A stretch of 64,000 bases of DNA from a virus. Where the stretch lies: the IMG/VR virus record IMGVR_UViG_3300030098_004409, positions 32,001-96,000 of that record. One strand, 5' to 3'. Below the pieces are notes generated by a model. That model made no database searches. It had not been told where the DNA came from and saw only the letters and a list, made by a program, of their open reading frames with translations. The position numbers and the translations under genes are program-made. This document shows, one piece after another, positions 1 to 64,000 of the stretch (positions are counted from its first letter, which is position 1; each line of letters begins with the position of its first letter).

Positions 1-1
1 T

Positions 2-1108
2 CTAGCTGTTTGCTCAACTAGAATAGATAAGATAACTGGCGATGAAGATATTAATGATATCATTTCGATTATAGAAACGCCCGTTCTGGATGCTACTGCC
101 AAAATATACCAAAGGTCTGACAATAAACCAGAGGTTATTGGTAACGAAGTAGCCGACTATGTTGAGTTCTTATCTGAGAATAAGAGCGACATGCTTGGTA
201 TCAGCACAGGATTTCCAATTTATGACGAAGCGATAGGCGGTGGTCTCCGCAGGAAGTGTGTTGATCTAATTGCCGCAAGACCAAAGGTTGGTAAGTCGAT
301 GTTTGGAGATGCCGTTGCTATGCACGTATCAAAAAACTTAGATATTCCCGTACTTGTACTAGATACAGAAATGTCTAAAGAAGACCATCTGAATAGGATG
401 CTCGCAAATATCAGCGGTGTAGAGATAAATACAATATCAAGCGGTAAGTTTGCAGATAATGAACTCAATCTTGAAAAAGTTGAGATGGCAGCGAAGCAAC
501 TTGAAGAAATTCCTTACCACTATGTTAGTATCGCTGGTCAGCCTTTTGAGAACATATTGAGTATTATGCGTAAGTGGATATATCAAGAGGTTGGATTTGA
601 CGAGACTGGCAGAACTAAAGATTGCTTAATAGTATATGATTATCTCAAGCTAATGAACTCTGATAGTATTTCTAACTCTATGCAAGAGTTTCAAGTCTTG
701 GGCTTTCAAATAACACAGCTACATAATTTCTGTGTTAAATATGATGTCCCCTGTCTAAGCTTTGTACAGCTAAACAGGGATGGTATTACAAAGGAGTCAA
801 CAGACGTAGTTTCTGGGTCAGATAGGCTAATTTGGCTTTGTACTAGCTTCTCTATATTTAAGATGAAGTCAGATGAGGAAATTGCCGATGATGATGAAGA
901 CAATGGTAATAGAAAGTTAGTTCCTATTGTAGCTCGACATGGTGCAGGATTGGACGATGGCGACTATATAAATATGAACATGTTTGGTAAGTTTGGCAAG
1001 TTGGTAGAGGGAGAGACTAGAAATGCTCTGAGAAAGAACTCTACCGTTCGAGATAAAGGTTTTGTTTCCGAAGATGGAGAGCAACCAACAAATATTGAAG
1101 ATCTCTAA
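2..1108 (+). CDS. dnaB: Replicative DnaB-family helicase (5' truncated by window edge)
   Basis: Walker A AARPKVGKS, catalytic DTEM, YDYL (Walker B), QLNR motif. The frame is open from position 2, so the true start lies upstream of the window. Confidence 0.92.
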   Translation, partial: LAVCSTRIDKITGDEDINDIISIIETPVLDATAKIYQRSDNKPEVIGNEVADYVEFLSENKSDMLGISTGFPIYDEAIGGGLRRKCVDLIAARPKVGKSMFGDAVAMHVSKNLDIPVLVLDTEMSKEDHLNRMLANISGVEINTISSGKFADNELNLEKVEMAAKQLEEIPYHYVSIAGQPFENILSIMRKWIYQEVGFDETGRTKDCLIVYDYLKLMNSDSISNSMQEFQVLGFQITQLHNFCVKYDVPCLSFVQLNRDGITKESTDVVSGSDRLIWLCTSFSIFKMKSDEEIADDDEDNGNRKLVPIVARHGAGLDDGDYINMNMFGKFGKLVEGETRNALRKNSTVRDKGFVSEDGEQPTNIEDL

Positions 1109-2114
1109 TCAGCTATTCTCAAAGCTTCCTGAGCTATTGAAATATCTTGAAATTGATTTTATTGAGTACCCTAATAGATATGCTTTTGCATGTCCAATTC
1201 ATGGCGGAGACAATCCAGAAGGGTGCTGCATTTTTCTAGATGGCAATAGCGTAAAAGGCAACTGGAACTGTTGGACAAATCACTGCGAGTCAGATCATGG
1301 TAGAAATCTATTTGGGTTCGTAAAAGGTGTTCTAGCAAATAGAGCCGATGGTAATCCTAATATATATGAAACAGTTAAGTTTTGCATGGACTTTCTTGGG
1401 CTGAGCGAATCTGAACTTAAAGATATTAAAAATGTAGACTCTAATAATGACCTAAAATTACTTGAAATTTTCCACAGAGATCCAGAAAGATCAAGTCCCG
1501 CCGTAGACAGGAATCTAATTTTACAGGAATTAAATATACCAGCTAATTATTATATTAATAGGGGCTATAGTGAGGAAGTTCTTACAAAATTCGATGTAGG
1601 ACTTTGCAATAAAAAAAATAAGCCAATGTCTAATAGAGTTGTTGTTCCAATCTACGATGAAGGCTATAATTATATTGGATGCATAGGTAGGTCAGTCTAT
1701 GAAAATATGAAACCAAAATGGCTGCACAGTAGAGGATTTAGAAAAAGCTCTTATCTGTACGGCCTTAATTTGTCGAAAGACAAAATACTAGAAACAGGAA
1801 CTGCGTTTGTCGTTGAGGGGCAAGGTGATGTATGGAGATTACACGAAGCTGGAATACAAAACTGTGTCGGCATATTCGGAGCGAACATGAGCGATGACCA
1901 ACTAGTATTACTAGAAAAAAGCGGAGCTTTGAATCTAGTCGTCCTGACAGACTATGATGAGGCTGGTCACAGGGCAGCAGATCAGATAATGAAGAAATGC
2001 GGTAGGCGCTTTAACTATTACAGGCCAGACATATCCCATAAAGATATTGGTGATATGACGGTAGAACAAATAAATAATGAAATACTTGAACAGTTAGAAG
2101 GAGTATTAGTATGA
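1074..2114 (+). CDS. dnaG: DNA primase (Zn finger + TOPRIM)
   Basis: CPIH...CWTNHC zinc-binding motif, NRVVVPI, TOPRIM VVEGQGD and DYDEAG. ATG at 1074; follows the helicase. Confidence 0.9.
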   Translation: MESNQQILKISNQLFSKLPELLKYLEIDFIEYPNRYAFACPIHGGDNPEGCCIFLDGNSVKGNWNCWTNHCESDHGRNLFGFVKGVLANRADGNPNIYETVKFCMDFLGLSESELKDIKNVDSNNDLKLLEIFHRDPERSSPAVDRNLILQELNIPANYYINRGYSEEVLTKFDVGLCNKKNKPMSNRVVVPIYDEGYNYIGCIGRSVYENMKPKWLHSRGFRKSSYLYGLNLSKDKILETGTAFVVEGQGDVWRLHEAGIQNCVGIFGANMSDDQLVLLEKSGALNLVVLTDYDEAGHRAADQIMKKCGRRFNYYRPDISHKDIGDMTVEQINNEILEQLEGVLV

Positions 2115-2941
2115 CTAGGATTTTGGCATTTGCGGGTAAGAAACAGTCCGGCAAAAACTCATGTTGTTCGTTCTTACATGGATATCAGATGAGGTCCTAC
2201 AATATTGTAGACGGTTTTGACCTTAGCACTGATGGGCATCTTGTCATAGATACGTCCTCAGTAGATGAAAACGGAGAAAGGAAGGTTACAAAAGGAGCGC
2301 TAGATGTGACCCGTACAGACCTTGAGTTTGGTATGTGGGCAGCAGAAAGCATGTGGCCATTCATCAAGCATTATTCTTTTGCCTCATCTCTTAAGGAGAT
2401 AGCTACCGGACTTTTTGGCCTAACGAAACCACAGTGTTACGGCACAGATTTAGACAAGAATAGCTTGACTTGGATTAGATGGGAAGATATGCCCGGCTAT
2501 CAAGGCGAAAACGAAGGCAGAATGACAGCTAGGGAGTTTCTGCAACACTTTGGTACGGATATCTGCCGCAAGATTCATCCAGATATCTGGACTGATAGGA
2601 CGCTACGCAATATTAGAGAGGAAGAATCCCTGCTGGCCGTCATTTCCGATTGCAGATTTCCTAATGAGGCCGAAGCCGTTCAGAGAGCTGGCGGAAAAGT
2701 TATACGTCTAACAAGAGGTGACGATGCAAATGATCTCCACTCTAGCGAGCTAGAAGTAGACAATATAAATTATGATGCTATAATTGACAACAAAGACCTT
2801 AGTCTTATTGAAACAAATAAAGAAGTTATCTCTCTATTAGAAAAATGGGGTTGGCTGGGAGATGTAATACAGCCCGTAGTGCCGGAGCCGGTTGAGGATA
2901 AACCTGAACTTGTTGGTGGCATCAAGAAAATCAAGGAATAA
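2111..2941 (+). CDS. Deoxynucleoside monophosphate kinase (T4 gp1-like)
   Basis: P-loop AGKKQSGKNS plus FASSLKE, REFLQHFGTD and ISDCRFPNE motifs typical of phage dNMP kinases. Confidence 0.85.
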   Translation: MTRILAFAGKKQSGKNSCCSFLHGYQMRSYNIVDGFDLSTDGHLVIDTSSVDENGERKVTKGALDVTRTDLEFGMWAAESMWPFIKHYSFASSLKEIATGLFGLTKPQCYGTDLDKNSLTWIRWEDMPGYQGENEGRMTAREFLQHFGTDICRKIHPDIWTDRTLRNIREEESLLAVISDCRFPNEAEAVQRAGGKVIRLTRGDDANDLHSSELEVDNINYDAIIDNKDLSLIETNKEVISLLEKWGWLGDVIQPVVPEPVEDKPELVGGIKKIKE

Positions 2942-2943
2942 AC

Positions 2944-3957
2944 ATGTTAGTTACTTATATACGTAGCTCTAGTTACAACAACTTTGAATATTGTCAAATG
3001 CAATACTTTATGACCTATGTTTTGGGTCACCAAAGTGTGTCTGGCAAAAAGGCTCAGCTAGGAACGGTTGTCCATAAAGTTATGGAAGTTCTAGCTGGCT
3101 GCAAAAAACTACACCAAGACAAGGCCGAGCTATTGCTTGAGGATGACGCTATCGGAGAGGTCGAGTTCACTAAACGTAAACTCGGAACAAAGAAATTTGT
3201 AAACGAAATCCTTAAGCGTAGCTACGACCATTACACATCTAACTGTACTCATCATTACACTAATGCTGATTATAAGTTTTGTGACAAAACAACTTGGGAA
3301 GCGTTGACCTATGATGATGGAATCTTTGATCCTCGCAACAGAAATATTGTAGCGGCTGAACCACAATTTGATATTGCTATAGAAGAGGACTGGGCCAAAT
3401 ATGAGTACGATATGCCAGACGGAACTACCGTTGAGGGTCGGCTAGCTATTAAAGGCACTATTGACTTAGTGACCGAAGTTGATGACGGAGTTATCGAAGT
3501 TATCGACTGGAAGACGGGGCGCAGACTTAACTGGGCTACAGGAGAAGAGAAGACTTATGAGAAGCTGTGTAAAGACCCACAGTTAATGCTGTATCATTAT
3601 GCAATTTCTAAGCTTTTCCCTGAATATGAAGATGCGATTATGTCGATATACTTTATCAGGGATGGTGGGCCGTTTAGTATTTGTTTTGAGGAAAGCGACA
3701 GACAAAAATTCTTAGGCATGCTCAAAGATAGGTTTGAAGAAATTAAGAAAACAACTAGACCAAGAATGTTATCCAGAAACCAGTCTCACTGGAAGTGCCA
3801 AAAGCTTTGCGACTTCTGCAAAAAAGACTGGCCCGGAACTAATGAAAGCATGTGTAGGCATGTAAGCAATCACTTAGATCAGTTTGGGATGCTGGATACA
3901 ATACAGAACTGTACAAGAGAAGGATTTGATGTTGGATATTATGAGGCACCGGGATAA
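2944..3957 (+). CDS. PD-(D/E)xK exonuclease, Cas4/AddB-like, probable Fe-S cluster
   Basis: GTVVH, KGTIDLV, VIDWKTG, QLMLY motifs; N-terminal Cys (EYCQ) and C-terminal CQKLCDFC. Confidence 0.8.
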   Translation: MLVTYIRSSSYNNFEYCQMQYFMTYVLGHQSVSGKKAQLGTVVHKVMEVLAGCKKLHQDKAELLLEDDAIGEVEFTKRKLGTKKFVNEILKRSYDHYTSNCTHHYTNADYKFCDKTTWEALTYDDGIFDPRNRNIVAAEPQFDIAIEEDWAKYEYDMPDGTTVEGRLAIKGTIDLVTEVDDGVIEVIDWKTGRRLNWATGEEKTYEKLCKDPQLMLYHYAISKLFPEYEDAIMSIYFIRDGGPFSICFEESDRQKFLGMLKDRFEEIKKTTRPRMLSRNQSHWKCQKLCDFCKKDWPGTNESMCRHVSNHLDQFGMLDTIQNCTREGFDVGYYEAPG

Positions 3958-4457
3958 TGATTGAAATAAAAATTACAGAAGAAATGAAGAAGCGCGCTTG
4001 GGCTAAGTCTAGAGAGATGGGTGTAATACGCAACTCCATCATGAAGGGCGGCGGAAATATTGCAGGTTTTTTAGGAGAAGAGGTTGCAAACGTAGTTATT
4101 GATGGTACAATTAATAACACATATGATTACGACATAGTTTCTAAGTCGGGTATCAAGTACGATGTCAAGACAAAGAGATGCACCTCAGAACCTAAACCGT
4201 TCTACGAGTGTTCAGTTGCTAATTTTAACACAAAACAAAAATGCGACAGGTACGCATTTGTTAGAATTGAAAACAAGAACAAGCGATGGGGCAGAGCTTG
4301 GGTCTTAGGATGGCTAGAGCACGATGAATATTTTGAGAAAGCCAAGAAATTGACTAAAGGCCAGATAGACCCTTCCAATGGCTTTATCGTTAGGGCTGAC
4401 TGCTACAATGTTGCAATCTCAGATTTAAAAAGATTTAGACACAGAAAGACTAAATAG
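3957..4457 (+). CDS. Hypothetical protein with restriction-endonuclease-like (PD-(D/E)xK) signature
   Basis: GFLGEEV...YDYDI...YDVKTK pattern; TAATG coupling to the upstream gene. Confidence 0.55.
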   Translation: MIEIKITEEMKKRAWAKSREMGVIRNSIMKGGGNIAGFLGEEVANVVIDGTINNTYDYDIVSKSGIKYDVKTKRCTSEPKPFYECSVANFNTKQKCDRYAFVRIENKNKRWGRAWVLGWLEHDEYFEKAKKLTKGQIDPSNGFIVRADCYNVAISDLKRFRHRKTK

Positions 4458-4467
4458 GATTACTTGA

Positions 4468-6039
4468 ATGAGCTGGACTCCTTTAAACGTAAAAACTCAC
4501 TTCAGTCTACAGCGAGGCTTCTCAAAGCCAGACAAGTTAGCCAAGAAGTGTAAAGAGTTTGGATACAAAGCGTGCGCAATCACTGATATTAACACTATAT
4601 CAGGGGCAGTTACATTTTACAAAGAGTGCAAGAAGAACGATATTAAGCCCATTATGGGATGTACTCTAGAGTTTGATAACGGCAAAAAGAAAACTGTTAT
4701 CGCTAAGAATAAAGCTGGCTGGTATGCGCTGATTGACCTTGTTTCCAAGAAGAATATGTATGAAGATGATGTAGTGTATAAACTAACGGAAGCTTCGCTT
4801 GATAAAAATCTTATCTGCATAGACGGACTAAAGCAATATTCTGCATACTACGTAGAAGAGAATGAGGCAGAGGTTCATAGAATACTTTTGTGTTCAGGTA
4901 TGAAGACTACAATGTCTAAGGTCAAAGGTAAGCTGGACTCTTTCAAGCACTTGAAGCCCTTTTTCTCATCAGACAAGTTTTACTTGCCGACTATAGAAGA
5001 GGTCAAGTCTAAGTACACTGACGAACAGATTGCTATGAGCAATGAAATAGCAGATCAGTGCGAGGAATACGACATTCTGGGCCAGCCAATGCTGCCTGAG
5101 TTCGACTGTCCAGAAGGATACACCGAAGACGAATATCTTAAGCAGCTATGTAGAGATGGTTGGCGAACTTTACTCGCTGAAACTGGCAAGGTAGATGACG
5201 ACCAAAAAAAGCAAGAGTATCTCGATAGAATCAAGAATGAGATGGACGTTATTTTTGATGCTAGTCTGTCTGGATACTTCTTGATCGTTCAAGATATTGT
5301 TAATTTTGTTAGAGAACAGGGTTGGTTGCCGGGTCCGGGAAGAGGCTCTGCAGCAGGCTGCCTGATTTCTTATTTGATTGGTATTACAGAGATTGATCCT
5401 ATTGAATATGATTTAATTTTTGAAAGATTCTACAATGCTGGTCGTAACACTGAAGACCATGTATCGTTACCTGATATTGATTTGGATGTACCAGCAGAAA
5501 AACGTGACGAAGTTATTGGATATATTAAGACAAAATATGGCGAAGATAACGTATCGCAAATGATTACATTTAATAAGTTGCAGGGTCGCGCCGCCCTTAA
5601 AGAAGTAATGAGAATCAATAGTAATGTTTCTTTCTCTGAGATGAATGAGCTTACCAAAAACATTCCTAACGAAGCAGACGTTTCAGACCTTTTAGAGCAG
5701 AGTGGGGAGAAGTCTTTAATTAAATGGACTTTGCTGTATCAACCAGACATTTTAGACAGATGGTGTAAAGTCAACAGCGAAGACGACCTAATTGGGCCTC
5801 TATCATCTGTATTTCAGCAGGCTATGGACATTGAAGGTACTATAAAATCTCAGGGCAAGCACGCTGCTGGAGTGATCATATCATCAAACAAACTAAATGA
5901 AGTTTGTCCGATGGTGCAAGACAAAAATAATAATCTTGTCGCCGGCTTTGAAATGGGAGACCTCGAAGAGCAGGGGCATGTTAAATTCGATATATTAGGT
6001 ATTGACCTATTAAGTAAAATAATGGAGATAAAAGAATGA
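4468..6039 (+). CDS. dnaE: DNA polymerase III alpha, N-terminal half (reduced PHP, palm, thumb)
   Basis: HFS and AITD (PHP), GPGRGSAAG, FERF, PDIDLD, GKHAAG, KFDILG. The ORF ends just after the last catalytic Asp motif. Confidence 0.92.
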   Translation: MSWTPLNVKTHFSLQRGFSKPDKLAKKCKEFGYKACAITDINTISGAVTFYKECKKNDIKPIMGCTLEFDNGKKKTVIAKNKAGWYALIDLVSKKNMYEDDVVYKLTEASLDKNLICIDGLKQYSAYYVEENEAEVHRILLCSGMKTTMSKVKGKLDSFKHLKPFFSSDKFYLPTIEEVKSKYTDEQIAMSNEIADQCEEYDILGQPMLPEFDCPEGYTEDEYLKQLCRDGWRTLLAETGKVDDDQKKQEYLDRIKNEMDVIFDASLSGYFLIVQDIVNFVREQGWLPGPGRGSAAGCLISYLIGITEIDPIEYDLIFERFYNAGRNTEDHVSLPDIDLDVPAEKRDEVIGYIKTKYGEDNVSQMITFNKLQGRAALKEVMRINSNVSFSEMNELTKNIPNEADVSDLLEQSGEKSLIKWTLLYQPDILDRWCKVNSEDDLIGPLSSVFQQAMDIEGTIKSQGKHAAGVIISSNKLNEVCPMVQDKNNNLVAGFEMGDLEEQGHVKFDILGIDLLSKIMEIKE

Positions 6040-6848
6040 ATGTTGGAGTAGTTGGTTTAGGTTTCGTGGGTGGAGCCGTAAGCGGATATTTTGAATCATA
6101 TGGCGACACTGTGTATGGCTACGACATTAAATCTGGTCTAGCAATAAACAATGAATACACTAAGATAGTTGAGAACTGTGAAATAATCTTTGTGTGCTTG
6201 CCTACCCCTAAATCTGACGATGGCAGTTGCGATACAAGTATTGTTCATGATGCGTTGTGCAGATTAGATTATATTGCCGGAGAGCTGAGGAAGAGCCCTA
6301 TGGTACTAATAAAGTCTACTTTGGTTCCCGGAACGATCAAAAAATTCGTAGAAGAATCGCACAGTATCCGAGTTATTTCAAATCCTGAGTTCTTAACAGA
6401 ACGAAACGCCGCTGAGGATTATCGGGACTCAAAAACTGTCTTAATTGGAAACGACTACGGCGAAGCAGAAGATTTAGCATTGCGCCTTTTCTTCAGAGAG
6501 CGATGGCCAGCGGCACATATTTATGTTGTCAGCTCCATAGAGGCCGAGTTATCTAAGTACCTTACTAACTCATATTTCTCAGTAAAAGTCTCCGTTGCTA
6601 ATCATATCTACGCCTTATGTCAAGAGCTAGGTGTTGACTATAACAAGTTCATTGAATCAGCAATAGGTGCGGACCCCAGAATCGAAAGAACACACTGGAC
6701 GGTTCCGGGGCCAGATGGAAAGTTAGGTTTTGGTGGATCTTGCTTCCCTAAAGACCTTAGCGGGATGATTCACATTTTAGAAGAAAATAATTTACCTGCG
6801 GATGTTTTTAAGGCCGCTATGGAATATAATAAGAAAGTGAGAGGCTAA
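6036..6848 (+). CDS. ugd: UDP-glucose/GDP-mannose 6-dehydrogenase family protein (lacks C-terminal domain)
   Basis: GLGFVG Rossmann motif, CLPTP, IKST, NPEFL, catalytic GFGGSCFPKD; only 270 aa. Confidence 0.82.
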   Translation: MNVGVVGLGFVGGAVSGYFESYGDTVYGYDIKSGLAINNEYTKIVENCEIIFVCLPTPKSDDGSCDTSIVHDALCRLDYIAGELRKSPMVLIKSTLVPGTIKKFVEESHSIRVISNPEFLTERNAAEDYRDSKTVLIGNDYGEAEDLALRLFFRERWPAAHIYVVSSIEAELSKYLTNSYFSVKVSVANHIYALCQELGVDYNKFIESAIGADPRIERTHWTVPGPDGKLGFGGSCFPKDLSGMIHILEENNLPADVFKAAMEYNKKVRG

Positions 6849-7066
6849 TGGATCATAAATCAGATTACAAATCGGTTCTTTTTTCTGGATGTGCTATCGA
6901 GTACAAAGACATTAGCCTATGCAATTTAGGCAACTACATACCATCTAGGAATGGTATGTCTCGTACTTATCAAGTACACTCTAAGAAGCTAAAATTTAGT
7001 AAGATTTACAAGAATATAGACGATGCAGTTGATAAGTTTTTTGAATTGAAAGGTGCTGTAAGATGA
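6848..7066 (+). CDS. Hypothetical protein (72 aa)
   Basis: TAATG coupling upstream, GAGG RBS, ATGA overlap downstream. Confidence 0.6.
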   Translation: MDHKSDYKSVLFSGCAIEYKDISLCNLGNYIPSRNGMSRTYQVHSKKLKFSKIYKNIDDAVDKFFELKGAVR

Positions 7067-7521
7067 GAACATATTTAATGAAATCAGGTGATGAGTACAA
7101 AATCGGTAAGGCGAAAACTCCCCATGAGAGGTTGAAAACATTGAAACCCGCAAGACCTGATATTGAGCTATTGGCAGATTGTGATGAGGCACTTGTAAGT
7201 GAAGCTGCATTGCATAAAATGTATTCTAGTAAAAATACTGAAGGCGAGTGGTTTAAGTTGTCTGATGCGGATGTTCGATCTATAACTGAGCTTATGGAGT
7301 CAGATACAACTTTTATGAATCCTACAACTAATGTATGTTATGTATTTCCAGTAGACCTTAGAGACAAAATGCAGATGGTGAGTTCTTTCACAGGACAGTC
7401 ACAAAGTAAAATTGTTGCAGGGCTGGTGACTAATTATTTGGAAGAATTAGACATTAATTTTGACCAATTAATTAAGATAAAATCTAATCTACTAGCGGAG
7501 GTGGCTGGTAATGAACTATAG
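7063..7521 (+). CDS. T5orf172/MUG113 (GIY-YIG-like) domain protein with a putative C-terminal ribbon-helix-helix
   Basis: YLMK...YKIG...RLKTL...EAALH...GEWF pattern; C-terminal strand-helix-helix pattern (NVCYVFPVDLRDKM...GQSQSKIV). Confidence 0.7.
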   Translation: MRTYLMKSGDEYKIGKAKTPHERLKTLKPARPDIELLADCDEALVSEAALHKMYSSKNTEGEWFKLSDADVRSITELMESDTTFMNPTTNVCYVFPVDLRDKMQMVSSFTGQSQSKIVAGLVTNYLEELDINFDQLIKIKSNLLAEVAGNEL

Positions 7522-8200
7522 AGATATAATTGTATTTGACTTTGAGACTGGGTCTAGAAATCCACATAAAACTCAACCTACCCAAATTGCAGCAATAGCA
7601 CTTCACGGCAGACGATTAACATTACAGCCCGGCGGAGTATTCAATAGCGAGATCAGACCAATTCTTGACGATAAGAAGGCTATTGAGGCAGGATTTGACC
7701 CCATTGAAGATGAAGCCCTTCAAATCACTGGAAAGAACCGCAAGGATTTGGCAAAAGCGCCATCACCGAAGAGTGTCTGGGAAAAGTTTGAGGACTTCTG
7801 TAACAAGTTTAACTTCAGAGGGACTTCTTATACGGCTCCAATCGCAGCTGGCTATAACATCATCGGCTTTGACCTGCCAATCGTCCAAAGAATGTGCGAC
7901 ATGTACGGCACAACTGATTCTAGAGGAAGACAGACTGTATTCAATCCAATTTTCAAGTTAGATTTGATGGATATGGTATTTTCTTGGACTGAGAATAATA
8001 AAGACTTTAAGAGTCTTAGCATGGACTTCCTTAGAGAGTATATGGGTTTTCCTGAAGAGAGCAAGCAGAACGCTCACGATGCCCTGCAGGACGTTAAGGA
8101 CACGGCTAACATATTGATTAAGTTCTTAAAGTTCCAACGTAATATTTCAGAAAAGACTAAGTTTGAGAAAGCATTTGCAAATGGCGAATTCTACGTTTAA
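7511..8200 (+). CDS. DEDDh 3'-5' exonuclease (DnaQ/epsilon-like proofreading subunit)
   Basis: ExoI VFDFETG, ExoII GYNIIGFD, ExoIII HDALQD. Confidence 0.85.
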   Translation: MNYRDIIVFDFETGSRNPHKTQPTQIAAIALHGRRLTLQPGGVFNSEIRPILDDKKAIEAGFDPIEDEALQITGKNRKDLAKAPSPKSVWEKFEDFCNKFNFRGTSYTAPIAAGYNIIGFDLPIVQRMCDMYGTTDSRGRQTVFNPIFKLDLMDMVFSWTENNKDFKSLSMDFLREYMGFPEESKQNAHDALQDVKDTANILIKFLKFQRNISEKTKFEKAFANGEFYV

Positions 8201-9740
8201 TATTGACAACTTTAATGATGATAAAACTTGGGATCTAATCTGTGAAGGATATACCAAAGGAGTCTTCCAGTTAGAATCTCAGCTCGGTAGATCTTGGGCA
8301 AAAAGAGTACGCCCAAGAAATATTGAAGAGCTAGCTGCATTAATTTCGCTTATTCGTCCCGGCTGTCTAAAGGCTTTTACGGAAGGTAAGTCGATGACAC
8401 AACACTATGTTGATCGTAAGGCGGGTATTGATGAAGTAAAGTATTTACATGACAGCCTTGAGCCAATCCTCAAAGAGACATTTGGGGTTCTCGTATACCA
8501 AGAGCAGTCTATGAAGATAGCTCAACAGCTTGCTGGTTTTGACCTGAAAGAAGCGGATAATCTAAGAAAAGCTATTGGCAAGAAAAAAGCTGGTCTTATG
8601 GCTGAAATTAAAGGCTCTTTTGTGCAGGGTGCAACCGACAAGGGTATTGATGAAGAGACATCAGAAGAAATATTTGGATGGATTGAAAAGTCAAACAGGT
8701 ATGCGTTTAATAAGTCACACGCTGTTTCATATGCCGTCAACGCATACAGAAGCGCCTACTGCAAAGTTCATCGACGGGTTAGGTTTTTTGAATCTTATCT
8801 TAATCACGCCCAGAGAAAGCCAGATCCTCAGCAAGAAATAAAGGAATTAGTATCTGATGCTAAGCTTTATGACATAGAGGTATTACCTCCTAGAGTTGGT
8901 CATTTCTACACAGACTTTACTGCCAATGGGGACAAGATATATTTTGGTATCACAAACGTAAAGGGTGTTGGTACTGCTGAGTCTAGGAAGATGCTTGATT
9001 TAATCCCTCAAATAGAGAAGAGGCTCGGCAAAGACTTCTCAGAATTCACTTGGCTAGATACGCTTTTGACATTAGGCTTCAAAGTAAACAAGACATGCAT
9101 GGAGTCTTTAATAAGTGTTGGAGCTTTTAACGGCAAAAAGAACCGCATGCATAGAAATGAGATGATGTATGAGTATAAAAGCTACAGGAGTCTTTCACAG
9201 AGAGAACGAGAGTGGCTAAGCGAAAACTATAACTCAAATGACACGCTAATCTACGCTATAGATAATATGATAAATAACCTAAAGATAAATTCAAACAGGT
9301 TAATTAAAGTATTTGATATTAGAAATATGATCGACTCTCCGCCATTTGATTTGACTGATCACGAAGGATGGATAGCGGACACAGAGAAGAAGTATATGGG
9401 CACTTCACTTACCTTTTCAAAGACTGATGGTATACAGAGCTCTCTAGTAAATTGCACATGTAAAGAGATTATTAACGGTAGAACTGGTAAGGTTAATGTT
9501 GCTGTTCATATTAATTCTTTGCGGGAGTATGTTACTAAAAACGGCAAAAATCCCGGTCAAACAATGGCTTTTTTAAGCGTAGAAGACTCTAGCGCTACTC
9601 TGGACTCAGCCGTTATGTTTCCCGATGCATACGATGAGTTCAAAGGTATCATGTATGAGGGCAACACAGTACTATTATTCGGTCAGGTTTCCAAGAAAAA
9701 AGATACCAGTTTAATAATTAACAAAGTGTCTGAAGTATAG
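8181..9740 (+). CDS. dnaE: DNA polymerase III alpha, C-terminal half (fingers, HhH, OB fold)
   Basis: DDKTWDLI..G.TKGVFQLES, LIRPG, YQEQ, LRKAIGKK, YAFNKSHA, VKGVG and MAFLSVED OB fold. ATG at 8181 is preferred over TTG at 8163. Confidence 0.92.
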   Translation: MANSTFNIDNFNDDKTWDLICEGYTKGVFQLESQLGRSWAKRVRPRNIEELAALISLIRPGCLKAFTEGKSMTQHYVDRKAGIDEVKYLHDSLEPILKETFGVLVYQEQSMKIAQQLAGFDLKEADNLRKAIGKKKAGLMAEIKGSFVQGATDKGIDEETSEEIFGWIEKSNRYAFNKSHAVSYAVNAYRSAYCKVHRRVRFFESYLNHAQRKPDPQQEIKELVSDAKLYDIEVLPPRVGHFYTDFTANGDKIYFGITNVKGVGTAESRKMLDLIPQIEKRLGKDFSEFTWLDTLLTLGFKVNKTCMESLISVGAFNGKKNRMHRNEMMYEYKSYRSLSQREREWLSENYNSNDTLIYAIDNMINNLKINSNRLIKVFDIRNMIDSPPFDLTDHEGWIADTEKKYMGTSLTFSKTDGIQSSLVNCTCKEIINGRTGKVNVAVHINSLREYVTKNGKNPGQTMAFLSVEDSSATLDSAVMFPDAYDEFKGIMYEGNTVLLFGQVSKKKDTSLIINKVSEV

Positions 9741-9754
9741 TATAATGCTATAAT
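9718..9754 (+). promoter_or_regulatory. Sigma-70-type promoter upstream of the ssb/sigma/glycan operon
   Basis: TTAACA (9718-9723), 17-nt spacer, TATAAT (9741-9746); a second TATAAT at 9749-9754; strong RBS AGGAGG before ATG 9786. Confidence 0.6.
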
Positions 9755-9785
9755 CTCTTATAGTCTTAATTTAATAGGAGGTTTA

Positions 9786-10115
9786 ATGAATAATTGTACT
9801 TTAATAGGAAGGTTCGTAGCTGATCCCACAATAAGGGACGTTGGCAAGACAAAGCTTGTTACTTTTTCTTTAGCTATCGAAGAGTACAGAAGAGACAAAG
9901 ACGGCAATAAGAAAAAACGTGTTGACTTTTTTGACTTTGAAGCTTGGGATACTGGAGCAGAAACAATAAATGAGTTTTGTAGCAAGGGAGATATTATAGC
10001 TGTTAATGCATCTGCCCGACAACAGAAATGGACTAATTCAAATGATGAACATAGGCAAAAGGTAGTTTTTCGTGTCCAAAACTTTAGAATATTCTCAGGC
10101 AGAGAAAATGAGTAG
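9786..10115 (+). CDS. ssb: Single-stranded DNA-binding protein (OB fold, no acidic tail)
   Basis: MNNCTLIGRFVADP, FSLA, FFDFEAW, KGD motifs. Confidence 0.9.
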   Translation: MNNCTLIGRFVADPTIRDVGKTKLVTFSLAIEEYRRDKDGNKKKRVDFFDFEAWDTGAETINEFCSKGDIIAVNASARQQKWTNSNDEHRQKVVFRVQNFRIFSGRENE

Positions 10116-10587
10116 TGTAGAAGCTCAAGTTGACGAAAATTTAGATATTATTATATATCTTATAGCAGAATTCAACAACACAACAGATACACATGATTTT
10201 GAAGATCTACTACAGGTAGGTTTTTTAGGTATGCTTAAGGCTATAAATAACTTTGATGAAGATAAAGGTAATCTAAGGGATTACATTTTTTGTTCGGTTA
10301 GAAACTCTCTTATAAAGTTTCTTAAGAAAGAACTGCAATGGAAAGAGAATATAAAACTAGAACCAAATATCTCTCCCGACTGGAACGATAATTATGACAT
10401 CATGGAATTTGACAACATACTAAAGTCTTACGCTAATAAACTTATACCCCTTGAGAGAAAAATACTAGAGCTTAGATTTAGTGGTATGACGAGAAAACAA
10501 ATATGCGAGGAAACCGCATTGACAAAGAACGAATACTATAGTTTTTTATACTCTGCAATAGGAAAGATTAAAAAATATGAAGCGTAA
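10108..10587 (+). CDS. Minimal sigma-70 family RNA polymerase sigma factor (regions 2 and 4)
   Basis: EDLLQVGFLGMLKAINNFDEDKG (region 2); LIPLERKILELRFSGMTRKQI (region 4 HTH). Confidence 0.78.
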   Translation: MSSVEAQVDENLDIIIYLIAEFNNTTDTHDFEDLLQVGFLGMLKAINNFDEDKGNLRDYIFCSVRNSLIKFLKKELQWKENIKLEPNISPDWNDNYDIMEFDNILKSYANKLIPLERKILELRFSGMTRKQICEETALTKNEYYSFLYSAIGKIKKYEA

Positions 10588-12226
10588 AAAGATTCTTTTC
10601 TGTTCAGAAGGCCACCACTTACCCACAGGGTATTCCGTATATACCAAAGAGGTGCTTTCTAGATTATGCACTGACCCGAGGTTTGAAGTAGCTGAACTTG
10701 CGTGCTACACCGACGCAAAGACTGCGGCGAAACACCAGAAGGGATGGAAGATATTTCCTAATCAGCCAGAAAAAGACAGCTCTGACTGGGCGGATTATAA
10801 GCGTTACCCTACTGCTGAATTTGGAGACTTCACATTTAATCATGTGCTATTGGACTTTATGCCGGACTTCGTGATGGATATTAGAGATTGGTGGATGTTT
10901 GAATTTCAGCAGCGCTCTGCATTTAGAAAGTTTTATAATTGGTGTATTATGCCGACCGTAGATGCGGCTCCACAAAATATGCAGTGGATAGACACTTTTG
11001 CTAGCGCGGATTCTGTTTTTGCATACTCTGAATTTGGTCGAGATGTTCTCACAAGCCAATGCGATGCGCTTAATTTTATTGATGTAGCTTCTCCGTGTGC
11101 CAGTAAAGAATTTTCACCCGTATTGGATAAAGCAAAACATAGAGAAAGTTTAGGGTTGTCACCAGATTCCTTCATATTGGGGACTGTTATGAGAAACCAA
11201 AGAAGAAAGCTATATCCAGATCTATTTAGGGTCTTTAGAGAGTTTATAGACACCACTAAAGCAACAGACGCTTATCTTTATTGTCATACATCTTATCCAG
11301 ATATTGGGTGGGAGATACCAGAACTACTACAAAAATATGGGCTAACGAACAGAGTCCTGTTCACCTATAAATGCAAGAACTGTGGTAAGTTAAGCTGCAA
11401 TTTTTTTGATGATGTTATTTCACACTGTTATTCTTGCGGAACATACAAGAGAGAGCTAGTGGGCATAAACAACCAGCTTGAGCGCCATGAGCTAGCTATG
11501 ATTTATAATCTTTTCGATCTGTATATCCAGTATGCTAATTCTGAAGGCTTTGGTATGCCGCAACTTGAAGCTACGCAATGTGGAGTACCTTTGATTACAG
11601 TTGATTACTCTGCTATGCAATCTGTTGCTGACAATGTTGGCGCTATAAAGATACCACCTTTGGCGTTGCCGATGGAGTGCGAAACTGGATGCCATAGGGC
11701 TATACCTAACAACGAGTTTGCGCTGGTTGAAATTTGCAACCTATACAACTCGCCGCGCGAAAAGCTTAAGCAGCTGGGATTTGCTATGAGGCAGAAGACT
11801 AGAGAAAGGTATAACTGGGATAAGACCGCTAAAATATGGGCTGATTACTTTGCGGCTACTCCAGTAAAAGATTTATCTGAGACTTGGCTATCGCCTCCAC
11901 AGGTGCTAGAGCCTTTGGCTTCTTCTGTACCAGATGGCTTGACTATCAAGGAACAGGTTAACTTTTTATTCACTAATGTGCTACGATGTCCCGAGTTAAT
12001 TGGTAGTCATCAGTGGCGAAAGACAATTAAAGACCTAACTTATAAATGCACTGCACAAAGCACAGATGTAAATTATTACTTCAGCGAGTCTCACATAAAT
12101 AATAATGTTCGCAACTGGTCTAGCTTTAGCGTAGAAAACGCATGCGAACATATGCTAAGCATGAGAAAAGTTATGAATGACTGGGAAAAGTTGCGAGCAG
12201 ACAAATTAAGGAGCATGTCAGTATGA
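10577..12226 (+). CDS. GT-B (GT4-like) glycosyltransferase with inserted Zn ribbon
   Basis: TGY, RNQRRK, SEGFGMPQLEA (E-x7-E); CKNC...CYSC insert. Confidence 0.85.
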   Translation: MKRKKILFCSEGHHLPTGYSVYTKEVLSRLCTDPRFEVAELACYTDAKTAAKHQKGWKIFPNQPEKDSSDWADYKRYPTAEFGDFTFNHVLLDFMPDFVMDIRDWWMFEFQQRSAFRKFYNWCIMPTVDAAPQNMQWIDTFASADSVFAYSEFGRDVLTSQCDALNFIDVASPCASKEFSPVLDKAKHRESLGLSPDSFILGTVMRNQRRKLYPDLFRVFREFIDTTKATDAYLYCHTSYPDIGWEIPELLQKYGLTNRVLFTYKCKNCGKLSCNFFDDVISHCYSCGTYKRELVGINNQLERHELAMIYNLFDLYIQYANSEGFGMPQLEATQCGVPLITVDYSAMQSVADNVGAIKIPPLALPMECETGCHRAIPNNEFALVEICNLYNSPREKLKQLGFAMRQKTRERYNWDKTAKIWADYFAATPVKDLSETWLSPPQVLEPLASSVPDGLTIKEQVNFLFTNVLRCPELIGSHQWRKTIKDLTYKCTAQSTDVNYYFSESHINNNVRNWSSFSVENACEHMLSMRKVMNDWEKLRADKLRSMSV

Positions 12227-13329
12227 AGGTAGTATATATAGGAAACTACAATGATGGCACAGGATGGGGAAATGCTTGCCTAAACAATATATTAGCGCTA
12301 GACTCTGCCGGAGTAAACGTTGTCCCTAGATCAATAACTTTTAATGGGTCACATATTACAGAAAATAGAAGAGTCAAACATCTTGAAGACCAATCTCAAA
12401 GTGGTGCGGAAGTTTGTATACAGCACACCCTGCCGACTCTATATCATTGCAATACCTCCTTAAAGAACATAGGTATCTTCTACACGGAAACAAATACCTT
12501 TTCTGAAAGCATGTGGCATAAATACATAAATTTGATGGATGAGGCTTGGGTGGCTAACTCACAGATGGTTAAGGCTTCAGCCCTTAGTGGTGTTAACGTG
12601 CCTGTTAAGATCTGTCCCTTACCGATAGACTTGGAAGACTATAAGAATGTTGAGGACTGTGCCAGTATAGGTGAATTCGATGGTTGTTTTAATTTTTGTT
12701 TTGTGGGCGAGTTTATAAAAAGAAAAAACGTAGAGGTATTGCTAAGAGCTTATCATACAGAATTTCATCCCTCTGAACCAGTAAACTTGTTCCTAAAGCT
12801 TTCTATGCCGGGAGCTACTTCTGATGCAGCCCTTAAAGAGTTTGATAGATTTTCAGAGAGTGTTAAGTCTGGCCTAAAAATTAGAAAGAACTATCGTAAA
12901 GAAGTTGCAATTACTGGAAGGCTAGAAAAAAAACACCTAGTTTCCTTAGTTGATAAAACAGATTGCTTTGTAATGCCTAGTTTTGGAGAGGCTTGGTGTA
13001 TACCAGCGCTAGAAGCTATGGCTTTAGGCAAGCCAGTAATCCATACGCAGGGAACCGGCATGGATGATTTTTGTGTTGGATGGCCAGTTCAGTCTAGATC
13101 AACAAGGTGTTACTTGGCAAATGACTCTATGCAAGATGTCTATACATCATTGACTTCTTGGAAGGAAATTGATGTGGAGGCTTTAGCTTCTACAATGAGA
13201 GTCGCGTATGAGACATATAAAAATGACAAGCAGGAGTGGAGTAGGCTGCAGTCTCTATCGAAAGAAAGAGCTGAGGACTACACGATTGAAAGAGTAGGCC
13301 AAACAATGAAGGAGCTTTTAAATGTCTAG
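12223..13329 (+). CDS. GT-B (GT4-like) glycosyltransferase
   Basis: TGW, FVGEFIKRKN, PSFGEAWCIPALEAMALGKPVI. Confidence 0.85.
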   Translation: MKVVYIGNYNDGTGWGNACLNNILALDSAGVNVVPRSITFNGSHITENRRVKHLEDQSQSGAEVCIQHTLPTLYHCNTSLKNIGIFYTETNTFSESMWHKYINLMDEAWVANSQMVKASALSGVNVPVKICPLPIDLEDYKNVEDCASIGEFDGCFNFCFVGEFIKRKNVEVLLRAYHTEFHPSEPVNLFLKLSMPGATSDAALKEFDRFSESVKSGLKIRKNYRKEVAITGRLEKKHLVSLVDKTDCFVMPSFGEAWCIPALEAMALGKPVIHTQGTGMDDFCVGWPVQSRSTRCYLANDSMQDVYTSLTSWKEIDVEALASTMRVAYETYKNDKQEWSRLQSLSKERAEDYTIERVGQTMKELLNV

Positions 13330-14344
13330 TATGGCTTCACAACAATCTGTCAGATCTATAGTTAGAAGATCTACCCTATCGTCTGGCGACAAGCTTAACG
13401 TGCTTACGTTTTGCACACATGAAAGATATGAACAAAATTTATGTCGAACCGGACACAACTTTTACTCTATAAATCATGGAAAAACTTGGAATAGAGACTT
13501 TGGTAAAATACCAAGCAATTACGAGGAGTGCGATGTTGCTCCTTGGCATATAAACTTTGATTTAATATTATGTCATACAAGCTGCGAAAGAATGTCATTA
13601 GCGAAGCAGCTTCAATCATTGTTTAATATTCCCATATTAAGGCACACTCATGTGCTGCCTGATATTAGGTTTAATGTTCAAGAACAAGTTTCTGGCTTTA
13701 ATTCAATACCAGTAGACCATAACAGCTTCATATCCAACTATAATATGCAACAATGGGGCAACTATAAAAACAATACAACTTCGGTCATAGAACATGGCGT
13801 AGATGTTGATTTTTGGGATAGCGGAGAAAAGCTAGATAGAGAGAATGTTTTGCTGTCGGTTGTTAACCAATGGCCAGATAGAGACTGGTGCTGTGGATGG
13901 AATCTCTGGAAAGAGACGGTAGGATTTCAATCACTTCACGCTATGCCAGTTAGGGTTCTTGGTGACAGTCCGGGACTTTCTAAGCCTGCAGACAGTATAG
14001 AATCTCTCAGAGATGCATATAAGAGCTCATCTATATTTTTGAACACATCAATACACTCTCCAGTGCCGACAGTTCTCATGGAAGCTATGGCTTCTGGGTG
14101 TGCAGTAGTTAGTACAAACAACTGTATGATCCCAGAAATAATCGAACATGGTCAAAATGGATTACTTGCCGACACTGCAGATGAACTACGCGCATCGTGC
14201 CAATATCTTCTAGACAACCCATCTAAGGCTAGAGAGTTAGGTGAGGCGGCAAAGAAGACAATGCAGGACAAATTTAACTTGCAAAGATTCGTCGATGATT
14301 GGAACGATCTATTTTTTAATGTTATAGATAACTATAGGAAATAA
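13322..14344 (+). CDS. GT-B (GT4-like) glycosyltransferase
   Basis: IEHGVD, FLNTS..SPVPTVLMEAMASGCAVVS, EIIEHGQNG. Confidence 0.82.
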   Translation: MSSMASQQSVRSIVRRSTLSSGDKLNVLTFCTHERYEQNLCRTGHNFYSINHGKTWNRDFGKIPSNYEECDVAPWHINFDLILCHTSCERMSLAKQLQSLFNIPILRHTHVLPDIRFNVQEQVSGFNSIPVDHNSFISNYNMQQWGNYKNNTTSVIEHGVDVDFWDSGEKLDRENVLLSVVNQWPDRDWCCGWNLWKETVGFQSLHAMPVRVLGDSPGLSKPADSIESLRDAYKSSSIFLNTSIHSPVPTVLMEAMASGCAVVSTNNCMIPEIIEHGQNGLLADTADELRASCQYLLDNPSKARELGEAAKKTMQDKFNLQRFVDDWNDLFFNVIDNYRK

Positions 14345-14345
14345 A

Positions 14346-14783
14346 ATGAAGGTAATAATATCACATAAAAATCCCCAACAAAACAGTCACACATGGATAC
14401 AAGACATATCAAATCTAGATGTTCTTGTCGATGATGCAGAGGCTACAGAGATAATCGTAGACAGCACTTTATGCACATTCAACTTTGCTAATATTGGCGG
14501 AATCTTAAATAAGATAATGTCAAAGCTAAGGCTAAATGGTAAAATTGTAATATACGAAAAGGATATCGACATAGTTTGTTACACCTATAATAAGTCTGGA
14601 ATGAACATACAAGACTTAAATAATCTTATTTTTGAAGAGACTCCAGCAGTGGCTTGCTTTTTGAACACAGAGGTTATATCTGACTTGCTTACACAGGCCG
14701 GACTTACAATAGATGAAAAATTTGTAAACAATGACACCATGCAGTCAATAATAATCGCAAGGAGAACAAAAAATGCAATCTGA
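14346..14783 (+). CDS. Hypothetical protein, degenerate class I methyltransferase-like fragment
   Basis: VDDAEATEI...KLRLNGKIVI...LLTQAGL resembles the C-terminal half of a SAM-MTase; no GxG motif. Confidence 0.4.
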   Translation: MKVIISHKNPQQNSHTWIQDISNLDVLVDDAEATEIIVDSTLCTFNFANIGGILNKIMSKLRLNGKIVIYEKDIDIVCYTYNKSGMNIQDLNNLIFEETPAVACFLNTEVISDLLTQAGLTIDEKFVNNDTMQSIIIARRTKNAI

Positions 14784-15597
14784 ATATCAAGTTGAAACAT
14801 ATTGTAAAAATTGTGTGTTTGCGGAATACACCGACAATAAACAAACAGGATGTGAGTTAGGTAGACATAAAATATTTAATCCGGAAGAAGCCACCCGAGA
14901 AGAAGATGGTAAACACGCCTACGTGTTTAATAGATTTTGTACCGCCTTCCGTCCAGAAGAATGGAAGCTTGTCTTAGACGATGAAGAAAAAAAGGATTTA
15001 GTTGCGACAGTAAAGTCTGAGATATTTCCCCCATTGGGTATTTTTATATTCTTAAAAACTACAGCGCCTAACCCGATACAGAATTTGAAAAATAGGATAC
15101 AAGAAATAAAAGATCAAACAGTTGGTAGTCTTAGATATATTGTGGTAATCAACAGTAAAGTAGAATATAATGAAGAAATACATAGCACATTAAACGACTC
15201 CTTTGACTTTGATGAAACTGAGTTTCACATAGTGCAGACTCTATTGGAACAAAGAGATCTGCTATATATAGATGATGCCTTTAAGCATGCAAAAAATGGC
15301 TGGATTTATGTAACCGAATCAAACTGCAAGATTAGAAAAGATCTCTTCGAGGCTATTGATTATAACATAAATGTTAAGCTTAACAGGGTTGTTCTTGTTG
15401 AACCATCAGACGGTATTCAGGGAATGATTTTTCAAGCCGCTATACATAAGTTTCTTGATGGTAGCAATAACATATTAGACATAAAAAATGCTGCACAAGT
15501 AAGGGTTAACTTTTTAGAAAAAGTGAGAGCACTTGCTGAGAATAGCGATGAGAAAACAGTCTTTACACAAGAGGAGTTCTTTGATGCAGCTTCCTAA
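14773..15597 (+). CDS. Hypothetical protein with N-terminal Cys cluster (CKNC...C...C)
   Basis: GGAG RBS; overlaps both neighbours; no catalytic motif recognised. Confidence 0.55.
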   Translation: MQSEYQVETYCKNCVFAEYTDNKQTGCELGRHKIFNPEEATREEDGKHAYVFNRFCTAFRPEEWKLVLDDEEKKDLVATVKSEIFPPLGIFIFLKTTAPNPIQNLKNRIQEIKDQTVGSLRYIVVINSKVEYNEEIHSTLNDSFDFDETEFHIVQTLLEQRDLLYIDDAFKHAKNGWIYVTESNCKIRKDLFEAIDYNINVKLNRVVLVEPSDGIQGMIFQAAIHKFLDGSNNILDIKNAAQVRVNFLEKVRALAENSDEKTVFTQEEFFDAAS

Positions 15598-16423
15598 AGT
15601 ATCAGTCATAATATCAAACTATAATTATGGAGACTATGTTTTAGATGCTATAGACAGCGCCCTCAAGCAGGACTATGAGGGACAAATACGTGTCTACGTG
15701 CTAGATGACGGATCTTCCGATGGTTCTTGGGATAAAATTCGCACTTACTGCGGAGAAGATATTTCAAGCATAACAAATCAGCATGAAATTGATGAACCAT
15801 ATTACAGGGGATCTATGGAGTCATTTCAATGTAATGATCTAGGTTTATGGTGTTATCGCATCAATAACTCAGGGGCGAGCACCGCTAGGAATGTTGCGAT
15901 TTGGGAGGCTTGGAACTGGACAGACTATTTTGCTATTTTAGATGCAGACGATATGTATGATCCCTCAAAGATACGGAAACATGTAGATGTGCTAATGAAG
16001 CACGACGAGGTTGGTGTAGCTTACTCCGACTACATTATACATAAAACTCATTACGGGAACGTTGACTATAAAAAGTACGAATACAAATATCCATATTCGA
16101 TAAAAGAACTTCATAGGCAATGTATTGTGCATAGTGCTGGGTTAATAAAGAAACGACATTTAGAAAGGATTATACTTGAAAACAAAGAATTTTATGACAG
16201 TGCTTTACATGGCCCAGCCTCTAAGGGCTTTATAGGGTGCACAGAAGATTATGATCTTTGGATTAGATTAGCTAACGTATGTATGATTAATCATATAGCA
16301 GAGCCGTTATCTTTTGTCAGGGAAACAGGGCAAAATCAATCCATGAAGATGAACCAGAGCATTTTTATTGACAACATGCAGAAAATTAAGAGCCGCGATG
16401 AGCAGATTCATACAAAAAATTAA
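15584..16423 (+). CDS. GT-A (GT2) glycosyltransferase
   Basis: VSVIISNYN, VLDDGSSD, GASTARN, ILDADD, EDYDLW. ATG 15584 follows GAGGAG. Confidence 0.88.
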   Translation: MQLPKVSVIISNYNYGDYVLDAIDSALKQDYEGQIRVYVLDDGSSDGSWDKIRTYCGEDISSITNQHEIDEPYYRGSMESFQCNDLGLWCYRINNSGASTARNVAIWEAWNWTDYFAILDADDMYDPSKIRKHVDVLMKHDEVGVAYSDYIIHKTHYGNVDYKKYEYKYPYSIKELHRQCIVHSAGLIKKRHLERIILENKEFYDSALHGPASKGFIGCTEDYDLWIRLANVCMINHIAEPLSFVRETGQNQSMKMNQSIFIDNMQKIKSRDEQIHTKN

Positions 16424-17111
16424 ACGCAATTCTCTTACCACTGGTGTTGCTTTATTGTGTGCTGGTCTCGGTAATAGAATTAAATCCAATGAGCCGAGAT
16501 CTCTAATAAAGATAGGGGGTTCGTGCCTATTAAATTGGCAGCTAGATGCCCTCAGCTCTATGTTCGTGAAGCCCAATATTTTAGTCGGTGTCGGCGTAGA
16601 GTCACAAAAAATAATGAAGAGGTTTTCTGGTCAAGTTAGTTTTGTGGAAAATCAACTTTATGAAACAACAGGCTCATTTGAAACATTAAGACTTCTTGTA
16701 AACGCTTCCACAGATGATAGTATACTGCTTGTACATGGAGATTTGTACTTTAATAGTGATATACTAGAGACAGCAGATTTTTCTAAATCGTTTGTTGTCT
16801 TGGATACTACTAACAGTATCGCAGATCGTGAAGTTGGAATGACTATGGTGAATGAAAAGGTTAGTATACTTTCATATGGACTAAAAGATAAGTGGGCGCA
16901 AATGGCTTTCTTTACAGGAAAGGAGCTCGCTATGCTTAGGCAACTATGTTACAAGGCTAATCAAGAATCTAAGTCTCTATTAACATTTGAAATAATAAAT
17001 TCTATAATCAACAAAGGTGGATCTTTTAAAGTGCATAAACCCAACAAAACCTTTATAGTTGAAATAGATTGTATGAAGGATATAAAGAATGAAAATTTTA
17101 ATATCAAGTGA
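16398..17111 (+). CDS. Nucleotidyltransferase (LicC/sugar-phosphate NTP-transferase family)
   Basis: LLCAGLGNR....PRSL, EN..YETT, VHGDLYF, EID motifs. Confidence 0.72.
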   Translation: MSRFIQKIKRNSLTTGVALLCAGLGNRIKSNEPRSLIKIGGSCLLNWQLDALSSMFVKPNILVGVGVESQKIMKRFSGQVSFVENQLYETTGSFETLRLLVNASTDDSILLVHGDLYFNSDILETADFSKSFVVLDTTNSIADREVGMTMVNEKVSILSYGLKDKWAQMAFFTGKELAMLRQLCYKANQESKSLLTFEIINSIINKGGSFKVHKPNKTFIVEIDCMKDIKNENFNIK

Positions 17112-18135
17112 TGGGATGCACGCTCACTATTTCCAAAGGATGGCTTGGGCCAGAGCTTTTGCGGAATGTGGCGTACAAGTGTATTTTTGGGACTGCAAGA
17201 AAATACCTGCGTTTGATGCTTTCGATAGCTTCGAGCCAGATATGTTTATGGGGCAGTCCTATAACTTGGATAGGGCACTGCTCAAATGTATTTATGAAAG
17301 ACCACACCTAAAAGTTGGACTCAGGGCGGGTGACTGGGGAGATTTTGAGCAAGACCAAAGGTTCAATATTCTCTATGCCACAGAACACGAATTACAAACA
17401 TTAAAAAAGTTAAAAGAAGAAACTGGCAAACCAGATTTTGTTCATATCCATTACGACCAAGAGGCTGTAGACCAGACACACTCGAAGTATAAACAAATTG
17501 ACATTGACGCTAAGTCCTTGATAATGTGCGCCGATATTCAAGACTATTTGAAATCTAATTATGATAACTCCTTAAATTGCGATATTGGGTTTGTCGGAGG
17601 CTACTGGCCTTACAAAGGAATTATTATAGACAACTACCTAACGCCGCTATGTCATCCGATTGGCAGGTACAATATCAAAATATTTGGTAATCAACCTTGG
17701 ACAGGAGTCAACCAGTATTGCGGGCACATACAGGACAACAAAGTAAAGGACCTATTTGCCTCCGCTAGCATATGTCCCAACTTAAGTGAGCCACACGCCC
17801 ATGAGTACGGATTCGATATTAATGAGAGATGTTTTAAGATATTATGTGCTGGTGGATTTTGCATATCTGACAACGTGTCTTCAATTAAAAAAATATTTGA
17901 TGGTAATGGTGTAGTATTTGCAGACTCACCAGACGACTTCCGTGCAAAAATTGATTACTATCTTGACAATAAAGAAGAACGATTAGAAATTAGTCGCACG
18001 GGCAGGGAGTTTGTTTTGAATAACCACACCAACTTTCATAGGGTAGCTGAAATACTATCATATTTTGGATACACTAAAGAATCTAATGATATCATTAATG
18101 GCTGGAAGAAGGCCAAGGAACATGTAAATGTATAA
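17089..18135 (+). CDS. CgeB-like GT-B glycosyltransferase
   Basis: DIGFVGG, IFG, CPN, NERCFKILCAGGFCISD, NHT...R motifs. Confidence 0.75.
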   Translation: MKILISSDGMHAHYFQRMAWARAFAECGVQVYFWDCKKIPAFDAFDSFEPDMFMGQSYNLDRALLKCIYERPHLKVGLRAGDWGDFEQDQRFNILYATEHELQTLKKLKEETGKPDFVHIHYDQEAVDQTHSKYKQIDIDAKSLIMCADIQDYLKSNYDNSLNCDIGFVGGYWPYKGIIIDNYLTPLCHPIGRYNIKIFGNQPWTGVNQYCGHIQDNKVKDLFASASICPNLSEPHAHEYGFDINERCFKILCAGGFCISDNVSSIKKIFDGNGVVFADSPDDFRAKIDYYLDNKEERLEISRTGREFVLNNHTNFHRVAEILSYFGYTKESNDIINGWKKAKEHVNV

Positions 18136-19087
18136 AGATAAAAAAGTTCTAGTGACTGGAGGCACTGGCTTCTTGGGAAAAGCTGTTGTCGATACTCTGC
18201 AGTCAAAAGGGTATAACGATATAGTTGCAATAGGCAGTTCAGTTGACCTGACATGCTGCGAAGAGACTCTCGCATACTTTGCGCGAAGAAAGCCCGAAGT
18301 AGTAATTCATCTTGCGGCTACCGTTGGAGGGATTGGGGCAAACAAAGAGAACCCCGGATTGTTCATGTACAATAATTTAGTGATGGGCACTAACACTATC
18401 GAGGCTTCGAGGCTTAATAAAGTTGACAAGTTTGTCATGGTTGGCACTGTCTGCGCATATCCTAAATTCACCGCAGTGCCCTTTAAAGAGGAAGATATTT
18501 GGAATGGCTACCCAGAAGAAACAAATGCTCCATACGGAATTGCAAAGAAAGCACTTATGCAGCTTGTGCAATCATATCATGAGCAGTACAACTTTAACGG
18601 TGTTAACCTCATCCCTGTTAATATGTACGGCCCTCATGATAACTTCGATCCTGCTATAAGCCATGTAATCCCTGCGCTGATACTTAAATTTTATAAAGCT
18701 ATGAAGTTTAACTTGGAAGCCGTAGAAGTTTGGGGAACTGGCGAGGCAAGCAGAGAGTTCTTGCACGTTTATGATTGTGCCAATGCTATCAGTTTGGCGC
18801 TAGAAAAAGATGTATCCCCAGAACCAATTAACATAGGCACTGGCGGCGAAATACAAATAAAGTATCTTGCCCACACTATCGCAGAAGTAATGGGATATGA
18901 CGGATCTATATATTTTAATTCTGACTATCCAGACGGACAGCCCAGAAGACAGCTAGATATTAGTCGGGCTAAACAGAGGCTAGGATATGAGCCACAAATA
19001 GACCTGCTAGAGGGTCTTGAGACCACGATAGACTGGTTTATGGGTAACAAGGAGACTTTTGATGTTTACCTCAATCGTATTCAGTAA
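18128..19087 (+). CDS. fcl: GDP-L-fucose synthase (epimerase-reductase)
   Basis: TGGTGFLG, HLAATVGGIGAN, TVCAYPK, YGIAKK, PVNMYGP, SHVIPAL, WGTGEASREFL, PDGQPRR. Confidence 0.9.
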   Translation: MYKDKKVLVTGGTGFLGKAVVDTLQSKGYNDIVAIGSSVDLTCCEETLAYFARRKPEVVIHLAATVGGIGANKENPGLFMYNNLVMGTNTIEASRLNKVDKFVMVGTVCAYPKFTAVPFKEEDIWNGYPEETNAPYGIAKKALMQLVQSYHEQYNFNGVNLIPVNMYGPHDNFDPAISHVIPALILKFYKAMKFNLEAVEVWGTGEASREFLHVYDCANAISLALEKDVSPEPINIGTGGEIQIKYLAHTIAEVMGYDGSIYFNSDYPDGQPRRQLDISRAKQRLGYEPQIDLLEGLETTIDWFMGNKETFDVYLNRIQ

Positions 19088-19940
19088 GGATAGACCTTTA
19101 CAGCTTGATCTATGCCTTAAAAGCATAAAACAAAATCTATTTGCCAATAATAAGATTGTTGTTCTATACGCTACGTCTGATGGGTATGATATAAACTACA
19201 ACCAATTAATTGATGAGCATTTGGATGTAGAATTTTTTAAGCAGCGTTACAGTATATTTGAACACATAAGAACTATACTTGACGACGCATCTGAGCATAT
19301 AATGTTCTTTACAGACGACGATATAGTTTATAGAAAGTGCCAGCCGACAGAGGATGATATAAATTCTGCGTTTAATAATGATGCGTGCTGCATCTCTCTT
19401 AGGCTAGGACTCAATACATCCATGAGGGATTATGGTGATGGAGTTTTGAGAAGAGATAACATACCAGAACAAATTATGAGGATTTGTAATACGTTAGTTT
19501 GGAATAGGACATCTATTCCTGTGGGCGGCTATTGGGCGTATCCACTTTCTGTAGATGGGCACATATTTAAGACTAGTGATATGAAAAAATTTACTGAGGA
19601 ATTATGCGTCCTGAACCAGTATTACGATAACTGCGGAGAAGTTCCCAGAGCGAAGCGCGCTTGGAATCAAACACCAAATGAGTTTGAGTCAAAACTGCAA
19701 AGGTTTTTCTTTGATATATCTCCCATAATGGCGTGTGCAGAATATAGCTGTGTGGTAAATTCCCCAAACAATAGGGTACAAAATACAGTGGCAAATAGGA
19801 GTGGCGATGTATATAATTATACAGCCCTAGACTTAAAATACGAATTTGACGAAGGTCGAAGAATTAGCCTAGACAGAATAACTATAGACGACATAATATG
19901 TCCACATCAAGAAATAAATATATTGGAGGGCTTATCATGA
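19062..19940 (+). CDS. Putative GT-A glycosyltransferase
   Basis: IVFSKDRPLQL start, FFTDDD (DxD-like), SLRLG, YPLSVDGH. Confidence 0.55.
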   Translation: MFTSIVFSKDRPLQLDLCLKSIKQNLFANNKIVVLYATSDGYDINYNQLIDEHLDVEFFKQRYSIFEHIRTILDDASEHIMFFTDDDIVYRKCQPTEDDINSAFNNDACCISLRLGLNTSMRDYGDGVLRRDNIPEQIMRICNTLVWNRTSIPVGGYWAYPLSVDGHIFKTSDMKKFTEELCVLNQYYDNCGEVPRAKRAWNQTPNEFESKLQRFFFDISPIMACAEYSCVVNSPNNRVQNTVANRSGDVYNYTALDLKYEFDEGRRISLDRITIDDIICPHQEINILEGLS

Positions 19941-20578
19941 TATTTAACTTACATCAGATTATAAATCATTACCAAATGAATATAGGAGGCGCTATACATG
20001 TCGGCGCGTTTGTTGGCGAAGAGCTTGATGCATACAGATCTCTAGGTCTCACAAACACAATAATGTTTGAGCCACAGAAAACACTTTATGAAATAGTAAA
20101 GTCGAAATGCATAGACGATGAGAGAGTGTATAATGTAGCTCTTGGTAGCCATGCACATACTACAGAAATGTATATATCTTACACTGAAGGCGGCATATCT
20201 AACGGTTCTGGAGCTTCTAGCTCACTATACAGACCTAAGAAACATTTAACGGAGCATCCGCAGGTTAAATTTAATTCAAAGGAAGAGGTAAGGGTTGAAT
20301 GCCTAGACGATTTTTTACTAGATAATAATATAGATGTTTCGGGTTATAACTTTTTAAATATAGACGTTCAAGGGTATGAATTAGAGGTTTTAGCTGGTGC
20401 TATCAAGCTTCTCCCTCAAACAGATATGGCGATTGTAGAAGTCAACAGAGATGAGGTTTACGAAGGTTGCCCTATGGTTGAAGAGATAGACCAGTTAATG
20501 AATGTATATGGCCTCCAGAGGGCGCACACTTTTTGGCAGTCAGAAAGTTGGGGCGATGCCCTATATGTGAGGTTATAG
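19937..20578 (+). CDS. FkbM-family methyltransferase
   Basis: IHVGAFVG, MFEP, NVALG, NIDVQGYELEVL, WGDALY. Confidence 0.85.
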   Translation: MIFNLHQIINHYQMNIGGAIHVGAFVGEELDAYRSLGLTNTIMFEPQKTLYEIVKSKCIDDERVYNVALGSHAHTTEMYISYTEGGISNGSGASSSLYRPKKHLTEHPQVKFNSKEEVRVECLDDFLLDNNIDVSGYNFLNIDVQGYELEVLAGAIKLLPQTDMAIVEVNRDEVYEGCPMVEEIDQLMNVYGLQRAHTFWQSESWGDALYVRL

Positions 20579-20579
20579 T

Positions 20580-21386
20580 ATGAATTTTTTTGAAATGTGC
20601 CAAATAGAGACATCTTTATTTAATATTGACTTTGCTAAGCAAGATCCAGACTGGGCAATGGTAAAAGATGCCTATGATAATAACCTTGCGCGCAATGACG
20701 ACGACTGCAAGATACCGAAGATAATTCACTTCATATGGCTTGGCAGTGAGCTTCCCGATAAATATATCGAGATAATAAACGGCTGGAAAAAACACAACCC
20801 TGAATTTGAAATATGGATTTGGGATGACAAAAAAGTAGAAACATTCCTGCCTCAAATGATAAACAAAGATTTGTATGCAGAGACAGATAGCTTTGGTCAT
20901 AAGTCAGACATGCTTAGGTATGAAATACTTAAGAGGTATGGAGGACTTTATGCGGATGTAGATTTCCTATGCAATGCCAATTTTTCTGGTTCTCATAATA
21001 AGTATTGCTTCTATGCTGGTATATGTTTAGAGAGACCTGTACAACTAAATAATGGAATTATGGCATCTATGCCTAACCATCCAATATTAGATATATGTAT
21101 CGCACAAATGAGACTGGACAATCCTTGGGGTATACAGTGCCCGCAAACTCTTGTCCTGTATCAAACTGGACCTTGGGCGTTAACTAGAAGTGTTTTACAC
21201 TACATGAAACATTTTGGAGATGATGGTATAATGATATATCCCTCTACTACATTTCATCCGTTTCCGGCAGCCTTTAGACATGACGCTACAGATGAGCTGG
21301 TTAAATCTTACTACAGACCTTGGACTATGGCTTGCCATTTATGGCACTCAAGCTGGCAACCAGATTCGGAGCACTATAATGGATAA
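20580..21386 (+). CDS. GT32/Och1-like DxD glycosyltransferase
   Basis: IPKIIHFIWLG, SDMLRYEIL..YGGLYADVD, TGP, HLWHSSW. Confidence 0.85.
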   Translation: MNFFEMCQIETSLFNIDFAKQDPDWAMVKDAYDNNLARNDDDCKIPKIIHFIWLGSELPDKYIEIINGWKKHNPEFEIWIWDDKKVETFLPQMINKDLYAETDSFGHKSDMLRYEILKRYGGLYADVDFLCNANFSGSHNKYCFYAGICLERPVQLNNGIMASMPNHPILDICIAQMRLDNPWGIQCPQTLVLYQTGPWALTRSVLHYMKHFGDDGIMIYPSTTFHPFPAAFRHDATDELVKSYYRPWTMACHLWHSSWQPDSEHYNG

Positions 21387-22194
21387 ATTTGCGGTAAAAA
21401 CAAATCACGAAAACCCTCCTCATAACTATCAGATATTTGAGGAATATTTTTATAATAGATTTTCACAGGAACAGCCAGAGACCGAAAGAGAATACCTGCC
21501 GGTCTGCTGGACTAACTACTACGTGTCTAAAAATTATTGTAATGATGATATGTCAGACATTCAGGATTACCTAAACTCGCTTGACAGAGCGAAAAAATAT
21601 TTCACAGTATGTCAATGGGATGACGGTATTCGCAACGATGTAAATGATTTAGACTTGTTTGTCTATGCTTCTGGAGGAGTGGGAGACTATGCCTATCCTC
21701 TCAACTGTATGCCTCACGGAACTAGTGATGTAAAACACAGAACAATATTAGCTAGCTTTATAGGGGCTTTGCAAAATAGACATCCGGTAAGAAACTTAAT
21801 GTACCGTGAACTTTATAACAAGGACGGGATTGCTATGTCGGAAACTATTACATTTGAAAAATTTCAAGAGGTTCTGGCCAATTCTATATTTGCTCTATGT
21901 CCAAGAGGTTATGGTAAAACTTCATTTAGAATATGTGAGGCGTTAGAGGCAAGAGTAATACCTGTCTACATTTATGATGAACCTTGGATTCCATTTGAAG
22001 ACGAGCTAGACTTTGAAGAGTACGGTGTTCTTTGCTCTATAAACGAGTTGCCCTTTTTGCATAACAAACTAATTGATATGGTACAAGATATAGATAGCTT
22101 GCAGCAAATTATAACTAGAGGTGGAGAAGTATACCGTGAGTACTATTCATTTGATGGATGTTACAATAAGATTTTAAATAAGGAGATTAAATAA
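21379..22194 (+). CDS. Exostosin-like (GT47) glycosyltransferase
   Basis: ASFIG...HPVR, SIFALCPRGYGKTSFRICEAL...IPVYI...PF...LD. Confidence 0.75.
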   Translation: MDKFAVKTNHENPPHNYQIFEEYFYNRFSQEQPETEREYLPVCWTNYYVSKNYCNDDMSDIQDYLNSLDRAKKYFTVCQWDDGIRNDVNDLDLFVYASGGVGDYAYPLNCMPHGTSDVKHRTILASFIGALQNRHPVRNLMYRELYNKDGIAMSETITFEKFQEVLANSIFALCPRGYGKTSFRICEALEARVIPVYIYDEPWIPFEDELDFEEYGVLCSINELPFLHNKLIDMVQDIDSLQQIITRGGEVYREYYSFDGCYNKILNKEIK

Positions 22195-22791
22195 TGGAAC
22201 ATTTTTTTCAAGAGTTAGATGGATGGTTTGACGATCCTATAGACAAAGAGCTTTATAGTGAGATGGTAAACAAGTACCCGTCTGGTAGCCACTTTGTTGA
22301 AGTAGGAAGCTTCAAAGGTAAGAGCGCGTCACTCATGGCAGTAGAGATGATAAATAACGACAAAGATATTAAGTTTGATTGTGTCGATACTTGGCTTGGC
22401 TCACCTGAGCATCAGATCTTAGCCGAAGTAAGAAATGACACGCTGTTTAATATTTTTACAGAGAATATAAAACCAGTTGCACATAAGGTCAACGCTATTA
22501 GAGCCGCTTCAGTAGAGGCGTGCAGTCTTTATGAGGACAAGAGCCTAGACTTTGTATTCATTGATGCCGACCATAGTTACGAAGCGGTAAAAGAAGACTT
22601 AGAAGCATGGTTTCCAAAAATGAAAGATGGCGGAACGATTGCTGGGCATGACTATGGAAACCCTACTAACGGGGTAAAGCCCGCTGTTGATGAGTTCTTT
22701 TTGGAAAAAGATCTTGAAGTAGCTACTCTAAGGCATTTATGGAAAGTGTATCTGTGAGATCAGTAAAATTTTAAATAAGGAAACTAAATAA
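22171..22791 (+). repeat. 24-nt imperfect direct repeat flanking the methyltransferase gene
   Basis: attttaaataaggagattaaataa (22171-22194) versus attttaaataaggaaactaaataa (22768-22791); 22/24 identical. Confidence 0.7.
22194..22757 (+). CDS. Class I SAM-dependent methyltransferase (Methyltransf_24-like)
   Basis: VEVGSFKGKS, VDTW, DFVFIDADHSYE, GHDY. Confidence 0.85.
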   Translation: MEHFFQELDGWFDDPIDKELYSEMVNKYPSGSHFVEVGSFKGKSASLMAVEMINNDKDIKFDCVDTWLGSPEHQILAEVRNDTLFNIFTENIKPVAHKVNAIRAASVEACSLYEDKSLDFVFIDADHSYEAVKEDLEAWFPKMKDGGTIAGHDYGNPTNGVKPAVDEFFLEKDLEVATLRHLWKVYL

Positions 22792-22843
22792 ATGAAAAAA
22801 AATATCAAGTATGGAGTCTGGCATTAATTAAAGGGGTTTATTG

Positions 22844-23758
22844 ATGAAATTAGTATATATAACAAATGAAGATCCAAATTCTCAGTGTGACTATCAAGAG
22901 GTTTCTATGTTGCACGGACTTAGAGAAGTTCTGGGCGACGACTGCATTGATTTTCCACGCAAGAAAATAATGTACGGAGATTTCTCCGAGTCTCCCAAAA
23001 ATGAGCTTCACGGATGGGGATTTAGTTTATTGACAGAGCCAATAGCAGAGGTAGAAAATCGTGAGCTGAAAGACATTGACTTTGTGCTGTATGGAGTAAC
23101 TGACGCATATGGTGTTAAGAACAACCCCGTAATAGATCGACTAGCAAAGCATGGCGTTTGGTATTTAGATGGCCATGACCATAGTAATATAACCAGAACT
23201 CCATGTTTTAAAAGAGAGCTTTACAGGTTCGGGTGGCTTGAAGAAGATCAAAACGTTTTTCCTACAGGTTTTGGCATACCTGAGCATAGAATTATACCTC
23301 TTAACTTTGACAACAAAACACAGCTTATACAGAAAACAGCGCCTCCTTATGCCGCCTTTGGCCCACAAATACTAGGTCCGGCAGCTAGACAATTATACGT
23401 ATTTAATAATGAAGAAGAGTATTATCAAGATATGCATAGGTCTTTCTTTGGTTTGACCTGTATGAAAGGTGGATGGGATTCACTTAGGCATTATGAAATA
23501 TTAGCTAGTGGTGCATGTCTTCTATTTAGAGACTATGATAGGAAACCAAAACCATGTGCCCCACAAGAGCTACCCTGTTTTTCTTATAATAGCATGCAGG
23601 ATTTAGAAAGTCTATTCAACCGTCTTATAGTAGACGATAAGCCAACACAGGAGTATATAGAGATGGTGTGCGCACAAAGAGAATGGCTCTGGACTTGCGG
23701 TACAACAAAAGCTAGAGCGATTAAACTATTGGAGGTTTTAAATGAGCAAATATCATGA
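22844..23758 (+). CDS. Putative GT-B glycosyltransferase
   Basis: LDGHD, FKRE, SFFGLT..KGGWDSLRHYEILASG pattern of GT-B C-terminal domains. Confidence 0.6.
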   Translation: MKLVYITNEDPNSQCDYQEVSMLHGLREVLGDDCIDFPRKKIMYGDFSESPKNELHGWGFSLLTEPIAEVENRELKDIDFVLYGVTDAYGVKNNPVIDRLAKHGVWYLDGHDHSNITRTPCFKRELYRFGWLEEDQNVFPTGFGIPEHRIIPLNFDNKTQLIQKTAPPYAAFGPQILGPAARQLYVFNNEEEYYQDMHRSFFGLTCMKGGWDSLRHYEILASGACLLFRDYDRKPKPCAPQELPCFSYNSMQDLESLFNRLIVDDKPTQEYIEMVCAQREWLWTCGTTKARAIKLLEVLNEQIS

Positions 23759-24515
23759 TTTTTTACCCGACAACAACCTAGAAAAGAAATACTTTTCTGA
23801 AATAGCCAGCCATATAGAATCGGACGTTACTATTGTCTCGAAGAATTTTGGAGATCCAATGCCAGATGTTCCCGGCGATAAGATTATATTTATGAACGCC
23901 GATGAGCAGTATCGCACTCCCGAGGAAGTAAATGATCCAAGCGTAAAGTTAATATTCAAACAGTACTGCAGAGAAGGGCAACATGAAAAACTCAGACCGT
24001 TACCTCTTGGCCCCTCTAAAGACTTTAACTACACGCCGAACTCTTTTGATGATAGAACTTACGATGTTACATTTGTGGGTCAGATCGCGCAGAATAGAGC
24101 TATGTTCTTTGCTGAAATATATGATTTCCTGTCTGATCATAGCGTAAATTCTTTCTTCGGTTTGTATCAGGGTTTTAATAAAGGGCTTGATATGGAATCC
24201 TACTCAAAAGTGTTATCAAATACAAAGATTGCTATCTGTCCTCACGGCAGCGCCAGTCCAGAAACATTTAGATTTTTTGAGGCCATGTCTGCGGGATGTG
24301 TTGTTATTTGTGCTCAACAGCCAGATAATTGGATATATAGAAACGCTCCGTATAACACTATAGCTAGGGGGAATGTTTACAGCACTGTCAAGACATTGCT
24401 TTCTAATCCAGCTGCGCTAAGGCTGTTGTCGGATAAGTCAAAAGAATACCATAACAGTAGATTAACTGCATCACCAGTCGCTCAGTATGTTAGCGATCAA
24501 TTAGGGAGTATATAA
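23742..24515 (+). CDS. Exostosin-like/GT-B glycosyltransferase
   Basis: YDVTFVGQ, KIAICPHG...ETFRFFEAMSAGCVVI. Confidence 0.65.
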   Translation: MSKYHDFLPDNNLEKKYFSEIASHIESDVTIVSKNFGDPMPDVPGDKIIFMNADEQYRTPEEVNDPSVKLIFKQYCREGQHEKLRPLPLGPSKDFNYTPNSFDDRTYDVTFVGQIAQNRAMFFAEIYDFLSDHSVNSFFGLYQGFNKGLDMESYSKVLSNTKIAICPHGSASPETFRFFEAMSAGCVVICAQQPDNWIYRNAPYNTIARGNVYSTVKTLLSNPAALRLLSDKSKEYHNSRLTASPVAQYVSDQLGSI

Positions 24516-25306
24516 TGTTTAGTCGAAACCCACACTATCCATCACCGAAATACATAGAGAAAGATATCACAATATGTCTTCATGCGGGTTCTGATCCAGA
24601 AGTCGTTAAGAGCCAAGTTGAACTTCTAAAACCTCTAGAAGAAGAGTTTAACGTACATTGGAACAAAAGAATTGATCGTCGCCCAGCGGCATATGACTCC
24701 TATTCGGAACTAGTTAACGAAGCGGTCGCAACATCTCCAACAGAGACAGTAATTCTTGTCAATGACCGAGTTGTGCCAGAGCCTAGAGAAGTACGTTTTA
24801 TGCTGCAATTACTCCACAGAGGATATGCTGTGGCAGGACAGTGGAACGTAGCATTTATGGCTTTAACTAAAGAAGTGTTTAGAAAAATAGGCTGGTTCGA
24901 CGAAAGGTTTTACGGCGGAGGATGTGAAGACGATGACTTTGCTCTACGACTAAGGCTGGCAAACTTGGCTTATTTTGAGGCTTTGTCATGCGAATATGAT
25001 CAGACTTGGAAAAGCCCTTTGCTCAAAAAGGATGGGGCTAAGTGCGCGATATCTGGCCCATACTTTCATAGAAAGTGGACACAAACGCCGAACGAAATAC
25101 GTAGAGTTATTCCAGAGGAAAGTTATCCCAAATGGGACGCTATAGTTGGCGAAGCTCGACCAGACATAAGTAGCCAGTGGTTAGATTGGTCTCATTCAAT
25201 TATCGGGATGGATTTTGGTCGGAGAGAGACAGATGGAGACTCAAGGACTTATCACTTTATGTTGGATGATTATAAGACAGAGTACAGGAAAGTTACTAGT
25301 GTATGA
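24515..25306 (+). CDS. GT-A (GT2/GT7C-like) glycosyltransferase
   Basis: ILVND, KIGWFDERFYGGGCEDDDFALR. Confidence 0.72.
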   Translation: MFSRNPHYPSPKYIEKDITICLHAGSDPEVVKSQVELLKPLEEEFNVHWNKRIDRRPAAYDSYSELVNEAVATSPTETVILVNDRVVPEPREVRFMLQLLHRGYAVAGQWNVAFMALTKEVFRKIGWFDERFYGGGCEDDDFALRLRLANLAYFEALSCEYDQTWKSPLLKKDGAKCAISGPYFHRKWTQTPNEIRRVIPEESYPKWDAIVGEARPDISSQWLDWSHSIIGMDFGRRETDGDSRTYHFMLDDYKTEYRKVTSV

Positions 25307-25938
25307 AAATACTTTTTTGTGGATATAGAACATGGTCTATCAGGGCCTATGATATTTTAGGTAGAGTGTTTGATCTTGCCTCTAGCCCGCAAGAGCTAGA
25401 AGAAAAAACCTCTAAAGCTCATTATGATATTATATTCTTTGTGGGATGGAGCTGGATGATAGAGCAGCAACTAATGCAATCTAGCAAGTGTATATGTATG
25501 CATCCTTCGCCATTACCAAAATACAGAGGAGGCTCTCCGATACAAAACCAAATAATAAACGGAGAGAAAGAGAGCGCTGTTACATTTTTTGTAATGGATG
25601 AAAAAATGGATCATGGGAAAATATTGTGGCAGGAGAAACTTTCTTTAGAGGGTGACTTAGCTTCTATATTTCTTGATATGTCGCTATTAACAAAGGCTGG
25701 AATACTACACATACTAAATAATCCTAACGACGAAGGAAAAGAGCAGGACCATAGTCAGGCCACCATATATAAGCGTAGAAAACCAAAAGATAGCGAAATA
25801 AAACCTGAAGATTTTTATGCCTCAACAGCTGAAGAATTATATAATAAGATAAGGTGTTTGCAGGGACCTTACCCAAAGCCATTCATAAAATGCAGAGATG
25901 GTACAATACTATATATAACCGGAGCAAAGTGTGACTAA
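25303..25938 (+). CDS. N10-formyl-THF-dependent formyltransferase (probable sugar N-formyltransferase)
   Basis: HPSPLPKYRGGSP, MDEKMDHGKI, KIRCL..PYP; located in the glycan island. Confidence 0.8.
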   Translation: MKILFCGYRTWSIRAYDILGRVFDLASSPQELEEKTSKAHYDIIFFVGWSWMIEQQLMQSSKCICMHPSPLPKYRGGSPIQNQIINGEKESAVTFFVMDEKMDHGKILWQEKLSLEGDLASIFLDMSLLTKAGILHILNNPNDEGKEQDHSQATIYKRRKPKDSEIKPEDFYASTAEELYNKIRCLQGPYPKPFIKCRDGTILYITGAKCD

Positions 25939-26560
25939 GAAGTTAATAATCGCGCCGCATGTTGATGACGATGTGCTTGGGTGTGGTGGCATAATTGATG
26001 ACAATACATTTGTACTTTATTGTGGCTTAAATGAGTCTGACTTAATTGACAGACCTTCTATGAGAGTACGTCTTGACGAAGCGGATAAGGCGGCAGCTTA
26101 CTTGGGTCATGAGTATCTTCTTCTAGAAAACAAGGTTAATAATTATATTATCCCGGACTTAATATCTCCTATAGAAAAAACTATAAATGATATAAAACCG
26201 GAAGAGATATATATCCCATATCCGTCTTATAACCAAGACCACAGAGTTGCATATGAGGCAGCTTTAGTTGCATTGCGACCTCACGATAATAACTTCTTTG
26301 TAAAGAAGGTGTTCGCTTATGAGCAACCTCATGTTTTCTTGTGGGACAACTCGCATCAAATTGACTCGGCATTTAAGCCAAATTACTATAAGCCGATTGA
26401 TGTAAAAAGAAAAATCAAAGCTTATGAACTTATGGAGACACAGGTGAGAGCGTTTCGTAGCCAAGAAACAATAAAGTCTATGGCTCAACTTAGGGGCGCT
26501 CAGTCAAACTTAGACTACGCAGAAGCGTTTCAAATTTTAAGATACGTGGAGGAAAAATGA
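25931..26560 (+). CDS. PIG-L/LmbE family N-deacylase
   Basis: IAPHVDDDVLGCGG, NQDH, AEAF motifs; GTG start. Confidence 0.82.
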   Translation: MTKKLIIAPHVDDDVLGCGGIIDDNTFVLYCGLNESDLIDRPSMRVRLDEADKAAAYLGHEYLLLENKVNNYIIPDLISPIEKTINDIKPEEIYIPYPSYNQDHRVAYEAALVALRPHDNNFFVKKVFAYEQPHVFLWDNSHQIDSAFKPNYYKPIDVKRKIKAYELMETQVRAFRSQETIKSMAQLRGAQSNLDYAEAFQILRYVEEK

Positions 26561-27522
26561 ACAATATACTAATTACAGGCGGACTTGGATTTATAGGCGC
26601 ACACTGTATAGAAAAATGGTCAGAAGAGGAGTGGTCTGTATATGTAATAGACAATTTGTCTTCTAACACTATAACTGCGGAGCATCCGATAGCTCAAAAT
26701 GTCACGTTTATAGAAGCAGACGTAATTGATATCGACTGGGAAGAGTTGCCAAAATTTGACTTGGTTTTACATCTTGCCTCTCCTGTTGGGCCAGTTGGTG
26801 TCCTTAAGCACTCTGGTGTTATGGCTGACATTATACTTAAGGATATATACTCAGTAATCGAGGGCGCAAAACATAATGACTGCCCACTTGTATTTGTCTC
26901 TACTTCGGAGATATATGGACATAGAGACTCTAAAACTTATTTGTCAGAAGTTGGTGACAAAGTTCTAAAGGGTGAGTTTACCGTTCGTAATGAATATGCA
27001 ATAGCGAAGCTTTTGTCTGAGATTGTGCTTTCCAACTGCGCTAAAATAAACAAAGATTTTAAGTACCAAATCATTCGCCCATTTAATGTGACCGGCGCGC
27101 ATCAGCTTCCAGACGGAGGTTTTGTTCTTCCTAGATTTGTAAAGCAGGCGCTAGATGGAGAAGATATTACTGTATACTATAGCGGCGAACAGATCAGAGC
27201 TTTCACTTGGGTCAAGGATATCGTAGAGGGTATATACTTAACATCAACTGCCCCAGATGAACTATGGAACGAAGAGTGGAACATTGGCAACGAGAAAAAT
27301 GAAGAGAGTATTCTTTATCTTGCAAAAAGAGTAAAAGCTCTTACAGGTTCTCAATCTAGAATAGCTCATGTAGACCCCGTAGCGCTTCATGGGAAGCTGT
27401 TTTCAGAAGCCCCTGAAAAGATACCAGACGCATCTAAGATCAAGCAGAAGCTAGGCTGGAAGCCCACAAAGGGGATAGATGACGTTATCAAAGAAGTGGT
27501 AGAATTTTGGAGTAACCAATGA
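26557..27522 (+). CDS. NAD-dependent nucleotide-sugar SDR (UDP-glucuronate decarboxylase/ArnA-like)
   Basis: TGGLGFIG, HLASPVGP, STSEIYG, YAIAK, RPFNV, Q.RAFTWV.D.V.G. Confidence 0.8.
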   Translation: MNNILITGGLGFIGAHCIEKWSEEEWSVYVIDNLSSNTITAEHPIAQNVTFIEADVIDIDWEELPKFDLVLHLASPVGPVGVLKHSGVMADIILKDIYSVIEGAKHNDCPLVFVSTSEIYGHRDSKTYLSEVGDKVLKGEFTVRNEYAIAKLLSEIVLSNCAKINKDFKYQIIRPFNVTGAHQLPDGGFVLPRFVKQALDGEDITVYYSGEQIRAFTWVKDIVEGIYLTSTAPDELWNEEWNIGNEKNEESILYLAKRVKALTGSQSRIAHVDPVALHGKLFSEAPEKIPDASKIKQKLGWKPTKGIDDVIKEVVEFWSNQ

Positions 27523-28208
27523 ATATTATAGAGCAGATATATTATAATGATGTCAAGCTACATCCTTCTTATTTTGAGAAGTATAGAAAAGTTCCTAAGT
27601 ATCCGGGACAAAGAGAGTCTGGCGGGTGGAATAAGCACAGTGGATGGAGAGGGCATGACTTTCCTAGAGTGTGGTGTATACTAGACTTCATTGAGTGGAC
27701 AAGTCAAATTGAATTATCTGGGCATATTGGCGTTACAGACGATGAAGACCCTGAGCTAGAGTTTGTAGAGAATAGATTCTCCAAAAAGACAGTATTAAGT
27801 TATCCTCCGCACGACTTGCATGACGAGATTAAAACAGACGAGGGCTTTGACTTTTTTCTATTTAGCCAGACAATAGAACATTTATATAATCCGCATCTGG
27901 CTATCCGAAACATTAGAAATGCGATGAAGCCTTCTGGTCTTGTGTTTACAAGTGTGCCAACTATAAATATACCGCACATGACACCAGTCCACTTTGGTGG
28001 CTATACGCCGATGGGCTTAGCTTCAATGTTTATTTTGAGTGGATTCCAAGTTGTTAAAATGGGTCAGTGGGGCAATCATGATTATATCTCAAAGATTTTT
28101 GAAAAGCATACATGGCCTGACTTCTATGAATTAGCGAACGAAAATGGTGAAGTAACTAACGAAGAAAGAAATTGTTGTCAGTGTTGGATTTTAGCGAGGG
28201 CTATATAA
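27519..28208 (+). CDS. Class I methyltransferase-like protein
   Basis: FDFFLFSQTIEHLYNP...MKPSGLVFTSVP...H.TP.HF pattern. Confidence 0.65.
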   Translation: MNIIEQIYYNDVKLHPSYFEKYRKVPKYPGQRESGGWNKHSGWRGHDFPRVWCILDFIEWTSQIELSGHIGVTDDEDPELEFVENRFSKKTVLSYPPHDLHDEIKTDEGFDFFLFSQTIEHLYNPHLAIRNIRNAMKPSGLVFTSVPTINIPHMTPVHFGGYTPMGLASMFILSGFQVVKMGQWGNHDYISKIFEKHTWPDFYELANENGEVTNEERNCCQCWILARAI

Positions 28209-28999
28209 TGAAGAAGATATTTTTCTGCATGGCAGAGTACCCAGAGCCTAGACAGGGCTTCTTTTTAAAGTATATGTCAAAAGCTAATCAGAAATATTCA
28301 GACATGCATGGCTTTGAGTACATAGAAATGACAAGCTTGCCCAGAGAAGAAGATGGGGAGTTTTGGAGAAATAATCCTACATGGCTAAAGCACAAAGTTG
28401 TTCATGACTGGATTGAAGAAGGTTTTGTTGAAGACGGAGATATAGTCTCACACATAGACGCTGATATCGCTATTGCCAAGTTTGATAAGTCATTTGAACC
28501 AAGTGAAGGCAAATCCTTTGGTTACGCGATTGATTCCTGCAATACGCATTGCATGGGAGCGTATACAATTAGAGTGAACGATTGGTCTAGAAATATGTTA
28601 AAGAATATGCTTGATGAAGAGTTCTACCAAAGAATGAAACACAACAAATCTCCTGAGCATACAAATCCGATAACAGGACAACCGAACTGGGAGCTATTTA
28701 GAGAACAGGCGTCTTGGTATACAATGTCAGGACTACCTCTCCATAGCTGGATTCCATTTGCGCAACTACCTAACTATGGCTTTCACATGAACAAATCTTC
28801 CGAAACAATCTACTCGATAGACGAGCTGCTTGAGAATGTAGAAATCTTCCCGACAGAATGGAACGTAACTCATATCCCTGAAGAAGATGGAGAGGACAGG
28901 TTCTACATAAATCCCACAGTAACAGAAGATACTATACTTAGACACTTTGCTGGCGGAAGAGCATGGAGAGCACACTACTTTACTGGAGAAGAGCAATGA
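28208..28999 (+). CDS. GT34-like nucleotide-diphospho-sugar transferase (GT-A)
   Basis: Y...HGFEY, WLK, HIDAD (DxD), REQA, WNV, HFAG. Confidence 0.65.
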   Translation: MKKIFFCMAEYPEPRQGFFLKYMSKANQKYSDMHGFEYIEMTSLPREEDGEFWRNNPTWLKHKVVHDWIEEGFVEDGDIVSHIDADIAIAKFDKSFEPSEGKSFGYAIDSCNTHCMGAYTIRVNDWSRNMLKNMLDEEFYQRMKHNKSPEHTNPITGQPNWELFREQASWYTMSGLPLHSWIPFAQLPNYGFHMNKSSETIYSIDELLENVEIFPTEWNVTHIPEEDGEDRFYINPTVTEDTILRHFAGGRAWRAHYFTGEEQ

Positions 29000-29460
29000 A
29001 AAAAATAGCCGCTATATTAGACACGTTAGCTGCATCACAAAACTCATTCTATTTAATAAAAGAGTTTAATAAACTGCATAAAAACTATGAGTATTCACCC
29101 GTGTGTTTTTACAACAATTTAAGTGCCACGCCAGTCAAGACTTTCTTTGCTTGTATGAATGTTTCGTATTACTCATATTTCGACGGAGTGACAATAGCCA
29201 CATCTATCGAAACCGCAGATACTATTTTGAAAACAAAGAATAGATCTGAGAAGAAGTTTCTTTACTTATGGGATCTTGAATGGATAAGAGGATCTATGGA
29301 TTTTAATTATGTAAATTCTGTGTTATCTGATCCTAATTTGGCTATAATAAGTAGAAGCAATTCGCACAAACAACTAATAGAAAACTATTGCAATAAAGAA
29401 GTTTCTGGTATTGTTCAAGACTGGAACATGGAGCAGTTGGAGGAAATAATATGGACATAA
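28996..29460 (+). CDS. Hypothetical protein (possible stand-alone GT-B N-terminal domain)
   Basis: IATSIETA, FLYLWDLEW, IISRS pattern; GGAG RBS. Confidence 0.45.
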   Translation: MKKIAAILDTLAASQNSFYLIKEFNKLHKNYEYSPVCFYNNLSATPVKTFFACMNVSYYSYFDGVTIATSIETADTILKTKNRSEKKFLYLWDLEWIRGSMDFNYVNSVLSDPNLAIISRSNSHKQLIENYCNKEVSGIVQDWNMEQLEEIIWT

Positions 29461-30221
29461 GTATTATAACCAAAATGTACTTAGATGAAGGAAAGAGTAC
29501 ACATCAAATAGCTGAAGAGCTTGGGACATATCCCAATAAGATTAGACGGGCTTTGGTCTCAAGTGGTATTGAGCTACGGACAAAAAGCGAGTCGCATAAA
29601 AAAGCCCTGAAAACCGGAAGAGCGAAGCACCCCACAAAAGGCAAGAAAAGAACAGAGGAAGTCAAGGAAAAAATCAGTCGCACTATGGAGAAACAGTGGG
29701 CTGGATTGCCCGAAGCAGAAAAGAAACGTAGGAGCGAAATAGGTAAAGAGTCTTGGGAAAGTAAAAGCGAGTCCGAAAAAATTGAGCTGCAGCGAAAAGC
29801 CGCTCACGCGCTTAGAGAGACAATCATTCATGGTTCAAAGCCAGAGAGGTTATTGTATGATAAGCTAGGAGAAAGCGGAAGAGCTGTTGAGCTACATAGG
29901 AAAGGGCTCATTGAGGGTACTAACTATGAAATGGATTTGTACTTACCAGATATAATGACTGTAATTGAAGTTGATGGACCGCAACATTTTAAACCAGTTT
30001 TTGGAGAAAAGGGGTTGCGAGAATACGTCAAGCATGATATAATTAAGAACGGTATTCTCATTAAAAGAGGGTTCTGTGTAATTAGAGTAAAATACCTATG
30101 CACTTCTTATAGTAGGGCTATAGGTAGAAGGTTGTGGGAAGCTGTAGAGCCTGTTGTAGAACAGATTGAAAACAAGTTTCCTCCGAAGAGTAAAAGACTT
30201 ATTGAACTGGAGATTTCTTAA
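29451..30221 (+). CDS. HTH + NUMOD3-like + Vsr/DUF559-like endonuclease (probable free-standing homing endonuclease)
   Basis: KSTHQIAEELG HTH, KGKKRTEEVKEKIS, SKPE, DLYLP...IEVDGPQH. Confidence 0.7.
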   Translation: MDISIITKMYLDEGKSTHQIAEELGTYPNKIRRALVSSGIELRTKSESHKKALKTGRAKHPTKGKKRTEEVKEKISRTMEKQWAGLPEAEKKRRSEIGKESWESKSESEKIELQRKAAHALRETIIHGSKPERLLYDKLGESGRAVELHRKGLIEGTNYEMDLYLPDIMTVIEVDGPQHFKPVFGEKGLREYVKHDIIKNGILIKRGFCVIRVKYLCTSYSRAIGRRLWEAVEPVVEQIENKFPPKSKRLIELEIS

Positions 30222-31006
30222 TGCAAGACCAAATTGATTTAGAATTGTTTGACGCTGAAAGTATGACCGAAGATGATGTACTTTTAGTTCCTAAGCAAGA
30301 AGAACAAGACCAAAACATTCCTGAGTATGCGTCTCCAGAATGGAACAAATACGTCATGGAGCATTTTAGGTCTGATGAATTAATCGACGGAAATCCTATT
30401 TGTGCAGGGCTGCGGAGAGTAGCAGGATTGTTACTAGGGGAGATTATAGAATCTGGCCCCGACAAGGTATTCCCAGCCACAGATGGAAACGGACCCGGAC
30501 GAGCCACTGTTGTATATCAAGTGGTAGTGAACTGGATGAATAGCGGCTCAGTTCGGGTTTTTAAGGAAGTTGCCGATGTATGGCATGGTAACACAGATGA
30601 TCTATTTTGTGCTCATCCTGTTGCTACTGCTAGCACTCGTGCGGAAGGACGCGCTTTACGTAAAGCTTTAGGTATTAGATGTTTAGCTGCTGAAGAATTA
30701 GCAAGAAAAGACATCGTATCTATTGTCCAGCAAAGCGTAAAAAAGGATAACCCCATCAGCGGAGAATGGGACGAAGCAGCTATGATTAGCTCTTCACAAA
30801 TTAATTTTATTGATAATAAATGCAGACAGTTAGATATTAATGTTGTGGAATTTATCAACTCTGGAGAAGGAGCCTATGACTCAATCGAAGAAGTTGAGAA
30901 GAGCAAAGCCTCCGCAATGCTCGGTGTTCTTAACAAATATCAAACTAAGCAAAGCGAGATGCCGGAAGGTATCATGGGTTATAACAAGAATTGGAGAAAT
31001 GCGTAA
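30221..31006 (+). CDS. Hypothetical protein, possible ssDNA-annealing (Rad52/Erf-like) protein
   Basis: ATASTRAEGRALRKALG helix and C-terminal ISSSQINFI motif resemble phage SSAP architecture; weak. Confidence 0.4.
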   Translation: MQDQIDLELFDAESMTEDDVLLVPKQEEQDQNIPEYASPEWNKYVMEHFRSDELIDGNPICAGLRRVAGLLLGEIIESGPDKVFPATDGNGPGRATVVYQVVVNWMNSGSVRVFKEVADVWHGNTDDLFCAHPVATASTRAEGRALRKALGIRCLAAEELARKDIVSIVQQSVKKDNPISGEWDEAAMISSSQINFIDNKCRQLDINVVEFINSGEGAYDSIEEVEKSKASAMLGVLNKYQTKQSEMPEGIMGYNKNWRNA

Positions 31007-31335
31007 TGAAAGTTCAATTAAATGCTGGTAAATTAAACGTAGCTTTTGAAGGCGAAACTGTCCGTGAATTATGGAAACAGATTGCTATATTTCAAGAGGT
31101 GTTTGGTGAAACTACATGTGGCAAATGTGGCTCAGAGAATCTCAGATTCGTTGTAAGAGAAAACGACGGAAACGAATACTATGAGCTTCGCTGTATGGAT
31201 TGTGGAGCTAAGCTATCGTTTGGCGCCAACAAGAAGGGTGGAGGTTTGTTCCCTAAACGTAAGGACGCCGATGGAAATTGGCTACCTGACGGTGGGTGGC
31301 AAAGATGGAACCCTAAAACGAAATCCCTTGAATAA
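31006..31335 (+). CDS. Zinc-ribbon hypothetical protein
   Basis: CGKC...CMDC; TAATG coupling to the upstream gene. Confidence 0.65.
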   Translation: MKVQLNAGKLNVAFEGETVRELWKQIAIFQEVFGETTCGKCGSENLRFVVRENDGNEYYELRCMDCGAKLSFGANKKGGGLFPKRKDADGNWLPDGGWQRWNPKTKSLE

Positions 31336-31354
31336 GGGTGCTCCGGTTAAGGCG

Positions 31355-31389
31355 ACCTCGCTCAGGGATACTTGGGCGAGGTTTCTTTA
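31355..31389 (+). terminator. Intrinsic terminator for the plus arm
   Basis: 12-bp stem ACCTCGCTCAGG / CTTGGGCGAGGT (two G-U pairs), GATA loop, then TTCTTT. Confidence 0.7.
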
Positions 31390-31395
31390 TGGCAT

Positions 31396-31428
31396 AAATA
31401 AAGCCCCGCGATTAAGCAGGGCTTTTTT
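31396..31428 (-). terminator. Intrinsic terminator for the minus arm (possibly bidirectional)
   Basis: The minus strand reads AAAGCCCTGC-TTAATC-GCGGGGCTTT followed by ATTT, with A/T tracts on both sides; lies between convergent arms. Confidence 0.7.
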
Positions 31429-31451
31429 AATGGACTTAAAGGCTCAAGTCT

Positions 31452-32390
31452 TTATAGGTACTCTAGAGATACATACAGTCCATATGATGTTTTTGACCCA
31501 ATACTTAATGGAGAAGCGGAGAGAGCTGCATACCAAGTATGTCTCAAAGCTAGCCCAGTTCCACCAAAAGTATTAGTAGTAGTCTTTGTTCCTAAGTTAG
31601 GAGTACCGCCAGCGAAGTCATCCCTGTAGCTATTATCATAGTACTGTAACCACTTAGGCTGAACAGCAGCAACGTCAGTATTAACACTATTTACAAAGTG
31701 TCCACCACTTCCGGGTGAATTAAACAGAGGAACAACTACGCCAGTACCACCGACAGTTTCGGTATCACCGGTAACAGATCCAAGTCTTTCGTCGCCATTG
31801 CCTTGACCTGCAGTAGCTTCTGTCTGAGTAAAGTTTGTGAACTTGACACCAGAAGAGTTGGTGTAGAAGTCTTGTGCGGCTCTCCAAGTACCAGCGTCTG
31901 GCCAAGGTGATCCCCACCAGAACATGTCTCCAGAACCATAGAAGTTACTATTCATGGCTACGTTGTCAGAGCCATTGCTTGATTCCCAAGCATCAGTTGT
32001 CTTGCCGTCAAAGTTTACGATTTCGGCAACCTTTGTCACAACACCCGAGGCAGGATAATTAATATTCTCTCTATCGTAGATTCTTAACTGACAGTTTTGA
32101 ACATTAACATGACTAGTATGATCAAAGTTAATATGAAATGTTCTGTTACCAGAATTAAGCTTTGTGAGTGGAATGCCTGAGCCAATCGCGCTAGAAATTC
32201 CAGATCCGGGACTTGCGAACTTAACATTAGTAGCTGCGGGACCTTGAGATGTTCCAGCTGCATTTGTTACAAATGTACTATCTTGAAAGGACCCAATCTG
32301 GACGGATGAGCCAAACGTAGCTCCATAAAATCCGAGTCCAGAACCAGCAATGTTTTGCTGTGATCCTATACCAAATGTGATTTCTGCCAT
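31452..32390 (-). CDS. Putative virion structural protein (Gly/Ser/Thr-rich, beta-rich)
   Basis: Strong RBS AAGGAG; last gene of the structural arm; composition typical of tail/decoration proteins. Confidence 0.55.
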   Translation of the reverse strand: MAEITFGIGSQQNIAGSGLGFYGATFGSSVQIGSFQDSTFVTNAAGTSQGPAATNVKFASPGSGISSAIGSGIPLTKLNSGNRTFHINFDHTSHVNVQNCQLRIYDRENINYPASGVVTKVAEIVNFDGKTTDAWESSNGSDNVAMNSNFYGSGDMFWWGSPWPDAGTWRAAQDFYTNSSGVKFTNFTQTEATAGQGNGDERLGSVTGDTETVGGTGVVVPLFNSPGSGGHFVNSVNTDVAAVQPKWLQYYDNSYRDDFAGGTPNLGTKTTTNTFGGTGLALRHTWYAALSASPLSIGSKTSYGLYVSLEYL

Positions 32391-32471
32391 TATAAATTCT
32401 CCTTTATTGTATCTGAGAGTACCTTATGTTATATAATACACAAAAGAGCACTCATTGAGTTAAATTTTATG

Positions 32472-32894
32472 TTATTTTCCACCACAACCACCACATTTTC
32501 CAGTGCCTGTGTTATATACGCCCCATTTATCCAACGGGCATTTCTCAGAAGCCCAGCCTGCTTTCATCTTAACAAAGCATCCACAGGCGCGACATCTATC
32601 ATCTTGAAGATAATCACAGCTATTACAGGTACTCATTCTACTTTCGTATATATCATGAGGGACTTTCTTTGCCCCATTAGCTACGTGTTTAACAAAAGCA
32701 TCGCCAAGATTTTTTGCTTGCTGCAACAAAGAGGGCATCTCTTGAGGTTTTTCTTCGGGTTCAACCTGCTGAGCTTCGACTGGAGCTTCTGTTGAATCTT
32801 GAGGCTCATCAAAATAGTGAACAAAGCCACAATGACAAGCACATCCATTTGATATGCAGGGAAATATGGAGCCGCATTTTTGACATTTAAGCAT
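32472..32894 (-). CDS. Small Cys-rich metal-binding protein (DUF6171-like C-terminus)
   Basis: CQKC, CACHCG, R..TCNSC......CRACGC...K.......CP..KW, terminal CGGC. Confidence 0.6.
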   Translation of the reverse strand: MLKCQKCGSIFPCISNGCACHCGFVHYFDEPQDSTEAPVEAQQVEPEEKPQEMPSLLQQAKNLGDAFVKHVANGAKKVPHDIYESRMSTCNSCDYLQDDRCRACGCFVKMKAGWASEKCPLDKWGVYNTGTGKCGGCGGK

Positions 32895-32895
32895 T

Positions 32896-35800
32896 TTATT
32901 GTTCTCCTCTTCCTAATGTAATCTTTACTGGTATTTCACCTATCTGTAAACTCTGTTTATTTAAGCCGAGTTTGAATTTTATTTGTGTCTTGCTGGGCTG
33001 GGGATAAAAAATTCTTGCGCCATTAAATGCGCTCCTACTGGTACTGCCCAACCACGGCGGGTATATTGACTTTGGAAGCGGCGTCCTATCAAAATTTTCT
33101 CCATACCGTCGTTGGCCTGTACTGTATGGATCGCCCGGTGTTATCGGAGGCTGGGGCTTACCTTTATAGACATAACCTTGTATGGGGTAGAGTCCAATAT
33201 AAGTATACCACAAATACCCTTTATCAAGTGGCCTCCATAATTCTCCTCTATTTACTACGTCATCTGGAATCGGGTCGCATTTTCTTATAAAAAAAGTACT
33301 TCCGGGAAAAAACGGCTCATCTCTACATACTCTGTTATATCCGCTACCATCTTGCTTAGACATTTCCGGGACACATCCCTTGCATTTCGGCCCTTGTAAC
33401 CTGAGAAATAAAGCAAGAGGGCTGCTGCCACTAAGCGAAGCACTACCACCTTCACAGTCAGCCTTCCAACAAGTAGAACAGCTATATCCAACCGGACCTC
33501 CAAGGACTGGGGGCCTCGGAGGTATCGACATACCCCAGCTATCTACGGTGGGGAAGTTATATATATATGTTTCTCCGGTTGACCTCCCCCACGGCTTATC
33601 TGGGATATCACCCCATTTGCCGTCGCAGCCAAAAGAACCTTGACCGCAAATATGCATTACTGGATCTGTAAAATCCTCATCAGTGAGCTGGCCGGGCATC
33701 GGGACGATACGACCGAAGATGTTTCTTTCGGTAGGTATCTGTTTGTTTAAAAAGCGAACCTTAAAAGTCTCAATATGACTAATGTTAATACATTGGTTTC
33801 CTTCGTCATCATATATAACCGAACGAAGTCCCTCCACGAGTTCGTAATAATCAATTCCAACCCCATCAAATTTTACGGTACAATCATCTAGAACTCTCTG
33901 TCCTTCATCAAATCTTGGTGGATAATAATCAGTACATATAATTCTAGCCTCACCAGTTTCTGTGGCTAATAGAGTTTCATTAAGTAAAGGATCTTTGGTT
34001 GGACATCCTTCTTCAATGGCCTCCGGCAGTGGCACAAACTTATTCTGAAAGGAGCCATCAATAAAACTAGATTCAAATACTTTATCTATATCTCCTGCTA
34101 CAATAGAACCATCGTATCCAGCTCTCGTCTTGTTTGCCCCATCCGGCGTGTATAATATTCCTCTTCTCCGGGTCTCAGACGAGACGCCGATCCACTCGTT
34201 CAAATAATCCTCACCCGCCTCACATTTTATATCATATGCATACGCAGATAAATTTGATCTCCATATGTCGTCAGCATATTTATTAACGTTTATGTTGCCA
34301 CTGTATCTCGGATCAACTGAGGTCCATGCTTTAATACATTCTTCCAGCCCGCTAATACTTGTACCAAATTGAAAACCGCCGACAGCAAAACCGTCAGGCA
34401 CACCGCCTGCAATAGCCACATCAAAAACTTCTTGGTGAATCTCAGTAAAATCTAGCTCATATACGTCATTATCCTCTGCTCCGTTGTCGTTTGAGTAATG
34501 GCTCAAAGGTGCGGTATAAAAGGTAACTGCCGCTAAAAATGCTTCCTGTGGCTGAAACTGAAGAGATGAGCCCCCTCCATAGCCGCCCATAGTACCCATG
34601 CCCAAAGCGCTTGATGTTGTTACTGTAGTAGTAGTTGGTACGTAACTGTTGTCCCCGAAATACCTATCATTGTCTAGAACAAGTACATCGTCATTAGCGT
34701 TGGATATAAGCTCCGCATGAGAGCTCTCCCCATTAAGGTCTATCGTACTGTTTAACACACTCTTCTGCCTATTTAGGTTGCCATAGCCTAGCAAAATCCG
34801 GGAGCTTGCATGAAAAGATCTGCCAACAATATTAATCGGAGCCCCTTTTTTGGTTTTTCTGGAATGGTTTAGAAAATCTGGATAGGATTGACGAAACTTT
34901 TTCGAGCCTTTAGTAGCTTCAGTATATGAATTTGTCCCAAAAGCCATATAAACTGCACTGTCGCAACTAACATTCATTCTGCCTTCAAGATACTTACTAA
35001 ACACATCTCTTGCGTTACCATCAGGGTCTGAGATCGCATGTACTTTTGTCCCGCCTGTATATTTACTAACAGTTCTATAGGCCGTAGTTTTAAAGTCAGC
35101 TAGGGCATCTGTAATATTATCATATATGTTCTTCTTCTGCACATCAGAGAAATCGTCATCAAAGGCATTATTAAAAACAATAAAAGATCCACCTCCAAGT
35201 GATGAAACTGTGGGATTACCTGAAACAGGCCCTTCTCCCAGCTTTGGAAGAGGAGGGGTTTGGTTTCCAGTGCCCCTGCCCCCCAGTGGGCCAGATAGTG
35301 GCACTGAAGTGATTCGATCCTTATGCTCCATAGGTGTAAAGGGAAACTGAAGCAAATAATTAGCGAAGGGCTTAGGGACTTCAGGAGTGGCTTGCTGACT
35401 ACCTACCGAACCCGCACCCATATAAGGGACGCCCATGCCCCATCCTCCCCACCGGTTTTGGGGCTTTGGTCTTGTGTCTAACCAGTCTCCGCTAAGACTA
35501 GCTGGGTTTGTGCTAAGTGGATCGACGATAGTATAATAAACATCGCCCCCGCTACTAGTACCTCTCTGAAACGGATGGGTTCCGGGACTAACAACTGTGG
35601 TTTTAAACACCTTTCCTACTTTGACGAGATATGTTTTTCTCATCATGCCAATGTTCTTTTTCTCCTCGTTGTTATCAAAATGCCTACCATTGATTCCAGT
35701 GAAAGGATCGTATGAAACACCAAACTTATGTGGATGCTCAGATCGAGTGGATATTGAGGGATCAGGGCAATCTGACTTTAGCAAAAAATGCACAACTTCT

Positions 35801-36639
35801 TGTTTTCTTGATTCTGACTGCGATCCGGAAACAGCAGAGTCGCCAACGGGATTCTCAACCTCATAGTACTTACCAGCAGTAGATGGGGCGCGCTGAACTT
35901 CAAGCTCGCCACACACAGGAAAGGTCACAATCACCTCTTGTTTGGCATAAACTGCTAGCTCTTCTATGGTCGTATAGCTATCAGCAAGGTTAAAATCCCA
36001 AATACCTACAACAGCATCATTTGTTGCATAATTACGCGTTTGTCCACACCCCTCATAATAGTCTACATGGTCTGTGTTGGTTATACGTTTGTATACCCAT
36101 GTATGCATTTTTTCCAGCCATTCATCAGCAATCTCATCATCCTCCTGATCCCATCTTTGCGCGAAATGTGTTGCGTCTGGTCTAAGATCGCCAGTAAAGT
36201 ACTCATACCAATAATCTCGGTTTCGTTTAGATAGCTCTGCATCGACACCGGGCGGATTTAAGCTACGTCCAGAACTACTAACGGTCATACTAGTATTTGC
36301 GTCAGTGTAACCAACACGTATATCTCCAATTCTGACTTTTCTAGAAACTGCAATGGTGACAATATCGTCTGGATCTACTGAACCTCTTATTTCAAAAGCA
36401 GGAAAATTATTCGTCCTTTCTAATAGGGTGCCGCTTCCAAAGTCAGTATGTCCGTCGATGCCATGAAGTATAGTCTCCGGCATAGCGTTTGTAGCGACGG
36501 ACTTATCTTCAATAAAAAATCCTTGTCCGAATTTATATACCAATCTTATTATCTCGTCGGTGCACCCACTCTTACAGGATAGACAAGGACCCAGAAAGTC
36601 CAAGGGTCTTACGCCTGTATCTACAATCCGTTCTTCCAT
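32896..36639 (-). CDS. Large putative tail-tip/fibre protein (1247 aa)
   Basis: GAGGAGG RBS; position in the tail cluster; Cys cluster at the N-terminus; no catalytic motif recognised. Confidence 0.5.
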   Translation of the reverse strand: MEERIVDTGVRPLDFLGPCLSCKSGCTDEIIRLVYKFGQGFFIEDKSVATNAMPETILHGIDGHTDFGSGTLLERTNNFPAFEIRGSVDPDDIVTIAVSRKVRIGDIRVGYTDANTSMTVSSSGRSLNPPGVDAELSKRNRDYWYEYFTGDLRPDATHFAQRWDQEDDEIADEWLEKMHTWVYKRITNTDHVDYYEGCGQTRNYATNDAVVGIWDFNLADSYTTIEELAVYAKQEVIVTFPVCGELEVQRAPSTAGKYYEVENPVGDSAVSGSQSESRKQEVVHFLLKSDCPDPSISTRSEHPHKFGVSYDPFTGINGRHFDNNEEKKNIGMMRKTYLVKVGKVFKTTVVSPGTHPFQRGTSSGGDVYYTIVDPLSTNPASLSGDWLDTRPKPQNRWGGWGMGVPYMGAGSVGSQQATPEVPKPFANYLLQFPFTPMEHKDRITSVPLSGPLGGRGTGNQTPPLPKLGEGPVSGNPTVSSLGGGSFIVFNNAFDDDFSDVQKKNIYDNITDALADFKTTAYRTVSKYTGGTKVHAISDPDGNARDVFSKYLEGRMNVSCDSAVYMAFGTNSYTEATKGSKKFRQSYPDFLNHSRKTKKGAPINIVGRSFHASSRILLGYGNLNRQKSVLNSTIDLNGESSHAELISNANDDVLVLDNDRYFGDNSYVPTTTTVTTSSALGMGTMGGYGGGSSLQFQPQEAFLAAVTFYTAPLSHYSNDNGAEDNDVYELDFTEIHQEVFDVAIAGGVPDGFAVGGFQFGTSISGLEECIKAWTSVDPRYSGNINVNKYADDIWRSNLSAYAYDIKCEAGEDYLNEWIGVSSETRRRGILYTPDGANKTRAGYDGSIVAGDIDKVFESSFIDGSFQNKFVPLPEAIEEGCPTKDPLLNETLLATETGEARIICTDYYPPRFDEGQRVLDDCTVKFDGVGIDYYELVEGLRSVIYDDEGNQCINISHIETFKVRFLNKQIPTERNIFGRIVPMPGQLTDEDFTDPVMHICGQGSFGCDGKWGDIPDKPWGRSTGETYIYNFPTVDSWGMSIPPRPPVLGGPVGYSCSTCWKADCEGGSASLSGSSPLALFLRLQGPKCKGCVPEMSKQDGSGYNRVCRDEPFFPGSTFFIRKCDPIPDDVVNRGELWRPLDKGYLWYTYIGLYPIQGYVYKGKPQPPITPGDPYSTGQRRYGENFDRTPLPKSIYPPWLGSTSRSAFNGARIFYPQPSKTQIKFKLGLNKQSLQIGEIPVKITLGRGEQ

Positions 36640-39548
36640 TGCTGAACCTCCTCTAGCTGAAATTTTAACTTTATATTAGAGCCTACAAAATATCCAGTAG
36701 CTGGTTTTTGATTATTTGTGTACTCAACTGTTTCAAAAACATCTTCAAGAAACTCTGTGTTTTCCTCAAAAAATCTTTTTATCTCAGTAAATTTAACGTC
36801 TCCGACACGATCAGCAAACGATAACCTAAACCCATCCTCTAAGGGGAAAAGCTTTTCGGGAAAACGCTTAGGTTCGGGCGGAGGGGAGTATCCAGATCCT
36901 TGTAGCTCTTCCTTATTTGCACGAGTATCAGTAAACCTTATAGGAGATACGCCGATAAATCCATCTGGCAGAACATGCGGTGGGTCATCTGCAAGTTCAA
37001 TCTTAGCTTCTTCATTGCCGTCTAGTTCTATTAAGCTATAATATTTGGTATCTTCAATAAACTTCCACTCTATATTTTTACTAAGAGTTAGGTGTACCGG
37101 ATTACCCTCATCAAAACCTATCGGGCCAGCAATTTCGTCTCCAAAATTATCAACATCTATATCGCCATTAACTATGTCTATTTGATTTACTTTATACTTG
37201 AACGGGTTGGCAAAATCTCCGCTTAAATATCTTAGTTGTAGATAGTACGCTCTTCCCGTGAGAGCATAATAGTATTTATCTTTTACTAACTCTACATCTT
37301 GAATTGAAACTCCGTCTTCAGTGTCTAAGTCTATAATATGTGGCTGCAGCAAAGCGTTCGTTTCGACTATCTTTGTAATTTCAGAAATGTCATCAGAACC
37401 TACTGGGTAATAAACCTTGTCCCCAACACTTGGTGTTAGTGTGTCAAAAAACGGCTGAGGGTTCTCCATGGCCTCTTTTGCATTGCGATTTCTTCTAAAA
37501 CTGACAACGAGAACCTTGTCAACATATTCAATTTTCTCTTCATCATCTGCTGGGTTTGAGACGGTATACTTTCTAAACGTGCTTACAGTCCCGTCTTCGT
37601 CTTCAAAATCTCCGGGCCAGCCTTCTGGAGGGTCTTGTATAGGTATTGCTCCATCTAACTTGTCGTCTTTAGCGATCATACTTTGCGGATACAGTAAGTC
37701 ACCAGCCTTAAACTTACTATCTGTATACTTAAAGTATGGAGTCCAGCGACCCTCGTAAGTGATATGGAAATCCGAAAGTGAATGACCGCCACCGCCCATT
37801 GTGTACGGGAATATAGCCTTACTCTTTCCATTTCTAGCAGAGCTACGAGACATATCATCTACAAAAATAAACGTATCCTCAGAAGCCGTTATTCTCTTTT
37901 CCCTAAGTTCTGCCGGTGGAATTTGACATGCCTCATCGTCAGGCTGAAGGTCTTTTTCGTCAGCATACTCTTTAAGTTTAGGCCATCTATTATCTTTGAG
38001 CCAACATACACTAGCAATTTTTTTTATGTTTTCTTCCGGAGTGCTCGTTTTCCCGTCTTCATATCCAAAAACTATGTCATCAGCTGTAGGATTTGTATTT
38101 CTAGGATTACCTATCCAATATCTAGAAAGTTCATCAGGTGTAACATCCCTCCCAATAGAGTTTTCATCTGGAAATGGGTTAAACACTATGAAGTCTCTAG
38201 ATGTAACCTGTATCTTATTAAAAATTTCTGGACTAGCATGAAACCAAGTTAATTCCTTATCTCCCTTTGCCTCATCTTTATTTTCTAGTTCATCTCTGCC
38301 ATTGCCGTGTCCATCTTTAATTGTATATTTTTCATCATCATCGACACTTTTATAGTCTCCATTGCCCTCGTTAAAATAATGCGCGAAACCTCCGGTAGGA
38401 GCTCCAAAAGTTCCAAGGCCATCGCTGAAGGCGATATTCTCATACTGAACATTCCCAATAGCAAAGAAAGGGTAAGTAAGGCAATAGCCCACTCTAGCAT
38501 AATCTAAAAGCGCTTGTCTAGCTACAAAATTAACCTTCTGGCCATAGAAGTAATTAGTCAGGGGTAGATAAATTCTATGTATGGTTGGAAAATATGAAGT
38601 GTCCATAGGGGCACCATTACCAAAGAGATTAAACTCAGTCTTATAAACTATAGTATTCAACTCATTAAATATTTCTTCGCCATTATAGAAAATTTGTGTA
38701 GTCCACTCTACCACAAAATCTTTTATTTCAATTTGATAATTTAACGGCTGAATATCGTTCATGTAGGCGTAAAACTGAGTGTATGGAACGCCCGGTTTTT
38801 GCCACCTATTATTGGGATCACCTCCTTCAATATAATTCCACTTCTTATCAATCTCAGTCTTTATAGACATAGTTACTTGCTCCAGATCGCCATCTTCATC
38901 GAATGAAGAAACATAACGATACCTTTGGAGTGCGGATTGTTCCATGTCGGGATCAGGTACATATTGTCCTGATGTTAATATTTCATCCATATGGACATAT
39001 GAATCGTCATCATCTTTTTTTAGGCTGGCAACGTTAAGAATGTCAGCTTTAACTCCGTTTATATATCTTTTATACGAAGTGTTTTTAGACAAGCGCCTAA
39101 CAATCCTTATATTCGTGCCTTCGGGATCTCCTAGTATAGCGTCCCAAGTTTTGGGTATATGAAAACCGACATCTTCATCGACCATAAACTGATTGTTGAG
39201 ATAATCTGAAAAATCCCTCCACTCTGGATAATGCCTTAAATAACTTGTATCCTCGGGTACTGCGGGCTCCTGATCAGGATCATAGAACACTGCCCCCCAG
39301 AACCAACTACATAGGTCTGATCGATACTCGCCTCGATCTGGTTTGGTAATTTCGTAACGTATTTCTTCCAGATCCAACATCCCAGCCCACTGATTGTTGT
39401 CTACTAAATGCTTTACATAATCTGACCTAGACAAGAATTCTCCGCCAACCTTGTAGGACACTTTGTAGTCATCTTTTGTGCACGATATTTTTTTTTCGAT
39501 AACGCTGGGCGCGCAGCAGCAAGATCCGTTTCCATGTCTGCCTGACAT
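36621..39548 (-). CDS. Large putative tail protein with N-terminal CCC motif (975 aa)
   Basis: MSGRHGNGSCCC start; acidic and aromatic-rich; position in the tail cluster. Confidence 0.5.
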   Translation of the reverse strand: MSGRHGNGSCCCAPSVIEKKISCTKDDYKVSYKVGGEFLSRSDYVKHLVDNNQWAGMLDLEEIRYEITKPDRGEYRSDLCSWFWGAVFYDPDQEPAVPEDTSYLRHYPEWRDFSDYLNNQFMVDEDVGFHIPKTWDAILGDPEGTNIRIVRRLSKNTSYKRYINGVKADILNVASLKKDDDDSYVHMDEILTSGQYVPDPDMEQSALQRYRYVSSFDEDGDLEQVTMSIKTEIDKKWNYIEGGDPNNRWQKPGVPYTQFYAYMNDIQPLNYQIEIKDFVVEWTTQIFYNGEEIFNELNTIVYKTEFNLFGNGAPMDTSYFPTIHRIYLPLTNYFYGQKVNFVARQALLDYARVGYCLTYPFFAIGNVQYENIAFSDGLGTFGAPTGGFAHYFNEGNGDYKSVDDDEKYTIKDGHGNGRDELENKDEAKGDKELTWFHASPEIFNKIQVTSRDFIVFNPFPDENSIGRDVTPDELSRYWIGNPRNTNPTADDIVFGYEDGKTSTPEENIKKIASVCWLKDNRWPKLKEYADEKDLQPDDEACQIPPAELREKRITASEDTFIFVDDMSRSSARNGKSKAIFPYTMGGGGHSLSDFHITYEGRWTPYFKYTDSKFKAGDLLYPQSMIAKDDKLDGAIPIQDPPEGWPGDFEDEDGTVSTFRKYTVSNPADDEEKIEYVDKVLVVSFRRNRNAKEAMENPQPFFDTLTPSVGDKVYYPVGSDDISEITKIVETNALLQPHIIDLDTEDGVSIQDVELVKDKYYYALTGRAYYLQLRYLSGDFANPFKYKVNQIDIVNGDIDVDNFGDEIAGPIGFDEGNPVHLTLSKNIEWKFIEDTKYYSLIELDGNEEAKIELADDPPHVLPDGFIGVSPIRFTDTRANKEELQGSGYSPPPEPKRFPEKLFPLEDGFRLSFADRVGDVKFTEIKRFFEENTEFLEDVFETVEYTNNQKPATGYFVGSNIKLKFQLEEVQQWKNGL

Positions 39549-39554
39549 AATATA

Positions 39555-42500
39555 TTAGAACCCCCTTTCCTCCGCACTAATATTATCACAGCTAACCCAA
39601 ACAGGTCTCCATTCATAATTGACGCGGACTAGCATTACATAAATATCGTATCCGTTTTCTTCTGCAGTTTCTACTGATGCGCTTAGCGAAGGGTCTCTGT
39701 TTGTAATAATAACTTCTTCCTCTAGATTTTTCCACTCATAAAGACCTCTTCCTAATTCAGCGTCTTGTGCAGCATCATTTCTATTGTTTATGAACGCAGT
39801 CTTGGTTTCTTGATCTCGCCACTTTTCTCCATTGTCTGCATTATTTTTCCTTCCGGGAACTGGCAAGTTATTAGCATCTCCAGCTTTTAGAGATTCGTCT
39901 GGATTATCATCTTGATCCACATCCACGTCTGGGTTCCAAACAGCAATAGCCTGCGCCTGAGCGACCAGATTATTTTCATCTGCAATTCTTTTGTTAACCA
40001 CTTGGTCGTTGCGAACGCGCCGTCTAATTACAGCTCTGCCCTCTGTGTTAGGTTTGTCTACAGATTCAGCGAAGCCAATGCTAGTTTTTAATACGCCCTC
40101 AACAAAAGACAATCCTCCAGCCCAAACCTGTCTTTCATCATCCCACATCAAGTCTACTGGCCCAGTTTTCCAAGAGCCTCTATGCTGCGCTGGATCTACT
40201 GGATCAAAGAAACCATCTAAATTTCCGGGGACTGGCATGCCAGCGAGGTCATAACCCCAACCAGACAAAAGAAGTGGCCCTCTTAACCCATAAGTTCTAA
40301 CGTCAGCTGTATTATCATTTAATAATGTGCCGCCTTCTGTGGAAAGGTCGAGATGGTTATCCTTGCTTCCATCTGTCAGCCAATCATAATTATTTCTATT
40401 AACAGCAACAAAGTCTACAAAGGTGGGCAGGAAATAGGGATCAAGTGAGTAGGCGGTAGGTCTTACATCAACATGAGTTCTTTCATGCTCGGAAGCGTTT
40501 CCAAAAAGCGTCGCCTTGCCGAATGTGTCGGAAGTACCTACAATATTAACATTTTCCTGAGCTTTCCTAACATAGGGCAATATTTCTCTTTTAGCCTCAA
40601 CCTCCGCTAGTTGATTATTAAAGTTTTTGATCGCCTCCTCTGCTCCAGCGATATCTGCTTCGTCTCCATTGTTAGCCCTAAGAGCTCTAAGTCTCCTTTC
40701 TTCAGGGAATAAGCCTCTCTTCACATCCACCGCCTCTAAGTCAATAGCATTATCTGCTAGATTCGGTCTGCGTCTAATTCCAATCGGAGTAAATATCTGC
40801 TCATCAGTACAACCAAAGGCAGTATCATAAGCCCTCTGTCCGGTCTCCATGGGAGCGCCATAAGCAAACTGTAAAGTTGTGGCATTGTTATTTGACATCA
40901 CAAACTGAGACTTGCCGAATTGGTTGCCGGCAGCACTAAGCTTCGGAACTTTCGGTATAATTGTTCCAGTCTTCCATATAGTATCGCCCTCATTCATTGT
41001 TGGTATCTGAGGCTCTCTAGCACCAAACATAGGAGCGTTTACCTGCGGCGAGGAACCCGTCAAGCTTTTAGCCGAACCTGCACCACCACCGCCGGTCTTT
41101 AAGCGTTTAATTTTCTCTTTATTTATACGCGCAATTCTATCCACATTATATTTGGCTATCTTGCCAAAATTTCTCGTCCATGTAGAGAATTGGTATCTTG
41201 TAGTTAAGCCGCCAGTCCCGACACTAACATCCATCGAAGTGACATATGGGCCATTGGTGTTAAACCTTTCCGCTATATTATATTGAGGAAACTCAGCAAG
41301 CTCCACACTGCCAGATTCAGTAGCATAAGGGTCTGCTAGCGCAACTTCCGTCAAAGCAAAAGCTGCTTTATCCAACATAGAAAAAGAACCAAACACCTCT
41401 GGTCTCAGCTGACTATTCTGCTCGACTTCAGCTTTACCTTTTTTGCTGCTGTACTTATACCAAGGTCCCCATGTGTATCGGGTGCTCTTTTGAGGTAAAG
41501 ATATTTTGAAGGGTCTAGATGCCTTTGGCATAAACTTGAGCCTGTTCATGAGGTTACTGGGGCCGCACGCACCGTGCATCCACAGCGTGTATGGGTCAAG
41601 CCCAGTGTCACTATCCGATGGCGTATGAAGCCAATTCCTGATCCAAGAAGGCCCCCTCGCACGACCTTGTTGCGTTGCAAAGAAATGGGCCATAGCACCC
41701 ATAGGCATACCCCTTAGTACTGCATATTTATCCCATTCGCTAACAAAAGGACAAGTGACATGAACCATAGCGCTAATGTCATCATAAGGATTATTGTTTT
41801 GTTGGTAGCCCGGATTGTTCCGCCAGTAGATTTTGTTTTCTACCTCTACATTTAAAGCTCCATTAATTGTGCTAATCCCGGCAACAGGAGCAGCTAAGTG
41901 ATAGGGCACTATTCTTTCTATGGAACTAAAGTCTTTTATGAATCCTCCTGCTGTTCCTGTGTCAATAGCTGGAAAGTATGCAGCAACAGCTTTCAGAAGT
42001 CCTTCATCAGTATAAGCGTCTGGATCAGATACTCTAAAGTCAGGGTCCCATCCAGCATCAGCCATTTCCCAAGATGACTCAGTATCATAGTCATTCAAAA
42101 ATCTAATGTTATTTTGAATTCCGCCCGGCTCAACTGGCAAAAGTACAAAGTAAGTCCTGCCATAATAGTTTGACGCTGTATTAAGAACATCATTAAATAG
42201 ACTATCACTGCCCGAGCTATCGCCATCACTGAAATACTTTAAAATGCCTCCCTGTCCTCTACCGCCTCCCACGCTACGGGCTGTAAAGTTAGTCACCGCA
42301 TCGTTGATATTGCGATGACGTGTCCCATTAAATCCTGCAGCCCAACCTTGACCATTGAAAACATTTTGAAATATTTCAGCATACTGCCAAGATTCTAAAT
42401 CGTAGCCTGACATAAATTCATTAGTAATGGTACTATAGCCAAAATACTGACCCATATAGTGATAAAGCACCCAAGTTTGGTATCCAGACAATGCGGCTCT

Positions 42501-43889
42501 CAGTTCCATAACTGTAGCGCTATGAATCCTACCAGACCCCCTCAATACAGGCACATAGTCACCATCTCCAAAACCATTACCAGTAAGCCAATTACCATTT
42601 TGGTCTTTTCCATAGACTGGTATCAAATGCTCAAGTCCAGCTTCCCAGACTCTAGTAGCATTATCTCCTAACATTAATTTTTGGGTAACAACATCAGCGT
42701 ACTCTTGTCCATTGTCACGAGAAATAAGAGTATTTCCTTTGGCTGCGTTATCTACAAGCTCTTGAACTACGCCGGGCTGAGGCTGCGCTCTTTTGTCTAA
42801 ATACTTAAAACTAATTACTGGGCCTATGACATTATCGTCTGCGTCATACTGTGTAGGAACCGCTCCATTCTTCATAACATTCGCATACTGCGGATTGGCT
42901 ACGATTCCGGGTCCATACCCAGTTAAAACCTGAGTCAGTACTGGATCAATTATGCAAACATAATCGTGAACAATAATCTCCATGCACTGGTTGACTAAAT
43001 CATTTATATTTAATATTGGGCCTTTAATTCTAAAATCAGTCGGAAGTTTAGAGGCTAAATCTTTGAAATCTATCAGCATCTGAGTATCGCCAAAAGTGAT
43101 TGGACTACCGATCAATTCCTCGTCATCACTATTCGTAAGCGTATCTACAGAAGGCCCATTAGGGTTGTCATAAGTATATTCACCAGCGGTTATTTCCTCT
43201 ATCATATCTAAGAGTTTAGAGACGAGAAAACCCTGCTTGTTAGTGTCTGATTTGCCAAAATGTCCGCCAAAAGAATAGTTTTCTAGGACACCAAAAGGAT
43301 TGAGAACATTATTGATTTGACTAGTAAACTTAGTGTTAAGGTGAGGTCTAAACCAATAGTTTTCATTGAAAACCGTTCCTTCAAATTCGCCAACAATAAC
43401 CTGAACCCCTTCAAGTAATTTGGATGGCGATTCAAAGGTTACGTCATATTTTCTTCCACTAAGGGTTTCTGAATACTGCCACCTTTGGAATATACCCACA
43501 AATTCAAAGCCCTGAAAACTAAACTGACACACTGTTCCAACCGGCGGAAAACCAGCAGCAGTATCATAAATTATATTGCCTGAACTATCTCTAACGGGCT
43601 TATCTTCGTCATCTAGCCTTATAACCTGATGCTCAATGACAACAGGATCTTCAGTCATAACAGGAGTGTCAGTGACGGTAGTCGTTGTATTTCCGTTTGA
43701 GTCAAGATATAAAGGCAAGCCAGTAACGGGATCAACCGCCTGTGTTGCGTTTTGGGGGTCTTCAACTAGCGTCATCTGCATAGTGCTAGATTCAGCTCCA
43801 TATCCTACATTTGAGGTGAAGCTTTCTACATAAGCTCCAAACATGTATATGGGCTCTGTAATTTGTGTTACAGGTGTTCCAATAGTCAT
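39555..43889 (-). CDS. Putative baseplate hub/tail-tip protein (1444 aa)
   Basis: Beta-rich N-terminus (FTSNVGYG..STMQMTLVED), ESGSVEL...VTSMDVSVG.GGLTT strand pattern; downstream of the TMP and Dit-like genes. Confidence 0.5.
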   Translation of the reverse strand: MTIGTPVTQITEPIYMFGAYVESFTSNVGYGAESSTMQMTLVEDPQNATQAVDPVTGLPLYLDSNGNTTTTVTDTPVMTEDPVVIEHQVIRLDDEDKPVRDSSGNIIYDTAAGFPPVGTVCQFSFQGFEFVGIFQRWQYSETLSGRKYDVTFESPSKLLEGVQVIVGEFEGTVFNENYWFRPHLNTKFTSQINNVLNPFGVLENYSFGGHFGKSDTNKQGFLVSKLLDMIEEITAGEYTYDNPNGPSVDTLTNSDDEELIGSPITFGDTQMLIDFKDLASKLPTDFRIKGPILNINDLVNQCMEIIVHDYVCIIDPVLTQVLTGYGPGIVANPQYANVMKNGAVPTQYDADDNVIGPVISFKYLDKRAQPQPGVVQELVDNAAKGNTLISRDNGQEYADVVTQKLMLGDNATRVWEAGLEHLIPVYGKDQNGNWLTGNGFGDGDYVPVLRGSGRIHSATVMELRAALSGYQTWVLYHYMGQYFGYSTITNEFMSGYDLESWQYAEIFQNVFNGQGWAAGFNGTRHRNINDAVTNFTARSVGGGRGQGGILKYFSDGDSSGSDSLFNDVLNTASNYYGRTYFVLLPVEPGGIQNNIRFLNDYDTESSWEMADAGWDPDFRVSDPDAYTDEGLLKAVAAYFPAIDTGTAGGFIKDFSSIERIVPYHLAAPVAGISTINGALNVEVENKIYWRNNPGYQQNNNPYDDISAMVHVTCPFVSEWDKYAVLRGMPMGAMAHFFATQQGRARGPSWIRNWLHTPSDSDTGLDPYTLWMHGACGPSNLMNRLKFMPKASRPFKISLPQKSTRYTWGPWYKYSSKKGKAEVEQNSQLRPEVFGSFSMLDKAAFALTEVALADPYATESGSVELAEFPQYNIAERFNTNGPYVTSMDVSVGTGGLTTRYQFSTWTRNFGKIAKYNVDRIARINKEKIKRLKTGGGGAGSAKSLTGSSPQVNAPMFGAREPQIPTMNEGDTIWKTGTIIPKVPKLSAAGNQFGKSQFVMSNNNATTLQFAYGAPMETGQRAYDTAFGCTDEQIFTPIGIRRRPNLADNAIDLEAVDVKRGLFPEERRLRALRANNGDEADIAGAEEAIKNFNNQLAEVEAKREILPYVRKAQENVNIVGTSDTFGKATLFGNASEHERTHVDVRPTAYSLDPYFLPTFVDFVAVNRNNYDWLTDGSKDNHLDLSTEGGTLLNDNTADVRTYGLRGPLLLSGWGYDLAGMPVPGNLDGFFDPVDPAQHRGSWKTGPVDLMWDDERQVWAGGLSFVEGVLKTSIGFAESVDKPNTEGRAVIRRRVRNDQVVNKRIADENNLVAQAQAIAVWNPDVDVDQDDNPDESLKAGDANNLPVPGRKNNADNGEKWRDQETKTAFINNRNDAAQDAELGRGLYEWKNLEEEVIITNRDPSLSASVETAEENGYDIYVMLVRVNYEWRPVWVSCDNISAEERGF

Positions 43890-43897
43890 TTGTTCTC

Positions 43898-44389
43898 CTA
43901 GCTATCTATTCCGGGACTAGACAATAGCGAGCTCTTTCTATGCGCGTTAGGTCTTCCAGACGATCTCCAATCATCTATCGTTTTCTGTCGGTCGGCAAAA
44001 CCTTTGCTCGGAGAGAAAAAACCATGCTCGTAAGTTCTAGTGTTTGTATCTAAATTAAAATATGATTCCCAGTATTCTACTTCTGAAGACTCCTTTGATT
44101 CCTCATTAGGTGTTAAATGTCCTCCACCTAAACTTTTTTCCCACACAAAGCCTTCGTGTATAACTATCTGTCCTAGATGATTAATGGCAGAAATGCCAGA
44201 GTTTTTACCTGCTCTTATCTGCTCAAATGTATACTGTTTTGATCTTGCGCCCTCTTTAAGATGGACACTGCCCTTCATGAATTTAACTTTGCCTCCTTTA
44301 CGAACTTCTGATATAGGGTCATAAATTCCCAATTCTGTTATGTCATAAAGCGGTGAAGGTTTTGATTCTGTTGATATTTTTTTTGGCAT
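43898..44389 (-). CDS. Hypothetical protein (163 aa)
   Basis: Fills the gap between flanking tail genes on the same strand. Confidence 0.55.
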   Translation of the reverse strand: MPKKISTESKPSPLYDITELGIYDPISEVRKGGKVKFMKGSVHLKEGARSKQYTFEQIRAGKNSGISAINHLGQIVIHEGFVWEKSLGGGHLTPNEESKESSEVEYWESYFNLDTNTRTYEHGFFSPSKGFADRQKTIDDWRSSGRPNAHRKSSLLSSPGIDS

Positions 44390-44390
44390 A

Positions 44391-45959
44391 TTAATAAACC
44401 CATTCTATATTCAATGTGTAAGCTCCTGTAGCTGCGGTCCATTGCTCAGACTTTGATTGTTGATATCCGCCTGTAGGCTTATATCTGTTCGCTGCTGTTA
44501 GTGCTAATGTAGACGGTTTCTTTTCTCTGTTACACTTGTCCATAGTCCAGTCTACGCTAATACTACGTTTTCTCTCATTTGTAGTTCCCATGTCCTGAAA
44601 TATAGGACCGCCAGCCCTACCTATTATACTTATTATAGCCACAGTTTGATTAGAATGGTCTTCATTATTGTCTGTTACAGTTATTTTTTCTGTAATAACT
44701 CCATTATCTTCATCAGCAGCTTCTTCAGATTGATCGTCCTTATCTGCAAAGGTGACAGAATAAGAAACTGAGCCAGTAACAAGATTCTTTGAAACTGTTC
44801 TGCTGTTTTCGGTGATTCTAAGAGTTTTAGGGCTTTCGTCTTCGTCTGGCGCGCACGCAGTTCCTTCTCCCGGAGCTGTGCTTTCTCCATCTGGGCCTCC
44901 ATCTTGACCTGCAGTCTTAACTGTCTCGTAATGAGCGAGCGCCAAGGTATAAGCCTCGTTAAGGGCAGCACTCAGCATGCCTAGAGCATTGTCAACAGCA
45001 TTTACAGTTAAACTCCCTATAGCATTGCTATCATATCCCTGTATGCTTCCAGAGACCGTTACGCTCGCTAAGCCTTCAGCGCCTATGTCTTCGCTTATTT
45101 CTAAGTCATGACTAGCTGCCCACTCTGATGCAGTCCAAGTTGTTGTATAGGTATATGAACCATCATTAGGCTCTGCACTCCCTGTTCTCTTTTTATTGAA
45201 AAACTGAAGAGTGCCAACATTAATACCTACAGCGCCATCAAGGGTTGTGCCAGCAGTAGAAAAAGCATCCCATTCATCTGACTTGTCTGCTATGTCAATA
45301 TCAATATTTCTAGCTGGGCTCTCACTTAATCTAGCATCACACCATTCTTTGGCAAACGTGTGTCCGGATTTTTGCCAGCCATTTTCATTATACTGATTTA
45401 CTGCTTTTGCTGACAGGGTTTGAGTAATCGTCCAGACTTTATAAACACTGTTGTCTGAACCTACTCCCGGCAATCTGCTATATTCTCCAGACTCTTCAAT
45501 ACTCCAAGACTCGCTGCCGGACTCAATATACCTAGCACTTCCCTTTTTGCCCCCATAACGTCCGGTAAACTCAGCAGAATAAGTTCCAGTGTTAATCCCC
45601 TGATCATCGGTCTCCCCTGCGGTCAACCCTGTTAATTCGGCATAGCCAGTAAACGCCTGAGTCCCATTTGGTGAAGTTATAAGTAGAGTACCATGAAAGT
45701 CTTCCATGTCTGCCACTGGCTGCCATCGAGTTTTCTGTTTCCCTATCAGGTTTGCTAATCTTGCGCCATCAGTAGTAATGTCGCCTTCTGCGACAAATAA
45801 ACCATCAACACTAATATTATATATTACATCTAGAACGGTGCCATCTCCAGCCTTTACGACTTCTCCAACACTAATACTATAATTAAGGAACGGGTCATTC
45901 GTTCCACTCATTAGAGTTATAGTGCCATCTTTTGTTGTAAATGATGCTGAACCAGCCAT
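44391..45959 (-). CDS. Putative distal-tail/baseplate structural protein (522 aa)
   Basis: AGGAG RBS; repeated beta-strand units ending GSYTYT / GSVSYS / GAYTL; tail context. Confidence 0.5.
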   Translation of the reverse strand: MAGSASFTTKDGTITLMSGTNDPFLNYSISVGEVVKAGDGTVLDVIYNISVDGLFVAEGDITTDGARLANLIGKQKTRWQPVADMEDFHGTLLITSPNGTQAFTGYAELTGLTAGETDDQGINTGTYSAEFTGRYGGKKGSARYIESGSESWSIEESGEYSRLPGVGSDNSVYKVWTITQTLSAKAVNQYNENGWQKSGHTFAKEWCDARLSESPARNIDIDIADKSDEWDAFSTAGTTLDGAVGINVGTLQFFNKKRTGSAEPNDGSYTYTTTWTASEWAASHDLEISEDIGAEGLASVTVSGSIQGYDSNAIGSLTVNAVDNALGMLSAALNEAYTLALAHYETVKTAGQDGGPDGESTAPGEGTACAPDEDESPKTLRITENSRTVSKNLVTGSVSYSVTFADKDDQSEEAADEDNGVITEKITVTDNNEDHSNQTVAIISIIGRAGGPIFQDMGTTNERKRSISVDWTMDKCNREKKPSTLALTAANRYKPTGGYQQSKSEQWTAATGAYTLNIEWVY

Positions 45960-45971
45960 TGTATACTCCTA

Positions 45972-46930
45972 TTAATATCCAAAAGTAATCATATTTAAGT
46001 TACCACTTCCATCGCCTATTCCAGATGGTATCACTAGTGTGGCGGTTTGTGACGCGATAGCTGCCCCAGATATATACACATTTGCGTTGCCCGAGTCCAT
46101 GATATTCTTTATATACAGAGATGTGTCTGACTCAAGCTCAAAACCTCCCCCAACACCTCTTCTGTATACTAACAGATCTAAATTGCCAGACCCTAGAGAG
46201 TGTGACATGAGCGATAAACTCATATCTGAGGACTCTATACCCCACCCCTTGTTGACATTTCTATCTTGCTCAGCTTGAGTGTTTTTCATAAACAGCGGCA
46301 ATCCTGCCTCTGATGGCCCAGAAGCGGGATCAACCTGAAGACGCATAAATGTCGTCCCGCTAGCTTCTAACTTCTCTGGTCCTTCAAGTCTTAAAGGCGA
46401 TACTCCTGAACTTGGACCAAAGTCGCCAGCTCCCATGTATAGCGAAACTCCCGTAACTGGATTTGCATTTACGTTTCCTGTCATTAAGAAATCTTGAGTT
46501 CCTGAAGCGTTGAACACATCTCGCTGACCAACCCTTAAACCAAAGGCTCCAGTTGTAACCATGCCTTCGACTGCGCCGCCAAGCGCATGGAGTGAGCTTT
46601 CCAGAGTAGAAGATCTATGGGCCGATATTGACAGGCTAGCATCAGTAGATATGCCGCTAGGTCCGAATGTTGTTAATGGAGAGATACCAGACGTTGGCTT
46701 CATGTCCGCATCCAAGAACAATGTAGGAGCTCCGAATATTGGCCCTCTCATATGAAGGGTAGGTGCTCCCGAAGCCGGCTCAGGAGTTTTCATGTATAGG
46801 CTCGTTATGTTTCCTGTTCCATAGGCGGCAAAGGTTATCCCTAAATCGCCCGAGGCAGCCCCAATAGGTTCGGTCACCAATGTAGTGGTCGCAGTGGAGT
46901 TTAGAGGGCCAGCAATGAATAGCGTGCCAT
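45972..46930 (-). repeat. C-terminal protein-level tract of roughly 14-aa repeats (x-S-G-x-x-x-L-x-hydrophobic-x-G)
   Basis: AASGDLGI, PASGAPTL, PTSGISPL, NASGTQDF, PSSGVSPL, EASGTTFM, PASGP, GSGNLDL, DSGNANV, GSGNLNM. Confidence 0.65.
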
Positions 46931-49900
46931 TTATGTCTTTTAATTTGAACAAACTTATCTTCTGAACTTCTAGAGTCTTACCAGCGCCATAACTAACAAC
47001 AAAGTCTCGGACAGCTAGTAAAGCTTCTGTACCTTTCATGTCAATAGATCTAGCAAGAACAACATCATGTGCAACAGAACTGATAGCTTCCTCTTGAGAT
47101 ATATAGCCCTGTATCTCAGAAGTTAATTCTGATGAATTAAACGAAATACTCTCATTGTATACTGCGTCATTAATTGATGAACTGCCGTTTGTAATCAGGC
47201 TTCTAGAAGATGAATTGACAAATGTTCCATATCTGCTGTCTGAGTTAGTATAAGAGTTTAGTAGTGATGGAACCCCAGCATCATTGACACTAAACTGATA
47301 TACTGTATTAGATATAGGTTCACTAATGGCAAGAAGCGATGATCCCTGATTATAATCAATGTCATATCCAAATAACTTAGCATCATATGCACAGCTGTCC
47401 AGTCCGCCTATCGTAGAAGTTGTGTATCCTCCACTATAAACACTGTCAACATAAGACCAACCACTATCGTCTTTAAATATATGAACTGCTCCATCTGGAG
47501 AAGCTGCATTGATGCCAGACAAATTGTTGTTTGCTATGTATGGGTCTAACAGGGGCGATGCAACGAAGGCTAAATCCCCTACTATTTTTATCTTTGCTCC
47601 AAATGCCAGTTTTGTGCCTTCTGGTATATTATTTATATTAGAAACATAACCATTCATGTCAGATATACTGAATACAGAAATAGTCCTCTCTTCACTAGCG
47701 TAGTTATCGGATTCATATCTGGTGTACACTGATGCGAATTGAGCACTTTGCTTATCATAGTAAAGGTCTTCACCTTTCCACTCAATCGACGTTCCCATGA
47801 ATTTATTTATTATTATATTGTTATTGTCTGAATTTTGCCAGCTATTAGACGTAAACGCGGCGACTATGCCCCATCTCTCTTCTGTAACTATCTCTGAAGA
47901 AAATCTAGGTGGCTTAACTAGGGTGCATTCTTTTATCTCGTTTATCCTAGTCTTTACCTCTTCAATAGATGTGTCCTCTAAGATAAATATCATATCTGAT
48001 ATAGAGGCGTCAACCGATACTCTGGCAGATACAGCAATCTTATTCTTATCTGAGACTTTGACATCTTTGAAGTATAAACTAACAGATTGATTTTCTGTTA
48101 TTATACCTAGAGATCTTAGGTCTTTATTAAAGTGTGTATATGTTTGATGGAGTTCAACGGACTCTGAATCTAGTATATTAAATATGTCTAGTTTTGGCTG
48201 GCTAACTAAAACATTAGCATTTGCCCCAATAGCTAATAAGCTACCATTTGAATCTATAGATTCTCTAGATAATTCATTTTCATAGAAGTCAAAGCTGCCT
48301 ACTCCCGTGTACTCAGAAAGTCTGGCTCCGACGTTTGATATTCTTTTTATACCGTAATCATTAGTATTCCCTGCATCAAGAGCATTTCTGGAAATTGAGT
48401 TTGATTCAGTATAAGAAACCAAGCTTTCTGCTCTTGGGCTCTTGTCGAATAGTTTATCTGCGTATCTTATTTGTTTTTGATGTTCGTAGTTGTTGTCTAA
48501 GCTATTGGCAGAAGGTATTGCTGCTCCAGAGATATAGAGAGGCGGTATTTGTATCTCGTCACCCTCTTCTAGAACAGGTGGAGATTGGGGATCTTCAAAA
48601 GGAAGTCTGTGAGGCTGCATTAAGAATAACGTGGTTGATCCTTCGCTAGACTGTTCTCCAATATATAAGTTTGCGGTTGTTGAGGATAAATCATATCCTT
48701 TGTTGTATAAATCTAATCCACTATTAGTCGGGGCTGTATTTATATTTAATCCCAATATGCCTGAAGCTGGATCTGGAGAGCCTATAAATAAAGTTTCTTC
48801 GGCAGTGGTTGTAATTCTTCCCATTTGGATTGTCATATCTGAATTATCAACATGAGTCGAATTCATATACAGATTACCCTGCATACATGGGATAGAGTTA
48901 TATGCCCCATGAACACCAGATACTGCTATGTTCATGTTTCCGCTAGATGGAGCAGATTGACCAATGCCAAGATTCATGACACCACTTACTGCAGCTGCCC
49001 CAGTGAATAAAGAAGTAGTATTACTAACGCCAGAACCTCCAGCAAACACAAGATCTGCGGTAGACGAAACAAAATCACCCAATGGGGTTGGCATAAATAG
49101 GCTAGTAGTACTACACTTGAAATCAAATGGTGATGGCAAAACAACACCCAAAAACTGTTTAGACTCAAGTGGGCCAATATACAAAGACGTATCACCTCTA
49201 GCTGGCGCTACACCGCTAATATGCATAGGCATTAACCCCGAAGCCGGAGCAGAACCAATTACATTACTTGTTAACTTTCCGGAGCTTTGTGGTAATGACA
49301 ATATTGACAAGCTCAAAAACTCTGGATTTTGCATGTCATTCGCAATAAAGTCCGATACCGTTCTTGTCGCTGATCCATTGCCAGCTTTCAAAATTTGAAT
49401 TGAACTGCTATGAGTCCCCGCATAAATTTCACCTGCATCGTCATAGAAAGCTGGAGTATTCGACCGCCCTAACCTTATAATCGAGTCTGTCTCGTCTGTA
49501 TGGCTATCGTCTATTACTTTGCAGTCAAACTTCCTGACTTTAGCAATTTCAATGTCTCTGTAAGACACTTCAACAGATAAAACTTTTGCCTTGTTTATGA
49601 AACTATGGTCATTAATCTCAGGGGTATAAGCTTTGCTATATGGGATATAATTTAATGATTTTCTATCGTCTTCGGTTATATACTCACCATCTTCTTTCCA
49701 AGGGGTCCTCCAAAGATTATGGCTGACAAGACCTAATATTAAAGTAGATTCTGGTGTGACGGTTGAGTCAAAAGCTGGCTGGTTTTTATCGTCAAACGCA
49801 AATACATAACTTCCAACCTTAGAACCTTTTCCATCTGAGTTTCTTATTGTTCTGTTGGACGAAGAGTCTTTTATAAATGTGGAATCGTTTATAAACTCAA

Positions 49901-52900
49901 GAATATCATCTCTAGTAAATACATACTCTCCAATCCAGCCCTCGTTTTCAAGACTGCTTGATACATACTTTGCTCCACGGAACAACGAGCCAGAATCCTG
50001 AAGGCCGTCTTTATATAAAGGTGGGCTATCATTATCAGCATTAGTACTTGAGTTTGGGCCAAATGTTATTTTCGATGTGCTGATATTGCCCCCAACTTGA
50101 TTTATCGTATTTCTTGGGTCATCAGTATATAGCACCAAAGAGGGAAACACGGCAGCTGGAGAATTAGTTCCTACTGTAGTCGAGTTAGTGTCAACAGCAA
50201 CCTTTATTTTTAACCCTGTAATAATCCGCATTGAATTATTATCCTTGGGCAATGTTTCTATATTGTAGAAAGCACAAAATCCCGAATGCTGATCGTTGAT
50301 ATCGAATATGTTTGCTGGGTAGTTTATGCCAGTGTCTCCCGAATACCGATACATGCTGTTAAGATCAAAGGAATTCTTGGGATTAAAGGTTTCTAAAAAT
50401 GAAAAATATGGAACAGACTCTGATGTCCTTGCTTGTTCAAGATAAGTAGGTAGGATAGAGCGTCCGGAGTCGGAAAATATAGCAGTTTGGTGTGGTGTCA
50501 TTAACACTATTTTTCCATTTAATATGTCATACATATTAGACATAAAATAAGGAATTGTGGTGCTTTTGTGTGTGCCGCCAGAAAAAGTTATTGCCCCTTC
50601 TTTAAATCCATCAAGGGTTCGATTGGTGGAATCAACAACTGCTGGAGTTATCTTTTGTAAAAACCTTGAGACGCCGTTAGGTTTTACCTCGTATACATAA
50701 AGACGATGAGCCAAGGTAGGAGTATCACCTATTGAAGCATAGCCAAACTCGTTAGTATAAGAAGGCGCATTAGCAATGAGGAGTCCCTCATCGTACCTAA
50801 ATGAATAACCAAATGACTGCTTTAGAAGTTCGTCGCCCTGAAGATGTTTGCTCGCTATTGACTCCTGATCATTAAGATTTTGAAGCTGCTTATCAATACT
50901 ATACGCTGTAGCTGGGGCCTCCAAGCTCTTAGTTCCATATATAGGACATTTTATCATGTCTGACTGTGGATGAATAGTCCCTACTGTAAACTTTGTTGTG
51001 ATAGACTGCGTACGTGTTGTTCCGCGCTCATCTCCCAATATAAACCAGTCGGCATTGCCCTGCCCTATATCAGTTGATGGCAAAGTAATCTTTTCATGAA
51101 GGGTCCAAGTTCTAATTTCACTATCTTCATTGTAGTCACTGGGACGATATGTATAATATACCCAACCTTCTATAGCGTATTTATACGTTGGGTAGCTGTT
51201 TTTGGATTCAGGCTCCCCAAAGTGATACTCGTCCGTCATTAGTTTTTCCTCATCGGAGAAGTGATGATAGTCATCAACATTTTCCCCGATAGCAGGAGTA
51301 TTAAATCGTGACAACTGAGATAACGGATTTATTGGTGTGCCGCCCCTAAATCTACGTAAGTCTATCTTTGTTCTATGAGCAGTAACTGGAGGTTTTGTGT
51401 TTTTATAATAAAGATCTATCTTTTCACCCTGATTAAAGACCTTGATGTTACCTTCATCAGTTCCCACCAAAAGCATATTATCTTTAAATATCATAGCGGG
51501 AGGATTACCATACCAGTCGGTATAATCTTCATCGACATTCATGAAAGCTCTTGTAGCAATAGTCTCATTTGCTTTGATGTAATGATCTAATTCTTGAGGA
51601 TTTCCTCCAGTATTAGGGTTGCATATAAATATAGACCCCTTTGCAAAACGAGAACCCAATTCATTATCGTCAGAACAAAAGTCTCGTATAAAATCGTTCG
51701 ACTTAGTATGCCTATCTATAAAAGCCTGCGTAAAAGGGTCTTCGTAATCTTTTTTCTTTTTGTATGCATTAAGTGTAGTCTGCAAATACTGCAGCTGTCT
51801 ATCCACAGAAATACTAATTGAGGCAGAATATGGAAAGGTTGTATTTGAAATAGCAATAATAGGCTTTTCACCATTGGTCACATCATCAACCTTCATGCAC
51901 AAATTAAATCCGAAACCATCAGAAAATTTATAGCCATTAGTCATCCACCTAGCTTTTACTGTAGATGTTATTGGATATAGAGTATCCTTGTCTATGCCTT
52001 CAAGTTCTTCCCTATACTGACTGATTGAAGCGTTTCTGCCGTCACTATAAACTCCATTATTGTACCTATAATAAGGGAAAACTTTTTTGATGAAGAAGTC
52101 ATCTGTTTGACGTTGATCAGAGCCTGACTGTTTAAAAGACGATTTTCTATTACCCAAGAAGGTGGGGGTCATGCCTTTTACTACTGGTGTGGTATCCATA
52201 AAAACCATACCGCTTGTATGTCCTGCCTTGTCACCTACGATTCTATAATTTTGCACATTTGGAAATTTTCTCTCTTCATTGTCAAAGTTAGAAATAGTCC
52301 GTTTGCCCCGGTTTTTATAAACTATATCTGACACCAAGCCACCAGAAGATTTTTCTAATAGATGCTTGCTATCTCTTGCAGTAAATAAATCTCCTATATC
52401 TCCTTCTGAGATAAAATTGGATATCATCGCCCTGTGCCAATACAAGTTTCTGTAGTCTGTAAATTCAGAAAACTCAACTCCACCATCTAGAAAGGGTGGA
52501 GCTTTTATATATGGATTATACGTAGAAGCGTTTATTTCCTCTGCCTCGTTAATCGTGTGTATGCTGCCATCCGAAATATCTATTTTATAAAGCCAAACCC
52601 TACCATATGGCTCGTGCTTGGGGAATTTCATTTTATGTCCCCATTCAGGAATCCTAAGATGCTCTGAAGACTCATTTGAAGAAATTGGATCAAACTGTGA
52701 TTTGTGATATTCTTGATCGTAATTTATGCCATACTCGGAAGAATAGGTATTTCCCATCTCTCCAACCGCAAGCCAATAATAGTCTGTGCCGGGTTGTTTG
52801 ATGATGTCTAAAGACTGCCCAAACCGATATGCTTCGGGCAACAATTCTAAAGCGTCATAATTATCGTAGTCTCCTGTCGTTTTTTTGGGGGTCTCTCCAG

Positions 52901-54398
52901 CGATAATATACGAACCTTTGTCAGTATCCCCAGATCCATTGAGGCCGTTGGGGGAAAATAGAGTTGTCTTATATCTCCATGCCCCATTTGACTGCTGAGT
53001 ACCTTCGTGGTATGCCCAAGAAATTGAAGTTAAATCCCGCAAACCAGAAGTCGTTGTTGGTTGTGAAAAGTCCTTATCGTCATACAAAAGGTATTCTGTG
53101 TCAACAGCGGTTCTCTTTACATACTTGACTCCATTAATTGGATGGATTGTATCTTTACCAACATCACCAAGAGCCGAAACTATCTTAATTTTATCGCCAT
53201 TACACAACAACTTTGTATCGTGTGTACCGTCTCCAGAAGGTCCAGTGATGGTTATTTTATTTCCATCTACTGCAGTAATACCGCCTTTTCTTCTTTCATA
53301 GACATCAACTCTACCGCATCTATTTACAACACCCTTCTTGTAAAAGAAAGAACCGTCTTTAATTTTATCTGAAATATCTACCAGCATCTGGTATTTTTCA
53401 GGAACCTGAGTGGTTCCTTCTCTCATGATATACTTTATTGTCGTGCCGCTGCGACCGTTGTAAAGAGCGTGTAATTGCTGCTTTGTTATTTTGTCCTTAT
53501 TTTCGCTTGGTAAAGGATAAGCGAATCCGGTTTTATATTTAGGATTATTATAAATAGCTTCGTTATATGTCCATCTACCATCAATAGGGGCTTGTGCATT
53601 TATGTGATAAACAAACGGTCTAGCGAAAGACCAACTAAGGCCACCAAAGTCTTCCATTACAGCCCTATTAATGTCTCCATCAAAAGAAATCTCTTTTTCT
53701 CCGAGGAGCCAGTTGTCTTCATCGGGAGTGTCAGGTAATAAGTCCGCAAGCTCACTGAGGTCAATTCTGAATCTATAACCAATGTTTTTACCTGCGTTGC
53801 TTGGGCTTGACTCAATATCATGCCGATTTGAAACGGAAGCATCAGGGTCAAGTTGCCTACCCAAGAGTTGAGTAGGGCTTGTTGCTAGTGTGCCAATCTG
53901 TGGAAAAAATATTGCTGTAGTGAGCTCAGCGTCGCTTACAGAAAAGTCATGAAAAGATTCAACGCTCGTGTCTATTACTAGGTAAGCCTCTGTAATGGCT
54001 TCATTAGCAAGATAGACTTCTTGGGAATGATTGCGGTATGAGACGAGAGCAATATCATCGAGTATTTTAATATCGCTAGGGTTCATAGCGTCTTTTTTGC
54101 GATCTACTATCACCTGAGTGTAGTCTATGTTGTTTGGGTTGCTCTGGCCCTCCGGATACTTTGGTCCCCAGAGACCATAAATAGATTCTGTTCCAGATAG
54201 ATAAGGGCTATACCCAAAAGCATTTACATTTGGTGTTTGATTAAGAGTTGTTGCGCGATCATTGAAGTTCGTGAACTGATTAATTCCTCCGGGAGCTTGC
54301 ATGAAAAGATCAGACGCAGCGTTCCTTTGAAATGTACCATCAGTCCCCGTCTGGTCATTCTGTATATGTAATGATTTCTTTGTGTTGAATTCTCTCAT
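45972..54398 (-). CDS. Giant virion protein (2808 aa) with FG-GAP-like beta-propeller blades and Ser-Gly repeat tracts
   Basis: Blade motifs FGQSLDI, FGYSF, FGAKIKI..DLAFVASP, FGYDID, GRVDVY, GRVWLY, GAVHIF; two tracts of roughly 14-aa SG-containing repeats. Confidence 0.6.
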   Translation of the reverse strand: MREFNTKKSLHIQNDQTGTDGTFQRNAASDLFMQAPGGINQFTNFNDRATTLNQTPNVNAFGYSPYLSGTESIYGLWGPKYPEGQSNPNNIDYTQVIVDRKKDAMNPSDIKILDDIALVSYRNHSQEVYLANEAITEAYLVIDTSVESFHDFSVSDAELTTAIFFPQIGTLATSPTQLLGRQLDPDASVSNRHDIESSPSNAGKNIGYRFRIDLSELADLLPDTPDEDNWLLGEKEISFDGDINRAVMEDFGGLSWSFARPFVYHINAQAPIDGRWTYNEAIYNNPKYKTGFAYPLPSENKDKITKQQLHALYNGRSGTTIKYIMREGTTQVPEKYQMLVDISDKIKDGSFFYKKGVVNRCGRVDVYERRKGGITAVDGNKITITGPSGDGTHDTKLLCNGDKIKIVSALGDVGKDTIHPINGVKYVKRTAVDTEYLLYDDKDFSQPTTTSGLRDLTSISWAYHEGTQQSNGAWRYKTTLFSPNGLNGSGDTDKGSYIIAGETPKKTTGDYDNYDALELLPEAYRFGQSLDIIKQPGTDYYWLAVGEMGNTYSSEYGINYDQEYHKSQFDPISSNESSEHLRIPEWGHKMKFPKHEPYGRVWLYKIDISDGSIHTINEAEEINASTYNPYIKAPPFLDGGVEFSEFTDYRNLYWHRAMISNFISEGDIGDLFTARDSKHLLEKSSGGLVSDIVYKNRGKRTISNFDNEERKFPNVQNYRIVGDKAGHTSGMVFMDTTPVVKGMTPTFLGNRKSSFKQSGSDQRQTDDFFIKKVFPYYRYNNGVYSDGRNASISQYREELEGIDKDTLYPITSTVKARWMTNGYKFSDGFGFNLCMKVDDVTNGEKPIIAISNTTFPYSASISISVDRQLQYLQTTLNAYKKKKDYEDPFTQAFIDRHTKSNDFIRDFCSDDNELGSRFAKGSIFICNPNTGGNPQELDHYIKANETIATRAFMNVDEDYTDWYGNPPAMIFKDNMLLVGTDEGNIKVFNQGEKIDLYYKNTKPPVTAHRTKIDLRRFRGGTPINPLSQLSRFNTPAIGENVDDYHHFSDEEKLMTDEYHFGEPESKNSYPTYKYAIEGWVYYTYRPSDYNEDSEIRTWTLHEKITLPSTDIGQGNADWFILGDERGTTRTQSITTKFTVGTIHPQSDMIKCPIYGTKSLEAPATAYSIDKQLQNLNDQESIASKHLQGDELLKQSFGYSFRYDEGLLIANAPSYTNEFGYASIGDTPTLAHRLYVYEVKPNGVSRFLQKITPAVVDSTNRTLDGFKEGAITFSGGTHKSTTIPYFMSNMYDILNGKIVLMTPHQTAIFSDSGRSILPTYLEQARTSESVPYFSFLETFNPKNSFDLNSMYRYSGDTGINYPANIFDINDQHSGFCAFYNIETLPKDNNSMRIITGLKIKVAVDTNSTTVGTNSPAAVFPSLVLYTDDPRNTINQVGGNISTSKITFGPNSSTNADNDSPPLYKDGLQDSGSLFRGAKYVSSSLENEGWIGEYVFTRDDILEFINDSTFIKDSSSNRTIRNSDGKGSKVGSYVFAFDDKNQPAFDSTVTPESTLILGLVSHNLWRTPWKEDGEYITEDDRKSLNYIPYSKAYTPEINDHSFINKAKVLSVEVSYRDIEIAKVRKFDCKVIDDSHTDETDSIIRLGRSNTPAFYDDAGEIYAGTHSSSIQILKAGNGSATRTVSDFIANDMQNPEFLSLSILSLPQSSGKLTSNVIGSAPASGLMPMHISGVAPARGDTSLYIGPLESKQFLGVVLPSPFDFKCSTTSLFMPTPLGDFVSSTADLVFAGGSGVSNTTSLFTGAAAVSGVMNLGIGQSAPSSGNMNIAVSGVHGAYNSIPCMQGNLYMNSTHVDNSDMTIQMGRITTTAEETLFIGSPDPASGILGLNINTAPTNSGLDLYNKGYDLSSTTANLYIGEQSSEGSTTLFLMQPHRLPFEDPQSPPVLEEGDEIQIPPLYISGAAIPSANSLDNNYEHQKQIRYADKLFDKSPRAESLVSYTESNSISRNALDAGNTNDYGIKRISNVGARLSEYTGVGSFDFYENELSRESIDSNGSLLAIGANANVLVSQPKLDIFNILDSESVELHQTYTHFNKDLRSLGIITENQSVSLYFKDVKVSDKNKIAVSARVSVDASISDMIFILEDTSIEEVKTRINEIKECTLVKPPRFSSEIVTEERWGIVAAFTSNSWQNSDNNNIIINKFMGTSIEWKGEDLYYDKQSAQFASVYTRYESDNYASEERTISVFSISDMNGYVSNINNIPEGTKLAFGAKIKIVGDLAFVASPLLDPYIANNNLSGINAASPDGAVHIFKDDSGWSYVDSVYSGGYTTSTIGGLDSCAYDAKLFGYDIDYNQGSSLLAISEPISNTVYQFSVNDAGVPSLLNSYTNSDSRYGTFVNSSSRSLITNGSSSINDAVYNESISFNSSELTSEIQGYISQEEAISSVAHDVVLARSIDMKGTEALLAVRDFVVSYGAGKTLEVQKISLFKLKDINGTLFIAGPLNSTATTTLVTEPIGAASGDLGITFAAYGTGNITSLYMKTPEPASGAPTLHMRGPIFGAPTLFLDADMKPTSGISPLTTFGPSGISTDASLSISAHRSSTLESSLHALGGAVEGMVTTGAFGLRVGQRDVFNASGTQDFLMTGNVNANPVTGVSLYMGAGDFGPSSGVSPLRLEGPEKLEASGTTFMRLQVDPASGPSEAGLPLFMKNTQAEQDRNVNKGWGIESSDMSLSLMSHSLGSGNLDLLVYRRGVGGGFELESDTSLYIKNIMDSGNANVYISGAAIASQTATLVIPSGIGDGSGNLNMITFGY
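48520..49300 (-). repeat. Internal protein-level tract of roughly 14-aa SG repeats
   Basis: SSGKLTS, PASGLMPM, ISGV, GSGV, VSGVMNL, PSSGNMNI, VSGV, PASGILGL, NSGLDL, ISGA. Confidence 0.65.
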
Positions 54399-54404
54399 AC
54401 TCGC

Positions 54405-57400
54405 CTATGTTCTTCTATCTTGTCTGTCTCGGAAGTTCTGGAACATTTGTTTTAGTTTTCCTGTAGACTGCTGTGCTACCTGATCTGCTATTGTATTCAC
54501 AATACTGTTAATAGCTTCTTGCGAGAAGCCGGGTATAGACAACTGTCCGTTAACTGTAATATTGTGATTAATTGATATATTGCTCATCTGTGCTATTGTA
54601 GAACTGAGCAGCTCAGAAAGCGCACTAAATCCATTAAAAGCAGCAGTAAATCCATCAAAAGCTGTTGCGATGCTAGAGCTAAGTGTATTAATTGAATTGC
54701 TTAAGGCGCTGAAGTCAAGACCGCCCGAACCAGATGCTAGGTCTCCATTTGTTAAGTATTGTACTCCCCCGCCATGCTTCATTCCGGGAGCGCCTTTATG
54801 ACCTTTATTGATAGATCTCATAAACCCTACACCGTATTTGTCTACAGCAGATTTGCTCATCACAAACTCGCCCGGAGTCAACATAGCTGGCACTGTATCA
54901 GTCCCCTTAGCCATACCACCCTTGGCGAAGTAACTAGCACCGAATGAACCAAAATCATTAGGCAAAGCTCCAGTAGCGTAGGTGTCTTGTATCATTTTTA
55001 GCACTTCATTCGGGTATCCAGTCTTCCATCCTGCAGCGACTCTTTCTCTTACAAATGCTCCCATTTGCTCAACAGGATTCCATGCTCCAGATTTAATCCT
55101 ATCAACCAAAAAGGCTGCTGCCTGCTGCGCTAACCCACCACTAAAAGTGAAAGAGCCTAACTCGCCAAGTGCCATACCAGCGCGCCTAACTGCACCATCA
55201 AATCCCGGAAGCTTTCTCTGTTGAGCATACCTACTCCATAGCGCTGCAAACATAGGACCTGTAGCATTAGCTAAAGACATCGTGTCGGAGCCTGCAACAG
55301 GAATCGCGCCGGGAGCTCCGATCGCGCCACCGGGATTTGCTACAACATCTGTAAACAAGAATGGTCCCGACATGCCAAATCTTGGAAGCCCAGCAAAATA
55401 CCCACCAAAGTCAAGGTTTTTTACATCTGAATCCCTAGTCAGCGAAAAGGCGTAAAAGTATCCATCTGACCGACTTGCGTCTTTAGCGTATAAACCATTT
55501 TCGTTATTTCCAACGCCGGTATATTTATACGTGCCATGATTAGGATCAAATCCACTTGCAAAAGGAAGTCGATTCCAAACACCTCTTCCATGTTCGTTAA
55601 TATTCATCATATATGATTTAACTATATCAGCACCAAAAAGTGGTGTGTTGCCTTTGGAAAATTGGCCTATCCATTTGGCTGCGATTGCGGGGTCTTCTTT
55701 TTCCATGTCGTTTGTAGTCCAGAACATTGGATCTATTACTGGACCTCCCTCAGCAAACATCTGGGGAACTGCTCCGCTATTTATTGCGCTCATGAATGAT
55801 TTACCGTATTTGCCTACGGCAGATTTTTTCATAACAAATTCGCCGGGAGTTAGCATCGCTGGAACAGTATCTTTATTACCAGCGCCCGGAACAGAACCAC
55901 CAGTAGCAAACTTAAATCCTCCACCTAGAACTCCGTTAGCATTTAGGCTATTCATCAAAGCGTCCATTCTTATATCGAAGCGTTGAGCTAATCCAAATGT
56001 CACTCCCTGATGCTGAACCCAAGCGTTGTTAATCCACCCTATAATCTGATTCAATACACCTTGTGCTGCAACTAGAGCGATGGACAAAGCTTGCATGTCA
56101 CCTACTAACTGATTTCCTATTGGGGTCATTACCTCAAGATCTGCTTCTAGTGAAGCTGCTTCACCGCTGGTAAGCATGCTAGAGGCCATATTACCTATGT
56201 CGTCATTGTTATCTTGAATAACAACAGAATTAGCTTGTGCTTGCTGAAGTATCGCTTTGACTGTTGATTGGTCCGCCAACAGTTCGTTGTTGGCTGTATT
56301 TGCCTGAATATTCGATGTATTATCTGTAATATGTGTCAGAGATTTTTCTACGCCCTTTATATCCGCTGAATTTAATTTTACTGTATTAAGAATTTTATCT
56401 AATCTCATATCACGAGCAGGGCCGAACTGAGATACTGCACGACCTCCAGTAGAGAAGTAAGGCCCTGTGTTGCCGAGCCCTCCACCGTTAATACTAGCCA
56501 TGAAGCCTAAGCCATATTTGTCTACGGCAGATTTCTGCATAACGAACTCGCCCGGTGTGAGCATTGCTGGAACCGTGTCTGTACCCTTGGGGCTCCAGTC
56601 AACACCGCCAATTGGACCACCCTTTGCTTTCATTTGAGGCTTGGGAGCTACACCAAAGCCCATGTCAGGAAGCGCGAATGGTTGATTTGCTCCGGCGGCA
56701 TTTTGAGGCGGCAACCCTACTTTTAGCCATTGTGGTATCTGCCCGAGTTCCTTACTAAACCAATCACTCCAAGGTCGTGATGGGTTCGCTATGTCTGCAT
56801 CTATGATGGCGTCGCGAGCACTGTTTTGCATTCTGGTTAGATGATCATCAATTGGTTTAAAACCAAAGAATAACCCTAACATGAATTCATCAAACCTTTC
56901 GCCAATATTCTCCCAAGTTGGATAGTGGTCAGTTGTCCATTCCTTCATTTGAGCTAATGCTTTTGCGTTCATCGTCAACAGGCCGGCTGCTCCTCCTGCA
57001 GGTATACCTGCGCCGGGCTTCAAAAGTTTACCCTTAAGACTCATTTGGCTAAATGACAAACTCCCATCAGCATTTGCTGCTGTTACATGACCTGACGCCC
57101 CCATTCCCAAAACAGTCTGCCCCAAAGCAGCAAAATATGGGAATAGACCATCAAAATGTTCCGCGTTTCTTTTTACGTCTGAAAGCCACCTTACGGTTCG
57201 GTTGTCTTCAATTCTAGGGTCGAATACACCCTCTTTTCCAAATAACTGATGATCTTGAGGTATTCGTGCTATGCCAATTAGAGGTGGCTCAGGAGATTCG
57301 CCCAGAACACGGAAAAGTGTTGATGCTTTCTGTTCTGGAGTACCGTATCCAATTTTAAAGTTTCTTCTTAAGGCCGCTACTACACCTGCTTCTTGGGCTG

Positions 57401-60400
57401 CATCTCCAGCTGCTTCGTCCGCTGCAGCTTGTTCCGCTTCATTTTTGATGGCCCCTAGATTGTCCCCGCCTAATTTAAACTTAGCATTTCCCCTCCCGAA
57501 AACGTTAATTTCAATAGCATCAAGCAAATTCGCCACGGCCTCAGCATCTCCTCCTCTTAATGCATTAGCAAGTGCTACAAACTGACCTTTAGTATCGTTT
57601 ACGATTTTCTGCCCGGATGCGTTCTTAGCAATTAGATCTCTTGAGAAGTCTTTTCCCAAAACAGAACTGCCTTTCCAAGGTATATATCCCAATGCGCCAA
57701 AGAAGGACTCATTAATTTTTTCGACCAGATCACCTACTGGTCCAACTCTCCACTCACTTTTGAGGCTGGAATACGGGTACTTCAGGGTCTTATCTATTGC
57801 GTCTCTTGAAGTGACACCCGGACCGACTGACCATTTAGACCATGAAGAGTTAGTAATAAGATCTGCCATCTTTTCAACCGTTCCATCCAGCTTCAGTGGG
57901 AAGAACTTAGGGTCTTTAAAAAATTCTGTTATGTTATCAGCGAATGCTTTATTATCATACATGTTGGATTTGACATATTTTCCCCAGTTGCCGTAACTGC
58001 GATCCATTAGCCCAGACGCTGCCTTTTTAAAGTTTTTAGTCATTTCTTTGACATTTACCAAACCTTTTGCTGATGAGAGCATTGGACCATACCAAAGCGC
58101 ATCAGCCTCTTTCCACATTGTATCAATCTCATCAACAAAATTAAAGGATTGCTGGGTTGGACTTTTATAAAAACCATAAGCGTTGTTCATATCCGGATAC
58201 AACATATTATATGCAGATTGTGGCGTATAGAAAGGTTGACCATTTATTATAGTTCCGGGAGGCCATATGGCACCAGTTGTAGTCATCTTTTCCAGATTCA
58301 TTATACCTGTTTTCATAGCCGGTATGTTAGCAAAGAATTCAGATTTATTTGGTATTTCCCCGAGATTGAACTCATCAATGTCAGCCTGTCTCTTGACTAT
58401 AGCACGAAGTGCATTAGCAAACTTTGTGTCAAACAAAGCCACATCAGTACCGGGATCTTGATTAGCAAAAATCCATGCCAGATCTGTTGTAAGCCCTTCC
58501 CCTTGAGCGTAATCATAGATAAGAGCACCTTTCTCTGGAGCACCAATTGCCGATTTGCCTTTATAGCTAGAATCGTAAAAGAATCTGATATAGTTAACCA
58601 GATCCGTTAAGTGCTTTGGATCTTTAACGGATGAGACGCCGGGAAATGTTGTCATCCACTTAACAGAATTGACAGCTCCTGCATACCCATTTTTATTGTT
58701 TGGCGGATTCTTTAAAAGATCATGCACATTATAATAATCGTAAACCGCCTGCAGATGATACTTCCACTTGTCAACATCCCATCCTTTTCTCTGAAGAGCA
58801 CCATCCTTAGATATAGAAAACGGACTTTTGACGATGCTACCGGGTCTATAGTTATTCCATGCCGGAAATTTTTCACCTAACTGACTTCCCGTATCATATT
58901 TTATATATCCAGCCATTCCGCCTCCGCCCATCTCTCCGGGAAGCCAATCGCCAGCATCTTCAACTTTAATGCTTGATCCTGCGTTTAAAAGACTTTTGTG
59001 ATTTTCCTTTAAAGCTTCCTTAAGAGCTATACCGTCATCGCTAAAAGACTTAGATAGCTTATCGACGGCTCCGCTATTGTTGGGAGATGTCACAACTCCA
59101 CCTTTAGCCAAGTATGTAGTTTTTCCACTATTTATAGATTTTAGCAACCCCATATTTTGAGATGTTGCTTTTTTATTAACAACAAACTCTCCCGGCGTCA
59201 ACATAGCAGGAACAGTGTCTGTGCCTTTAGCTTTAAATGCTGTGTTACTTATGCTCTGACCTTCTGCGGCATAAATAATACCCCCTTGAGCTCTTCTTTG
59301 TGGAGGTCTTCCCCCTCCTGCAGCATCGCCGCCAGCATCTCCCGCTGCTATCTGAGCGTCTTCTAGTGTGGCAACCAAATCACCAATTGCGGCTATAAGA
59401 TCCTGCATCTGCTGGAATTCTGCCTGTTGAAGCGCTGTAGCAGCAGCTTGTTCTTCCGCATTAATTGCTCTTAAATCGTTTATAAGCTTGTCTTCTTTTG
59501 TAGTAGACTCAAAAATCTTTTTCAATTCTTGTGGATTTAATCCGAAACCACGAGCTCTAATAGCCAATGCGTTTGCCATCTGAGCTTGTAATCTTTTGGA
59601 TATATCTCCGCCAGTCATTCCCGGACGGAGTTCTATATCTTTAAGTCTATCAAGCAGTCCACCAACAGCACCTCTCATTTGATCTGGAATCGCATTGAGA
59701 TTACCGGTAGCTAAAACTCTTTGCAATGCAACAAAAGTTTTATCCATTTCTAATCTTGATTCATTACTGGCAAAAGTGAACTCTTTGATGAGACCTTGAA
59801 TCGTCTCTCTATTACCTCGCTCTTTTTCGATCTCTCCCATTACGGCGGCAGCTAACTCAGCTTGATTCGCTAAATCAGCCAACCCTTCCTTGAGAAGCTT
59901 CGTCTCGTTGTTCAATTTTTTCTGCTCGTTTTGAAGTTTAATTACTTCTTCGGCCTGACCTCTGTCCGCTTTAATTTTTATTTGGGCGGCTACTTCTTGT
60001 TGGCGCTGTCTCTTTCTTTCTAGCTGTATATTTATTGCCTCAACTCCGCCTCCAACTAGACCTGCTCCTGCCAAAGGTGCATTTCTTCTCTGCTCTGCTG
60101 CTGCACCAACTTCCCCAACTGTTAGTTGTCTACCTTGGGCCTTGGCTAGCCTTTCCGCTCCTTTGATTTGCACATCAACCATTTTGGTGAAAGCTTTAGC
60201 GACCGAATTCTCAGCCTTGATCACAGCGTCACCAAACTTGAAGAGCGCGCCAAGATATGCATTTTGAGCTTTAGCCAAGTCCTGAAGAACCTTAATTTGT
60301 TCTTCATTAGCTTCATTCAGTATCGAAGTTATTTCTTGTATTTCATCTGGAGTCAAGCCATCTTCAAACATGGCTAGTATTTCGTTTCTTATGTCTGCAT

Positions 60401-63400
60401 CAAGACCACTCAGATCTATACCTTGATCCCTGAAAAATTCATCAACTTTAAGTTCAGATGCAGTCTCGCTTAGACTACCACCAAATTCCCTTAAGCCTTC
60501 TTCTGTTAGAACTTTTCTAATCCTTTCAGTCTCTTTCATTTGTTCGAGCAGTTTTTGAGTCTCTCCTTCTATACCAAATTGCTCAGCCGTCTGCATGGCT
60601 GCCTGCTCTGCCTCTGGAGTGATAGTTCCACTGGTTAGTGTCCCTATCAGTTTATCATTTTGGGTTCTGTATTGTTTTACGCTTCCTGTGAGAGCGCCAA
60701 ATTCCATCATTACACTATCCATAGTGCCGCTGAAGTTTAGTAGCTCTACAGCAAATACGTCTATCGCTGCGGCAGCCTGAGCAGAAGCTCTAGCCATAGC
60801 TATGTCTGCTCGTAGCTTTTGTTCAGCAGTTTCCCTAGCTTTTTGCTCGGCTTCAAGTCTTTCTTTGTCGGCTTTCTTTTGGGCCTCCATTGCCTTTTCT
60901 GCGTTTGAATTTGCCTCCTGCTGTATTAAAGTCGATTCTAGAGTAGCTATCTGCCTTCTCTGCTCGACAGTCATATTCTCTTCTAATACGCCTACAAGCC
61001 CTAACCTTGCTTTGGCCTCTTGTTTCATTTGACCAGTCATTAACATCTGTACGCTAAATGCTTGCCTAATAGCGTTTCCAAGGTTCTGATAACCTTTCTG
61101 TACATCCTTATTGGCCAAGACCTCTTCAATACTCTTGCCGCTTTTGGATAGCTCGTCAATAGTGCCTCTAATACCACTCCTGAGTTTCTCGGCCTGCTCA
61201 AATAAAGTCTGTGCCATCTCTTTCATGGCGTCAACACCTTTTTCTCTTATTTCAGTGAAAATTTCTGAAGCATCCATATCTGCTCGCACATCCGAGGTAG
61301 CCCCTGATTCAAGCATCATGAACGCTTGCATGGCGCCGGCTGCTCCGGTAGCTTTAGTTGAAAATTCTTCAAATGCAGTGTTCTGTCTTTTTAGCAGCTC
61401 TATACCGTCTAACTGTTCAAGCTCCATCATCTTCTGAGCATTTGATAGGTTCCCCACGGCTGCAGCTGATTCATACAAAGCGGTCGCAAGGAGCGTCCCT
61501 CCATTGAGTATTCCTTCTTCGGCAGTAGCAAAAGACTCTCCAATCTTATAGCCCGCCGCCGCTACTGCAACCGCTGCTACAGTTCCCGCCGCCGCCAGAC
61601 CTACAAGCGCAGGTATAGCTAAACTCAAACCTCCAGTAAACGGAACAAGTACTACGGCAAGAGCTGTAACGGCTGCACCGATGGCGGCGCCCCACAGTCC
61701 TCCGGACGCAGCTGCTTCAGCTTGTAAAGCGCTTCTTACCCTCTGTTGACTTTGCGCTAAATTCTCGGCTGCCGCACCTCCTTCTTTGAGAGAGCTAATC
61801 GTATCGTGAAATCCTTTGGCCATATCTTCTGCCGCAGCTTTGGCATTCATAAACATAAGAACAGCGACAGTTATTCCTATGGTAAGTATAGCCGCAGCAC
61901 CCCCAACCCTAAGCATTGCAGCAGTAGCTAGATTGGAAGCTTGAGTCTCATAGTGTTTAGCTGCAGTATTAAGGCCGGATGCCTTCATTTCCTGAGCCTT
62001 AGCAAGTGCGTTTTGATAAGTTGTATTCTTTTCTAAAAGTTTAGCGACAACGCTTTCAGTCGCTGACGCGGCAACCATACCAAACATCGTGACAAGCATA
62101 GTACCTGTCATAATCATTTCATTTAATTGGTCATCGAACAAACCTAATTGCTGCGTCACCATCGGAAGCATCATTCCCAACATCATCATGTTGTTCATAG
62201 CCGCCATGCCTCCTCCGCCACCTCCTCCGGCGGCGACTGCTACTCCACCACCACCTCTTGGTGCTCCTGTTGTTGAGGCTGCTGCTCCGGCTTTGTTTAT
62301 ATTGGCAATAGCTGCAGTTATAGCAGCTTCCAATTTTTCAAAGAATTGATCTGTATCGGCAGAAGCCATGCTAACCTGAGTGACAGATATCGCGCCACTA
62401 TTTAGACCTTTAGTCATATCCAAGATGGCGTCATTAAGGCCACTGAGTAGATAATAAGTTCCACCTAGTCGATTAGCAATATTTAGCATTTGTTTTGATA
62501 CGGTAGCTACGGGCGCAGCGAGCTTAGCAAACATATTACCCGCTCCGCCAATACCTGTAATAGCATTTGTCATGCCCTTAACAACATTTGTGGCTCCCGC
62601 CATTAGAGCGTTGGCGACGTTGATACTTACTTCAGCAAGAAGTTGACCAGACGCGTTTAGAGCATTACCCATAAGTATTGCTCCTGAACTCATTGGGTTC
62701 AGATCATCTAATCGAGCAATGACCGAGCCACCAAACGTATTAAGGTCAGTTGCTACGGCCTCAATGGGGGTTACTAGCGTGTCAAAAAGCGCAACTTTTT
62801 CTATCAGTTCTTTTCCAAAAGTATTTAGATGCTTTTCTACCTCTTTCATTGCTCTCTCTACGGCTTTACCGGGACCTGAGAATTGCGCTTTGAGAGTCTT
62901 ATCTATAGTTGTAAGGCCTTTAGCAAAATCGGCCATAGAGGTTTTGACTACTGATACAGTAGAATCAATCTGTGCTTTGAAAGTGTCATCTATTGTTGAC
63001 ATCCCGGCAGCAAAGTTTTGCACACCTTCAGAAACTACTGTCCCCGCATTAGCTATAGAACCAGCTAGAGGTTGTATAGCTCCGATTAGTTTCTCGTCTA
63101 TTGATTGCAGAACATTGATATCGTCAACGGCAGTAGATATAGTATTAGCAAGAGCATTAGCTGCGCCGTTTATCTTTTCGTCTATTCCTTGAAGGGCTGC
63201 GAAGTCATCGACAACTTGAGTTAGAGACTGGCCAATCGTATCTAATTTATATGATAGGGTTGTGGCGGATTTGGCTAGTGCCTCCATAGAGGTATTAACA
63301 CCTGTGCCAATATTCATTCCCCCGCCAGCAGGAACTCCAGTGCCACTAGTTCCATTGGCGAAGAACTGGACTGGGCCACCTTTATTAAAATTGGCAACTC

Positions 63401-63998
63401 CTTGCTTGTTCATTCTATTTAGGTTGCCATAGCCTATCTGCTGAGCAGACTTTTTATTTATTACATACTCACCGGGAGTTAGCATTGCGGGTACAGTATC
63501 TACTTGACCGCCGGAGTTATACGCTCCTATTCTTCCGCCAAAGAACTTGCCTACTTGTGACAAACCTCTCGATAACGCAGCTTGAGTTGCAGACTGTTGT
63601 GCTGGACTATCGGGAGTTCCTTGTGTCCTTCTTATTTTGAGTCCAAAATTTGCCGCCGATTTATTTGATTCGCCTATGAGGGTATTTAGTATTTTTGTGG
63701 TCATAGATCCATCTTTGCCACTTATCTGATCTGTACCAAAAGTCTTTTTAAGCTCCAAAGCCTCTATGTTCTTCATTGACTTTGCATCAAAAAGTTTTTC
63801 AAGTTGTTTCTGATGGGTCTTGGGGTTGGGCATATCCCAGCCGCCTCTAGCTTCTGCTAGCGGAGCGCCTGACAGCATAGAGGTTACAGCCTCAAACATC
63901 AAACCAGAAATTGTATTTAGGTCTATAGACGCGAGAGCAGAATCCGCAGCTTTTGTCTCATCAAAAGTTAAATGCGGAGGAACATCAAACGAAAGCTC
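54405..63998 (-). CDS. Tail tape-measure-like protein (more than 3,190 aa; start lies beyond the window)
   Basis: Long Ala-rich helical/coiled-coil regions, hydrophobic Gly/Ala segments and the TMP-type DTVPAMLTPGEFV motif. The frame has no stop up to the window edge. Confidence 0.8.
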   Translation of the reverse strand, partial: ELSFDVPPHLTFDETKAADSALASIDLNTISGLMFEAVTSMLSGAPLAEARGGWDMPNPKTHQKQLEKLFDAKSMKNIEALELKKTFGTDQISGKDGSMTTKILNTLIGESNKSAANFGLKIRRTQGTPDSPAQQSATQAALSRGLSQVGKFFGGRIGAYNSGGQVDTVPAMLTPGEYVINKKSAQQIGYGNLNRMNKQGVANFNKGGPVQFFANGTSGTGVPAGGGMNIGTGVNTSMEALAKSATTLSYKLDTIGQSLTQVVDDFAALQGIDEKINGAANALANTISTAVDDINVLQSIDEKLIGAIQPLAGSIANAGTVVSEGVQNFAAGMSTIDDTFKAQIDSTVSVVKTSMADFAKGLTTIDKTLKAQFSGPGKAVERAMKEVEKHLNTFGKELIEKVALFDTLVTPIEAVATDLNTFGGSVIARLDDLNPMSSGAILMGNALNASGQLLAEVSINVANALMAGATNVVKGMTNAITGIGGAGNMFAKLAAPVATVSKQMLNIANRLGGTYYLLSGLNDAILDMTKGLNSGAISVTQVSMASADTDQFFEKLEAAITAAIANINKAGAAASTTGAPRGGGGVAVAAGGGGGGGMAAMNNMMMLGMMLPMVTQQLGLFDDQLNEMIMTGTMLVTMFGMVAASATESVVAKLLEKNTTYQNALAKAQEMKASGLNTAAKHYETQASNLATAAMLRVGGAAAILTIGITVAVLMFMNAKAAAEDMAKGFHDTISSLKEGGAAAENLAQSQQRVRSALQAEAAASGGLWGAAIGAAVTALAVVLVPFTGGLSLAIPALVGLAAAGTVAAVAVAAAGYKIGESFATAEEGILNGGTLLATALYESAAAVGNLSNAQKMMELEQLDGIELLKRQNTAFEEFSTKATGAAGAMQAFMMLESGATSDVRADMDASEIFTEIREKGVDAMKEMAQTLFEQAEKLRSGIRGTIDELSKSGKSIEEVLANKDVQKGYQNLGNAIRQAFSVQMLMTGQMKQEAKARLGLVGVLEENMTVEQRRQIATLESTLIQQEANSNAEKAMEAQKKADKERLEAEQKARETAEQKLRADIAMARASAQAAAAIDVFAVELLNFSGTMDSVMMEFGALTGSVKQYRTQNDKLIGTLTSGTITPEAEQAAMQTAEQFGIEGETQKLLEQMKETERIRKVLTEEGLREFGGSLSETASELKVDEFFRDQGIDLSGLDADIRNEILAMFEDGLTPDEIQEITSILNEANEEQIKVLQDLAKAQNAYLGALFKFGDAVIKAENSVAKAFTKMVDVQIKGAERLAKAQGRQLTVGEVGAAAEQRRNAPLAGAGLVGGGVEAINIQLERKRQRQQEVAAQIKIKADRGQAEEVIKLQNEQKKLNNETKLLKEGLADLANQAELAAAVMGEIEKERGNRETIQGLIKEFTFASNESRLEMDKTFVALQRVLATGNLNAIPDQMRGAVGGLLDRLKDIELRPGMTGGDISKRLQAQMANALAIRARGFGLNPQELKKIFESTTKEDKLINDLRAINAEEQAAATALQQAEFQQMQDLIAAIGDLVATLEDAQIAAGDAGGDAAGGGRPPQRRAQGGIIYAAEGQSISNTAFKAKGTDTVPAMLTPGEFVVNKKATSQNMGLLKSINSGKTTYLAKGGVVTSPNNSGAVDKLSKSFSDDGIALKEALKENHKSLLNAGSSIKVEDAGDWLPGEMGGGGMAGYIKYDTGSQLGEKFPAWNNYRPGSIVKSPFSISKDGALQRKGWDVDKWKYHLQAVYDYYNVHDLLKNPPNNKNGYAGAVNSVKWMTTFPGVSSVKDPKHLTDLVNYIRFFYDSSYKGKSAIGAPEKGALIYDYAQGEGLTTDLAWIFANQDPGTDVALFDTKFANALRAIVKRQADIDEFNLGEIPNKSEFFANIPAMKTGIMNLEKMTTTGAIWPPGTIINGQPFYTPQSAYNMLYPDMNNAYGFYKSPTQQSFNFVDEIDTMWKEADALWYGPMLSSAKGLVNVKEMTKNFKKAASGLMDRSYGNWGKYVKSNMYDNKAFADNITEFFKDPKFFPLKLDGTVEKMADLITNSSWSKWSVGPGVTSRDAIDKTLKYPYSSLKSEWRVGPVGDLVEKINESFFGALGYIPWKGSSVLGKDFSRDLIAKNASGQKIVNDTKGQFVALANALRGGDAEAVANLLDAIEINVFGRGNAKFKLGGDNLGAIKNEAEQAAADEAAGDAAQEAGVVAALRRNFKIGYGTPEQKASTLFRVLGESPEPPLIGIARIPQDHQLFGKEGVFDPRIEDNRTVRWLSDVKRNAEHFDGLFPYFAALGQTVLGMGASGHVTAANADGSLSFSQMSLKGKLLKPGAGIPAGGAAGLLTMNAKALAQMKEWTTDHYPTWENIGERFDEFMLGLFFGFKPIDDHLTRMQNSARDAIIDADIANPSRPWSDWFSKELGQIPQWLKVGLPPQNAAGANQPFALPDMGFGVAPKPQMKAKGGPIGGVDWSPKGTDTVPAMLTPGEFVMQKSAVDKYGLGFMASINGGGLGNTGPYFSTGGRAVSQFGPARDMRLDKILNTVKLNSADIKGVEKSLTHITDNTSNIQANTANNELLADQSTVKAILQQAQANSVVIQDNNDDIGNMASSMLTSGEAASLEADLEVMTPIGNQLVGDMQALSIALVAAQGVLNQIIGWINNAWVQHQGVTFGLAQRFDIRMDALMNSLNANGVLGGGFKFATGGSVPGAGNKDTVPAMLTPGEFVMKKSAVGKYGKSFMSAINSGAVPQMFAEGGPVIDPMFWTTNDMEKEDPAIAAKWIGQFSKGNTPLFGADIVKSYMMNINEHGRGVWNRLPFASGFDPNHGTYKYTGVGNNENGLYAKDASRSDGYFYAFSLTRDSDVKNLDFGGYFAGLPRFGMSGPFLFTDVVANPGGAIGAPGAIPVAGSDTMSLANATGPMFAALWSRYAQQRKLPGFDGAVRRAGMALGELGSFTFSGGLAQQAAAFLVDRIKSGAWNPVEQMGAFVRERVAAGWKTGYPNEVLKMIQDTYATGALPNDFGSFGASYFAKGGMAKGTDTVPAMLTPGEFVMSKSAVDKYGVGFMRSINKGHKGAPGMKHGGGVQYLTNGDLASGSGGLDFSALSNSINTLSSSIATAFDGFTAAFNGFSALSELLSSTIAQMSNISINHNITVNGQLSIPGFSQEAINSIVNTIADQVAQQSTGKLKQMFQNFRDRQDRRT
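54744..63521 (-). repeat. Five dispersed 55-65 aa modules, ..GG..DTVPAMLTPGE(F/Y)V..K.A....(I/M)N..GG
   Basis: Modules at about 63351-63521, 59097-59294, 56442-56633, 55743-55910 and 54744-54932. The 13-aa cores lie at 63462-63500, 59181-59219, 56541-56579, 55833-55871 and 54861-54899. Confidence 0.9.
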
Positions 63999-64000
63999 TT

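What the first reader, a model, noticed from the sequence alone, without database searches (positions are those of the whole stretch)
54405..63998. Tape-measure protein built as a modular polyprotein: five Gly-Gly-bounded DTVPAMLTPGE modules separate distinct domains
Seen: DTVPAMLTPGE(F/Y)V occurs five times, identical at 12 of 13 residues but with diverged synonymous codons, which points to protein-level selection rather than recent duplication. Each module is flanked by an x-x-x-G-G motif, often with an aromatic first residue (YNSGG/FNKGG, RAQGG/LAKGG, KAKGG/FSTGG, FATGG/FAEGG, FAKGG/MKHGG). The segments between modules differ completely: about 1350 aa helical with hydrophobic segments, 820 aa aromatic globular, 180 aa helical, 270 aa globular and a 110 aa C-terminus. 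Established: TMPs are often proteolytically processed and ejected into the cell, and several viral proteases cut polyproteins after Gly-Gly (adenain, ASFV pS273R). Inference: the module is a reiterated cleavage, chaperone-docking or packaging signal that turns the TMP into a magazine of injected cargo proteins, and may also act as a recombination joint for cargo exchange.
Basis: partly seen in the sequence, partly recalled or inferred. Interest (0 to 1): 0.85.

Follow-up and report, generated by a model that had tools for sequence, protein, structure and literature searches.

The report
Repeated lambda-type joints in giant tape measure
The tail "ruler" protein of an uncultured phage is 3,849 residues long and is divided into fixed and swappable segments by six old copies of a short conserved joint that phage lambda's ruler carries once, beside the zone where lambda cuts it; cutting here is plausible but untested.

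Summary
The minus-strand ORF is a true tape measure protein (Pfam PhageMin_Tail, 95.6 bits). It runs past the window's end: 3,849 aa in all, with six modules, not five.

Each module is about 65-80 aa: aromatic-x-x-GG, then DTVPAMLTPGE(F/Y)V, two short helices, then aromatic-x-x-GG. The cores are identical in protein but differ at 7-11 of 39 bases. Copies group by position across relatives, so they are old and under protein-level selection.

No Pfam or NCBIfam model detects our copies. A profile of them finds 21,785 protein clusters, including giants with up to 10 copies. It also matches lambda gpH 725-791 and mycobacteriophage Douge TMP twice. In lambda this region is unresolved and abuts the Gly-rich zone where gpH is cut; site and protease are unknown.

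Relatives share a fixed frame and swap the segments between modules, with breakpoints at the GG boxes.

Not shown: cutting at GG, a protease, or any cargo function. The module and S3 models are low-confidence, and no cassette has a family hit.

This scan found the same module on other DNA before, with the same verdict. First reading: partly supported.

The parts
54405..64000 (-). Tape measure protein gene, the part inside the window (residues 653-3849 of 3,849). The gene continues to virtual window position 65954. The N-terminal PhageMin_Tail domain (residues 1-455) and module M0 (residues 456-536) lie beyond the window's end.
   Evidence: Pfam PF10145 at 95.6 bits against a cut-off of 33.2
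63348..63590 (-). Module M1 (residues 789-869): YNSGG, core DTVPAMLTPGEYV, FNKGG
59310..63332 (-). Segment S2, cassette B (1,341 aa). Helical and low in aromatics. Part of the constant frame shared by all relatives.
61545..62117 (-). Three hydrophobic stretches inside S2 (residues 1280-1299, 1343-1376, 1417-1470). Candidate membrane-inserting part, as in other tape measures.
   Evidence: Kyte-Doolittle, window 19, above 1.6
59067..59309 (-). Module M2 (residues 2216-2296): RAQGG, core, LAKGG
56670..59072 (-). Segment S3, cassette D (801 aa). Rich in aromatics and proline, function unknown. Variable slot: relatives carry D, K, L or M here.
56427..56669 (-). Module M3 (residues 3096-3176): KAKGG, core, FSTGG
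55950..56417 (-). Segment S4, cassette J (156 aa, helical). Variable slot: relatives carry J, Q, G, N, O, R or S here.
55719..55961 (-). Module M4 (residues 3332-3412): FATGG, core, FAEGG
54975..55721 (-). Segment S5, cassette H (249 aa). 13% aromatics, function unknown. Variable slot.
54747..54989 (-). Module M5 (residues 3656-3736): FAKGG, core, MKHGG. By position it is the counterpart of the single module of lambda gpH and of ordinary tape measures.
54408..54752 (-). Segment S6, cassette C (115 aa, helical). Constant C-terminal end and likely tip anchor, by analogy with gpH 818-849.
   Evidence: PMC10721106, PMC12617516

Best explanation
The gene encodes a genuine but giant tape measure protein. 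It has a constant frame: an N-terminal PhageMin_Tail core (A), a 1,340-aa helical segment with three hydrophobic stretches (B), and a 112-aa C-terminal end (C). Between these lie variable cassettes.

All segments are joined by six copies of one conserved joint. The joint reads aromatic-x-x-GG, then 2-20 residues, then DTVPAMLTPGEFV, then two short helices ending in Asn, then aromatic-x-x-GG. It is the same element that ordinary tape measures carry once, 50-110 residues before their C-terminus. Lambda gpH carries it at 725-791.

Shown:
- The copies are old, position-specific and held by selection on the protein.
- The joint does not fold on its own.
- Relatives exchange whole cassettes with breakpoints at the GG boxes.

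Inferred:
- The joint folds or docks only in the assembled tail, against a partner common to very different tails or against other copies of itself.
- As in lambda, it marks where the chain is cut after the tube has been measured.
- The cut segments would then lie stacked in the tail lumen and leave C-terminal piece first at infection: the tip anchor, then the globular cassettes, then the membrane-inserting B segment.

I put cutting at about 0.4 and the rest of the description at about 0.9.
For: TMP identity: PF10145, E 4.7e-27.

Six modules, synonymous divergence and invariant cores.

Across 140 diverse copies, the near-invariant positions are both GG pairs, D-T-V-P-A, L, P-G-E-F-V and N.

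Copies group by position, not by protein.

Spread: 21,785 clusters at E<=1e-3 and 1,189 at E<=1e-30. Proteins reach 7,872 aa with up to 10 copies. There is about one module per 730 aa, with r=0.82 between length and copy number.

Homology to lambda gpH 725-791 (E 2.4e-6) and to Douge gp16 at 962-1028 and 1411-1472 (E 3e-14).

Published cryo-EM models of gpH cover only residues 818-849 (PMC10721106, PMC12617516). gpH is cut in the Gly-rich region near its C-terminus, and both site and enzyme are unknown (PMC12617516). Masses place a 78-80 kDa product end at residues 710-737, next to FATGG at 733-737.

AF2 of the module with a 140-sequence alignment gave pLDDT 60 and only two short helices.

Cassette map A-m-{E|F}-m-B-m-{D|K|L|M}-m-...-m-C, with identity jumps at the GG boxes.

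In cultured phages the single module sits just before the C-terminal end: CN1A, Ares1, Jojan60. In Synechococcus phage S-SCSM1 gp213 it sits directly before a glucosaminidase domain, module 599-666 and PF01832 697-816.

T5 pb2 is cut between its hydrophobic part and its muralytic domain (bioRxiv 10.1101/2022.09.20.507954).
Against: No cleavage at a module has been mapped in any phage. Lambda's cut is placed only by gel mass.

Lambda's copy lacks the D-T and Asn that are near-invariant elsewhere.

T5 pb2 is cut but has no module. Thermus phage P23-45's 5,002-aa tape measure also has no module.

No protease was found in the record.

No gene is naturally split at a module in 87 loci.

Thirteen invariant residues plus two helices is far more than a protease site normally needs, which favours a docking or assembly role.
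Confidence: 0.5

Rival explanations
1. Uncut docking or assembly joint. The module is never cleaved. It is a repeated binding element for a partner shared by many tail types: the tail tube or distal-tail lumen, the tail assembly chaperone, or other copies of itself in the trimer or hexamer. It pins or registers a very long, heterogeneous tape measure inside the tube. Cassettes swap at its edges because those are the only permissive junctions.
For: The sequence constraint is extreme, over about 50 residues in thousands of proteins. The monomer does not fold. The module occurs in tails with unrelated tips, namely lambda-like, mycobacteriophage and T4-like cyanophage, so no tip-specific protease can be the common partner. 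No protease was found and no split genes were seen. The first copy always sits right after the PhageMin_Tail core, most often around residue 450.
Against: In lambda, the one phage with biochemical data, the module lies next to the processing zone (PMC12617516). In S-SCSM1 gp213 it directly precedes an enzyme domain, the layout at which T5 pb2 is cut (bioRxiv 10.1101/2022.09.20.507954). No partner has been identified.
Confidence: 0.35
2. Self-cleaving module. The conserved polar residues (Asp, Thr, Glu, Lys, Asn) carry out autoproteolysis once the tape measure oligomer is confined in the tube, so no separate protease is needed.
For: The catalyst of gpH cleavage is unknown after 40 years (PMC12617516). 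The invariant polar residues are D31, T32, E41 and N61. By eye, the spacing of T..L..GEFV resembles the GxSM..L..GD strand of S24/S26 serine peptidases, most clearly in Douge's SDSMLARVSNGEFI. No protease gene is present.
Against: No Pfam peptidase model matches even at E<=1. Lambda's copy, the one known to be next to a cut, lacks D, T and N. Fifty residues are too few for an S24-type fold. AF2 shows no fold.
Confidence: 0.08
3. Purely a recombination linker. The repeat is kept as DNA homology for cassette shuffling and has no role in the protein.
For: Cassette breakpoints coincide with the modules.
Against: The protein cores are invariant, while third-codon positions are close to saturated both within the gene and between relatives, at 28-37 of 39 bases identical. 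This is the opposite of conservation at the DNA level. The breakpoints fall at the GG boxes, not in the core.
Confidence: 0.03
4. LysM-like peptidoglycan-binding unit that anchors the ejected tape measure in the cell wall.
For: By eye, the GEFV-helix-helix-N pattern has the same G-to-N spacing as LysM, and AF2 predicts two short helices there.
Against: The LysM model finds nothing in the whole record even at E<=10, while the positive controls respond. Pfam gives no hit on the module at E<=1. The model confidence is low.
Confidence: 0.04

Closest known systems
Phage lambda tape measure gpH, C-terminal region (gpH* + gpHC maturation)
   Same: The profile of our modules matches gpH 725-791: FATGG, a GEFV core, K-x-A, then YATGG. 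As with our last module M5, it sits between the ruler part and a short C-terminal helix that binds the tip. gpH is cut in the adjoining Gly-rich zone after tail assembly (PMC12617516).
   Different: Lambda has one copy and ours has six. Lambda's copy lacks the D-T and Asn positions. Lambda's N-terminal domain is TMP_2, ours is PhageMin_Tail. Lambda has no globular cassettes. NCBIfam TIGR01541 spans the lambda region (472-813) but does not detect our modules.
Mycobacteriophage Douge tape measure gp16 (PDB 8ZDO)
   Same: Two copies of the module lie inside a 1,699-aa tape measure. Only the last 42 residues are resolved, as a trimer in the hub (PMC13033339).
   Different: It has fewer copies and a variant core (SDSMLARVSNGEFI). 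Nothing is known about processing.
Phage T5 tape measure pb2 (pb2* + pb2C)
   Same: A tape measure is cut during tail assembly between its hydrophobic segment and a muralytic domain. The released piece stays in the tail and is proposed to be expelled into the periplasm (bioRxiv 10.1101/2022.09.20.507954). This is the functional model for a tape measure acting as a two-part polyprotein.
   Different: pb2 has no copy of this module in the profile search of PDB sequences. It has one cut and one cargo.
Thermus phage P23-45 gp96, a 5,002-aa tape measure
   Same: A giant tape measure in a cultured siphophage. From my own knowledge its tail is very long, so giant tape measures can act as rulers along their length.
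   Different: It has no module at all.
Viral polyproteins cut after Gly-Gly (adenovirus adenain, ASFV pS273R); double-glycine leader peptidases (C39)
   Same: Only the x-x-G-G motif at segment borders.
   Different: No homologue of C5, C48, C39 or JAB peptidases is found in the record.

Membership tests
Tail length tape measure protein (Pfam PhageMin_Tail / TP901-type) | Match to PF10145 above the curated cut-off | tested here: met
   Residues 140-343, E 4.7e-27, 95.6 bits against a cut-off of 33.2. Nearly all multi-module relatives carry PF10145.
Tail length tape measure protein (Pfam PhageMin_Tail / TP901-type) | Long helical segment with hydrophobic, membrane-type stretches | tested here: met
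   S2 is 1,341 aa with 45% A/E/L/K/Q and 3.8% aromatics. Hydrophobic stretches lie at residues 1280-1470.
Tail length tape measure protein (Pfam PhageMin_Tail / TP901-type) | Gene lies between tail tube/chaperone genes and tail tip genes | tested here: inconclusive
   The gene sits in a same-strand block of large ORFs. None of the 18 neighbours has a usable Pfam or PHROG hit.
Tail length tape measure protein (Pfam PhageMin_Tail / TP901-type) | Tail length proportional to protein length | not testable with these tools
   The phage is uncultured. Predicted length is about 577 nm if all 3,849 aa count at 0.15 nm each, and about 310 nm if only segments A, B, J and C count.
gpH-type joint module (uncatalogued; lambda gpH 725-791) | Significant profile match between our modules and gpH | tested here: met
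   A 140-sequence profile matches gpH 725-791 with E 2.4e-6 against 177,635 PDB sequences. The match was repeated.
gpH-type joint module (uncatalogued; lambda gpH 725-791) | Aromatic-x-x-GG boxes on both sides of a P-A..L..GEFV..K.A core | tested here: met
   All six copies have the upstream box and five of six have the downstream box. Both GG pairs are at least 90% conserved in 140 copies.
gpH-type joint module (uncatalogued; lambda gpH 725-791) | A copy 50-150 aa before the C-terminus | tested here: met
   M5 ends 112 aa before the stop. The distance is commonly 93-147 aa, with a minimum of 60, in 51 complete relatives. Lambda, CN1A, Ares1 and Jojan60 show the same placement.
gpH-type joint module (uncatalogued; lambda gpH 725-791) | Proteolytic cut beside the module | not testable with these tools
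   Known only for lambda, and only to gel resolution (PMC12617516).
Viral polyprotein | Cleavage at each junction into separate mature products | not testable with these tools
   No proteomic data exist for this or any multi-module phage. No natural gene splits occur at modules.
Viral polyprotein | A cognate protease | tested here: not met
   PF14464, PF00877, PF03412, PF02902 and PF00770 have no match at E<=1 in the 110-kb record. Neighbouring ORFs have no protease hit. The record is only about 71% complete and very divergent, so this is weak negative evidence.
Viral polyprotein | Segments are independent functional proteins | tested here: inconclusive
   S1, S3, S4 and S5 have no Pfam or NCBIfam hit. 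The atlas search gave nothing usable for S3 and only unnamed viral clusters for S5. AF2 of S3 gave pLDDT 46.6.
LysM domain | Match to PF01476 | tested here: not met
   No match at E<=10 in the whole record, while controls respond.

The most novel reading that the evidence does not exclude
Giant tape measures are true polyproteins. Each gpH-type joint would be cut after the tail is measured, so the tail lumen holds an ordered stack of separate proteins, some freely exchangeable between phages. These would be injected ahead of the DNA. The same joint would then explain the 40-year-old unknown of where and how lambda gpH becomes gpH*.
Probability: 0.35. Interest if true: 0.85.

Novelty: new variant of a known kind. 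Interest (0 to 1): 0.6.

Why it matters
Tape measures are known to set tail length, to be cut once in lambda and T5, and sometimes to carry an enzyme domain.

What is new here is a discrete joint module that no Pfam or NCBIfam model picks out. It is present in at least 21,785 protein clusters and is multiplied up to ten times in giant tape measures. Whole segments are exchanged between related phages at its edges.

Because lambda carries one copy beside its unmapped cleavage zone, the element gives exact residues to mutate in a tractable phage. That turns two open questions into bench tests: where and by what gpH is cut, and whether tape measures deliver several proteins.

It would also merit a family model of its own for phage annotation.

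Tried and rejected
- LysM-like reading of the helix pair: the LysM model finds nothing at E<=10.
- S24/S26-like strand: the resemblance is by eye only, and no Pfam hit appears on the module at E<=1.
- Literature search for the core peptide: no paper holds it. Searches on 'tape measure' with 'polyprotein', and on processing terms, gave nothing on this module.
- Fold of the module: AF2 with 140 sequences gave pLDDT 60, so no fold search was run on it.
- Fold of S3: five sequences, pLDDT 46.6, unusable.
- ESM Atlas: no usable hit for S3, and only unnamed viral clusters for S5.
- PHROGs and Pfam on 18 neighbouring ORFs: only DUF6171 in a 140-aa ORF.
- GG-specific protease families in the whole record: none.
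- Thermus phage P23-45 giant tape measure as a tail-length calibrator: it has no module.
- Natural gene splits at modules: none in 87 loci.
- DNA-level homology as the driver of exchange: cores share only 28-37 of 39 bases between relatives.
Protein-level comparison and locus L099 were used instead.
Full report
WHAT IS THERE

The finding lies on the minus strand. Window 54405-63998 is one open frame of 3,197 aa that runs off the window's right end. The window is bases 32001-96000 of a 110,288-base IMG/VR virus record that CheckV rates 71% complete.

The full gene is C1:86405-97954, 3,849 aa. Its first 455 residues, outside the window, match Pfam PhageMin_Tail at 95.6 bits against a cut-off of 33.2. 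The tape measure assignment therefore stands.

THE REPEAT

DTVPAMLTPGE(F/Y)V occurs five times in the window and a sixth time at residue 486, just outside it. The six 39-nt cores differ pairwise at 7-11 bases. Apart from the F/Y codon, every difference is synonymous.

Aligned, the unit is about 65-80 aa. It reads:
- an aromatic-x-x-GG box;
- 2-20 variable residues;
- the core;
- x-x-K-x-A and a stretch ending in Asn;
- a second x-x-x-GG box, absent only after the first copy.

GG dipeptides are three times enriched next to the cores. The module occurs nowhere else in the 110-kb record.

HOW WIDESPREAD

Pfam and NCBIfam have no model that detects the module. PHROGs families hit the protein mainly at the module positions.

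A profile of the six copies, run against 1.84 billion representative proteins, gave:
- 21,785 proteins at E<=1e-3;
- 6,682 at E<=1e-10;
- 1,189 at E<=1e-30.

The top hits are 2,000-7,900 aa long with 3-10 copies. In nearly all of them the first copy follows the PhageMin_Tail core, most often around residue 450, and PF10145 is the only Pfam domain. Copy number tracks length, r = 0.82, at about one copy per 730 aa.

Among cultured phages the module occurs in tape measures of Vibrio, Clavibacter, Gordonia, Stenotrophomonas, Pseudomonas and Acinetobacter siphophages. It also occurs in a hub-region virion protein of T4-like cyanophages. In ordinary tape measures it is single and sits 50-110 aa before the C-terminus.

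LINK TO SOLVED AND STUDIED PHAGES

I took 140 diverse copies from 90 viral loci and built a profile from them. Against all PDB chain sequences it matches two proteins:
- lambda gpH at 725-791, E 2.4e-6;
- mycobacteriophage Douge gp16 at 962-1028 and 1411-1472, E 3e-14.

Neither region is resolved. Published lambda models cover only gpH 818-849, bound to gpI (PMC10721106, PMC12617516). Douge shows only residues 1658-1699 (PMC13033339).

[quoted passage not shown] The site and the catalyst are both unknown. My mass calculation puts a 78-80 kDa product end at residues 710-737, and the upstream box FATGG is at 733-737. The cut zone therefore abuts the module, within gel resolution.

In lambda, Pfam domains cover residues 54-256 and 627-701, not the module. 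The long NCBIfam model TIGR01541 spans 472-813 but does not see our copies.

T5 pb2 is also cut, between its hydrophobic part and its muralytic domain (bioRxiv 10.1101/2022.09.20.507954). It has no module.

In Synechococcus phage S-SCSM1 gp213, the module (599-666) directly precedes a glucosaminidase domain at 697-816. In Gordonia phage GMA4, two modules precede a C-terminal SLT domain.

STRUCTURE

AF2 on module M5 with the 140-sequence alignment gave mean pLDDT 60 and only two short helices. The module does not fold alone. This fits its absence from cryo-EM maps and suggests folding on a partner or in the oligomer.

CASSETTE EXCHANGE

I compared the protein with its nearest relatives from three searches.

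| Relative | S0 | S1 | S2 | S3 | S4 | S5 | S6 |
|---|---|---|---|---|---|---|---|
| P0003 | 94% | none | 90% | 50% | 29% | 41% | 94% |
| P0153 | 89% | 78% | 51% (first third only) | none | 83% | 42% | 46% |
| P0165 | 95% | 60% | 50% | 29% | none | none | 94% |

Cutting 25 relatives at their modules and clustering the pieces gives the map A-m-{E|F}-m-B-m-{D|K|L|M}-m-{J|G|Q|I|N|O|R|S}-m-{H|I}-m-C. Alternative cassettes combine freely.

Fifty-residue identity profiles jump at the modules. Residue-level alignments place the breaks at or within about 15 residues of the GG boxes.

A tree of modules groups them by position, not by protein. The frame of modules is therefore old and stable, and only the contents of the slots change.

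The cores are invariant in protein but share only 28-37 of 39 bases between relatives. The pattern shows permissive junctions. It does not show recombination driven by DNA homology.

WHAT IS NOT SHOWN

- No cleavage at a module has been mapped anywhere.
- No GG-type protease (JAB, NlpC/P60, C39, C48, C5) is detectable in the record. Eighteen neighbouring ORFs are blank in Pfam and PHROGs apart from one DUF6171. Because almost nothing in this phage matches anything, that absence is weak evidence.
- No related ORF starts or ends at a module.
- The 'cargo' segments have no family. The atlas search gave nothing usable for S3 and only unnamed viral clusters for S5. The S3 model is unusable at pLDDT 46.6.
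- Thermus phage P23-45's 5,002-aa tape measure has no module, so giant size does not require it.

READING

Most likely the module is a partner-dependent joint that strings a constant tape-measure frame together with exchangeable inserts. I give about 0.4 that it is also the post-assembly processing site, as its lambda counterpart suggests.

The main rival, at 0.35, is an uncut docking or registration element. It is favoured by the very large conserved surface and by the module's presence in tails with unrelated tips. Self-cleavage, a pure DNA linker and a LysM-like role are minor or rejected.

EARLIER NOTES OF THIS SCAN

I consulted these after I had reached the lambda link. They show that the same module was found and followed up on several other genomes, with the same verdict. 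This report is therefore a further instance, not a first sighting. Those notes are not independent evidence. The claims I reuse were re-tested here.

Noticed in passing
window 45972-54398 (-): A 2,808-aa ORF lies directly downstream of the tape measure gene. It has no Pfam or PHROG hit. It is presumably a tail tip, hub or fibre protein.
   Followed up: partly
window 31452-45959 (-) and L005:3053-12670 (-): The other 17 tail-region ORFs flanking the tape measure (7 downstream, 10 upstream) give no Pfam or PHROG match, except DUF6171 / phrog_13558 in the 140-aa ORF at window 32472-32894. The phage is very far from anything annotated.
   Followed up: partly
window ~31400-32500: Strand switch: ORFs are on the + strand up to about 31.5 kb and on the - strand beyond. 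GC skew changes sign at the same place.
   Followed up: no
L098:4777-5376 (lambda gene K): Lambda gpK matches NlpC/P60 (E 3.4e-13). It also has a partial match to Prok-JAB just below the cut-off (23.3 bits against 25; only the last third of the model). A JAB-type enzyme would cut after Gly-Gly, which makes it a candidate for the unknown gpH protease. This is untested.
   Followed up: no
L007:3177-6029 (Synechococcus phage S-SCSM1 gp213): A T4-like cyanophage virion protein, not annotated as a tape measure, carries one module at 599-666. A glucosaminidase domain follows immediately at 697-816.
   Followed up: partly
proteins P0183, P0184, P0010: Some giant multi-module tape measures carry EF-hand calcium-binding Pfam domains (PF13202, PF13405, PF00036).
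   Followed up: no
loci (gap list); P0008, P0013, P0023, P0027, P0031, P0039: A few tape measures have two modules in direct tandem or overlapping, with gaps of -6 to +12 aa. These are double joints.
   Followed up: no
virtual window 64347-64589 (module M0, outside the window): The first module lacks the downstream GG box in this phage (MNGYNTGTVGRG). The 94%-identical relative P0003 has GGG there. The S1 cassette swap begins exactly at this point.
   Followed up: partly
window 63741-63910 (-), inside segment S1: Another first-stage note proposes a PD-(D/E)xK nuclease signature here. Pfam gives no hit on S1. The cassette (type F) has an alternative, unrelated type E in close relatives.
   Followed up: no
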